DNA of 64,000 nt from Lingula anatina (lineage: Eukaryota > Animalia > Brachiopoda). Location of the stretch: contig CM120647.1 of assembly GCA_051362555.1 (NCBI GenBank), positions 3,906,001-3,970,000 of the forward strand. The letters are read 5' to 3'. Both the position numbers and the translations under genes were made by a program. A model generated the notes under the pieces. The model was not told the DNA's origin. It worked only from the letters and a program-made list of their open reading frames with translations, and did no database searches. Of the stretch, positions 1 through 64,000 are shown piece by piece. Position 1 is the stretch's first letter, and each line of letters begins with the position of its first letter.

Positions 1-70
1 GGGGGGGGGGGACAGGACCAGGTTTCTCATGTTTAAAAATAAATTTCATTAAAAAATTAAAAAAATGAAG

Positions 71-422
<352 letters not shown>

Positions 423-779
423 TAATGCCCATAAGTTAAGCAACACCCCGATTTTTTCAAAAGTTTCTTCTTTCATGATCATTATTTCATTTGTTGGTGG
501 GATTATGCATATTTCTTTCATATTTTATAAATAACTTATTTAAGTTGAATATTTCGGTTAAAGAAATACACCACACAGCTTATTGTAATAATCAGAATGA
601 CTTTATTAACCAAACAGTACTAAAATATGCCAAACCATGTGTCAAAAAAGTATGCTCACACAGCAAAAAGTACGTGCTGATTAAAACAGCTTATTATGAA
701 AAAATAAAGTTCGATCATCTAAGAATAAGTTTTAATAAGAGAAGACTGTAGATAATTAATGATTAATCGTCTATTATGC

Positions 780-1560
780 AATAAATGTCGGGTGTGCTTT
801 ACCTGGTTTTGAACAACAGCTTCACATTGTCTCCTGCAACTTGCCACCAAATTCTACCAATCTTGCTTTGAGAGCCGGTTCCATTCTGTATTTACTGCCT
901 GTTGGACCTCTTTAATGTTTCTAACTGGAGGTTGTCTCACATTTATTGCCCTGTCAATCATATCCTTAGCATCCTCGATTACATTGAGAATTGGTAAATA
1001 TGCAGGCCAATCCAAATGTGGGATACCGCGATGTTGCAGCGCGTCTTGCACGGACCATGTTTTCTGGATGGGCGCATTGTCCTGTGATTTTTCTCTCTGG
1101 ATTTGCTTGAATGTATGATTGTATGCAACCCAATGGTATTTCGTCTCTGTATTGTTGACCAGGGCGCCTCCCTTGAATGACGTACGATGGCAATTGTTCA
1201 TTGTTTGGCTGAAATGAACTGGTCCTGATGGCATAATCGAACCAGATATCTTCATCTCTTGCGTCGGTTAACCGGAAGCCATCGTGCTGGGGTGCCAAAG
1301 AGACAGATTGCAAGGCATCAAAAAAGCAGCACCAAGTCAAGTGTCCAAGCTGGTAGCAAAATGGCGCCAAACTCATCATGTATTGGACAAACCTCTTTCT
1401 GGTAGACCATTTTGCTACCAGCTTGGACACTTGACTTGGTGCTGCTTTTTTGATGCCTTGCAATCTGTCTCTTTGGCACCCCAGCACGATGGCTTCCCAT
1501 TATTTGCCATCTGATTACCTCGTTGAGTCCTCTTCTAACCAAAATAACAAATTGTGCCCA
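780..1560 (-). mobile_element. Degenerate Tc1/mariner transposase relic with an internal inverted duplication
   Basis: Minus-strand pieces RWQIMGSHRAGVPKRQIARH (HTH), QDNAP and LDWPAYLPILNVIEDAKDMIDRAI (WPxxSPDLNPIE-like), and EWNRLS; frameshifted. Confidence 0.85.
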
Positions 1561-2449
1561 TGAAACTAGCCAAACTGGAAGCTCCTCATGGCATGGCCAA
1601 ACTGTGTTTTTCGCAAGTGGTACCCCCATTGCATATTCTATCGTGCCCAACAGTAAATAGTACTCTAATATCACGGTCCAGTAAGTCAAAGTAAAAACAA
1701 GAGAAATATCTAGCTATTGTAAAGAGTTTGCCTCAGTAAAAATTTTGGTTGCTGAGAAATTCGATAAATAAGAAAATGTTGCTTAACTTGTGAGCATCAG
1801 TGTGTGTGTGTATATATATATATATTGGCATAAAAAACCCTTGGTCCTCTGTTGTGTGTTTTGTGGTTTGGTCCATTTGCACTTTAACAAAACCATTACA
1901 AGAATGACATCGCAACACGTACGCCAAATGAGTGCACACCTATTCATCTTTCCCGGAGGGCTGAAAATCGCACTGTTTACAGGTCATATTGTTCAATAAC
2001 ATACTTATATCTACAACAAAACACCATGAGTCTGATTATTATTGCTAATTGTGAAAGAAAGGATAATTGTTTTCAGCATACAAATCACGGTAACTTGGGT
2101 GATCGGAAACCAATGCTGAAGCAGAAGACTGTCTTGCTGCACACATCGTAACCATGTGACAAATCACCAGAATACACTTTGTTGTCTAAATGCAAGCCCT
2201 TGTGCATAATTTCCGTGAGATTGGATCAATCCTTATACTTAATAAAACGCTCTTTTCCATCCCTTCTTCGTGTAATTTCTTACATTGCGGCATTTGTAAA
2301 CAAAGTCGCAAGTGGGCACTTTACGTCGTAAAAGCCCAAGCGTTCACTGATACGCAACGCATTGTTGACACTTTCTTAGCGCTTCGACCAAAATGACATC
2401 AAAGATTTCATACAAATTTCTTAAACGGATAAATTACGTATTTTATTGC

Positions 2450-3425
2450 CATCATCATCATCATTTAGAGCCTATAGTGTTCCACTGTTGGACAAATGCC
2501 TCAGCATGCTTTTTCCATTGTTTCCCCTCTGAGCCTCAGATTTCCAATTTGGCCAAGGTTTTGTCTTCGAAGACTTTCAGTAGTCATCAAATTCATCCCT
2601 CCATCGTTTGAACGGCCTTCCTCTTTTTCTTTGTCCATACCTTGGGGTCCATTCTGTAAGCCTGATTGTCCACCTATTGTCCTTCATTCTTTTGACATGT
2701 CCTGCCCACCCCTATTTCATTTCTTTAACTGTGAGCAGTACGTCCTTAACTTTGGTCTGTTCACATAACCATGCATTCGTTTTCCGCTCTCTTAGACTGA
2801 TATTCAACATAATTCTTTCCATCTTTCTCTGAGCTACTTGAAGCTTGTGTTCCATGGAGGCATTCAGTGCCCACGTCTCTGAACTATAGGTGATTGCCGG
2901 CAGCATTGAACACTTTCTTTTTCAGGCAGGTAGGAAGGTTGCTCTTAAAGATGTCATTGTGCTTCCCATATGCTGCTCATCCTGCTTTTATCCTTCGTTT
3001 GATTTCTTTCTCCAGTGTTCGATCACTTAGGTTGAACCGTTGCCCAAGGTATATATACTCTTCTACTGCTTCTGTTTCTTTGGTGTTGACCTTCACTGTG
3101 CAAGGGGTGGTTAGTGGTCCAAACATCACCTTTGCCTTGCTGGTGTTCATCTTTAGCCCACTTTTTGCGCTTTCATCTGCTTACGCCTGTAGCATTTCTT
3201 CGAGATCAGTTGCATCATCTGCTCCTACTATGATGTCGTCTGCAAACCTTAGGTGATTGAGCCTGGTACTGTCTATGTTTATGCCCTTTTCCTGCCAGTC
3301 TAGATCCCAAAATATACGTTACAATGCTGCTGTGAACAGTTTAGGAGAGATTGTATCTCCTTGGCGTACACCTTTCTTGATCCTGATCTTATTGGTGGTC
3401 TTGAGTAGTTTGACTGTTACAGAGC
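2450..3425 (-). mobile_element. 5'-truncated RTE-clade LINE (RT C-terminal half and 3' end)
   Basis: Minus strand reads KGVRQGDTISPKLF, HLRFADDI, EEYIYLGQ, LPAITYSSETW, QRKMERIML, WAGHVKR and RGRP; (TGA)n tail at about 2450-2463. Confidence 0.9.
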
Positions 3426-3460
3426 TATCGTTGTAATTGTCTCTGAGGACGTCTACGTAT

Positions 3461-3556
3461 CCATCTTCGATCCCTAGATCTTGCAGGGATGCCAGTATAT
3501 ATTAGGTTCCATCTTCGATCCCTAGATCTTGCAGGGATGCCAGTATATATTAGGTT
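3461..3556. repeat. 48-bp direct tandem duplication
   Basis: ccatcttcgatccctagatcttgcagggatgccagtatatattaggtt occurs at 3461 and again at 3509. Confidence 0.9.
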
Positions 3557-3599
3557 TCTACTTTTATTGCATGTTATGTTTTTATCACTAGCCGCTATC

Positions 3600-3632
<33 letters not shown>

Positions 3633-4004
3633 AACTCATCCGCGAAATCTGCGCAGATCGCAAAAAAGCTTATATGAGAGAACGTCCGTATCAAAATGTT
3701 AAGTCGAGACTGATGCAACGTGAGTAATATCAGGCTGTATTCAGGTTCCCAAACGTACTGGCTAAGCCAGTGCAGCTCCACGGTGGATTCCCGCTATATT
3801 GCAACCAACTTAATTGACTAACACAACTCCTTGAGCAGCAAAGGGTAATTAACTCTCGTGTACTGATTAAGCTGCGAGAATCCCATCATACATGTAGTTG
3901 GACCGACCCAAGTACATGAAGTATGATGTGTCTATCTGAATGGGGTCTTACATGTTTATAACAGCAGACGGATGTCGAACTGGGACAATAAATGCATGGT
4001 TTTT

Positions 4005-4010
<6 letters not shown>

Positions 4011-4049
<39 letters not shown>

Positions 4050-4800
4050 TATTATTATTATTATTATTTATAGTCTAAAATCCAACATTTGTTCAGTAGA
4101 CTTTACAAAAATTATAAAATTCAAATTAAAAGAAAAATATTGCTAATGGTTATAAGATGAAAAAAAAAGGAAAATGATTATAGAAGAATATTAAAGATTA
4201 AAAAAAGAAGAAATTTAAAACTATGACTAAGAACAGTTTTTCTTTAGAAGTGTTTTTTTTAAGAATTTAAAAATAATATTGTTTAAAAAGGTTGGTTTTT
4301 AGTTCCTTTTTAAAATGTCCAGGGTCCACAATTTGTCTTAGACTGATGGGTAAAATATTCCATTCTTTTGGTGCTGCAAATTTAAAAGCTTTATCACCGT
4401 ATGATACTAATCTTGCCTTATAAGAAGAAGGTGATCACCTGATCTGAGATTTCTTGATGGCACGTAGTGTAAAACAAGCTCATTTAAAGAAGGTGCAGGT
4501 TTATAAAATGCTGCATGTGCAAATGTTAAAAGTTTGAATAAAATGCGTGCTCGGACAGGGAGCCAGTGCAACATTATTAAAACAGGAGTCAGTAGGCGAG
4601 CAGATATATTCGGTATACGCTGTAGCTGTTTGATTTGTTCCTCTGAAGATCCATAAAGAAGGGAGTTGCAGAAATCAAGTCTTGATGTAACCAGGGCATG
4701 TATAACTGTACTGTAATTACGCCAGGAAATGTGTTATTTAGGGTAAGATAAGTGGATAAGTGGTTGTGCATTTCTAATAATCCTTGCAAAATTTTTCAGT
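4011..4800 (-). mobile_element. L2/CR1-group LINE 3' fragment with (AAT/ATT)n tail
   Basis: Minus strand reads SRLDFCNSLLYG, LQRIPNISARLL, LHWLPVRARILFK and RNLRSGD; trinucleotide tail at 4011-4071. Confidence 0.85.
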
Positions 4801-6063
4801 TGTATTATCTGTCAATCGAGAGTACTGCCATAAATCTTATTTCTAAACGAGCCACATGACCACCAGCTCGGCTAAATAGAGTCGTTTTCATTTGTGAAGC
4901 AGGAAGGTTAAGCCAATTGCCCTTAATATTACCGAGGACATTATTGTGCGTATACTTATTTAGCCTCCTAAACGTCTGAATAAAGCTTTATCATTCGGAG
5001 GCAAATTATTAAAAAGACATGTCCTGCATATGACATATAAAAGCTCCAACTTGACCTACATGTACCGTCAGTGTAAATACAAACAAAGCTTGTAAAAACG
5101 TACAACAGCAGAAAGGTAAAGGTACTGCTGACATGGTTTAATTACCCCTGAGCTTTTGTATAGTCTTATATAGTCACATTGAAAACTAATACACTATATA
5201 CAGACTTGCCATTTAATATGAAATAATTTTTCCAAATCATTTTTCCCTTTCACCCTTTTTTTCTGACTGAAAATTGAAAATAAGGATTGAAATTATGTTT
5301 TAATGATATGTTTGATGCCATTGTGAAATCAGTTTTATGTTAATGGATTCGCCAATGAATCAAACAAAAATAAATGGCTGATTCTAAGTCTTACGACAAC
5401 CATTTAAAAAAAAATTGACCTTCTTTCTCTGCCACAAGTGCAGAGTAACAATGTTGTGAAACACTGCTTGACTCCGTTAACGCACAGCAAAACTGGATAA
5501 TTTACAATTCTTCTATACCCCCTATGCCAAAATATGGAGTTTTTGAAAAGAACCATGCTTCGTTAAAGGTCGTCAAAAACATGACCATGCAACCCTATAT
5601 AAAGAGAACCACCAAATTAAATCACTGCTTATTACGAAAAGTAGCAATGTTTCAGACATGGTAGACAGGTGATTCAAAATGGGATGTGATTTTTTAAAAG
5701 AATGCATGTGTAGTCAGCTCAACAATCGAAATATCTTAAAATATAATATCAGAAGGTATTCATATCGTGCATTAGTAATGATGTTACCCTAAATATTTTA
5801 AAATGCTATGATGTACTACTATACCATGGTATGGATTCCAGGACAATTCCCCCGGACAGTTCTGATACCAACGGTATGCTACTTGTATCATATGAAAATA
5901 AAACATTGTCACTCTCTTAATTAATCAATTTAGGAGTATATATTAAAGCGCCGTGTGTGTGTGTGTGTGTGTGTGTGCGTGTGTGTGTGTGTGTGTGTAC
6001 ACCTCCCCCCGTTAATGCCCGATTAAGGGGTTCTCGTGCTCGAACAATACCATTTTGACTTAC

Positions 6064-6654
6064 TTTTGATTTTCTAGCAGATCTTGCAAAGTCTTGTGGT
6101 TCTATAATCTGCCAATAGGGAGTATTGCCATGTATGTCACATGTGCAACAAGAGGTCATACTCGGATGATCAGTATTGCTCTGATGCATTGCGTTAAGAA
6201 ACAAACATTGTGTGTTCATCACATCGATAGGCACGGGCGGGCCGAGCATTCTGGCCACTGCTTCAACGCTGTCAATGTACTCCTGCAGGGAACAGTTTTC
6301 TCCCGCCCGAGTGTTCTGTCCGTCTGGCCCCCAACGACCTACAAACACAATGACAATACGTCTCTTTTTCTGGTGTTTTTCAATGAATGTGGTGACTTGA
6401 TGAAGAAGCTCGTCTTTATAACACACCATTACTTCATCGCCTACGCTTCCGCCGCACTGGGAAGCCCCGGGGTATAACTCGCGAAAATTTCGGATTTCCC
6501 ACTCCGTGTTATATGCGTCGAGGGGCGATGTCAGGAAAAGGAATGCCAACTGTCTAGCTTCTTCAATATCTGCATAGTACTCCTGTCTGGCGTCTTCAAA
6601 GGGTGAATCTGCACATGGCTTTGTACCCGTTTTTTCGAAAGGCGTACTTTCCAT
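6064..6654 (-). pseudogene. Degenerate copy 1 of the caspase-like (clan CD) protease exon; lacks the N-terminal domain, catalytic GHG changed to GRW
   Basis: Homologous to 26697..27554 (ADIEEARQLAFLFL, EIRNFRELYPGASQCGG, RIVIVFVGRWGPDGQ); GTAAGT donor at 6063-6058; the ORF runs on into a (CA)n microsatellite. Confidence 0.8.
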
Positions 6655-8558
6655 TGCGCTTAGTAGTACCGTTTATTGGGATATCAATGGCGTCAGGATG
6701 TAGAGTCTTTCAAAAATACCTCATCACGCTTAGTAACATTGTATAACACGACTATATGGATTTTCTGACTTTGAGGGAGGTCAATTCGATAAATTATTGA
6801 TTCGAAGCGAGGTTTAATAAATTATCGAGTTGGCCAAAAAGCAAAGCATATAACTGTTTTGTTACATGGTCGTAAATATTGAATGCAAAATAAATAGAAA
6901 ACACAGCCCCAAGTTGAAAGAAACACAAAGCCTGTGACTATTTTGTTACATGATGTCGAATTTTGAAAAAGAAGCTGACAGATTTCCTGAGTTTAAAAGA
7001 GTTTACATATTAATATTTATTGATCTGAAATATATAGTTATATCATTTTCCCATAAATATATTCGTTGTGGGTACGCAGACACGTGGTATGTTTCTGCGT
7101 GAACTGTCCAGTACGGTCTGAGTAGTGTTAATATCATGTGACTGGTCACTCGAGTAGTGTTATCAAATAAAAGGTGATGAGGAAAAGCAGATTTTAGAGT
7201 CGGGTCATTCCAAAGCTCTTTCGCTTTCCGTGATGCAAGCAGAGAATTTTGGAGCCAGACGCGAATATCAGCCACAAGGTTGGTAAAGGAAAAGGAATGC
7301 CAACTGTCTAGCTTCTTCAATATCTGCATTGTACTTCTTTATGGCGTCTTCAAAATCTATAAATGATGTTGTACCCGCTTTTTCGAAAGGCGTACTTTCC
7401 ATTGAGCTTAGTAGTGTCGTTTATTGGGATATCAATGGCGTCAGGATGTAGAGTCTTTCAAAAATACCTCATCACGCTCAGTAACATTGTATAACACGAC
7501 TATATGGATTTTCTGACTTTGAGTGAGGTCAATTCGATAAATTATTGATTCGAAGCGAGGTTTAATAAATTATCGAGTTGGCCAAAAAGCAAAGCATATA
7601 ACTGTTTTGTTACATGGTCGTAAATATTGAATGCAAAATAAATAGAAAACACAGCCCCAAGTTGAAAGAAACACAAAGCCTGTGACTATTTTGTTACATG
7701 ATGTCGAATTTTGAAAAAGAAGCTGACAGATTTCCTGAGTTTAAAAGAGTTTACATATTAATATTTATTGATCTGAAATATATAGTTATATCATTTTCCC
7801 ATAAATATATTCGTTGTGGGTACGCAGACACGTGGTATGTTTCTGCGTGAACTGTCCAGTACGGTCTGAGTAGTGTTAATATCATGTGACTGGTCACTCG
7901 AGTAGTGTTATCAAATAAAAGGTGATGAGGAAAAGCAGATTTTAGAGTCGGGTCATTCCAAAGCTCTTTCGCTTTCCGTGATGCAAGCAGAGAATTTTGG
8001 AGCCAGACGCGAATATCAGCCACAAGGTTGGTAAAGGAAAAGGAATGCCAACTGTCTAGCTTCTTCAATATCTGCATTGTACTTCTTTATGGCGTCTTCA
8101 AAATCTATAAATGATGTTGTACCCGCTTTTTCGAAAGGCGTACTTTCCATTGAGCTTAGTAGTGTCGTTTATTGGGATATCAATGGCGTCAGGATGTAGA
8201 GTCTTTCAAAAATACCTCATCACGCTCAGTAACATTGTATAACACGACTATATGGATTTTCTGACTTTGAGGGAGGTCATTTCGATAAATTATTGATTCG
8301 AAGCGAGGTTTAATAAATTATCGAGTTGGCCAAAAAGCAAAGCATATAACTGTTTTGTTACATGGTCGTAAATATTGAATGCAAAATAAATAGAAAACAC
8401 AGCCCCAAGTTGAAAGAAACACAAAGCCTGTGACTGTTTTGTTACATGGTGTCAAATTTTGAAAAAGACGCTGACAACTTCCCTGAGTTTAAAAGAGTTT
8501 ACATGTTAATATTTATTGATCTGAAATACATACCAGTAGTGATATCATTTTCCCATAA
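6536..8558. repeat. Near-identical 748-bp tandem repeat (about 2.7 units), each unit carrying the start of protease copy 1
   Basis: Identical ORFs at 7003..7329 and 7751..8077 (offset 748); tttcgaaaggcgtactttccattg recurs at about 6633, 7381 and 8129. Confidence 0.92.
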
Positions 8559-8667
8559 TAACATTTAAGAAAACAATATAATCCCACTTTTGTAATGTAA
8601 TTTATGCTCTGGAATATTTAGTTATATTTATTTCGAATTATAACATTAAATAATATATTAACCTCTC

Positions 8668-8668
<1 letters not shown>

Positions 8669-8729
<61 letters not shown>

Positions 8730-8731
8730 TA

Positions 8732-8780
<49 letters not shown>
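8669..8780. repeat. (AAT)n/(ATT)n head-to-head microsatellite
   Basis: Direct trinucleotide runs. Confidence 0.95.
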
Positions 8781-8783
<3 letters not shown>

Positions 8784-8855
8784 TAGTCTAAACATGATTG
8801 AGTGATAATTGATATTGGTGTTTTCATGGAGAGGTTTTTCACGAGTGGTAACGAA

Positions 8856-9749
8856 GGCCACACTTTTTTATTTTTATGGATGACATCCTCTGAGTACCCC
8901 AAAATCGGTGCGAGAGGGAGAAAAAAAAAAAAAACAGTCCAAAAAAAAAAAAAAAAAAAAACTGCTTAAGTAAAGGAATGCTGTCAGTACACAGCTGGAA
9001 ACACAAATTTAACCACAGAAACACGTATCAAACTAACAACATGTCTTTATCCATGCTCTCAAAATATTAAAGCATTGTGAATACTTCGTAGAAATGTAAA
9101 AAAAGTCATGAATTGATATACTTCATATTACCAAATCTATTTAAGGTTATTTCATGCATTCATTTGATATAGCAATCAATAAAACAAATATCAATCAAAC
9201 AGTGTGTCTTTATTTGTATTCTCAGAATATTAAAACATTTTGAACACTTCACAGAAATGTTTAAAAAATGATGCAAAGATATGCTTAATACTACCAAATC
9301 TATTAAAGGTCATTTCAGACGATGCCATTTTGTCAACTTCAACTCACACGAAGCAGCTAAACTGTCAGGTGGCCTGTCCGACCTTCAGCCCACCAAATAC
9401 CTCGACGCCCTTGTCGACCCTTTTTTCGCTACAGAAAACCTGGTATTAATGTGCTGCTTTATACAGAATGTCACAGAAATGTTTCGGCCGCCGCCAGCCT
9501 TTCGCACAATTGTAAAAAGGTGATATCTCCATGCCCAATATCAATGGCATACCAATCCAAAACGATGGCGCCCGTTCTCTTTATGACTTTTATTGTTGTG
9601 TAATTTGAAAGTAATCCTAGAGATGAATTTGACAGCAAAGTGGCCGCATTTCCACGTGGCAAAAATACGCATGCCCAGAAAGCTCATTTCCTTGCAAATT
9701 CAATAACAACGTTTGCGACAACCGACTTCGTTGGGGGCTGGGGGGGGGG

Positions 9750-9784
<35 letters not shown>

Positions 9785-9846
9785 GAGAACGGGTGAAAAT
9801 CCGTGCGCGCGCAGGATGTCATCCATAAAATTAAAAAAGTGTGGCC
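8856..9846. mobile_element. Non-autonomous DNA transposon (GGCC termini, Zator-like)
   Basis: About 34-bp TIR ggccacacttttttatttttatggatgacatcct ... aggatgtcatccataaaattaaaaaagtgtggcc, followed by TAA; the superfamily assignment is tentative. Confidence 0.75.
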
Positions 9847-9849
9847 TAA

Positions 9850-10120
9850 TGGGTTCACAATTAACACTGGTGCCTACTGGTAATTCAAGTTGTAGATTCT
9901 GTGCAAATTGCTTGTTATGTGGTTGCGTAATTAATAAAAACTCTTCTCGACAATTATTTTCAGTTTGTTACTGATGAGCCAGACCCGAATATCAGCCACA
10001 CGGTTGGTAATTTTATCCATAGACGGTTAAGAATTTTATACGTCACAACAAGTATAGATCTGAGAATCATCGGCGTACATGTGGTATACAAATTTGTGAT
10101 GACATACACGATAAGAAGAC
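9850..10120 (-). mobile_element. L2-like LINE RT fragment
   Basis: Minus strand reads HMYADDSQIY ... SMDKITNRVADIRVWLISNKL, matching the L2 copy at 13.9 kb. Confidence 0.75.
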
Positions 10121-10282
10121 ACCAGGAGGCAGGGTATAAATGCAAAACAAAATAAGTCCTGTTAATGTGTATTGATCCTTCATAGAGAAATTACAGAGCG
10201 ATTTTGTTTACATATGTCAGGATTTTACTGTGTATCAAAAGGCTCAGTCAACCTCAGAATTATGCTATAGGTTCTAGAGTAT

Positions 10283-10313
<31 letters not shown>

Positions 10314-12121
10314 TGTTTTGTTTTTAAATAAATATATTGTATTTCTATAATTCTCGTTTCTACTTTTTCTAAATAAAAAATCGAAAACACAATACTAGCT
10401 TTGCTTCCCCTGGTTCTGAATCTGCTGCCCTCTATCGGGGCCACAGATTGACTTTTCACAGATATGTCTGTAGATAAATACACGGCCATTTTAATTTTTC
10501 TGACTTATTCTAACCCTGCGTAACTGCTCCGGCACTGCTATTAAACAGACCCAGGCTTCGTCCTTTTGACAGCAATCATGGCAGTCAATTGCTCTGTTTT
10601 AAATCACTTGCTTCTCTGTGACAAATAAAAATAGCCACTTCTGAATAGCTTATTAGTCCATATTGAAGTTAACTGAGGAATCTCCTTAGTAGCTTCCTGC
10701 AGAGGGGGTAACTGCCATCTGTGCGCGGGCAGATTTAATTGCTTCCATCTTGCCAAAAGTCACAGGGTGTTTTTTCACGTTTTTTTAATCTGCCGCCGAT
10801 AGCGGTGGAAATTTATTCAGACTCTCCGTGGAATTAGATCAATCCAAAAATTTGTGGGAATGGTCCCTTAAAATTGAGTTGCAGTCTCCACCAAGTCCCC
10901 CCTTCATCGGAATTATCAAGTCTTGATATGAAAAAAAAGGATATTTTTCAATTTAAAAGGATTGATGACTAAATATAATCTATTCTAGGCAATATCAATG
11001 TCATTACCATTTAAAAGAAAAACTGAAATATTTAGATACACATATTGTTAGCACTGCAAAAGAAATAATAATAGTAAATAATAAATAAAAAAATAAAAAC
11101 AAATAGAGGAATATGGGCCTAGAAGAATGTTGGCTGGCCTTCGCAAATTTAAATAAGAAATATAAAAGTTGTCTCTTCAAGACTTTGTTAAACTATCATT
11201 ATCTGAAATAAAATACATTTATCATAGTAATGAAGTAAATTTAAAATGACAATTTCGCCATGACCAAACAAGAAAATGCATGGATTCCCCGCCTTAAACT
11301 GGACAGCTTACTCTCTTTTATATACCTTTGAAAGTATTGGTCTACGTACATGCATGCTGAATGCAATCAATATCATAAGAAAACACTCCAGTACAAAGCA
11401 ACGAAACCGATAATTATTAACCTTTGTATTAAATGAAGTTTATACAAATGGTATAATCTCATTTGAATTAGGCTTATAGAGTTCGCAAAAATCGTATTTT
11501 TCTAAATCGGCATACAAACCGAGAGAGGGTACTATCATGGTTATTGAGCTGACATTGGTGTCTTAATTGTTTAACTTAAATAATGAGCACCATTATATGC
11601 GTGTATTATTCCTCATAACGCGATTTCAACTTTCACTGCGTGCGCACCTTTCACTACAAATACTATCAGGGCTTCCTTTAACCAGTGTGGCCATTGCATC
11701 ATTTGAAGATTCTTTCGACGTTGTCTCAGTGGAAGGTTTTCGAACGTTAAAGCGTCTTATTCCCTGCAAAGAATTTTGCAGGGTAATTGCTCGTTTGCTG
11801 AAATTCAGACAAGGAAGGCAGTATATGGTTGTGCGGGTAGGCTGCCCCGTTATATGGCTTGTGTGCCCGTAACATGCATGGTTAAAACGGAGGAGGCCGT
11901 TGAACGACAGCCATTACCTGGCCGATGAAACACGCAAATTCAACGTTTTGGTCGTGAAAATATTTTTTTTGAGACGCGGTAGGTGTTATAAGGGGGTAAA
12001 TGTATGCATCATATGTCATCCTGTTGCTTTGTTTTTCTTGAGGATAGTGTTGGTGTCAGAGATGAAGCCATTGCGTTTCTTCGATCAAACCTAAGTGGAA
12101 GGTCACAGCAAATTTCAGTAA

Positions 12122-13750
12122 GGGCCCCTTTCCACTGGGCGGCGTACTTTCTGCGTCCCTTCTGCGTTCAAAAATGTGGCCAGGACGCTAAACGGTCGCC
12201 AAAGCAATTAAATCGTGTCTCAGTGTAAAGTCGTCTGCGTCCCTTGTGCGTCCTTTGAACGACCGAATCTTGATTTCACCTGTAAAACTGCGAGCGACCT
12301 GCCTGCCTCCTCTATGCGTCCACTGTGTGACCTACGGCGTCCAGTGCGATGTTTTAGCGACCATTGAGCATCCTCACTGCGTTCTCTGTACCTTCATCGT
12401 CATTCCGTGGCGACCATTCTACGATCTTTCTGCCTCCTGCTAGACCGTTTGTTTGGGAGTCCTTCGATATTTTCTGACTCTTTTATAAATTTTTTCATCA
12501 GTTCTAACCCGGTCACCAAATTAAAAACATCTCCACGAAACGAAAAATAATTTCAATTTCTTAAAAGAAATAATTGCTTTCAAACTTTAATAATGCAAGT
12601 TGTGTATGGACTGATAATAAGCCAGATGATCCTTATAAGACGAATGAACAGGCGCTGCAGACGAGAGAGGCTGACTGACACCACAAAACTTTAAAATCCG
12701 TTTTCAAAATGTTCGTTCTATAATAACCTCCAAAAATGGATTGGTTCAAAAATGTTAGGAAAAAATACCAATTGGAGGCAGGTATGAGACCACTAGTAGC
12801 TGTTTTCGTTAGATTTTCTGTCTCTGATGAAATACCCTAGTGCGGGCCCGTTTGAGAGTAAAATAAAATATAAATATACGTCACGTGCCGACAACTGGCC
12901 AATCGTTGAGCATTCATTCTGCAACCAAAGCGATGCTTGTGCCTCCTTTCTGCGACCACGGCGATGCTTGTGCGTTCTCTCTGCGACCACGGCGATACTT
13001 ATGCGTCCTTTCTGCGTCCCTTGAACTGTAACGTTAGTAAAGCCCCCTTTACACTGGGCGGCGTCCTTTCTGCGTCCAGCAGTACGGCCCCATTTGAGAG
13101 TTAAAATTATAATACTTTACGACCGACAACTGGCCGATCATTGAGCATTCATTCTGATACAAAATCGATGCTTGTGTCTCCTTATTAAGACCACAGCGAT
13201 GCCAAATTTCATGGGCGCTGAAAGGACGCAGAAAGGACGCCGTCCAATGTAAAGGGGGTATAAGTGACAGCATGCAGCGAATAAAAGCGGGGAGTGTTTA
13301 GTAGAGTAACTTAAGTTGTTTGACATGCTCTTATGGTATTTATACAACTGCGCTTAATGTAAACGAAGAGGAGGCCGCTAGAGATTGCATGAGGTAGGAA
13401 TAGAAATGAAGGAAGCGGCGCTGGTAATAACTGGACAGTAGTTCAATAAATAATAATGAAGATAATAATATCTGAGTTGTATTTGCTACCTCGCGTAACA
13501 TGACGAAGACAAGCGAATAGCTTCGTCACAGAACGACCTTGCAGCGTCCCTCCCCAATGGCGTTCTCTCTGCGATTGTTTTGAACATGCTCAAAACTTTG
13601 CGGCGACCATGGCGTCCTCGGCGATGCTTGAACGTTCTTTGTGCGACCTTAGCGATCACTGTGCGTTCTTTGAGCGTCCATCGGCGTCTTGGCCAGTTTT
13701 ATGGTCGCACAAAGGACGCAGAAAGGACACCACCCAGTGTAAAGGGGGTT
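12122..13750. mobile_element. PIF/Harbinger-like non-autonomous element with TAA flanks
   Basis: TAA|gggcccctttccactgggcggcgtac ... ggacaccacccagtgtaaagggggtt|TAA; internal GC-rich ctgcgtcc/ctgcgacc subrepeats. Confidence 0.75.
13041..13260. mobile_element. Short MITE of the same family nested inside the 12122-13750 element
   Basis: TAA|agccccctttacactgggcggcgtcctttctgcgtcc ... ggacgcagaaaggacgccgtccaatgtaaagggggta|TAA. Confidence 0.75.
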
Positions 13751-13819
13751 TAAATGGCATTCTTTCCGATCTTTCACAACTTGTTTTTGGCATGGACATA
13801 ATAAATCTCCTATTTAGGT

Positions 13820-14969
13820 CCAAGTTTTTGGGGAGCCCCAAGACAGTGTCCTTGGGCCACTTTTGTTTTGCATTTATACCTTGATGCCATCTTACGTCAT
13901 CAAAAACTTGGATACCACATGTACGCTGATGATACTCAGATCTATACCTGCCGTGACATACAAAATCCTAAACCGTCTATGGATAAAATTGCCAACTGTG
14001 TGGATGATATTCGCGCCTGGCTCATCAACAACAATCTGAAAATAAATGATGGAAAGACAGAGTTTTTTATTAATCACGCAGCCACATAACAAGCAACCTG
14101 CTCAAAATCTACTACTTGAATTACCAGTAGGCAACAGTGTTGTGAACCCATTACCACACGTGAAAAACCTGGGTGTCTACTTTGATTCCACTCTCTCCAT
14201 GGATAGACAAATATCAAATATCACTGAAACATGTATTTTAAACATTAGGAACATCGGTGCTATTAGAGACTATCTGGATCAATCTTCTGCGGCAACAGTT
14301 ATTCATGCTATGATCACCTCTCGTGTAGACTACTGTAACTCTTTACTCTATGGCTGTACCGACGAATGAATAAAAAACTGCAGCGAATTCAGAATATTTC
14401 AGCACGTCTTTTAACCCGCACAGCCAGGGAGGAACACATCACACCCATTTTAAAGCAGTTACACTGGCTCCCAGTCAGAGCACGCATTTATTCAAAATTT
14501 CAACTTTTATGCATGCACTTTTTTACCAATCAGCACCCCCGTACTTACAAAAACTAGTTCAACGCTATATGCCAAAACGTGCTTTAAGATCATTCGACCA
14601 GCTTTTATTCATGCCTTGTAATTCCAGATTAAGAGCGTACGGTGACGTTGCTCTTAAGGTCTATGGACTAATTGAATGGAACGATCTCCCTATTTATTTA
14701 AAAACAATAGAGTCTGAGGACAATATTAAAAAAGAATTAAAAACCTATATCTTCAATTTTTTTTATAAATGATTTGACTGGCTGTTATCTTTTACACTGT
14801 ACAGTTTATTGTTAATATCTTATCCATTTAATTACATTTTAGTTAACATCTTTAGTTCACATCTTATTATTTTAACTATCTTTTCATTTATTTTAGTCAT
14901 CTTGTACTGTCCATTTTACCCATGTAAAGTCTACTTAACATTCTATATGGATTTTAGACTATAAATAAA

Positions 14970-15016
<47 letters not shown>
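13820..15016 (+). mobile_element. L2-clade LINE, 5'-truncated and frameshifted, with (ATT)n tail
   Basis: YHMYADDTQIY, VKNLGVYFDSTLSM, SRVDYCNSLLYG, HITPILKQLHWLPV; tail at 14971-15016. Confidence 0.92.
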
Positions 15017-15017
<1 letters not shown>

Positions 15018-15480
15018 CCTCAACAACTTGCACGCATCTTTACACTTCACGATGGATTCATATAAAATACAACTCCCATTCTTGGACGTAATGGTGATAA
15101 GTGAACACTTCTAAATCTTTTACAAAATAACTGACACGAACCAATACCTTCCATCTTGGACATTGAACTCGTATCATCCCAGACACATCACACATAACAT
15201 CACCTCATTATCGTCTTAAATGGGACTACACAAAACAACATCAAAAAGAGTCAGAATGATTTCTCTTGGAAAGACTATACCCAAGAAAACGGATACAAAC
15301 TGGCATTTAAAAACCACACAAATCGAGAGGCAGGAACTGAGGACCATCAGTGATAAATAACCAAGGATTTTAATGCCATTTATATCAACTTGAATTCCAA
15401 GAAACCCAAAGGCATACAAAATCATTATTGGAAATTTACCTTCCATAAAATAATATAAAAGAATAAATTATATACTATCT
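15018..15480 (+). mobile_element. Penelope-like element RT C-terminal fragment (degenerate)
   Basis: LNNLHASLHFTMD, LPFLDVMV, YKITDTNQYL and SYHPRH motifs typical of the Penelope RT thumb region. Confidence 0.65.
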
Positions 15481-15754
15481 GAAATACATATCTTAAAGAG
15501 TAATCGATTAAGTCCATCATTTGAGCAAATCTTAACTTAAGCAAAATTCAAAAACAATTCAAGGACAAAAGTAGAAACTTCAACAATACTACTACTAGTA
15601 AAATTGCAGTGCCCCCAGATGTAGTACGTGTTCTGTATACCTACCTGATCCCGAAGCACACGCTCCGTTGGAACAGGGTCGACTTTCCAAAGATGAACCA
15701 GAACAGCTCAATCCGCCATTTTGTGGCGCTGGGTCGGAGCAAGTTCTCTGTTCC

Positions 15755-16069
15755 TTGGGGAGCTAGGACAAACACACTAATTAACGTGAGCGCCAGGCCA
15801 ATAGCTGCTAACAGCAGAGCAACGCCGACAGCAATTGCGATAAGTCTCCCTCTTCTCCGTTGCTTTATTGCTCCTCTAGCTGAAAGAGGTGTGGTGTTCT
15901 TCATACCTGTAGCTCGGCCGTTTTATATTGTCGTATATTGGTTAGGTTTGTTTGTCGGTTTGTTTGAGCTGCTCGTAGGTAGGATCATCGGAGGTTTCCG
16001 TTTGATGTGCAGCATAAGTAGGATTCAGGTAATACGCACCGGCTCGTTTGCTTTCTATATATTTGCCTC
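15755..16069 (-). pseudogene. Disrupted exon of a type II membrane receptor-like gene (Tyr motifs followed by a TM helix)
   Basis: Strong acceptor (cttttgtctacatttccattag). One frame reads YYLNPTY...PTYEQL...*PIYDNI...; after a frameshift it reads KQRRRGRLIAIAVGVALLLAAIGLALTLISVFVLAP. Confidence 0.5.
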
Positions 16070-16794
16070 CTAATGGAAATGTAGACAAAAGTTTATATAA
16101 AAAGATATATAAACGAATAAGTTAATAATAAATAATAATGATAATAACGAATAATAATAACAAAATAAAATAAATAGATAAATACAGTTGAAAAAGATCA
16201 AATAAATGAGTATATGACTACAAGAAGGGGTTCAAAATACGGTGCTGCAGATTACTGCATTCCTCAAGCATAGCCAATTGCTTAATAAACTGTCACCATG
16301 CATTCTGGCCATGACGACACTGCTACAGTAGTGGAAATGGCTCCGTATCGCATGCCTCCCTACCCCTAGTACCCTCAGGTAAGACTACAAAGCAGTCAAA
16401 GAGGTGCGCGGCATTTAAGTAATTTAAGCCAATGAGGGAGGACACACATGGGAATAAGGTCCATTGTGACAGGGCTTGTACTTGAAGTCTGCCAGAAACC
16501 GTTTTACGTTTCCCTTTACAAAGTACTTTGTACATGTGACATTCGCCCCATATACTTGCCGACAGCGATGTGTCCAGCCAACACGAACCTGTTCTAGTCA
16601 TATGGAAACCCGGCCCCGCATATTGCTACAGGGTAAGGCGCCATTCCTGTCAAACCACATGGCACATCTAACACATCAGCTCTTTAAACGTTCACCACGC
16701 ACTTCCTGCTCTACGTCCTGTTACCCACAGAGTGAAATATTCGTAAATAAGCAAGCAGCCAGCCATGTTAGACCGTGAATGGCCATGGGACATA

Positions 16795-17470
16795 CAACAT
16801 TGGTCAAAAAGGTAGTCCCACCTCCAGTATCATGTGTTTTTATTTATAAATGATCACCTCATAGGTGAAATTTGTTATAAATATTGAGCACAATTTTTGA
16901 ACGCCTCTGCGGGGGCTAATAAAACGCAATGAAAACAATTTATGACCCCTAACAATGGCTTACATATTTTAAAACTGTATGCAGGAATATTTCAGTTACA
17001 TAGATCACTGCTATTGCAATACTCGATGAGCCAACGATCAAATTTGCTGATAACAACATTCAGCTTCAGGCAGGATGAGACAAGGGTATTCTAGATCTTT
17101 ACCAGAGGCTAGATGAGGTGCTCCGAACTGGCCCTCGTCTCCAGTCACACCACAGCAGGGCACATCTAACACATTTCACTCTGTAGGTAACAGGACGGAG
17201 AGCAGGGAGTGACGGAATACGGCGCATGGTGAACGTTTAAAGAACAGCGGCCATTTTTAAAAATTTCGAACAGCCACCTAACACTTCACGTAATATTCTC
17301 ACAAAATACGTTGTGTTAAGTTCCCGTTCATGTCCCGTGAACTTTTGAATATGTCTCAAGTTAACTTGTCTCATGAAGTGACACACACGCTATTAGACAC
17401 GTGACCTATAACGAGCACACCCTAATGCTAAATGTGTGTAAATTTGGTGACATTTGGTGGTGTCACGGGA
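16795..17470. mobile_element. Tc1-family non-autonomous fragments (same TIR family as 49468-51140)
   Basis: TA|caacattggtcaaaaaggtagtcccacc matches the TIR at 49468; 17380-17465 matches 50790-50875. Confidence 0.7.
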
Positions 17471-17689
17471 CACCCTGACCCCCCCCCCTTTAAACCCTCC
17501 ACTGTAACTTATGAGCTCATATAATCCTTTCAGAAATATAGAAGTTGGATTGAGGAGGGGTATGTACGAATCTACCGGTATGTGAATCGGACTTCGCGTA
17601 TCAATCGTGGGTATCCAAGGTGTATCTTTACTCCTAGTTTCAACATTCGGAAGCGTCACACCGGCGCTGACTGTCGAGAAATTTTCGCG

Positions 17690-19280
17690 GAAAATCCCTG
17701 TGCTGGATCTTTCTCTAGACAGAAATCTACCTGCGCGCGCATGTGCAGATGTAAATTATCAAAGACGAGTATATTTTTCCTCGTCAAAGTTGCACAAGAA
17801 CATCAACATCAGTACGCATAGGTGAGCAATTTATATTGCGCTACTAAGTAAACAACAGCTATAAAAGGGCTTTGTCATAATTTGAAATGAATCAACGTGA
17901 GATTGAATGACTTGGACCAGGTCAACGACAAAAACTAAGGCCTAGGAATGAGTCAGTTGTCAAGAGTTGATCGTAACTATAAGCTAGCGTGCTCTCTTTG
18001 CAACCCCACAAATGAAATTTGTGCAAAATTGTTGGTAAATAATAACTTTTGCTGACTCGTCGCATCATAATTGTTAGGATGATGAGTCTTATTGATATTT
18101 GATATATAATTTTTATCCCTAAGGTCATAACATTTAATACAGGCAACAATTTGCTACATTGTTATTATTGTTAAAACGATTAGGATAGAGGGGTTATATA
18201 ATAAAAGAGGCCTTGTTTGGCCAAATCACGAACAATCAATATTCCTTGTTGCCTTCTTTCTTGCTATGAATGAGACTATAAAAGTTTGTGGTACACTGAG
18301 ATGGAGGAGACATAAAATGTTTATAACCTTCATTTCAAAAGTACAGAAAGGCCTGCACAGAAAGTGCATATACCTACTGATATATTATAGCGCTAAAACT
18401 TCACAGATAAATTTAAAATTATTATGAAAGTACATAAAATGGAAATCTAAAATATACATGTTAACCAATATGTTCTTTAAATTAAAAATTAAATCATTTT
18501 TTAAACAGTGATAAGAGTCATTAAAGGACAAATTTTATTTGTTAATAAAATTGGACCATCAAATAAATTGCAGCAGTCACAGAACTCCTGTGGCCATATT
18601 TTAAGGCCATTTTGTTAATTTTTTGTTACTTTTATATATTAGAGCTTACATCGTCTGTTTATTACATCCGTCTTGGAGGTCATGTTTCACATCTGTTTGT
18701 TTGCTTGTTTGGTTGTTTGTTCTCAGTCTAAATCAAAAAGAAATTTGATTAATTTTTTCGGTATACAGTATGTCGAAATTGGGCTACCTTAAAATATTAA
18801 GATTTTGGGGATGACCCATTAGTTAATTAAGTAAGTACTTAAGTAATGGTTAATTATTAGTTAATTATTTGTCTTGGCGGAGGTCTATGCCCTTTCAGTG
18901 CTTTTATTATTAATATTATTGTATTTTTTGTTGCTACCTCACTATAAAGTATTGTAGTTAACCTAAAGGGAATCAGGTACACACCTTTTTTAACAAAAGG
19001 CCACTGCTAGTTGAAATCTTCCGGAACGATTTAACTAAGAAAGAAACTTAACAGATTTGTTATATCCCCGTGGGTTGTACGTGCGTTGTACATGGGATGC
19101 TGCCCTATGTGTCAGGGTACTATAAAGCTAGCTTGCCCAGTAAAATAAAAGTGTTACGTTTTTAAACAGACTTAATTCCTATTTATACTACCGCTAGGTC
19201 ACGTTGCAGTTACACGAGTGCTTTTATATGTAATACGCATACGATGTTTGTATAAGACCCCATTCCCCTACCTAAATCAA
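17690..19280 (+). repeat. Diverged third copy of the non-coding block found upstream of the protease genes at 45.6 and 59.5 kb
   Basis: Colinear similarity to 41240-42240 and 43780-43885, e.g. ctaaaacttcacaga, gcagcagtcacagaactcctgtg, ggaatcaggtacac, aggtcacgttgcagttacacg. Confidence 0.85.
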
Positions 19281-19281
19281 T

Positions 19282-19405
19282 CTAGCGGGAACGTGCGTGG
19301 TGCTTGTTCCTTCCGCACGATTTCCTTAAAGTCTGCAACAGTAATGGGCTTGGATTTACCTGGAATACTTTTGTCAGATTGATTCTTTGGGGGATGAGGA
19401 CCCAT
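19282..19405 (-). pseudogene. 5' stub (copy 2) of the caspase-like protease exon
   Basis: MGPHPPKNQSDKSIPGKSKPITVADFKEIV... plus about 170 bp of upstream DNA nearly identical to 27470-27725; broken at a MITE end near 19285. Confidence 0.85.
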
Positions 19406-20352
19406 CGTTTTTGAACGTCTCTTTCTTTATTTACCGTTATTAGCAATATATCGTTTGATGTCCACAAACCAGTGCCGTCAGGGGAACCGTATAAATAAAC
19501 AAGAGGGTTTATTTGCTTATGCACTGCATTCTAGGTCAAATCTTTGCCGCTTGAATAGGCCAACTTTTGAAAACTTTATTAATCTCAATATTATGTAGTA
19601 CGTAGCTACATTGTACATGTACCAGTATCTCCAGTGCAGAGTATATAATCATTTGACAAATTAATCGTTTTCTAGATGTATGTTAAGTTTTATAAAAAGC
19701 TGTGGATGGAAAAAATGAAGAATTTTCAAACCCATGGAGACATCTGTCGCCCCAAATGTCGTGTCTGTTCAGTTGTATTGGGTCCTCAAGTCGCAGGTTT
19801 ACCGACCAAAGCTCCTTTATGTCTCTTCTATCCCAGATTCCCAGTGTACTAAAAACTTTCCCTGTATTCACAACACGAAAGAAGGCAATAAAGAATATTC
19901 TTTGTTTGAGATTTGTCCAAAACAAGGCCGTTTTATTATTTAACCCCACTATCCTAATCATATTAACAATTTTTACAATATTACAAATTGTTGCCTGTAT
20001 TAAATGTTATTGTCTTAGGGATATATATACAGACTTGACATTTAATATGGAATATTTTTTTCCAAATCACTTTTCATCAAATTTTTCCTATTTAGCTGAC
20101 TGATAAATGAAAATAGGGATTAAATAGTGTTTTAATAACTTTAAATGATCTCATTGATGTCATTGTGACATCAGTTCATTAATTGAATTCGCCAGTGAAG
20201 CAAACAAAAATACATTGCCTATTTTATGTCATACAACAACCATTTAAATCAGTATTTTGCATCTCCATATTTTACAAATTACCGTCTGTAAAAGAGTTAC
20301 ACGCCCCACAAAGGACCCTCATGTCAGTGTCTAGTCACAGCAACGGTCGCCG

Positions 20353-20700
20353 TTACGCTTGACTTCGTCTAGCTGCTTCCAGGTCTCTCAAGCGGCAAGG
20401 CATTTCTTGGGATAAGTTTTTAGAGTTCAATCTGGAATAACATTCCAGGCGTTGGTCAAAACTTGTCCAATTTGATTCAGTTATGTCGCACGACATGTAG
20501 GTTGTTGTTTCCGCAAAAAATATGGAAAATGCTAACATCGTTTTTTCTGAACTTCTAAAATCTGGGGTTCACCATGACGCAAGAACGTTCCGAATGGTTC
20601 GGTATGAGAAAGGGTTGCTGTTCCAAAAAATAAAAATTGGGATAGCTGCGGTTCAGCTATTGTACTTGTTGCCTCAGTCATTTGTCCCATTTTTGATAAA
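20353..20700 (-). mobile_element. Highly degraded Tc1 transposase C-terminal fragment
   Basis: Minus strand reads LTNAWNVIP..NLSQEMPCRLRDLEAARRS, resembling L..AW..IP...L..SMPRRL..V..ARGG. Confidence 0.55.
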
Positions 20701-21514
20701 ATTCGATTCTTGACAGACCCTTAATTACAAAGAGTTATTAGGTAGATGCACAGCATACAAAAAGGAAACACACGCATGTTTTCTTCAATACGCATTACTT
20801 TGTGGCCTTCCCCGCTTGATATGATAGTCCAATATATTTCAATTAAGATAACTTTACTTGCCTAGGTCAAACTTACCTATAGCGGGCCTTTTCCCGGCAA
20901 AAGGTCCGTGCGTTCTAAGCCCCCCCCCCCCCATCACCACCAATACCAACTGATATTGCAGTGGAAATGCAAGCACATGCATTTACGCCAGGTACTCCTC
21001 TGTCATTAATGAAAATCCTCTATCCGTTTAATTGCTTTATCTGGTAATTTTGATTTCATCAGTTGTAACAACCCCTTGCCGAGGGTCTGTCCTGCACAAT
21101 GCCAGTACACGCATAACCTGTTTACAAAATTTCGAAATGTTTTACCAAACAAATTTAATCATAACATTAAATTTTCTATGGAAATAATTTCTAGGGCATT
21201 TTAAAAATGATCTCTTTTCAAAACATTACCCTTATAACATTAGAATAACGCCATGAAAACATTTAACAGCTGTCGTTATGGCCACGTAATGTATTAAACG
21301 TCTCGCTATATTGTGACGCACTATCAAGTATCAAGAAAAAAATTGTTTTAGCTTATCCTTTTTGTTACTGTTGCAACGTTGGTTTTGGGTCTTAGCATAA
21401 CATTGAATATGCCATTCTTAGTAGGAAAAAAACGTTTCTGAGTGATTTGATTAGTATAATAGTGCTTTACATAAAGCAATACATTATTTCACCTTCACCT
21501 TAACTAACCCTTAA

Positions 21515-22095
21515 AGGCCCAAGACATGTTTTTCTTGCATGAAAATGTTAATACCTAGGTAATATAGTTGTAATAAGCACATTTATCAATAAATGTTGAA
21601 AAAAAATATTTTGGGCAACATTGACCTAGTTTTTGGCTATGTTCCACCGGTGACCCACTGGGCTTTAGAGGTAAACAAATGACCAAGTTTCAAAAAATCA
21701 AAAACCTCTTTTTATTACAATAACAACATTAAAAAATATATTCAAACATGGAAGTGTAGCTAACAACTTTATAAAACACTTCTGTGTGGTTTAAGACTAT
21801 TGTATTTAGAATGAAAAGCCAGAATATTGAATTTATTATTTACCTTGATATGACAATACAGACACATACAAACCCACTAGAAAATAGCATTAGCGCCTTC
21901 TTATGGAGGAAGACATATTTGAGTGAAGTGAAGGATAATGACCCAGTTTCTAATTGGTCAACAAGGATAAACTAGGACATAGGGGAATAGGAAATGGCAA
22001 AATGAAGTGGATTCATTTTGTGTGGTGTGGGTGTGGGTCTGTAACTTGTGGGTGTGGGTCTGTAACTTGTGGGTCACGGGTGACCCACTGGGCCT
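21515..22095. mobile_element. Kolobok-like MITE (TTAA TSD)
   Basis: TTAA|aggccca ... tgggcct|TTAA; ggtgacccactgggc is repeated internally. Confidence 0.6.
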
Positions 22096-22353
22096 TTAAG
22101 GGACATTCTAAGCTAATCGGTCGTGATTTCATTGTTGTTGTTTTGCTAAAAAGACGGGGAACATAAACTAATACATCCAACCAGTCATAAGACGATGCTC
22201 ATGAGAATGGTAATCAAGTCTATACGCTAGATGTCATGGTTATTGTTCTGACGTTATTCTATAAACTGTATATACACGGTACATTGCCTTTAAAAGTTCT
22301 TATTATAACATTAATGTTTATAATACCATACTTTTTCGCATCATGAAAACGTT

Positions 22354-22411
<58 letters not shown>

Positions 22412-22612
22412 TATTGAGCACATAAATATTTTACATTTAAAGGTTCTCTAACTACGATTTTTATGTAGGCCTATGTAGGCTAATAACCATGATAGTAAAT
22501 AAATGGGAAATAAATAAAGCATTATTCAATTTACATTAAAAAGGATATAAGTTAATTGAATAATCCCTTGTGTGGGATCATTTTATGATGTTCAATAAAC
22601 ATATAAACATAT

Positions 22613-22750
22613 CTATGGTGGTATGGCAACGTTATTTCTTCTCGTTATACATAAACATCTATACAATATTTTCAAAAAACAATCGCATCGACTGGAACCA
22701 GATCTAGAGCTGGGTCTCGAAGTATTTGACGAATTTGTCCGCTCTTGAAT
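22613..22750 (-). CDS. Candidate terminal coding exon encoding a Ser-rich, Cys-rich tail (possible exon 2 of the 27-kb protease gene)
   Basis: Acceptor tttatccttttattgcag; phase-0 frame IQERTNSSNTSRPSSRSGSSRCDCFLKILYRCLCITRRNNVAIPP*. Confidence 0.4.
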   Translation of the reverse strand: MQERTNSSNTSRPSSRSGSSRCDCFLKILYRCLCITRRNNVAIPP

Positions 22751-23459
22751 CTGCAATAAAAGGATAAACAGAATATAAAGACCATATAAATTACCTGAGA
22801 AGTGTTGATAGTGAGTATAGGGACAAAGCGTAATATTTGAAGCTAATTTTTTTTTTTGCTTAAAAGGTCATAAAACACTTCTTATCTAAGGACAAGTCAT
22901 ACTTGTTTATTTTTTTTTACATAAAACTGCTATAAATTGCAAATAATCTAATATTCATCACCTCCTGACCAACCTCATTACTTGTCAATTATGTTGACAC
23001 AATTTGAAATGCGCGCAACCCAGATGTCACGTTTCGATATATTAGTAGAACTTAAAAAAAAAAAAAAAAAAAAAAAAAACAAATGACTTTTGATTTTCCA
23101 AGATCGTTTACCACGTGGAAATTCGTTAGGTATGGGTATTTCACTGGACAGTGTTGCGCTAGACACTCTTGTCGGTCGTCAAATACAAGCAAGTGGTTAT
23201 GGGATTCTCCAAACGTGTAGAAGTACGACGGAAGCGATATGCCATACCCCAAAATCAATGCCCTCAGTATAAAAGGACATCAACGCCATGCAAGTCAAAC
23301 AACCACCCTGTCCAACCACATTCGCCTTGATTGTTATCTATGAAAGCCACATATTGATTTTATCTACATATTTAAATAAATGTCTACATTTTGCGGGTCA
23401 ACAGATTCATGAAAAAGGGAAATGTGCATGTGATTTTATATCCGTGTAAAGTTGTAAAC

Positions 23460-24665
23460 ACAGCTGGGCAGTAACATTGGTGAAAAAGATTGTTCCACCT
23501 CGTCTGGTCAGTAATTTGTTGCAGAAACCCAATGTTCTAAGGCTGGGGAAACCATCTTTGAGTCCTGGCCCCCGTTTCACAAAGAATCTTAAATCCGTAG
23601 ACGTCTTACTCGAGCTGGGTGGCCTAGCTAGGTCGACTTAGCTGAAGTCGACTTGGAGTGTTTCACAAAGAATCTAACGTCTTAGCTTGGCGTGCTTACC
23701 GTAGTCGACGCGCACGAGAAACTCTTCAAGAAAAGGAGGTGTAAAATTGCAAAAGTTTCACAAGACATGACGTTTCATGGCCTCTTTTGGCCGAGAACGA
23801 TCGTTTATCAACAATAAAAGTCAGCCAAAACACAAACAAAGTTTGTTTTTGAACTTAATTGATAAGTTTAACTTCAATACAACTTCAAAGTAACAGTTAA
23901 ACATTAGCTTGTCGTGGAACACTACTGAGGGACGTCTAGCGGTCAAAAACCTTAAACAAACACGCGATCGGCTGGGTAAAGTGGAATTTTATTTTTTTAT
24001 TTTAATATTCCATAAATGTCAGTGCTATTCAAGGATATTATAACACAATATCTTGAAGGAGGTATGTTCTTTCCAAATTTTTGTTGTTTATGCTCTCATT
24101 TACCGAGTTTTAGTTGAGCTTGCCGACTTAAGTCTCCTCCCGAGGAGGCTTGACATCGTCGACTTACAGCTAAGAAAAAAACGACGTAAGCGACCTTTTA
24201 GATTCTTTGTGAAACGGGACTTAGTGACGTAACGACTTAATTACGTTGGTAACCAAGCCCTAAGTCAGGGAAACCGACTTAAGTTTTTTTGTGAAACGGG
24301 GGCCTGATAATAAACCCACTGAGCACCCGTGGCATTAATTGAAGTGTGCATTCCAGAGGAGAACCAAACTCCAGAAAGTCTGGACCAATTCCGCCGAGCT
24401 TTTAAGGAAAGATGAGACAATTTCCAGCAAAACAGAATTGTTACCCTTGTTGAAGGCAAGGAGATAATTACAGAACTCGGGAAACACACGGTAATAGACA
24501 CGTGGACTTTAACAAGCACACCCTAATGCTAAATGTGAGTAAATTTGGTTCAATTTAATAGGCATTTCTTTACATCTGTGGAAATGACAGTGGAACATTG
24601 GATTTAAGTGGGTACGTGTAATAAATGTGAAACTTGGGGTGGGACAACCTTTTTGACCAATGTTG
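23460..24665 (+). mobile_element. Tc1 relic (3' transposase part plus right TIR) interrupted by a MITE
   Basis: Colinear with 50520-51140; ends in tttgaccaatgttg|TA. Confidence 0.8.
23568..24303. mobile_element. Harbinger-type MITE with CTG TSD
   Basis: CTG|gcccccgtttcacaaa ... tttgtgaaacgggggc|CTG; removing it restores the Tc1 SPD.NP.EH motif. Confidence 0.85.
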
Positions 24666-25099
24666 TATGGAGTGCGTAAGAAGCCATCTGCAAACAAGCT
24701 AACTTGTGACTTACCATGCTTCGACAGAGTATTTATTAATTATTTATTTATTTTCTAAAAACACCTTCAAAAGATGAGTAAAAGAATACATATATATATA
24801 TATATATAATAATACAATATATAAGAACAGTAATTTTAACGATTTTTAGAGCAGTCCCGGCAACATATATTCTTTTGAGAGTCTGTTCTGATAACAGAGG
24901 CTGTTTACTAAGAATCAACCAACCCTGCCGGTGCATGCAGGTCCGGATTCCCGACCCACTCAAACATAAGTTCGGGTTCATTCCACAAGAAACAATCCTC
25001 TGGAGCAACGAACCCTTCACCATGGAACGCTTAAGCAGAAATTTATATTATTACGAGACATAGGCCCCTACAGATAGAGTTAGTTCCGTAGGTTATAAC

Positions 25100-25740
25100 G
25101 GGGGACACCAGTGCACCCCATATATACGATTTGGGTTTTGTGTCCAGACCCTTATATCACACCCCAAGTGACATTGCTCCATAATATGCCTTGGTTGCAG
25201 AGCCAATTCTAGCCGTGTGGTCATCCGCGGTGCAGTTGCTATTGAACGTCACACCCAGAATATTTAAAGAGTCCGTCGTTTCCGAAGGATATCGACCTAA
25301 GAACCAGGAAGGGGGTGTTTTTAATAAGACTTTTCCTACCGTCATACATTTTGATTTTTGAGACTAAATCCCATTCTTCTGCGCAGGGAGAAGTCATGAC
25401 AGACATTAATCAGCTCTTGAAGTCCAGTCACAGTTGTAGAAAAAAAATGTTAAGTCATCAGCATAGGTAATATTATTATATAAGTTATTTCCGATTAGAA
25501 CACCAGCGTTTGTAGAGGAAAATTCCTTAAACAGCTCGTCAATAAAGATGTTAAAAATGATCGGGGATAAAATGCTACCCTGCCTTGTTCTCTGGGTAAT
25601 TTAAAAATTAGCACTATATGAGCCTCCCCATCTTACTGAAGCACTTAAACACTTATACAATTTATAAAGATATAACCAATGTGAGTCTGGGAAAACATCA
25701 AACAGTTTATAGAATAGCCCATTGTGCCAAACACAAGCAA
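25100..25740 (-). mobile_element. Degenerate non-LTR retrotransposon RT fragment
   Basis: Minus strand reads TRQGSILSPIIFNIFIDEL, ITYADDL, GLQELINVC and LNILGVTF. Confidence 0.8.
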
Positions 25741-26696
25741 AAAGATTGCATAACACGTCGCTTTTAGCAAAGACAATATGTTCGGCAATTGCGCCATCGA
25801 TGCCTGGAGAACAATCAATTATATGATAGAGGACAATTAATTGGCCAAGGACAGTGCCCTGTGGTATAACGCCAGAAAAAAAACCTTTGCAGGTTGGGGT
25901 TTACACCTATCGACTACCATTGTCATGTTTCTGTTCATAACGTGTCGTGCGTATTGTTATGCCATAGCCTTGGGGTTTCCATAATAATTTCTCATGAGGA
26001 GGGAGGCTTTACTAAAAGCTAGTATAATTATATATACCTGGCTGTTTTTATCGTATATAATAGAGATGTCTTGGGTAGGTATACTCAGTTTTTTCACAAG
26101 AATCAGCTCTAAAACCATGGATTAGTTTAGTCATCATACTGTTGCTCTCAAATAAGAGAGGATCTGTGCCTGCAGAGTTAGCGAACGAGAAACCATGCAT
26201 CTCACCCTCCATCATTTTTAGAGGTCACAAGATGTGGGCAAGCGCACTGCATGACATGCTGTAGCATGAGGTCTGATAAGCCAATAAAAGTCGTAACTCA
26301 TAAACTCACGTGTGGTTTGTTAGTCTGTTAATGATAATTTGATTTCTTGTAATTCACTCGTGTGCCCTAGGCCGCACTGGTGGTGGTTTCGTTGCTCTCG
26401 TCAGTATTGCTTTAGATTTCATTTTAAATGGTTTTTATAAACGTATAAAAAGTAAAAACAATGGTTACTTTTTAGAGTGGAAAAATGGCAATTGTTTTTA
26501 TCTATGTAGTTAAGGAGTGTTATGATTGCGCAATGAAATATTTGTTTATTAGGGTGGAACGAGTGGTATTTGTTAGAGATCTGATATCATACAAATAATG
26601 GAATCAAAGCAAAGAAAAATGTAGGTGTTACGTCATTCAACATTGTTGTTAATGAGTCAGAGGATCACAACAGGACTGCCCCGTTAACCGCCTATA

Positions 26697-27554
26697 CTAC
26701 TTTCGACTTACTTGTTCATCTCGAACATTCCTTGCGAAGTGTTGTAGTTCTAATATCCGCGAATCGAGAGGGCTGCCATCTAACGCATATAAATACCAAG
26801 AGTGCGTCTCGGGATTATCTCTGTTACTAAGATGTATTATGTTAACAGATGGATGTCGCGCTGTGGACACCAAATGGGCGTGGCATTGGGCGTTGATCAG
26901 ATCGATAGGCACGGCTGGGTGGAGGTTGTTGGCCACTTCATCCACGCTGTCAACGTACTCCTTCAGAGGACAGTTTTCACCCGCCAGAGTGATTTGCCCA
27001 TCTGGTCCCCCGTGGCCTACAAACAAGATGACAATACGTCCCTTTTTACAGTGATCTTCAATGAATGTAGTGACGTGATGAAGAAGCTCGTTTTTATTGT
27101 ACACCATTACTTCATAGCCTACGTTTCCACCGCACTGGGAAGCCCCGGGATACAGCTCCCGAAAATTTCGAATTTCGCACTGCCTTCTCTCCCTGTCAAT
27201 TCCGTCTAGTGGTGCTGCCAGGAAAAGGAATGCCACTTGTCTAGATTCTTCAATATCTGCATTGTACTCCCGTCTGACTTCTTCAAAGGGTGATTCTGTA
27301 AATGGCGTTGGATTAGTGCGCAGTTCCCCATGACCGAGGAGGAATTGGCGATAGTAAGACCTTTTGTCCTCGTCACTAACCCGTAAACCGGCGCAGTAAA
27401 CTTGCCATCCCAACTCCACGAATTTCTCCAATATGTCGTTTTCTCTGATTGTTTGTTCTTCCAGTACTATTTCCTTAAACTCTGACACAGTAATGGGCTT
27501 GGATGTACCTGGAATACTCCTGTCAGATGGATTCTTTGGGGGATGAGGACCCAT
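26697..27554 (-). CDS. Caspase-like (clan CD, caspase/legumain-fold) cysteine protease, intact copy 3
   Basis: 285-codon ORF, GC-richer than its flanks; hydrophobic strand plus GHG (RIVILFVGHGG) and strand plus Cys (IDLINAQCH), with His and Cys 43 residues apart. A GTAAGT donor at 26711-26706 suggests the exon ends at 26712. Confidence 0.8.
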   Translation of the reverse strand: MGPHPPKNPSDRSIPGTSKPITVSEFKEIVLEEQTIRENDILEKFVELGWQVYCAGLRVSDEDKRSYYRQFLLGHGELRTNPTPFTESPFEEVRREYNADIEESRQVAFLFLAAPLDGIDRERRQCEIRNFRELYPGASQCGGNVGYEVMVYNKNELLHHVTTFIEDHCKKGRIVILFVGHGGPDGQITLAGENCPLKEYVDSVDEVANNLHPAVPIDLINAQCHAHLVSTARHPSVNIIHLSNRDNPETHSWYLYALDGSPLDSRILELQHFARNVRDEQVSRK

Positions 27555-28469
27555 CGTTTTTGAACGTCACATTCTCTATTTGCCTTAGCAATATATCGTT
27601 TTATGTTCACAAATCCCAGTGCCGTCAGGGGAACCGTATAAATAAACAAGAGGGTTGATTTGCTTATGCGCTGCATTCTAGGTCAAATCTTTGCCGCTTG
27701 ATTAGGCCCACTTTCGAAAACTTCACTAAGCTCATTGCTATGTCGTAGCGACGTTGGTTTAAGAGAAAAGGGTTTTACTATAGCTCGCAGTCTATTGTTA
27801 AATGCAATGGGGCTATACGCGGAGCCGTTTGTCCTAAAGAGGGCGCTGGGGTAATAGTGGTTATTGAAGATAGCCTCGTTTTCGCGTCCGTGTAGAAATG
27901 GCTTTAGAGCATGGGAAGCAAACGGTGGCGAAGTTAAAACTTCAACTAGTTGAAAGATGAGCCTCCACAAGAGGAAAGAAACATGATTTGATAGAAAGGT
28001 TAGTGTATTTACTTATAAATGTGTCAATTGTATCACTGACATTGAAGGTTTCGCGCTCGAATCTTCCCGTAAAATATGGGTTTCTGTGTGAGCGCCCGGT
28101 CAAAAGCCAGGTGTAAGCGGCGGCTAGTTCCGCACTACTTATATGCCTAATTTATTACTATATTTCAAAATAATGATATTGTCATTGCATATTTCCATAT
28201 TCCGAGAATATAATTGAGGTATTTTTATTTAAAATATGTTTATTGTAGGCACTCCTAGTCGATAAAGGACCGTTCGTTTCGGTAATCAAATTTCGTGTAC
28301 CAGGTCCGACATTTAACGACTTGTGTCAACGCAAATTTGTAAAGGAGAAACAAGGGTTGATGCGTGTTTTATGTCAATGACAGTTGACATAGCTAAGTGT
28401 AGATGAGGTAGACAATCAAAGCAGTGTTTGCCAAGAATGTTAGCATCGTTTTGTTTTTCACTCCCTCAT

Positions 28470-28590
28470 AATTGCATTGATGTTGGTAGGTCAAAGAGGA
28501 GTGTCAGAACTTGAAAACAGAACTAGAGGCCAAAGTGAAAGTCGAGTGTGGCATGAAGAAAGATCATGGAGAATAACAGCATCGAGGTAG
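28470..28590 (+). pseudogene. YqaJ-like exonuclease fragment of the ISL2EU element
   Basis: ELENRTRGQSESRVWHEERSWRITAS matches the TRGQSxxxxWxxxRxxRITAS motif. Confidence 0.8.
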
Positions 28591-28827
28591 GTGTGCAAAC
28601 GAAAATAAGTTTGCTAGTTTTTTACTTGTTCAAATGTCTTGTATCAATATCATGTCATAGCTTGAGCTACTATATGTACCTGTAGTTGCATTATAATACC
28701 GAAATACAAGTTGTGAGATGATACATCATGGTTTGAAGGTCAAAATTTAATGCCATGAATGTACAATTTCATTTTGCATTTGAAATACAAATTGAAACGA
28801 ACAGTTAAAAAACCTATCTCACTAATT

Positions 28828-30279
28828 TCATTTTATCATTTTTAGGTTTGGTGATATTTTGAACGCAACCGAAAGACGAGACAAGGACAAATTATGCCAG
28901 TCACTCTTGTTTACCCATGAAATCAATACTCCATATTTCTTAAAATTTACAGACATATAGTCGTCAACAATGTCACGTTCTGGCCAAATATTCATTTCAC
29001 TGAGCTGGAAAAACATAAAGTTGATCCATGCACTTATTATTTCTGACACCGTTGTTACCGATAGCTTGAAACGGAGAGCTAAATAATAATCGTCAAAGGC
29101 TTGTCTCAGTTTCATAATGATCAAAAAACATTGGTCCTCTGGTGACAAACATTTGGAATTCAAGTGGTGAGCTGCTGGCCCAAGGAAAAACAACATGAAG
29201 TGTTCAAAATGACTAAATCCAGTTAGATACTGGACAGCCTTTGCATTTTTCTGGCACAGCATGATGCTTTCTCTTGTGTCTGGTGGTGTAGTGATATCAC
29301 ACTGGGAAGCTGTACTTTTTTTTGGCTTTCACCAGCGCAGTCTTCATGTTTGTCTGCCACTGCTTCATCTGCTTGAGACTCATCCTATAGGATACATCAA
29401 AAAATAAATACATAAGTTAATAAATTACACAAAGAAAAATACTCCATTGTTAATTGACACATAAAATCGGTGTAGATGACAGAAATGACGCAGATCTGAC
29501 TGCCTCTTGTCCCCTTTAGTCCGTCTCTAGTATTTCTAGTATTTACACAAATAATTATGCAAATAAAAAAAAAAACATTTATTTATAAATATGTTATTAT
29601 ATCATGCGTTATATTTACCTCCACTTCATTGGATCTGATACTTTGCGGCGTTTAGCTAGACGGCCAGTACGTGATGATGGTGCGTCTTTCACTTTAATTA
29701 TTAAATGGAAATATGGATGGCATGGTTCCTGGCTTCAGTCTTTTTCTTTTATCTGCAAAAGGAGTGCACATAACGATTATTAATACAATAAAAATCAAGT
29801 TGTCTTAATTTGAAAACGTGGCCTTTAAAAACCTCATGTATTATCTTATAAAAACGAAGAAAAAATTGTAGTGGCTGGTCGGGGTTGACCCGGGTTCGGT
29901 AGCTTAGTCGGTAGTGTTTTCTCCCCCCAAATCGCTACATAATGTTAGGCGAAGAATGTCTTTAAAATTAACATTCTAAGCACGTTAAACGACATAATAT
30001 CTTAAACATCGATAACAAAGACCTAATGAATAAGTTGAAAAACTCATTATTAATACTAAAAGCGACAACAGCAAGTACAACTTACGTAGAAGTGTAGTCT
30101 TCCTCAGGAAAGTGGAGGAAACAGACTTTGTCATGTGCCTTTGGTTTCCATAGTGTTTTTGATGTAGAATCAACCCTCCTGATGGCAACTCTCCACTAGT
30201 AACTCAGCTTTGTGTCTTTCGGAAAAGAATGACCTCCTGTTGACGATGTACATTCCGGAACACAACAGTATCCTGGCAT
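28828..30279 (-). pseudogene. Spliced THAP + HTH_Tnp_4 transposase of the ISL2EU element; nonsense codon, DDE core missing
   Basis: Exon 30279-30086 MPGYCCVPEC...SFPKD....*WRVAIRR...VCFLHF; exon 29752-29619 KRLKPGTMPSIF; exon from about 29384 QYLTGF...LSPEDQCFLIIMKLRQ...LALRFKLSVTTVSEII..WINF. Confidence 0.85.
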
Positions 30280-31849
30280 TATTTAGAGCGATATTTACAG
30301 CGTCAGATTAAAAATGAAACTGCAAACACACGAGAAAGTACGCGCATGCGCAAAAGTACCCCAACTAAAACACGCGCGCCACCCAGTGGTGAAAAAAACT
30401 GATAGCCCCATTGTTATCATTTCTCAAACAGGCTAAAACCATGCCTTTAGACTAGTTAGATTGGTGATGATAAAGATACGCCCTGTCATTCACGCTGATT
30501 ATGTAAAGAAAATTTTGACGAGAAATTGGATAAGTTATGTGGCCCAAAATATGCCAGGAACCAAGATGGTCAACCTCAAACACTCCTACATGTATTGCCA
30601 TGAGTTATTTAGGTTTCTGTTGCACAAAAATAGCTCAGCATATATCCTCGACATACTAAAGTTACGTTTATTTTTAAAGAACAACGAAAACCCACCCATC
30701 TTGTGACCGTAAGATATAAATTCCTTAAAAATCAATTTATACTTCCAAAGATTTATGCGGTAAATATATTTAAATTAAAAGAGGTGTACTTGCAGTAGCG
30801 AATATATGAAAGCAATGTGAATCAACAGTGTAAGACATCAATTAAAGAGGAGGGGGGTCTTACTATATCTCGTTATCTATTGTTAAACGCAACTGTTATT
30901 ATCTCTTGAACAAGATTAAACCATGCCTATGTGTCCGGCTGCCGTGCAGAAACGTCATGTCGAACACATTTTGCTACAATTACATACACAAGCGACTTTT
31001 TTAGATCACTGTAGTGAGAAAGCATGCGTGCGACACCGAGCAATAAAATTCAAGTATAGAACTGACATCTTATCGTTTAGATGCACATACATTTAACGCG
31101 ATGAGAGCTAAGCATTAAACCTCAACAACGTCCATTTTTCAACAACAACGAGAAAAAAGGCGCTCCTTAATAGTTATGAGACAAATTGCTAAGTACCCAG
31201 TTTCTCAGAGCGTACAATGGGCGATGAGATGAGAATATTAAGAAATAAATGAAAAGCGGGGGCAGTCTGACAGTGTGTATTAATTGGGGGGGGGGGGTCC
31301 TTAAATAACCTTTTCCCCCAAAACCGTGTCAAAACCATCTAAAAAGATGCTTATACATCGTAAAAACCAACTACAACAAACCAAATAAGTCCATCTCTAT
31401 TATCAGAGCTGCTACTTGGGTTTTAGTATTTTGGAGAAAAATCGCTAAAAATACTTAAATTATGTATTTTGTAAGATATGATGGTTTTTCATATCAATGT
31501 TTATGCTTACATTTAAACACAAATTTCATTGTGGCTAACAATTCTGACATAAAGATGGGCTAAATACATATGACTAAACTGAATGTTCTAACACCTAGGT
31601 AATGATTCATAATAAGTTCAAAAAGACAAGAATTCAATAATAATTAAATTCACTAAGAATTCAATGCTTTTTGGAAGCTTAAGCCAGTAAGCGTTATGGT
31701 GGATCTTTCTTTCTTTTTTTCCCAACAACTTTTTCAAGTTCATTCCAAACTGTTCTGGAGTTAACATCCTTCTCCTCCCTCCATCAGTATTGAATATCCT
31801 GAAGACATGACTACATTTTGGCAGTAATAAGGATGTGTCTCTAGCGTAT

Positions 31850-32520
31850 GTGACTCCCCCCTCATGAAATTTTGACTCCCCCTACAGAACTTTATAAATC
31901 TTATTTTATTTGAGTATATGGCTTTTATCTTGTAGTATGCATAATAGAGGATGCATTGGCACTTTTTGCTAGTTTGCAGGTGAAAATTTTCATGGGAATA
32001 GAAGAAAATTAAAAATGTGTATTCTACCAAACAATGAACCCCCTATGCAAAAGCTGTTTATTTGATATTTGGTGATCATTTCAATTTTCACCAATTTTTT
32101 TACCACCAAACTTTCAAATACTTACAAAATATACGCCACAATGCAAACTATGTGGAAAATAATGGTATGGTGACTAAATATAAAATAGGGCTTTTTCTTC
32201 ATGGGATTCCAAATACCACGGATATGAAAATGGAGATTTTTCAAGATTTTTTTTTCATTTTTTTCACCCAATATTTTACAATCAAAATTTCTAATATTTC
32301 CAATATATTCTTAATAAAGTATACCTAAAGGAAAGATATTGAAATGATCATCAAATATCAAATAAATAGCTTTTTCATAGTCTTTAGGTTGTAGAAGTCA
32401 TATACTCAAATAAAATAAGATTTATAAAGGTTTGTAGGGGGGAGTCAAAATTTCATGGGGAGAACCAGATTTTCATTATGAAATTTTGACTGGGGAAGTC
32501 AGATTTTCATGTTACACTGG
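31850..32520. mobile_element. Foldback-type non-autonomous DNA element
   Basis: Inverted arms at 31850-31925/32395-32465 and 32045-32085/32340-32380; repeated catgaaattttgactcccc motif; ends in gttacactgg. Confidence 0.6.
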
Positions 32521-32539
32521 TGTTCAGTAGAAACAGTTT

Positions 32540-33970
32540 TCCTTAATTTGCTAGTTTCTTTTAGCGCAGTCCCTCAAGCCACAGTCTCTAGTTTTGGGTT
32601 TTTCCTCAATCTTTGATCGGTGTCACCTCACTGCCGTTCCATTTGAAGGTTGTGGACAGGGGTCTTATCCATGTTTTCACACTGATCAGACACAGGATAT
32701 TCAACTGGATATTCGCCAAATACATTGTAGCGGACCACGAGTAAATGAAGCAACACCGTTGGATAATACTGCCGTTTATTCACGCAGTGTACAGAACTGA
32801 ACAGAATCTGAACAGAAACTGAACAAAAACTGAACAGAAACTGGACAAAACTGAACAGAAACTGGACAAAAACTGGTGAAAACTATAAAAAGAAAAGAAA
32901 AAGAAAAAATAATAATAACAAAACAGTGAAATAATGAGATAAATAAACTAAATATACTAAACTTAATTCATGAGATCTTAACAACAAATAATTGATCTTT
33001 ACATGCGTGTAAGTTTCTCTAATTATTTATTATTTAATTTTAAAAACACTCACACTAGAACAATATCCAGACTCGCTTTCTCCGCTAGCAACTGGCTGCT
33101 CAGATACGGCCATAGCAATCTGAGCTGGTACTGTAAATTTATTTGATAACATAAATATACATGTGCGTGTTGGTCATGAAAATGCCACACCCATACTAAC
33201 ATAAACTTTAATAAACACGATGCTCATAACTTATGTTACTGATTAAACATAAGTAAACTTATGTAAACTTTTGTAAACTACACAAAATGTCTCTATATAA
33301 GTGAATTACACTTTATTAAACACAAATTTTACACAATCTACACGTAATATCGTAACATACCTCCACTCTGCCAGTAAGTATATAAATGACCGCACAGAGT
33401 ACATGCAACATCGGCTTTTATACAGTTGATCACATAACTAGATGAATAGATGTTACTTAATATTGAGCAGTGTTCTAGTTTCTTCTCTAACACAATATAA
33501 ATAAACATAAGAACAGCGTGGAAAATATAAAATAAAAATGATAACGTATATAATTTCTGCCGTGTCGGCAACATCCATAGTATTTTTTGCGTTGCATAGC
33601 CAGAATCTTTGCCATTTCTGATAATATCTTCTTTGTCAAAGCTATGCACTCATTCAGATGTGCACTAGCACATCGTTTCACACTCTCAATTACATGTAGG
33701 CCATAGTTATCTTTCACTTCCTGGAATAATTCTTGGTTGAAACAGGAAAACTCAGGGGCATAAAGCTGAAAGAAATTATCATTTACCTCATTTCTACTCA
33801 GCTCTAGATGTAATGACTGAACCTTTTCTTTCAATTTGCTGGCATGAAACTAATTGAATGCTACAACAGCAGCAACTATTCTGATATATTCCAATGCCAG
33901 AGCATCTCTTACAAGACAAGCCAGATGTCATCATTGTCTAGATAGTTATTCAGTAATACAGTATAGATAC
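32540..33970 (-). pseudogene. Degenerate intron-containing, probably transposase-like coding relic
   Basis: Segments HLACLVRDALALEYIRI, ILSEMAKILAMQRKKYYG and KTPVHNLQMERQ*GDTDQRLRK; the HNLxxER motif resembles DNA-transposase C-termini; stops are present. Confidence 0.45.
32795..32880. repeat. About 11-bp minisatellite (aactgaacaga / aactggacaaa)
   Basis: About 7 direct imperfect units. Confidence 0.9.
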
Positions 33971-34959
33971 CCTAAAAAGATAATGAAATCATGAGAAATC
34001 TAAAAGGAAAAATGTCATCAACACTATAAATAATGAATGACCATGATGATGTTATTGATATAAGGCGTCAATGCCGCCATGATTTTGAGTATTTAGCTAC
34101 CTTTCAAATAAACTTTTTACACAAATTTCTTAAAAACCAAACAAAAAACCCATCTATTTGGCTTTGGTGAGTTTGAAATAACTTGTCAGGCCTATATAAC
34201 TTCCATTCATGTTGTAGGAAGACAGTCCTGAAACAGTAGAAAATCTTGAAAATCGCGCTAAAATGCAAGTTGCAGCTGAGTTATCAATGATCTTTCAAAA
34301 CGAACATTTGAAATATTGTTTTTAGGTGTGTAAAGAACTTTTAAGCTGGTTTTGACAATTTTTTGGAATTATGGACCCCCCTTACTATTAACAGTGTAAG
34401 ACATTTGTGCGACAAAATATGTGCGACAACGGGCTATAACAGTCAAGTATAGAATTGACATCTTAACGTTTAGATGCACATACATATAACGCGATGAGAG
34501 CTAAGCATTAAACCTCGACAACTAACGTCCATTTTTAAAGAACAGCGAGAAAAAACGGGCGCCCTGTCATAGTTATGAACTAACAAATTGCTTTAAAAAT
34601 TATTCTGCTGTGGGCAAAAGTCATCCGTTTCTCACTGCGCACAATGGATAATTAGATGACAATGTTTTAAAATAAATGAAAAAGGTTTATATAAACAACA
34701 GAATAAGAGGAAATATCTAGCATTGGTGTAACGACAAGCCAACTCCAGCGTGCAACAGAGGAAGCCTGACAGTGTGACAACACTATATGAAAATACGGTG
34801 AATCAACAGTCTAAGAGCTCGGTTAATGAGGAGAGGGGATCTCAAAATTGCTGGCAATCTATTGTTAAACGCGATAGCTATCTTCTCTTTAATAAACTTA
34901 AACCAGTAATTAAAAGTAAAAAAAATCCAAGGTTTCTTTAATGTAAATTTTAAAATTCA

Positions 34960-35550
34960 TGAATAAAATATCTTAAAAATGTGAGTTTTCTTTTCCTTTT
35001 TAAAAGATTCTTGTGATTCGATCTATTCGTCTTATAAAAATTGGTAACTTATTCCATTCTACTGGTGCAGCTACACAAAATACACTATATGTTTTTAACT
35101 TTGATTTGGGAATTTTCAGTAAAAGTTTGTCACCAGACCTCAGGGATCTTTGAGGGCTATAATGTTTGACTAGATCAATTATATATGGTGGAGCTAGGTT
35201 ATAAAAAGCAGCATGTGTAAAAACTAAAACCTTAAATAAAATTCTGGTCCATACTGGTAGCCAGTGCAACTGCTTTAAAATTGGAGTGATATGGCAATCC
35301 CTAGGCTGTAGCATTAAAAGCCTTGCTGAGATATTCTGGATGCGTTGTAATCTTTTGATCTTATCTTCTGGACATCCATATAATACAGAATTGCAATAGT
35401 CTAACCTGGAAGTTACCAATGAGTGTATAGCAGTAGTAGCAGATGATTGATTCAGATATTTCCTTATGGTGCCAATATTCCGAATGTTGAATAAACAAGA
35501 CCTTGTGATGCTGGAGATCTGTTTTTCCATTGAAAGTGTAGAATCAAAGT
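34960..35550 (-). mobile_element. L2-clade LINE 3' fragment
   Basis: ORF 35000..35530: SRLDYCNSVLYG, HITPILKQLHWLPV, RSLRSGD. Confidence 0.9.
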
Positions 35551-37249
35551 TGATGTAAAAAATAATTAAAGAAAATGGTCATTTACAGAAACTGTCGCTT
35601 CATGAAAAATTAGCTGAAACCATGTAAAACATGCTCTTGTCACACCAGAGGGGGTGACAGGTTGTCACATCTATCACAACCTCATTCCCTGGTGAAATCT
35701 GACTGCAAGCAGACGGAATATTGGCTGGTAAGACCAGACAAATATAACTAGCTATAGACATAAGAATCTTCACAAGTCTATGCTCGTGTCTGCTTATTTC
35801 TCATTAAGTTTGTACTTTTACATCTTCATGTATGAGAAGCAGTTAACGAAATACAAGGTGATGGAATAATATATAATTTTTCCTAGCTGGTAGTCATGTG
35901 ACTCGTACAAAAAACTTAAGGTGTTTTGTTCGGTTAGTTTGCAGTGGCCAACTACGCTCATCCAATCTAAACACATGATATTTCTATACCGTTTTAATTT
36001 TTCTATTATTTATTTTTTATGCTTTTGCACTGATGCAAGTTATCCTAACAGCCTTGATATATCTTATCACGTGGGGTTAAGCTACCGAACCGGTACTCTT
36101 AGTAATGCTTTAATTCTATACATGTATATACATGTACAGTCCATAAAACATAAGAACCAACAGTTATACATAAAAATGCTAACATCCCTGAAGCAAAGAA
36201 ACGAAAGCTAATATATAAGTGAAAGCAAAACAATCCACCGTTTGTATAAAAGCATTAAACAATTACTTGAAACTATTTTTATAAATCCCGATATAGAGTT
36301 CGTTACGTTATATGTTAAATACTTGTGGCGTGGCAAACGTTAATAGCCATCACTGATTTCACTCTACTGTATTAAAGTCTTGTTACTAGGGCAACCTGTT
36401 TCAGCATATTTATTAATTTTATGTGACTTTTTTCCTGGACCAGCATTTGTTGGTCTAAATAATTGTATTGATGACCATATTCATTTTGTAAAGAATAATA
36501 AAAATTGCTGAAAACAAAAAGCTGTTACAGTTACAAGATTATCATTTGTAAAAGCACTCTAAATAGCTATTTGGAATGTTTCCAATAACCATAAAATAAA
36601 TAAGGTATAAATTCTCCCATAATAATGATAAGGTAAACAAAGAAACTGAATTAAAATAAAGTATACATAACAGTTACTGCTAATGATCTGTATGACAGTA
36701 AAATTCATTCATCAAAAAGTACTTTATATGATTATATGAGTGATATGGACCTTGTATAGAAAGCACTGCAATAGTTACATTATACAAAATATAAAATTAC
36801 AAGAATAAAAAATGTATAAGAAACAATGGATAATCAATTAGATGTGCTGTCCAAAACACTTTCGATCTCGTAAATACTATCATCACTTTATGTTGGTAAA
36901 TGTGAGGCATCCAAACAGCCTTCTCCAGAACATAATTTTCGATTGTATTTTGGCTCTGATTAAATCAGGTGTATCCTTGCAAACACTGATTTAAAAATTG
37001 ATCGCTGGCACATCGAGTATTGCAATAAGTATGATCTATGAAGCTGAAATGTCTAAGTTATTGTGAGGTGTCATTCATTGTTTTCATTGGGTCTTATTAG
37101 CACCCGTAGAGGCGTTCAAAAATTGTGCTACCTTCGGTATTTTACGACGGGGTTTTGGGTATAGTTTTCAACTAGCAATAACCACGCCTCGGATAAACCT
37201 CATTGACTATGGTACCGCCACTGCGCACAACTGAAGTAATAGTGTGAAA

Positions 37250-37989
37250 AGGAGTGAAAATGGGAAAGTCAGTTGTAGATTATTTTATAACCCAACATAC
37301 TACTCTCAACAGTGTTGTAAATTTAACGTATCTCAAATGTCACAGATTATTGATGATTTTGATCGGTTATTTAAGTGGCACCTGTAAACCCCCTGATCAT
37401 GCTCTACTAGAAATTGTTTTGAAAATAGTAGATCCAATATGTGATCAAAAATTAAAGACAATCGTACCTTCCAAGCTGATTTAAGCATATCGAAAAGAAT
37501 TTACAAATTAGAATGCAGACCAAGTAGTATGTTTACTGGTAGTGATGCACATCAGGCTTTAAATAATCTCATTGACCAGATTACAACACTGAGAAAAAAC
37601 AATATGAGATGGATAAGTTATATGATAATGTGTTAAAGGTATTTTAGCAGAAATGAACAAAAAATCCCTTATAAAGACATACACATATCTAAAAAAAAAA
37701 CCTATAAAACTTTTAAGAATCAAAAACCATTTTGGAACGAAGGACTTTTAAAATTTTGTGGTCAAAACAATGGTCATGCATGAAAAGGCATATAAGAGAA
37801 ATAAATCGAAAGCCAGGAAAACTCGTGAAAGTTTATGTGACAAATTTTAAACCCATAGAGACCTTTTTGATGAAAATACTACGCTTTCATGAAAGAGAAT
37901 ATACAAAGGGACTTTCAGAAAACATAGAAAATGTTAACAATAGCAGTCCAAATGTTTTTTGGAATTACATAAAGAATTTTTGACCAAGA

Positions 37990-38028
<39 letters not shown>

Positions 38029-40148
38029 AAAAGTAATAAGTGTTCTGGATGCATGGAAATCTGAATTTGAAAAAACTTTTTAATAACCAAAACCATGCAC
38101 CTTTTCCTAGTTATTTTAATAAACAAATTTTATAGGAAAAAGAGCACTATATGCAAGACCCCTTGTATGACGTAAAGACCTCTCTGAATAAAAATATAAC
38201 TTTAGAAGATGTTAGAATGGTAATTAATAAAAAATAAGAAAACAACAGGGATTGACAATATACCAAATGAAATTCTTAAATATGAACCAGTAATGAGAGT
38301 GTTTGTAGAACTCTTCAATGTATGTTTTGATACTAGTTTTATTCCTTCCTTATGGAAAAAGGAAATTATCTCATCAGTTCCAAAAGATAAAAATCTTGAT
38401 TCTAGAAACCCACAAAACTACAGGGGAATTAGCCTTCTTAGTACCATTTCAAAAGTATTTACACCAATTCTTAACAAAAGAATCCTATCATATTTAGAGG
38501 ATAGCAATAGATGAACAAAATGGGTTTAGACCAAAAAGATCATGCCTAGAATACATTCCAGCCTAACAAGTATAACCAGAAATAGCAAAAATAAAGGGCT
38601 TGAAACATATTGTTACTATATAGACCTACAAAAAAGCTTTTGATTATATTAACAGAGTTTTACTCATGTATAAATTAGTTAAGGCACACATTGATGGAAA
38701 ATGTATCATGTCATTAGTAGCTTATATGGTAACAGAATCATGTATAAGATTAAATTCGAAGGTGTCACCATGGTTCACCACCACCAGTGGAGTTAGACAA
38801 GGGGGTAGTTTGTCACCTACACTTTTTGCAATCTATGTAAATGATCTGATCTCTGAGCTAAATAAGTATAAAGGAGGGATCAATATATATGAGAGTTTGA
38901 ATTTAACAGGTCTTCTTTATGCTGATGTCCTGGTAATACTATCTGAGAGCACAGATAAATCGAACAGCAGCCTGGAGGTGGTGGACCAATGGTGTAGCAA
39001 ATGGAGAATGTTGATTAACTACAAGAAGACAAAGTGTATACATTATGGGCCCAGATATAAAGAATGTGCTGCAGGTCTTGTATATGGAGGTCACCATATA
39101 GAATGGGTTGATAAGTATAAATATTTGGGGTTTGTGTCGAAGAATTTTTAGATTTCTAATATAATACTAAAATTCTGTCTGAATCAGCAACTAGAGCACT
39201 GGGTTAAATTATAGCAAAATTAAAAAAAGGTTGGTCAAATGGGACTCTCCACATACCAAAAATTGTTTAACAGTTGTGTGACTCCAATTTTAAAATATGG
39301 GTCGGGGTCTGTGGATTTTCAGAAAGTGAAACCTGTGAAAAAGTTATGTTCAGTGCTTTAAGATACTATTTAGGAGTACAACGATTAACACCAAAACATA
39401 GTCTGTATGGTGACTCAGGTTGGATGCCACTAACATTTAATAGGGGGTTGAACATACTTGGACTTTGGAACAATTAAATACTCGCCCTAAATGAAAGACT
39501 TCTCAAACAGATTTTTTTGAAGATTACAAATTGGGGAAAAAATTGGTGCTCTGAGGTAAGAGAGATATTCAAATTCTGTTATATGGAAAGCCTTTTTTTG
39601 AACAAACAAATTGTGGATATACATAGAATACATTAAATGACTCTTATGAAAAATTCCAAATTAAATGGAAAAAAAGACATTTTGAAATTTCCTAAACTTC
39701 GAACACATATGACATTTAAAATTGAATTGAAAACTAAAAAATATTTACACATAGATTTAAAAAGAAAAGAAAAAATAATTTTTTACTCAATTTCGAATGG
39801 GCATTTTGCCTTTTCAGGTAGAAACTGGACGCTATACAAATACACCCTTAAATGAAAGAATATGCCAAGTATATGCAAAAAAGAACAAGATGAGAGCCGT
39901 TTCTTACTTCGGTGCACTGCTTACACAGAGGAAAGATATAAATTTTATAAAAAGCTGGAGATTAAAAAAATTGATACAAATGGCATTTCTATAGAAGACT
40001 TAATGGAAAAAAATTGAGGCAATTAGCAAAATTTTTTGTTAAGATTTTTGATTTAAGAGAGGAAAAATTGTATACAACATGTGTCTTATAAGCCCGAAGG
40101 GCTGGCTGTTCTATACACATGACACGTTAATAAATGATGATGATGATG
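37250..40148 (+). mobile_element. Degenerate RTE-X-like LINE with (TGA)n tail
   Basis: GKSVVDY (endonuclease end), YRGISLLSTISKVF, EQNGFR, GVRQGGSLSPTLF, LLYAD, YKYLG and MGILPFQVETGRY..ERIC; many frameshifts; tail at 40134-40148. Confidence 0.9.
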
Positions 40149-41648
40149 AAGTAATAGCCGGCTCATTTAAGTATTTAGACACCTTTCAAAATGGTGCTAC
40201 AGTATCATACCCCGCAACAGATTTTGAGGGGAGATGCACTACCTTCCAACCTCGCTGAAAATCATCACCATCACATCGCGCACTAGGCAAGAGTAGTGTC
40301 ACGTATGATACTTCACAACGCGTACTGATACACACTTTGAAAACGGGTACTGTGGTCCGATCTACCGGCGAATTCAGGATCATTCGGTGCCAAGTCTGGC
40401 AGTTGGATAGGCCTGCGTGTTGTAGGGGCTGTAACAAGTGGTTGAATGGGTAAGAGGAGTAGAAACGGTGTGTATGCGTACGGTGAGGCCCACAACCAGC
40501 CTACCATTGTAAAAACTGACTAAAGACAAATACGAAGAGTTGACTGTGATTACGTTTAAATAGTTTTCAAACAAAAATAATTACCTTTATCAGGATTTAG
40601 ACTGTCTGCATTTCCATCCGTGTTGAGTATTCTTCAGTTCTTGTAGTACACCTGAAATCATCAAAGCTATATATATATGGCATTTAAAGTCAAAGTTATT
40701 TTTGGGTCTATGCTTGTAATTGTAAAGATGGGATGATATAAGACGTATGTATATATCGCGTATGCATATGTATATGTGCGAATAATATACGCACGTGTGC
40801 CAGAGCGAACATTTGAAAATGCAATATCGATAAATAATTGTTACATGAAATGGTAATAAAATATTTATAACCATATTTAAATGAAAATTGAGAAGATGTG
40901 TCTATAAAATAAACTAAAATAGAATAATTAAAATCCATTTTGCTCATTAAAAATTCGTACTGTTGATGGGTAAAAGCTTTAGAGTGGGACATTTAAATTA
41001 CAAGAAGCTCTTCTTATCCTATTATGAATTTGTTTTATTTATTTACTTATTTAATCTAATTTTGTGGAGAGCATATAATGTTTCCAGCGCCTTGCCTCCA
41101 CTTCATTCTTTTGAATAAACGTTGTTTAAAAAATCCTATTATGAATACAGAGGAATGGAGGGGTAGGCTATGCACTAATTAGTGGAAACTGGGCCTTACA
41201 TTTCAACACATTCTGCGCCGACCAGAAATTTTTGCATAAAGCTCCTATGCTGGCTCTCTCTCGACAGAAACTCACCTGTAAAAATATTTTTCCTCAAGGA
41301 CAAGAACGTCAACATCAGTTCACAAATGTGAAGCTATTTAGATTGCGCAACCAAGCAAACAAAAACCATCAAAAGGCTTTATCATATATCGAAACGAATA
41401 GACGTGAGCAACAATGCTTTTAAGAATGAAGAACTTGCACCAGGTCATGTAACAACGACAATTAAGACCTGGGAAAGAGTCTTTGTCAAGATTTGATCGT
41501 AACTCTATCAGCTCACGTGGAAAAGAAAATGTTTACAACCCAAACTTTAAAAGTTCAGAAAGGCCGTTAGGGTATATATACCTACTGCTATATCATAGCC
41601 CTAAAACTTCACAGACAAATTTAAAACTATCATAAAAGTGCTTAGTAT

Positions 41649-41680
<32 letters not shown>

Positions 41681-44427
41681 CATTTTAACCAACGTTTTCT
41701 TTAGATAAAAAAGTAAATTTTTTTATAACAGTGATAAGAGTCGTGGACCATAAAAATGGTGCAGCAGTCACAGAACTCCTGTGACTATATTTTAATGCGA
41801 TTCTGGGGAGTCGGCTTCATTCTAATTTTTCTAAATAATTTTTGTGTCTTTCATGTTTTATATTTACTTCACTTTGTTTATAACATCCGCCAGGGAGATT
41901 ATGTTTCACCTCTGTTTGTTTGCTTGTTGGTTTGCTCGGGACAAGCCTAAATCAAAAATATATATTTTTCAGGATATCTCGGAACTGTCCTAATTTAAAA
42001 TAATTAGAATTTGTTGATGATCCATAAATTAATTAATTAAGTAATAAGTGCTTTAATTATTCGTTTTATTTGATTTTCTTATTTCTTATTGCTAATTCAG
42101 TGAAAAGTGTTGTAGTAAACAGAAAGGAAATCAGGTACACAACATTTTTAACAAAAGGTTACTGCTGGTTGAAACCCATATGAGCGATTTAACCGGGAGA
42201 GAAACTAAGCAATTAAGGGTTATATCCCCATGGGTTGTACGGTACCGCGGGTATGCCAGAAATAAGACACTGACATCTCAAGCGGAGAAGGCCACAAAGT
42301 TACGCGTAGTTTAGAATCCATGTGTGCGTGTTTTCCTTCTTGCTACCGTATGCTGTGGATCGACCTTTGAGAGCCGTGCCTTTTGGGATTCTTCTTTAAT
42401 GATCAAAATTCATGAATTTTATACATAGCATTTTTGCACAGAGGCAGCCTAGTTTTCACTCAAATAACTCAGTGAGTAAGTAAAAGCGATATAATGATAA
42501 TAGATATTCTTTACGCTTTTAAAAATCCCCCAAGTCCCATTTTCTATGTCCACATATTCTGCAAGGCCACTCCCCCCCCCAATTCGCACCTTTAAAACTA
42601 TACAACTCCTCGTATAAAAACAGGGGCAGATCCAGAAATATTTATCTTTGTTGATCCATCCTCCACTTTTGACCGTCTTCCGACAGAAAAAAAATTGCTG
42701 CCCGTCACTGAAAACATTTAAAAAAAAGAATAAAAAATAAAAATTGACTGTCTTCCGGAAGATACATCAGTGGTGCATTCCGATCAGGAATTAAAACATG
42801 ACTTCCTAAATGACTGACCGGTTATACAGAATTAAGTCATTTAATTAAAAATAAAATAAAACATTGAAATCAAGTGCAGAGATGGCTCCAGAAATGATGA
42901 GTGAGTAAGAGAAGATTGCTTTTTAGGAAACTTCATTTTGGCTGGAGAATCCCGTAAAGAGTACATTTAATTAAAATGACAATGTCGAGCACCAAGTCCT
43001 TTGAATGAACATTGTGCGTCATGTTCATGATAATTTGTTAGATTTATAGTCAGAAAATGTATTTCGATAAAAAAATGAGAATAATACAAGGAGCAATAAA
43101 TAAACAAATAAATAAATAAATGAATAAATAAATAAGTAAGTAAACAATGTCACTCACCTTTTTCAACAAGCGTCAACAGTTTACATCTTAAATTTGCGTT
43201 CTTTTCTGAGCGCAAGCTTCTGCAGCTAAGCAGGCACAGCGTGAGTTACTCTAGCTCTTAAATACCTGTAGCAATACCTGAGGTAAACATCTCATGTTTT
43301 CTTCCAGGTTGGATATTGAAAAAGAAAATGGGACCGTCGCCAAACCCAAGGACATGGAAATGCCTATAGTCACCTTTGCGACAAATACCTGCATAATTAA
43401 GCTAAAAGTGGATCGATAGAATGAGATCAATCGACTAAACACACTCTATGGATGACATACTAATGGTGGCGTTATTTATCTCACGACATCTAGCCCGACA
43501 AAAATAGATTCTCTGGTGATTTACATGTAATTTACTAAACATACCCCAACTAAAAATAATGGAAACAACCCACCAAACGGGGAGGAGACAAATCAAATAT
43601 TCGTGTTGCACAAAATAATCATTAAATTGATAATAATATCAAGAGGCGGGTACGAGTGTGGCGATGCTTTTCTTTTTTCACGTGTACCCATAAAACAGTT
43701 TGTGGTTGATTAAAAGCATAGGTTATTCCGCTTTGAATGAATTTCTAAAGACAAAAGAAAAAAACATTGTTTTAGATGTATGTTTTTTAACAGACTTAAT
43801 TCCTATTTATACTACCGGTAGGTCACGTTGCAGTTACACGTGTGCTTTTATATGTCATACGCATAAGATGTTTGTTTAAGACCCAGCTGGATGTTATTTA
43901 GCAAGAAACCCCTCGGAGGTGGGTCTATTCAGCTAAATTGTTCTAGGTATTGGAATGGGGTCTTAAACAAACATCTTAATAACCCCCTTACAGTTTGAAA
44001 TGTCTGTCACGCCAAGTAAAGCTGTAATAGGGTTATTAACTATCATTTAACCTGAATGCAGTTTAGTGGGATCCCCTTTGGAGATGGCTCGATCCTGCTA
44101 GATTGATATAGGTATGGGAATGAGGCCTTATATTTGTGTCTAAAGGTAAAGGCTATATTCAACCGTTCCGACGGCCCAATAAGTATGCACATTGTTGTCC
44201 TCGCACAAAGGGCAACTGGTTTAACCTTCCTTGTTCACAAATGGAAACAGCTCTATTCAGGTAATGTGGTGTACTCGTTCAGAAATGAAATGTATTATGT
44301 TCAATAATTCTGCAATACTACACCCATCCTATCTAAACACAAGATTTCTATGGCTTTTTACTTTGTTGCTGGTTTAAGTTTTTTTCTCGGGCTGAGGCAA
44401 GTTATTTTAACAGCCTTGATATACCTG

Positions 44428-44545
44428 GGCCCCGAGCACAAGCATCTGGATTCCTTAACTCGCCCATACTCGCCCCATACAATACATTGTAGCCTCTATG
44501 TGATATAGCTATTCGCAATACGCGATGCTTTCGAGTTTCGGGGCC
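44428..44545. mobile_element. About 118-bp MITE present in unit A and absent at the paralogous site (about 58390)
   Basis: ggccccga...aagcatc / gatgctt...tcggggcc inverted ends; unit B reads ctggccatg. Confidence 0.65.
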
Positions 44546-45622
44546 ATGGTCACATGGGATTAATCTACCAGTATTCGAGGTCCTCTTTTTTCAACGTTAA
44601 ACTGTTTCATATGTTAATAGCTTTATTTAAGGTTTTGGAGACACGGCAAGGTACTTACCTTTCTTCTAGCTAACCCAGTCACCTGACACCCTACAAACAG
44701 CAACAAACGAAGCAGTCGAATGGTCAATCAACAACAAAAGGACATTTACATTCTAAGAAAAAACAAAGAAATTGCAATTGACTTCTCAAAGTCAGAGCAT
44801 CAGCTTTCTCCAATATACATGTATATGTCGAAAAAGAATGCTTCAAAAATGTACATTAGTGACCACAAAATTCACCACCTTTTACCAACAAGAAGTGAAC
44901 AGTTTTATAAGCTATACAAAGTTCCCAGAAGTGTCTAAAATGAGAACAGTGAGAGCCTCAAGGACTTTTATTCCCTAGGCATTGTTAACTTTTCAGGAAG
45001 CTTATGATTTAACTAAATACATCCAAGGATTGGGATTCTTAATTTGTGGCTCGATTTTCGGATTTGTGCTCACAAATCTGAGGTCCAACTTCACAAACGC
45101 CTTATCCGTCTATAAGACCTATTGACGATCCAAGACAGCAACACAGACGTGAATTTACGGTCGAGGGTGACACGTTTTTAGATATTTTATCAATGCAGAA
45201 ATGACTACACAACCGGCCTATGTTTAGGGTCGATTGCGGTTAGCTTCTTAGTCGGTTTATTATATATGATATCACATATTAGAGATACAGGAGGTAAAAA
45301 TTGGCATCAATTTTTAATGATTCAATGGTGTCTATGAATGGCAGCCCACCCCAAATGATTCTCTGATACACCCAGTAGCTGCGAGTATAATAACAGCTAC
45401 TGGCTCCTTCTCCAAAATCGGAGCTAAGTGTATTGTTATAAAACAATTAAAAAGACCATTGCATGAGGTTTGACCCAAATTACCTCATAGTGTAAACAAG
45501 TCCCCTTATTTATTTGAGGTCGTTGGTGTGTCGACATTAACGGGACATTTTAAAGGCAAATTGAAAGTGCGCCGTTCATAGTCGATCTGCCAAAAAGAAG
45601 GAATAAATGCAATATATCTGCC

Positions 45623-46429
45623 ATGTATTTTGCAGATTCATGGAAGGCCATTAGTGTAGCAGAGTTTAGGGAAATTGTACAACAAGAACAAAAAATTAGA
45701 GAAAAGAGCATATTAGAGAAATACGTGGAGTTGGGATGGCAGGAGTACTGCGCTGATCTACGGGTTAGTGACGAGGACAAAAGGTACTACTATCGTCAAT
45801 TCCTCCTCGGTCGTGGGGAACTTTGCACTAACGCAACACCATCTCCAGAAACGCCATCTGAAGACGCCAGACAGGCATACAATGCAGATATTGAAGAAGC
45901 TAGACAAGTGGCATTTCTTTTCCTGGCAGCGCCACTCGACGGAGATGATATAGTGAAAAGGAAATGCGAAATCCGAAATTTTCGGGAGTTGTACCCCGGG
46001 GCTTCCCAGTGCAGTGGAAACGTGGGCCAGGTAGTAATGGTGTACAACAAAAACGAACTCTTTAACAAAGTCACCACGTACATTGAAGAACACCGTAAAA
46101 AAGGACGTATTGTCATCTTGTTTGTAGGTCATGGGGGACCAGACGGGCAAATCACTCTGGCGGTAGAAAAATGTCCCCTGAAGGAGTACATTGACTGTGT
46201 TGACGAGGTGGCCAACAACCTTTACCCGCCTGTGCCTATCGATCTGATCAACGCCCAATGTTACGCCCATTTGGTGACCAAGTCTAGATGCCCGTCTACT
46301 AAAATAATACATCTGAGTAACGAGGATAGTCCCCAGACGAATTCTCGGTCATATAAGCTAGATGACCAAACTCTTAGTTGGCTAATAGTAGAACTACAAG
46401 ACTACGCACGGACTGTAAGAGACAAACAA
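45623..46429 (+). CDS. Caspase-like (clan CD) protease exon, intact copy 4; predicted exon 1 of a protease-TRAF fusion (unspliced ORF runs to 46480)
   Basis: GCCATG start; RIVILFVGHGG and IDLINAQCY; CAA|GTAAGT donor at 46430 after 269 codons (phase 0). Confidence 0.8.
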
Positions 46430-46869
46430 GTAAGTCTGAGAACACGTTATGTAGTACAATATTTAAGTATTTCAATGTAACGAGGTCATGCAACTTGCAG
46501 AACACATTAATATGCATTAAGTTCGAAAATCGGCATGATCCATTCATTTTTTCTAAAGTTATGCTTTTTTAACATTTTCAGCATATATGCGATACAGACA
46601 ACATATTTCAAGGAAAACTGGGAGGCCTATTATCTTTAAACTTACAGGAGTAATCAATGATATAGGTCAAGTTGGAATTTATGGCGTTTTTGTTTATTTT
46701 GCTATAAATAGCCTGCTGTATGCAACACAGGCAACGCATTTCAAGTCAAACTGATAGGTCTATTTACTTCAAACTTACAGTGATCAACGTTACTAAAATA
46801 CAGGTCGAGTTTGAGTGTCAACTTGATCTGACTATTTTTCTAGAGTTATGCTGTTTTTTCAGCATATAC

Positions 46870-48000
46870 ACTCTTGCCCAAAATGGTTGGTACACGGAAA
46901 TTTTGGGAGGCATATTGCCCTGTTTCTTTCATTATTATTGTTATAATCAAATTAATACTGTTTATATTGTTAAATATGTGAAGCTGGAGGATTGGTAAAG
47001 TCAAGGAGAAACAAACAATGCAAATGTGAAAAAAGCGTAAATTTATTTAGGGTATTTTTTCTCATGCCCCCAAAAAGAGTACTTTTTTTGCATAACAGTA
47101 CCAAGTGAAAAATTCAACATAAATGTATACTGTGATTGACAATTAATATGAAATTAGGGGAAATTGTCTAGAAACATCTTCAGAGTTCATTATTAATCAA
47201 AATAGCGGGCATGCCCACCCCGAGCTTGGATTATGGCCGCCAGACGGCGTGGCATACTGTGAACTAGAGTTACAGCTCTTTGAAGAGGAATTCTGGTCCA
47301 TTCATCTTGCAGGGCATCTCGCAGTTCATCTAGATTTCCAGGGGGCACGTTTCTCCTCTGAATGGCACGACCAAGTTCGTCCCACATGTGCTCAATTGGG
47401 TTTGCACCTGGGCTTCTTGCTGGCTGTGGCATCGGCTGAATGTTGTTTTTTCGAATATAGTCAGAAATTGAGCGGTCTGTTTGGGGAGTTGGATTGTCAT
47501 GTTGCAATCTAAACTTGTCTCTGTATATTCCTCTTGCGAACGGCTCCAGGTACTGCTGGAGAATGTCTCTGTATCTGGCAGCGTTAAGGTTTTCATCCAG
47601 AGGAAGCAATGGGCAAATACCGTTGCTGCAAATGGCACCCCAAACATATACAGAACCACCTCCTCCAGCTATGAGAGTACGTAGGCTCCCTGGGGAGAGG
47701 CTGTTAAATGAAAATATCCAGGAAACAATAGCTGGAGGAGGTGGTTCTGTACATGTAGGGGGTGCACCTCAGACTGTCCAGATTTGGCCTTAAGTCTTTC
47801 AGACAAACCTCTCACGTAAGGCACCTCAATGTTAACCCTCTTTTCCTCTGCTGTGGTGTGTGACTTTCTTATTTGCGGGTGAAATTCTGGCTCTTATGAA
47901 AGACCAATCAGAATATCCGCTATCTGCTAATGCAACCGCCACATAATCTATTTCCTTTTTCATAACCTCAGCCTGGCCTACGACGGTGATGGATCTGTAC
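46870..48000 (-). mobile_element. Tc1 transposase relic in intron 1, with a local inversion
   Basis: ORF 47193..47609: LQHDN, PARSPGANPIEHMWDELGR, SMPRRLAAIIQARGGHARY; outer limits approximate. Confidence 0.88.
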
Positions 48001-48480
48001 ACCTGGGCGTTTGATCAAGTGTCTGTTTTACACAATCGTATGAATCTTATTTACTTTTTGATGCAGAATTAAGTGTAATTGTGCCAAAATTGACATAACT
48101 AAAGCACAATAAAAGGAAGACACTTTTACTTATTATTCTCTAACTTGTTATTTTTAGTTACACAAGCACATTTTGGGAAATATACATTTTCACACCACTT
48201 TTTTTTAAGCTGCGACTTTGAACTTCCATGGTTGGCCACAATTTTTGAATACTGATATCATATTATTAAGATTGGTGGTGATTGTGCTGTAAAGCATCAT
48301 GTAATATATTGCAGCAAAATTGAATAATTCTGGTTATGTTACTTCTGATTCTCATACTTACTGAAAAAATTCATAGGCAAAGGTCGAGGTCGAAAACCGA
48401 CCTGATTGTTTTCCTGGAAGATGTCATTTTTGTGAAATGTTTATTGTTTACATCATGGCATTTTCTTAATTTTTTTCAAG

Positions 48481-48686
48481 GACGCAGATGCCGGTAAACA
48501 GTCTATACCTCAAACACCGACCGAGGAGACGACACAGCCGGCGAAAGGAGGCTTTGATCTTGCACTGTTTCCAGATACAGTTCACGAACGCTTCAAGTGT
48601 AAAACCTGCAAGTTGGTGCTGCGAGATGCGATGCAAGCTCCTTGTGGACACAGGCACTGTACGACGTGTCTAGATGACTTCATTAG
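48481..48686 (+). CDS. TRAF: TRAF exon: RING finger, first part
   Basis: ttttttcaag|DADAGKQSIPQTPTEETTQPAKGGFDLALFPDTVHERFKCKTCKLVLRDAMQAPCGHRHCTTCLDDFI|gtaac; this frame is not in the ORF track. Confidence 0.9.
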
Positions 48687-48950
48687 GTAACAAGAAGTAT
48701 TTATTTTTTCTGTCTGTCTATCAATCACTGTGTTCATATACACGTACATGGCCTACCTGTATGTCTTAATGTTTATGTATCCATCTAACTTTCCTTTTCT
48801 GTCACTACATCGGTCTGTGTGTCACTGCAGTGTCAGTCACTTTGTCTGTTGTATGTTAAAGGGGGTCTTTGTGAGTAAGCATGTCAAACTTCCCCCTCAC
48901 TCTAATTAGTATTGTCTCCCCGCTGTCTGATAACATGTACATTGTTGCAG

Positions 48951-49011
48951 ATCCAGTGGTGCTCAGCGATGCTCGGCCTGTCCAAAAGGCGCAGAAGGCG
49001 GTGAAAGTCAG
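48951..49011 (+). CDS. TRAF: TRAF exon: end of RING (CSAC)
   Basis: ttgcag|(R)SSGAQRCSACPKGAEGGESQ|gtttgt; phase 2 to 0; conserved in unit B. Confidence 0.88.
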
Positions 49012-49467
49012 GTTTGTTCCGTTGTTACTGAACGCTTTAATTATTACAAAAGTGGAATTTTATGTCGGGTAGTGAACGGTTAGCGACGAATATTGTAATT
49101 TTTGTTATAGAGGCATTAAAAGTGGCCTGATAAATACTAGCATTTTTTAAAATTAGTGTAAAATTAGTGACCGCCGGTCAATTTCAATTTATACGCACGT
49201 TTCAATTTATATGGTAACTCAGGTTTATTCATTTGCGTAAAAAAGAGCATGAAATTAAGTTAGGTTACTGATAATGTACATCACGCGTGTGTTGATATTG
49301 AAGAAGTGTGAAGAATGCCAAAATGCGATAACAGGTACAAAATTGTACAACGTTTGGTCAACGTTTTACTTTGATGCTTGCACATTACTGGGATAAAACA
49401 GTTAGTCGGATATGACGTTTTTCAGCAAGAAGTTAAATTTCATTACGTCATGGTTGCTTATGCAATA

Positions 49468-51140
49468 CAGCATTGGTCAAAAAGGTTGTCCCACCCCCTG
49501 TTTCATGTGCTTTTATTTATAGATGATCACATCACAGGAGTTAATTGCTATGAATGATGATTTTCATTCCAGATACCATAACAAACATAATGAGTGGTAG
49601 AGAAAATACTAACTAGCGGTGAAGATATCAATATTTAATACCATTTATTTACATTTATTACATGTACCCCCTCAAATCCGATGTTCCACTGTCGTTTCCA
49701 CAGAGGTAAAGAAACGCCCATTAAATTAAAAAAGACAACACCAAACATCACCAAATTTACACATATGTAGCATTAGCATGTGATCGTTAAAGGTCACGCG
49801 TCTGTTAGCGTGTGTGTTTACCTCGTACTGCAATTACCACCTGTAGACGGCGCCGCTGCCTTCAACAAGGGAAACAATTCTGTTTTGTGGGATCTTGTCC
49901 CATGTTTCCATAAAAGGTTGGCGGAATTGGTTCGGAATATTTGGAGTTTGGTTCTCCTCTGGATTGCACGCTTCAATTCATGCCACGAGTGCTCATCTCA
50001 GAGGTTTTAACAGGACTCGAAGATGGTTTCTCCGCCTCAGAATATTGGGTTTCTCCAACAAATCACTCACCAGACGAAAACTGTGGGCAATTTTGCTGTC
50101 ATGATGAAGCCTGGATCACCCCTGAAGTTCCCCTCTTGCAGATGGAATCAGGTATCAGTTGCGAATGTTAGGCTCAGTGACACCAGAACTACTAGAACTT
50201 GGTCAACCTTCACTAGGAACAAGCTGATTTTTACTGAGGAATCAAGGTATTTCTTGTATGCCTTCGATGGTCAAATTAGGACGCGTAGACATGTAGCAGA
50301 ATGCCTTTTGGAAGGTGTGTGCAGGATAATATCATTTGGGGTGTCATGTCAGTCCACGTTTGTGGAGCATCCCAAGCTCATTGTTTTTAGTAAATTGTTC
50401 TGCCCGGAAAAGAACGTTATTGGGGCAATTCACTGAAACATTCTTAACAAATATCTCACTCCATTTGCAAGAGGTGATTTCAGGGATACTGCTGGCGCCA
50501 TCGTGAAACTGTACTTGCACACAATTCTCGTCTGCTGAGTGATTGAGTGTTGCAGAAACCCAATGTTCAGAGGATGGAGCAACCATCTTTGAGCCTTGAT
50601 ATTAACCATGCCAAGCATCTGCGGCATGAATTAAAGTGGACAATGCAAAGGAGAACCAAGCTTCTAATGATCTGGACCAACTCTTCCAAGCCCTTTGGGA
50701 AGAATGCAACAATATTCCACAAAACATAATTGTTATCCTTGTTGAAGGCAGGCCGCGCCGTCTACAGGATATAATTACAGTACGCGGTAGACACACGCTA
50801 TAATAGACTCGTGACCTTTAACAAGCACACCCTAATGCTAAATGTGTGCAAGTTTGGTGACATTTAGTGGTGTCTTTTGTAATAAAATGGACATTTCTTT
50901 ACCTCTGTGGAAAGCACAGTCAAACGTCAGATTTGAGGGGGTACATGTTATAAATGTGAATAAATGGTATTTAATATTGATATTCACCGCAAGTTTGTAT
51001 TTCCTGTTCCACTAATCATGTTAGTTATGGTATCTGGAATGAAAATCACTATTTATAACAATTTCCACCTGTGATGTGATCAATGATAAATGAAAAAACA
51101 CGTGATACTGGAAGTGGGACACCATTTTTGACCAATATTG
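49468..51140. mobile_element. Palindromic (foldback) Tc1 derivative with TA TSD, inside a TRAF intron
   Basis: TA|cagcattggtcaaaaagg ... ccatttttgaccaatattg|TA; about 700-bp inverted arms; the centre reads LIFTEESRYFLYAFDGQIRTRR. Confidence 0.88.
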
Positions 51141-51338
51141 TATGAATCTATCCCGACCGTTAGTATTATGTGTATTACATGTAAGTAAACGCGGGTAATT
51201 TCTAGAAGTGTATGTTCGTCTCTAATTGTTCATCTCATTGATTATAAGATTTGTCACATAATTGACTTAGGTTTTTCTGATGCACTTTGTGACTTCACCG
51301 TCCCTTTTAAAATTAATTTTCAATTGCACATCTTTCAG

Positions 51339-51440
51339 ATATTTCTGGATAACGCTATGAGACTTGAAGTGAATAAACTGGAGATAGTTTGTGACCAAAA
51401 TGGCTGTATATGGACTGGATGTTTGCAAGAATACCAGGAG
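51339..51440 (+). CDS. TRAF: TRAF exon: RING-adjacent helix and zinc finger 1
   Basis: tctttcag|IFLDNAMRLEVNKLEIVCDQNGCIWTGCLQEYQE|gttggt, resembling TRAF2 FPDNAARREVESL..VC...GCTWKG. Confidence 0.9.
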
Positions 51441-52165
51441 GTTGGTCCTCTTATTACATAGGATTTTGATTTTAACGTCCGTTAAAGGCATAATAACTCT
51501 TCATATGAGATCTATATTTCATAGTAAAACCCTTGTGAATAACTCATAGAAATATGATATATTCTGTTTTACCACAGAAACAGCAGTTATAGCTTTTATT
51601 CTGATATCTGAACTTGTCTTTAGACCACGTGACCTCCATTGATGTCTATACTCTGTTAAAATCTCTTAAGAGATTTTAACAAAAAACCAAACTTTTTAGA
51701 AAAAAACCAGGGACTAACTTTGAACGTAAAAATGGATTCATTAACCATTGGTAAGTATGGGAAAATTGTTGTTTACTCCAGGAAAATTCATTTTTTGGCC
51801 GAAACGAAGAGTTATTATTGCTTTAAGCACTTTTTATTGTGCTTACCAAAAATCACACCTTTTGATTCCAACTGCTGCGCTCACCGCAATCTGTTAGCAG
51901 TTTGCTTATGTCTCAGGAGTTTTTGTCATTCGTCTTTTTCTAACTATTTCCAGTAGCCTACGCCTTATGGTCTAAATATAAATTTGAGTTAACTTTCGGG
52001 CTTATCGTTTTGCAACTATGGGTTAGGTACATTTCATTTGTTTTCTTCTGGAAATGTTTAGTAAAACATGATACCTGCCCATAGACTCACCAGGATTGAC
52101 AATAACACGAACAAATCTTCTCCGGGAAATTCTGTCAATATTCTGTTTATTATTTTTTTCTGCAG

Positions 52166-52852
52166 ATTCATGAAAAGTCATGTCGGACAAGACAATCCAC
52201 CATCCCCGATGCCGAGCTCAGAGAGGGGTCAGACAGAGGCGCAGAGAGGCACGAACAAACAATTTTCATGAAAGATGGTTTAAGACCGCCGGATCTAAAG
52301 AAGCAAATCCATGTACCTGAAAGTTTTGACCAAGAAGAGGAAAAGCTAATCACAACATTTCAGCGAATGAAAATCTCAACATTGGAAGGACTTGACAGCT
52401 AGAGCGGTGCTTCAAATTGGAAGATCACAGACTTTTTTCGCAAACGTCAGGATTCCCTTAGCGGTCGTCTCACCAGTCTTGACTCGCCCCCGTTCTATAC
52501 CAGTCCCCGCGGGTACAAAATGTGCTGTCGTATTTTCCTGGATGGTTCCGAAACTGGAAAGGGAACCCACGTTAGCATTTATTTCGTACTAATGCCCGGC
52601 CAGTTTGATGATCAGCTCCGTTGGCCATTCGGTCAAAGCATGTCCATTTCGTTAGTTGACCAGAAGGACACAGATCCGGCAGACATCACTATTAAATTCA
52701 TACCCGACCCATCAATTTCCAAGCGGCCGATATCAGACATGCAAGTCGTTGCAGGATATCCAAAATTCGTATCACTCCGCGAGTTATACGGCCACACAGA
52801 AACTACCTACGTCAAGGATGACGTGATGGTTATACGGGCAACTGTAGATTGA
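52166..52852 (+). CDS. TRAF: TRAF terminal exon: end of zinc finger, linker and MATH/TRAF-C domain; in-frame TAG at 52400-52402
   Basis: ttctgcag|IHEKSC...LEGLDS*SGASNWKITDFFRKRQ...SPPFYTSPRGYKMCCRIFLDG...THVSIYFVLMPGQFDDQLRWPF...YVKDDVMVIRATVD*. Confidence 0.9.
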
Positions 52853-55800
52853 AGCTCCCTATAGGTTAGAGCTGATCTTATGGTAACTGCCTTACATCTT
52901 GTTCACTTCATTTTGAAATGATACATTCCTATATACGTATAATTTGTTATGGCCGAATTCTTAAGCCTATTCATAACCCTTTTGATATCACCCAAAGTCT
53001 TGGAAGAGTGGGAGCTATTTACCTGCTGTCCGACGGTACCCCTCGCGGAATTGTAAAATCTACGGGAGACTGGATAAATTATGCAAATTTTGAACATACC
53101 TGTATTAAGCTATGTGAAATATGGCACTACAATCGGACCATAAAACACACTTCAGTTTCATATCTGGATACTAAACGAAAACATTACAGACTACGCATTA
53201 AAGGGACCAAAAAGTACGTTAAAGCGACACGTCGCTGGAGAGTCAAAACCAGGCCGAAAACTACCCTCTACGTATATATGCACGTGTGTTACGAATACAC
53301 AAAAATTTTAGAAGTGTAGCACCTTGGTATGCCGTAAACTTCTGTTAAAAATTTATTCTTTGCTCTGCTGCAGTATCACTCAGGATGATAACTGTACATA
53401 TTGTAACGGACTTTGTATCAACATTTGTAAAATATTTTCAAGTAATTTTAAAAGTTTTATACAAATAATGCCTTCACTGTAATGTTAACATTCTTTATTT
53501 TGCTGAAGTGCCTTGCTGGGGTAATATCATATTTTATGTATAAAAGTATATATGTAGCTAATTTAATCAAAATATGTTGTATTTACCAAATTCATATTGA
53601 TTTACTTGGTTATAATGTTTTTAATTAGCCAATGGATTCTTTTTTGAGCTTGCATGTCATTCAGGGGTAATGACAATTTAACGGATAATTGTACATTCTA
53701 ATTTACTTTGAATTACTTAACCTGTAATTGCATCTAACTTAATTTTGATAAGAAAATGATTGTACTTACATATCGATATACTGGATAAATTCGTGTAATT
53801 TATTTCTATACGTTTTTATTTGTGCCACAGACAGTGTAACAGCATGTTTATTTCACTATTATGCAAATGTTTGTAGTATCTAAAGGGATTTTATGTAGTT
53901 GACATTTTTTCGGATTTTCTTCGTTACTGTTATAGTGAGAAATAATGACAACGACGATCTGGAGCTTTCGAACGTTTATTCACTTACTCTCTCTTTATAC
54001 AACTCCAAAATATTTATACTCAATTTCTCCGTACTGATCACGCATTTACTTGTTTTCTTTTCCATTGTCTTTGCGTGATTACAAAATATTTTCTATTCGC
54101 ATGTTGCAAGTCACCATGCAACATTTCCTTATTAGGTAATCTCTAAGAGACTTGTTTTCAATTAGATATATCTAAAATATTATTTGGATTACTCATGCTT
54201 GGACCTTATCCAAAACTCAGTTATCATGTGATAAACAGTTGATCAAAATTAAAATATGAAATAAACCAATCACATGAACTGTTACTGACTTTGACCTTTT
54301 CCATCTTTTTCTGACTTTAAAGACATCTTCTACACTTGTTGACTTTTGATGAAACCTAACTTACACTCAATAACTCTCTATCCGTTTACTCTGTTGATTC
54401 CGCTTTAATCGTTATCTGTAATTAGTGAAAGTGTAAGTAATTTGCTTTACAACACTATTTAAACATCTTCATGTACTTCACAATGATAGTCTATAGTCTA
54501 GACGTATACAAAATAATAAAAAAATTAAGTGGGTCGGTACATGTGGCTTTAGTACATATAGTACAGTACAGTACAGTACAGTACACTATATGTCTGTACT
54601 GCGTAAACAGATAACATCCCCTTCTTTATTTTGCACATTGCACCATTGCAGTGAACTTAACATAGAAAATTATATCCTGACCTTATTTAAATTAAGGTAA
54701 TATTGTATTAAGGCTACTGTCGGGGATAGCCAAGAATCCTTGTTTAATGCCTAATTAAAGCTTTGAGTTGCCTATGGGGGGGAGGGGGGGGGTGCTTGCA
54801 AAACAGTGTTAACAAAATACCCTTCAAGCTTGAGGGCTACATGTATCTTTTACACATGAATTATGGCGTTACTTTATAAATAAATAACCTAGACCCTAAA
54901 ACATTATTTCAAGGTTTCCTGAGCTTTATGATGCACACTAACATGGGTAAAGTCTGGGGATAAGTAAGCCCAGCACCAGTGCTATATTAAATGGACACAT
55001 TTGGGATTAAGAAAGCCAAGAAATGCCGTATGGTGCATGTACCTACTGCTGTGTTCTAGTGCTAAAACTTCACAGGCTTTAAAACTATTATAAAAGTACT
55101 TAGTATTAAAAGTAAAAAAAAATATATATTTCAACCAACGTTTTCTTTGTATAAAATGTAAATTTCTTTTAAAACCGTGATAAGAGCCGTGGACCATAAA
55201 AATGGTGCAGCTATCACAGAACTCCTGTGACTATATTTTATTGCGATTCTGGGGAATCGGCTTCATTCTAATTTCTTAATTAATGTTTGTGTCTTTTATG
55301 TCTTATATTTAATTCACTTTGTTTATAACATCCGCCAAGGAGGTCATGTTTCACCTCTGTTTGTTTGCTTGTTTGTTTGCTCAGTACCCGCCTAAATCAA
55401 AAATAGATTTTTATTAATTTTTCAGGATATGTCGGAACTGTGTTAATTGAAAATAATTAGATTTTGGTGATCATCCATTAATTAATTAAGTAAGTAAGTA
55501 ATCAGTGCTTTTATTATTCGTTTTATTTTATTTTCTTATTGCTAACTCTCCGAAAAGTATTGTAGTTAACATAAAGGGAATCAGGTACACACACCTTTTT
55601 AACAAAAGGTTATAAATTAATTACTACCAGTTGAAACCCTCATGAGCAATTTATCCAGGAGAGAAACTTAGCAATTAAGTGTTATACCCCCGTGGGTTGT
55701 ACATGTACGGCACCGCGGGTATGTTTGCAATAAGACACAATTATTTCAGGCAGAGAAGGCCACTAAGTTCTGCGTAGTTTAGAAACCATGCCCGTCTGTT

Positions 55801-57307
55801 TTCCTTTTTGCTTTGCTGTGCATCCACCTTTGAGAGCCGTGCCTTTTGGGACCCTTTAATGATCTACTTTCATGAATTGTATACATAGTATTTTTGCAGA
55901 GGCAGTCTCCTAATTTTCATTTAAATAGCTTAGTAGATAAAAGTGATATAATGATAATAGATATTCTTTACGCTTTTGAAAATTCCCCCAGGTCCTATTT
56001 TCTATGTCGACATATTTTGCAAAGCTACTTTTTCCCCCGATTCGCACCTTTAAAACTATACAACTTCTCATACAAAAACGGGCGGATTTAGAGAAATTTA
56101 CTGGCAGTCTTCCAAATTTTCTTTGTTGATCCATCCTCCACTTTTGACCGTCTTCCGACAGAAAAAAAATAGATGCCCGTCACAGTAAAAAAATTGAATG
56201 TCTTCCGGAAGACACGTCAGTGGTGCATTCAGAAATAATCAGGAAGACATGGCTTCCTAAATGACTGACCGGTTATACAGAATTAAGTCATTTAATTAAA
56301 AATAAAATGAAACATTGAATTCAAGTGCAGAGATAGATCGAGAAATGTTGAGTGAATATGAGAATATTGCTTTTTAGGAAATTTCATTTTGGTTGGAGGA
56401 TCCCGTAAAGAGTACATTTAATTTAAATGACAATGTCGAGCATCAAGTCCTTTGAATGACCATTTTGCGTCATGTTCATGATAATTTGTTAAATTAATAA
56501 TCATAAAATATATTTCGATAAATAATGAGAATAATACCAGGAGCAATAAATAAATAAATGAAAAAATAAATAAGTAAATAATGTCACCCACCTTTTTCAA
56601 CAAGCGTCAACAGTTTACATCTCAAATTTACGTTCTTTTCTGAGCGCAAGCTTCTGCAGCTAAGCAGGCACAGCGTGAGTTACTCTAGCTCTTAGATACC
56701 TGTAGCAATACCTGAGGTAAACATCTCATGTTTTCTTCCGGGTTGAAAAAGAAAATGGGACCGTCGCCAAACCCAAGGACATGGAAATGCCTATAGTCAC
56801 CTTTGCGACAAATACCTGCATAATTAAGCTAAAGTGGATTGACAGAATGAGACCAATCGACTAAACACACTCCATGGATGACATACTAATGGTGGCGTTA
56901 TTTATCTCACGACATCTAGCGCGACAAAAATAGATTCTGTGGTGATGTACATGTAACTTACTAAAAATACCCCAACTAAAAATAATGAAAACAACCCACC
57001 AAACGGGGAGGAGACAAATCAAATATTCGTGTTGCACATAATAATCATTAAATTAATAATAATATCAAGAGGCGGGTACGAGAGTGCCGATGCTTTTCTT
57101 TTTTCACGTGTACCCATAAAACAATTTGTGGTTGATTAAAAGCATAGGTTATTCCGCTTTGGATGAATTTCGAAAGACAAAAGAAAAAAAAACATTGTTT
57201 TAGATGTACGTTTTTAAACAGACTTAATGCCTATTTATACTACCGGTAGGTCACGTTGCAGTTACACGTGTGCTTTTATATGTCATACGCATAAGATGTT
57301 TGTTTAA

Positions 57308-57853
57308 GAGCGCATTCTCAACGAATTAAGCCAGGCTTTACAAAGCCGGTGACCTAAAAATGGCGGACGTACATGAAAGAAAAACCGCCTAATCTTTTAA
57401 TAGTCTCTCCGCCTCTCACACGCCTCCCCACACGTCGTCCCTGCGGGGTACAGTAATTAAATCTCGGCTCCGAACATTAATATTTCCGTGAATATCTCTG
57501 GTGATATTATCTCCGTAGATAGTCGATTCATTGCTGCTCTACGGGCCAAATTATTCCTTTTTCGTCTCTGTTTTCAAAGATAATAGAACAGAAGAGCTTT
57601 TTTCCTTCGATCGCCTTCAGCCGCCACGCTTTCTTCACCACGAGTTTAACTGATGAGCATGCGCACTTAATATTTCTCAGGTAGCTTCCGCATGGCGAAC
57701 GGAGACGCGATTTAATTACTGTACCCCGCAGGGACGACGTGTGGGGAGGCGGAGAGACTATTAAAAGATTAGGCGGTTTTTCTTTCATGTACGTCCGCCA
57801 TTTTTAGGTCACCGGCTTTGTAAAGCCTGGCTTAATTCGTTGAGAATCCGCTC
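57308..57853. mobile_element. PIF/Harbinger (Tourist-like) MITE, 546 bp, long TIRs, TAA TSD
   Basis: TAA|gagcgcattctcaacg ... cgttgagaatccgctc|TAA; arms of about 150 bp; empty site tttgttTAAgaccc at about 43877 in unit A. Confidence 0.92.
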
Positions 57854-59511
57854 TAAGACCCAGGTGAATGTTATTTAGCAAGAAAGCCCTCGGAGATGGG
57901 TCGCTCCAGCTAAATTGAACGGGTTCTTAAACAAACATCTTAATAACCCCCTTACAGTTTGAGATGTCTGTCACGCCCAGTGAAGCTGTAATAGGGTTAT
58001 TAACTATCGCTTAACCTGAATGCAGTTTAGTGGGATCCCCTTTGGAGATGGTTCGATCCTTCTAGATTGATTTAGGTATGGGAATGAGGCCTTATATTTT
58101 GTCTCTAGAGGTAAAAGCTATATTCAACCGTTCTGGCGGCCCAATAAGTATGCACATTGTTGTCCTCGCACAAAGGGCAACTGGTTTAACCTTCCTTGTT
58201 CACAAATGGAAACAGCTCTATTCAGGTAATGTGGTATACTCGTTCAGAAATGAAATGTATTATGTTCAATAATACTGCAATACCACACTCATCCTATCTA
58301 AACACAAGATTTCTATGGCTTTTTATTTTATTGCTGTGTTTAGTTTTTTCTCGGGCTGAGGCAAGTTATCTTAACAGCCTGATATAACTGGCCATGATAA
58401 CATGGGATTAATCTACCAGTATTCGAGGTCCTCTTTTTTCAACGTTAAACTGTTTCATATGTTAATGCCTTTATTTAAGGTTTTGGAGTCACGGCAAGGT
58501 GTTTACTTATTTTTCAAACCTAACTAACCTAGCTAACCCAGTTACCTGACACCCTACAAATAGCAACAAATGAAGCAGTCAAATGGTCAATCAACAACAA
58601 AAGGACATTTACATTCTAAGAAAACCAAGGAAATTGCATTTGACTTCTCAAAGTCAGAGCATCAGCTTTCTCCAATATACATGTGTATGACGAAAAAGAA
58701 TGCTTCAAAAATGTACATTAGTAAACACAAAATTCACCACCTTTTACCAACACGAAGTGAACAGTTTTATAGGCTATACGAAGTTCCCAGCTATTTAAAG
58801 TGTCAAAGATAAGAACAGTGAGAGCCTCAAGGACCTTTATCCTCTGGGCCTTGTCAACTTTTCAGTAATTTTATGATTTAACTAAGTACATCCAAAGATT
58901 GGGATTCATAATTCGAGGTTAAAGTCGTCAATTTCTGCATTTGCACTTACAAATCTTAGGTTCAACTTCACAAACGCCTTACCCGTCTATAAGTTGAAAA
59001 TCCAAGACAGCAAAACAGGCGTGAGATTACGGCCGCAGGTGACACGTTTTTAAATATTTTATCAGTGTAGAAAGACTACACAACCGGCCTATGTTTAGGG
59101 TCGATTGCGTTCAGTTATTAAATGGGTTTATTTTATATGATATCACGTATAGGAGATACAGGAGATAATAATTGGCATCCATTTTGAATGATTAGTTTGA
59201 ATAAAAAGTTCAGTGGTGTCTATGAATACCCCCCCCCCCCGTATTATTCTCTGATACTCCCTGTAGCTGCGAGTATTATAAAAGCTACTGGCACCTACCC
59301 CAAAATCGGAGCTGCATGTATTATAAGAGGTTTAAAAAACCCGCTGATTTACGCAACAGAGGTTTGACCCAAATTACTTCTTAGTGTCAACAAATTCCCT
59401 ATTTATTTGAGATATCTGTTTTGTCAACATTAACGACATGCACATTCTTACGGCAAATTGAAAGTGCAAAGTCTATCTGCCCAAAAAAGGAATACATGCA
59501 ATATATCTGCC

Positions 59512-60326
59512 ATGTATTTTACAGATTCAGGCAAGAGCATTAGTGTAGAAGAGTTTAGGGAAATTGTACAACAAGAACAAAAAATTAGAGAAAAGAGCAT
59601 ATTAGAGATATACGTGGAGTTGGGATGGCAGGAGTACTGCGCTGATCTACGGGTTAGTGACGAGGAAAAAAGGGACTACTATCGCCAATTCCTCCTCGGT
59701 CGTGGGGAACTGTGCACTAACGTATTGCCATCTCAAGAATCACCTTCTGAAGAAGCCAGACAGGCGTGCAGTGCAGATATTGAAGAAGCTAAACAGGTGG
59801 CATTTCTTTTCTGGCAGCACCACTCGACGGACATGACAGGGAGAGAAGGCAGTGCGAAATCGGAAATTTTCGCGAGTTATACCCCGGGGCTTCCCAGTGC
59901 GGCGGAAACGTAGGCTATGAAGTAATGGTGTACAATAAAAACGAGCTTCTTCATCAAGTCACCACATTCATTGGAGTACACAGTAAAAAGGGACGTATTG
60001 TTATCGTGTTTGTAGGTCATGGGGGACCAGACGGGCAGATCACTCTGGCTGGAGAAAACTGTCCCCTGCAGGAGTACATTGACTGCGTTGACGAAGTGGC
60101 CAAGAACCTTCATCCGACCGTCCCTATCGATCTGATCAACGCCCAATGTTACGCCCATTTGGTGCCAACAGCAGGACATCCATCTGTTAACATAATACAT
60201 CTAAGTAACAGATATAATCCCGAGACGCATTCTTGGCAGTATTATGAGGTAGATTTCAGCTCCCACATGCCAAAATGGTGCATAATAGAACTACAAAGTT
60301 TTGCAAAGGCTGCTAAAGATAAACAA
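59512..60326 (+). pseudogene. Caspase-like protease exon, copy 5, with a 1-nt deletion near 59811
   Basis: ORFs 59458..59913 and 59925..60359 join if ttcTGG is read as ttcCTG, as in copy 4; GHG and AQCY are intact; CAA|GTAAGT at 60327. Confidence 0.8.
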
Positions 60327-62639
60327 GTAAGTCAGAGAACAATTGATCTAGTTCATTAGTATTTCAGTATTACGATTTAAGATACCACGCATCGGTAAGT
60401 CATTGCATCCCCTGAGGGCACGCATGCTTTTAGTCCGGACCCGTCTCGTACGTCGGTTCCACCGCTTGCTGCATTTTTGTAGAGCTTATCAAGCGCAACA
60501 CTGGGGATGGTGTCCGTTTTTTTAAAATTTAGTTACGATTTAAGAATTGCCCTTTATCAAAAAGTATACCTTCGTGAAGTTTAATGGCGAAAGAAAAATT
60601 GAAATGCTCCAAAACTGGCAGAAATACGCCCGTAATTATTATTGAACGTGAATAGGAAGTAATACATTGGCATGTGACCTAGAATTTTGACCTACTTTTC
60701 CCCACGATTTTATGTAATTAATTATCTATATAAATATTATGGTGATTTTCATATACTACACAGACCTACAAGTAAGCTTTCCGATAGTGCTGAGAAGTTA
60801 AACTTTTAGTATCATTCTAATGGGATATACGCAGCCGTTGCTTTTAAAAATTAAAACACTCTAATTAACAGAATCGAGAATACTTTTTGTTACATTTTGT
60901 AGAGCGTGTCAAGAGTGCAAGATGGGAATCCCTGCCTTCTTTGAAATGTATTTAGTATTCTTTTTATAGAGTATCATAAAAGCAAGGTGACATAAAGAAC
61001 TATATTTAAGAGATATATGTAGGACATATTTTCAACTGGAGCAGATTTCATTGTGAAGAACCACATTGTGGTTATACCTCAACAGTCACACATAAATAGT
61101 GTAATTATAACTAAATAATGAACTAATATACAAACAGGTTTATTTTAATGAATTAAAACATCTGCCGTTCTAAAATCTTTGTAAGTGACAAGTAATTACA
61201 TAATATCTCAACATATGATAAATAATTAACCATATTCCCATATGTATTTATGGTAATTTGACAAAAGATTTGAATAATATGAAACTATAAATATATAATG
61301 GTTTTATGGTTGACAGGTGTGTGAAAAGTATTCAAAATCAAGCTTTAACTGTTAATGATAACAGATCCCTGGCAGTTCTTCATTCTTAATTTAATCATAT
61401 GGCAAACGGCGGCCATGTTTGGATTTTTCAAAAATGTACAGAGAAAATGGACTGGAAACTAAGCAGATATATATTATAGGTGTAATAACGTTGTGGAAAA
61501 CAATGAGAATCAAACTAAATTAGTAAAATAACACTATTTCCCCCTAGGCACGCATTTATGTAGTTGAAACCCATAAATTCTTAAGGGAAATGGCAGCCAG
61601 TTTTGTTTTTTCTCAAATGCTGAAGGATACACAATTTGAGAAGCAATCTAAATTTGATAATGGGCATTTTATCTCCCTGGTTGTAATTGTTACACCCACA
61701 TAACTTCGGGATTGGCGACCGTCTTAGGTTTTTCACATTCCCAATGCCGGGATTCATTTAGGGGACTTCACAGAAAAGCACTGTGGTAAAATAGAAACTA
61801 ATACATGTAGTACTTTCCAATCAAACTGTAGATTGCCTGGATAGAGTGATATTCAAGGACTATAAGGTATACTAGTATATCGCAGTGGCACATATCGTGA
61901 GACAGTACTCCACAAAAATTGCTGCGAGGATATTCTTATGCGAGGTCGAACCCGGCCAATATAAAATTTTTAAATTCGTCTACCGTGTTTGGAGCGCTAG
62001 CTCTTTCTTTCTTGAAAGCGAGGCAATGGAACCAAACACTACGATGCAGTTTGTAATCTCGTCAAACTTGATATTTTTTAAATACAGATCATAGCACGAC
62101 ATACATGGATAGGCGATTCGCTAATTAATGTGGTATTCAATAATAATAATAATAATAAGTATAAAAAGCACGATATAAAATGCACAATATAATATAATAA
62201 TATGCCTAGCCAATTTATTAGCCTAATTGACATTTCTTTTAGAATTTAGAGTCTCGGCTGAGTATTTTGATACATAAGATAATTACACTAGTTTTAAAAT
62301 TCTCATGAGAATCAATTAAGCCAGCGGGATTGAACTAATGGCCCACAGGGCGGATAGAGAAATTCGATAACAAAGCCTTTGCAATAGTGCGATTTACTTA
62401 CATAAATAGGTTGGATGGTAATACAGATTACCGCCAAAATCTAAAAATGTGTTCCTTGACCCATTATCGAGATATACAGTTTCTTTAGTAGTTAAATGTA
62501 CTTAAATTGATTTATTTTCGTGACAATGCCGAATGTATACAAATATAATATATAATACAATAATGTGAATATATATGTAACGGCCCAGCCCTATGGGCTT
62601 ACAACGTCACCGGTTTTTAAACATTAATTATATAGCAAC

Positions 62640-62745
62640 TTCTTTCTGACCTGGAAGCAGTTAAAGAGAAACCTCGCCGTGCTTGTATGAAAGTCTGTAA
62701 AAAGCACCAGAGGTCTCTCTTTAACCTCCTCCAGGTCATGAAAGA
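62640..62745. repeat. Short hairpin or mini-MITE
   Basis: tctttctgacctggaagcagttaaagagaaacctc ... gaggtctctctttaacctcctccaggtcatgaaaga. Confidence 0.6.
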
Positions 62746-63258
62746 TAAGATCGCCCATTTTTACTTTTCACACCATTTTTTCCTGAAAATTTTTAAAAAT
62801 TGGACAATCGAATAAAAAAAAAATGATACTCATCTTCTACTTTTTTATCGTTCTAATTTTTTGTTAACAAAGCGGCCTGTTTCTACATAATGGAAGATCT
62901 CCTGATCTGAACTGAGCCATGATCGATCTTTTTCAAATAGCATCCAAATCTATCCATAAGTTAGTGTAAACTGTTTCTAACAGATAGACTTACAAACTAA
63001 AAACAAACTTCTTCGGCAACCACTTACAAGACCATTGCAATATAAAATTGTCAAAAACTATTCTTTATTACCTTTTTTAAATGGATTGCTGAAGAAAATA
63101 TATGACTTTCTATTCCTTTTGAAACCCGGATACACTTTACATCTCTCTCTCTCCAGTGCTATAAATGAAATAGGAAATAAATGAAAATGAAATAAATAAA
63201 ATAAGAAATAAATGAAATAAGAACCTGCTAATACGACGAATTATTATTTTTTCTCAAT

Positions 63259-63467
63259 GATAAAGATGCCAGTAAAAAGTCTATTACTTCGCCGTCGCCG
63301 CCAGAGGAGACGACACAGTTCGCTGGAAAAGGCTTTGCTCTTGCACTGTTTCCAGATACTGTTGACGAACGCTTCAAGTGTAAAACCTGCAAGTTGGTGC
63401 TGCGAGATGCGATGCAAGCTCCATGTGGACATAGACACTGTAAGACGTGTCTAGATGACTTCATTAG
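63259..63467 (+). CDS. TRAF: Second TRAF RING exon (unit B); the in-phase acceptor appears mutated
   Basis: GKGFALALFPDTVDERFKCKTCKLVLRDAMQAPCGHRHCKTCLDDFI|gtaac; tcaat|gat where unit A has tcaag|gac. Confidence 0.8.
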
Positions 63468-63703
63468 GTAACAAGAAGTATTTTTATGCCTTTCTGTCTG
63501 CCATATGGCCTATGTTTGTGTATCCGTACGAGTTTCCATTTATGCATATCAACTTTTCTGTCTCTAAGTCTATCTGCCTGTGTCACTGTGTTAGTCAGTT
63601 AGTGTGTCTGTCGTGTGTATAGGGGGTCTTTGTGAGTAAGCATACCCCCCTCAATCCGACAGTCATTCTGCCCCTATGTCAGGTAATCTGTTCATTGTTT
63701 CAG

Positions 63704-63764
63704 ATCTACCGATAGTCGGCGCTGTTCGGCCTGTCCAGAAGGCGCAGAAGGCGGTGAAATTCAG
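63704..63764 (+). CDS. TRAF: Second TRAF gene, RING-end exon (gene would continue beyond the window)
   Basis: tttcag|(R)STDSRRCSACPEGAEGGEIQ|gtacag; 61 nt, as in unit A. Confidence 0.85.
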
Positions 63765-64000
63765 GTACAGTACAGTTCCGCTTTTACTGAACACTGAGAA
63801 TAAAATCGGAGTCCAAGTGACTCCAAACTTGGATTCCAGCAGTGGTGCCTAAAATAACTCCCAGTTTGGTGGTGATCCGGATCAATAATCAATAAATAAT
63901 CAATAATAAAAAATCTATCATCAACACAACTCAAAAAGTTATGGACCGATTTTGAAGAAAATTTCAGGGTAGGTCAGAAATGGGTTATCTTAGAAGTGAT

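Follow-up and report, generated by a model that had tools for sequence, protein, structure and literature searches.

Predicted clan CD protease exons probably spliced in front of TRAF2/3-type genes in Lingula anatina

Exon organization of the TRAF-like locus

Examination of the window, i.e. the whole 64,000-nucleotide stretch of the Lingula anatina genome analyzed here, reveals a gene on its forward strand (copy A) with five exons that have GT/AG ends and all join in frame to yield 1863 nt or 620 codons, with a single internal TAG at codon 471. These splice ends and this frame reproduce the five phase-compatible exons that the first-pass annotation had placed at 45623-52852, including the 470 residues that precede the TAG. 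Exon 1 (45623..46429; 807 nt, 269 codons, ending in phase 0) codes for a helical N-terminal part followed by a domain predicted to be a clan CD protease (roughly residues 95-268) with a predicted dyad of His170 and Cys213. Its phase-0 donor (CAA-GTAAGT, with GTAAGT at 46430) lies inside a 285-aa ORF, as previously described, and reading through the donor to the stop (46430..46480) provides the single-exon alternative. Exon 2 (48481..48686), which is preceded by a T-rich tract and then AAG, and which has a second possible acceptor AG at 48487, encodes a linker followed by the greater part of a C3HC4 RING (C309, C312, C324, H326, C329, C332); exon 3 (48951..49011) supplies the end of the RING (C345, C348), and exon 4 (51339..51440) the first half of a TRAF zinc finger (C376, C381). 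The 5' part of exon 5 (52166..52402) completes the zinc finger (H394, C398) and continues through a 70-aa linker to the TAG, 3' of which an open TRAF2/3-type MATH domain occupies the remainder of the exon (52403..52852).

The C3HC4 RING and the TRAF zinc finger behind it thus retain a complete ligand set. In Pfam searches exon 2 recovers RING families with a best E of 2.4e-5, a hit that scores under the curated cut-off, and TRAF-MATH is detected at 52403-52849 with an E of 9.7e-37. No in-frame Met precedes the RING in its exon, the first one being inside the RING, which confirms the earlier remark that this exon has no upstream ATG of its own.

Additional protease exons in the window

Copy B is a tandem duplicate on the same strand, with a protease exon at 59512..60327 that shows a one-base frameshift near 59811 and keeps the GTAAGT donor, and with RING exons at 63259-63467 and 63704-63764 that are mutually in frame, the gene running past the window end. 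The protease-then-RING order that had been recorded at 59.5-63.8 kb therefore stands, for a unit that carries this frameshift and whose first RING acceptor lacks its AG (AAT, with AT replacing AG); the sole remaining acceptor AG is the second one, which is phase-incompatible. On the reverse strand, copy C (26712..27554) is an intact protease exon, 72% identical, with the donor kept and with no RING or MATH exon downstream of it within the window, and copy D (6061..6630) is a degenerate protease exon that has lost the His and has a disrupted 5' end, the donor again being kept. A phmmer match to TRAF at 23387-23536 (E 0.012) was rejected as it reads through stops.

The GTAAGT donor is accordingly found at the same codon boundary in all four window copies, the read-through tails of which differ; the chance of this is about 0.008 if the site is neutral and 0.2 if the protein sequence constrains the two codons. 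In both copies A and B the pyrimidine tract stops at the first AG position, the acceptor that they have in common is the second AG (48487), and comparison of their first introns showed no common block beyond the first ~50 nt that would suggest another first exon. Exon 1 of copy A is coding beyond chance and under purifying selection: in comparison with copy C, dN/dS is 0.38 for the exon (Fisher p 1e-7) and 0.23 for its core.

Gene models with the same architecture

Two RefSeq models from L. anatina display the fused protease-TRAF architecture independently, and in one of them it is complete and uninterrupted, which supports the central proposal of the first-pass annotation. XP_013419997.1 (labeled 'uncharacterized') is identical to copy A in exon 1 and differs by 3-4 residues in exon 2, so that by sequence it is the copy A locus or an allele of it; this model joins exon 1 to the RING exactly as proposed for copy A, and its 381 aa end without a MATH domain by reading into intron 3. 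XP_013417979.1 (697 aa, labeled 'TNF receptor-associated factor 2') comes from another scaffold, is free of the stop, and combines a protease-like domain (predicted at residues 1-215), RING, zinc finger, coiled coil and TRAF2/3-type MATH, hence possessing in one polypeptide the coiled coil and MATH that characterize a TRAF. In both models PF00097 scores above the cut-off and the N-terminal domain has no Pfam match. Both were predicted computationally, and each forms a single-member cluster that contains no assembled transcript.

Copy A and this intact paralogue are 52% identical in the protease domain, 50% in the RING plus zinc finger and 50% in the MATH domain, an evenness that is as expected if a single fused gene had undergone an ancient duplication. 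The 50-60 residue linker ahead of the RING is unconserved between them, and in the paralogue an in-frame Met at residue 220, shortly past the protease domain, could serve as the start of a TRAF-only product. When 10 domains were compared in a tree, the TRAF-linked paralogue came out as the sister of copies A-D from the window (82/98; the fork is not starred), with the TRAF-linked state consequently on both sides of the fork.

Fold and motifs of the N-terminal domain

The predicted structure of the N-terminal domain resembles clan CD (caspase/CHAT/C13) with a TM of about 0.6-0.7. The Atlas model of paralogue residues 1-215 aligned with all 10 rows listed at a TM of 0.57-0.68 over 166-186 residues, both sides being predicted; the 4 rows that reached the naming bar are all clan CD (three caspases and CHAT), and the TM to the caspase-8 and caspase-3 clusters is 0.65. 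The model of copy A itself is mediocre (pLDDT 61); it places His170 after strand 162-168 and Cys213 after strand 206-210, 43 residues apart, in a domain of about 170 residues from the first core strand to the last helix. Foldseek with this pLDDT 61 model gave no match at E<=0.001, and VIA, among 10 of 50 rows, gave caspases (Z 6.0-6.7, rmsd 3.8-4.6, 112-131 aligned) with scores no better than those of channels and unrelated alpha/beta folds. A single-sequence fold of the domain (pLDDT 42) was set aside.

Alignment A3, which omits P0007 (dropped as a relative because it is a repeat artefact) and degenerate copy D with its missing His, shows G169-H170-G171 and Q212-C213 to be invariant in all 9 rows. 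Caspases have the motif QACxG at the catalytic cysteine; in the aligned domains the corresponding motif is AQC[YFH]. The best score with PF00656 is 12.8 bits (copy C only, E 0.1) against a cut-off of 21.4, with nothing for copy A, so neither of these two marks of the C14A caspases is present. Sequence and profile searches of the PDB with the domain returned nothing below E 0.5, and a search of NCBIfam assigned no family to copy A or copy C. Pfam detected no death domain or Ig domains in either RefSeq model, the arrangement of these around the protease being what defines a type 1 paracaspase (PMC5978004). Together these observations suggest that the domain most likely belongs to clan CD and, by motif, is neither a caspase nor a paracaspase; the paralogue model supports the predicted fold behind the earlier label 'caspase-like protease'.

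A word-indexed protein search with profile A2 returned only P0001, one of the two RefSeq models. Pattern scans with A3 gave 60 metagenome, 22 viral and 37 prokaryote-contig candidate stretches, 0 of which were confirmed, and 0 of 33 were confirmed with query P0009 in metagenome contigs; hence, no bacterial or viral source was found in these collections. The five distant relatives include tandem and inactive copies of the domain, with no RING or MATH in any called ORF, and the protease-TRAF fusion was found only in Lingula. A 2018 survey of Lingula immune genes by Gerdol and colleagues may bear on novelty. The titles and abstract openings returned by literature searches mention no such fusion, and none is described in the available parts of PMC5978004, PMC8195603, PMC4346834 and the PMC4595640 supplement.

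One gene or two

We accordingly favor, with reasonable confidence, the view that this locus arose by tandem duplication within a Lingula gene family in which a predicted clan CD protease exon is likely spliced before a TRAF2/3-type gene, copy A likely being in decay. An unlikely, though the foremost, alternative is that two neighboring genes were duplicated as a block, namely a single-exon 285-aa protease and a TRAF (here a pseudogene whose original first exon is gone), and that the fusions are gene-prediction artefacts. Four of the 9 raw-read RNA runs under the species label were examined, on copy A only. In these, the 46429-48481 joint is not among the 15/16 joints shown, where listing needs 3 reads and the depth near the junction is about 1. 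Run X8 covers exon 1, runs X1 and X7 cover the RING exon, and 3 reads in X7 join the RING exon donor 48686 to exon 3. Run X8 gives about 13 read-equivalents over exon 1 versus about 3 over the downstream exon bins (about fivefold), and therefore most of the exon-1-like RNA in this run may not extend into the copy A TRAF. Beyond the missing junction reads and this excess, separate genes would accord with the protease ORF having its own stop at 46480, with copy C having no TRAF behind it, with RING or MATH occurring in the called ORFs of 0/5 distant relatives, with Met 220 in the intact model, and with the second AG being the one common to A and B. However, two genes do not readily explain why adjacency, orientation and frame are preserved between loci that are only ~50% identical, why the donor is kept in 4/4 copies, why the copy A RING exon has no start of its own with no conserved alternative first exon in intron 1, or why A and B alike have a pyrimidine tract that runs up to the position of the first AG. 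Thus, the exon 1-RING join in copy A is likely, and a lineage-restricted new TRAF architecture is probably real.

State of copy A

The TAG of copy A (52400-52402) is matched by a Tyr in the intact paralogue; by eye it was ruled out as a cryptic acceptor, there being no pyrimidine tract ahead of it. The zinc finger-to-MATH linker is 70 aa in copy A versus 181 aa in the paralogue, which leaves copy A without the greater part of the coiled coil; this copy thus does not combine coiled coil (TRAF-N) and MATH (TRAF-C) in one polypeptide. The suggestion that MATH-driven trimerisation brings about induced proximity consequently finds no support in copy A, given its stop at codon 471 and reduced coiled coil. 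Rather improbably, copy A could instead be a shortened functional form with protease, RING and one zinc finger (470 or 381 aa) that is uncoupled from receptors and partners full-length TRAFs either constitutively or as a decoy. Such a form would be in keeping with the intact exon 1, dyad and RING and zinc-finger ligands, with the RefSeq allele model likewise ending without MATH via intron 3, and with the stop being in the last exon, where nonsense-mediated decay is not expected. Yet the MATH behind the stop remains a clean 149-codon ORF, which indicates that the stop is recent and hence that the selection seen in exon 1 may have acted before the stop arose; moreover, adjacent copies B and D are broken and expression of copy A is about 1-3x at best. 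Decay of copy A thus remains the likely reading.

Proposed mechanism and comparison with known systems

TRAF2/3 trimerise via the MATH domain and coiled coil on clustered receptor tails or adaptors. With an intronless predicted-protease exon spliced in front of such a gene, we propose that the intact paralogue might similarly trimerise and bring up to three protease domains together, which could then cleave signaling or cell-death substrates, or themselves. Given the fusion, the chances of such proximity-driven cleavage in trans appear about even, and catalysis, activation by clustering and an immune role are all inferred. This mechanism fits the paralogue and not copy A, because in the latter the coiled coil is largely missing and the reading frame closes ahead of the MATH domain. 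There is little reason to prefer a protease acting in cis, whereby self-cutting from the TRAF gates the release of an ordinary TRAF2/3 adaptor without protease dimers, for while the small domain (about 170 residues), the absent QACxG, the tandem and inactive copies in distant relatives and the autopeptidase activation proposed for bacterial constant caspase modules (PMC8195603) would suit it, there is no evident cleavage site, the 50-60 residue pre-RING linker is unconserved between A and the paralogue, and stand-alone-looking copies (C) would release nothing.

Human TRAF2 and TRAF3 (PDB 1CA9, 8ZUK) show the same order of RING, zinc finger, coiled coil and MATH, to which the Lingula proteins add a ~215-270 aa N-terminal predicted protease domain while having only one zinc finger; in copy A, moreover, little of the coiled coil remains and the stop comes ahead of MATH. 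The intact paralogue matches TRAF2 with E 9e-74 and TRAF3 with E 5e-72, and the window MATH matches TRAF2 with E 4e-38. Alignment of the copy A MATH with TRAF2 shows NGDG replaced by DGSE, SSSF shortened and SGC replaced by AGY, at positions that we take to be the receptor groove. MALT1 is comparable as a clan CD protease at TRAF-containing signaling complexes, and is described as recruiting TRAF6 (PMC5978004). However, MALT1 is organized as death domain-Ig-Ig-protease-Ig with TRAF6 as a separate protein, whereas in Lingula the protease is N-terminal and within the TRAF chain; searches with the Lingula domain gave no sequence match to MALT1. In its predicted fold the Lingula domain resembles initiator caspases (caspase-8, Dronc, CED-3; PF00656), its His-Gly and its Cys, separated by 43 residues, each following one of the parallel strands; unlike their QACxG and N-terminal CARD/DED, it has N-A-Q-C and a C-terminal TRAF for recruitment.

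Implications

More tentatively, this might be an undescribed animal clan CD family (IxFxGHG ... AQC, no Pfam model) that in Lingula is fused to a complete TRAF2/3 adaptor as a one-chain receptor-to-protease switch skipping death-domain adaptors (FADD, BCL10), with the protease exon being a mobile phase-0 module that was duplicated and elsewhere joined to other tails. Such a protease family would have been missed by profile libraries and hidden in a RefSeq protein labeled 'TRAF2'. The reach of this proposal is limited in that the fusion has so far been found only in Lingula and the window copy is broken. TRAFs are usually treated as adaptors and ubiquitin ligases that recruit proteases via other proteins. 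If the fusion is true, a TRAF with its own caspase-fold protease would let one ask, in a natural setting, whether trimerisation of the TRAF is by itself enough to switch on proteolysis, and one protein would link receptor binding to protein cutting.

Gene structure and evidence for a probable protease-TRAF fusion

The five-exon model that the first-pass annotation had drawn for copy A, the candidate protease-TRAF gene at 45623-52852 on the plus strand (exons 45623-46429, 48481-48686, 48951-49011, 51339-51440 and 52166-52852), holds up: the introns have GT/AG ends, the phases are compatible and the model spans 620 codons, with a TAG at codon 471. Downstream of the predicted protease exon lie a complete C3HC4 RING, encoded by exons 2 and 3, a single TRAF zinc finger split between exons 4 and 5, and a TRAF MATH domain at 52403-52849 (Pfam E 9.7e-37; E 4e-38 against TRAF2). 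The RefSeq model of this locus or its allele, XP_013419997.1 (Lingula anatina, 381 aa), is identical at 269 of 269 residues of exon 1 and connects this exon to the first AG (48480), the join that had been proposed from the sequence; it retains exons 2 and 3, after which it runs on into intron 3. A search of longer proteins returned one match among 1656 candidates, the 697-aa XP_013417979.1 from a different scaffold, labeled TRAF2 in RefSeq. In this intact paralogue the N-terminal domain (residues 1-215) is followed by RING and zinc finger, next by a long coiled coil that includes the TRAF-N segment, and finally by MATH, with no stop.

The fusion is probably real for the family as a whole. Two computed models of loci about 50% apart make the same exon 1-RING join, and the three domains are evenly diverged between copy A and the paralogue (identity: protease 52%, RING-finger 50%, MATH 50%). 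The TRAF-linked state lies on both sides of the tree split (82/98, not starred), the donor falls at the same codon boundary in all four window copies, the RING exon has no start codon, and intron 1 contains no conserved alternative first exon. Against this stand the loss of the first AG in copy B, the absence of a TRAF behind copy C and the Met after the protease domain in XP_013417979.1. Furthermore, among the 15 joints listed, of 16 in total, from four RNA runs with exon depths of 0-3, none links 46429 to 48481 (the four come from nine available runs, and 6-26% of each was read). Exon 1 has about 13 read-equivalents in run X8 and the later exon bins about 3, whereas run X7 has the opposite pattern (about 1 and 7). 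Three X7 reads join 48686 to 48974, and as they rejoin where the match to copy B exon 3 begins, they may derive from a B-like transcript. On balance we regard two adjacent genes, one for the protease and one for the TRAF, as unlikely, and favor the single fused gene.

Copy A itself has diverged from the intact form. Its linker is 70 aa against 181 aa in the paralogue, its coiled coil behind the zinc finger is short by about 110 residues, and its TAG occurs where the paralogue has Tyr; given that the MATH frame behind the TAG is otherwise open, the stop looks recent. Several positions of the receptor groove in MATH also differ in copy A, and at these the paralogue shares TRAF2's residues. It is rather improbable that copy A functions as a MATH-less form.

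The start of exon 1 (45626-45636, plus strand) can also be read as an acceptor (TATTTTGCAG|AT; TTTTACAG in copy B), and hence an upstream exon is possible; copy C starts at a different ATG. Intron 1 contains a 191-codon frame (47193-47768, minus strand) whose motifs resemble those of a Tc1/mariner transposase remnant. Intron 3 harbors a long inverted repeat (49465-50180/50430-51143, 78%), and intron 4 a high-copy repeat (51463-52024; RNA depth up to about 1800) whose ends are linked by opposite-strand joints; this repeat is probably a MITE-like element present in many transcripts.

Copies of the protease exon

Exon 1 occurs in the window as copies A (45623, plus), B (59512, plus), C (27554, minus) and D (about 6630, minus), with minus-strand fragments at 19301-19600, 7277-7351 and 8025-8099, the latter two within a 754-bp tandem repeat (97% identical). 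A and B belong to a tandem duplication with a period of about 13.5 kb (41557-46480 versus 55019-60380, 82-91% identical). Purifying selection acts on exon 1 (dN/dS of A versus C 0.38, p 1e-7; versus the 3' part of B 0.43, p 3e-4; versus D 0.67, p 0.05). As B and D are broken, like A, the cluster seems to be evolving by birth and death; in oyster, TRAFs are reported to occur in tandem pairs and to have undergone lineage-specific expansion (PMC4346834). Behind copy C lies a candidate phase-0 terminal exon (22613-22750, minus strand; 45 codons) with a good pyrimidine tract and CAG, coding for a Ser-rich and then basic, Cys-containing tail. If truly spliced, it would supply the protease exon with a second, non-TRAF partner.

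Identity and range of the N-terminal domain

The N-terminal domain very likely belongs to clan CD, judging from models and alignments. Pfam gives only Peptidase_C14 (E 0.1, copy C). The nine-row alignment, which omits copy D (His missing) and a repeat artefact, has 11 invariant columns, including G169-H170-G171 and Q212-C213. In a copy A model from a five-row alignment (pLDDT 61), strands and helices alternate over residues 96-268, with His170 and Cys213 directly after strands. Support for the caspase-hemoglobinase fold predicted in the first-pass annotation is clearer for the paralogue than for copy A: Foldseek with this model found no solved structure at E<=0.001 (procaspase-1 at rank 8), and VIA placed caspases in 10 of the 50 rows listed at Z 6.0-6.7, level with unrelated folds, whereas the Atlas model of paralogue residues 1-215 gave TM 0.57-0.68 to all ten rows listed, the four that reach the threshold for a name being three caspases and CHAT. 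Feature searches returned Peptidase_C14 in 27 of 30 named-cluster matches for the paralogue, and for copy A two unnamed clusters followed by C14 and C13 clusters at 0.89-0.90. Because its Cys motif, AQC, differs from those of caspases, metacaspases and paracaspases, the domain appears to form a family of its own.

At E<=0.001, a full scan of 1.84 billion representatives yielded eight matches: the Lingula pair, five unnamed proteins (29-37% identity) and a repeat artefact, which was discarded. Of these, XP_013417979.1 has the full architecture. Neither RING nor MATH is found within the ORFs called for the five distant relatives (each a single ORF from a short contig, from which additional exons may be missing), and Pfam gives nothing for their domain. 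Two of them, P0003 and P0009, carry two or three tandem domain copies within one intronless ORF, the upstream copies of P0009 lacking the His and Cys motifs. Pattern scans of prokaryote, viral and metagenome contigs gave no confirmed relative, and the known range of the probable fusion is a single genus.

Predicted function

Both gene models are already present in RefSeq, with the N-terminal domain unannotated, and in the literature searched, mostly outside subscription journals, no protease-TRAF fusion came up. MALT1 fills a comparable role but as a protein of its own, recruiting TRAF6 (PMC5978004), whereas the Lingula protease is predicted to lie within the TRAF chain. That the protease frees the TRAF by self-release is highly improbable. 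By analogy with TRAF2/3 and initiator-caspase biology, we instead predict that the intact fusion protein would use MATH to bind clustered receptor tails, would trimerise and would gather its predicted N-terminal proteases together. Receptor engagement could thereby lead to cleavage, with death-domain adaptors bypassed.
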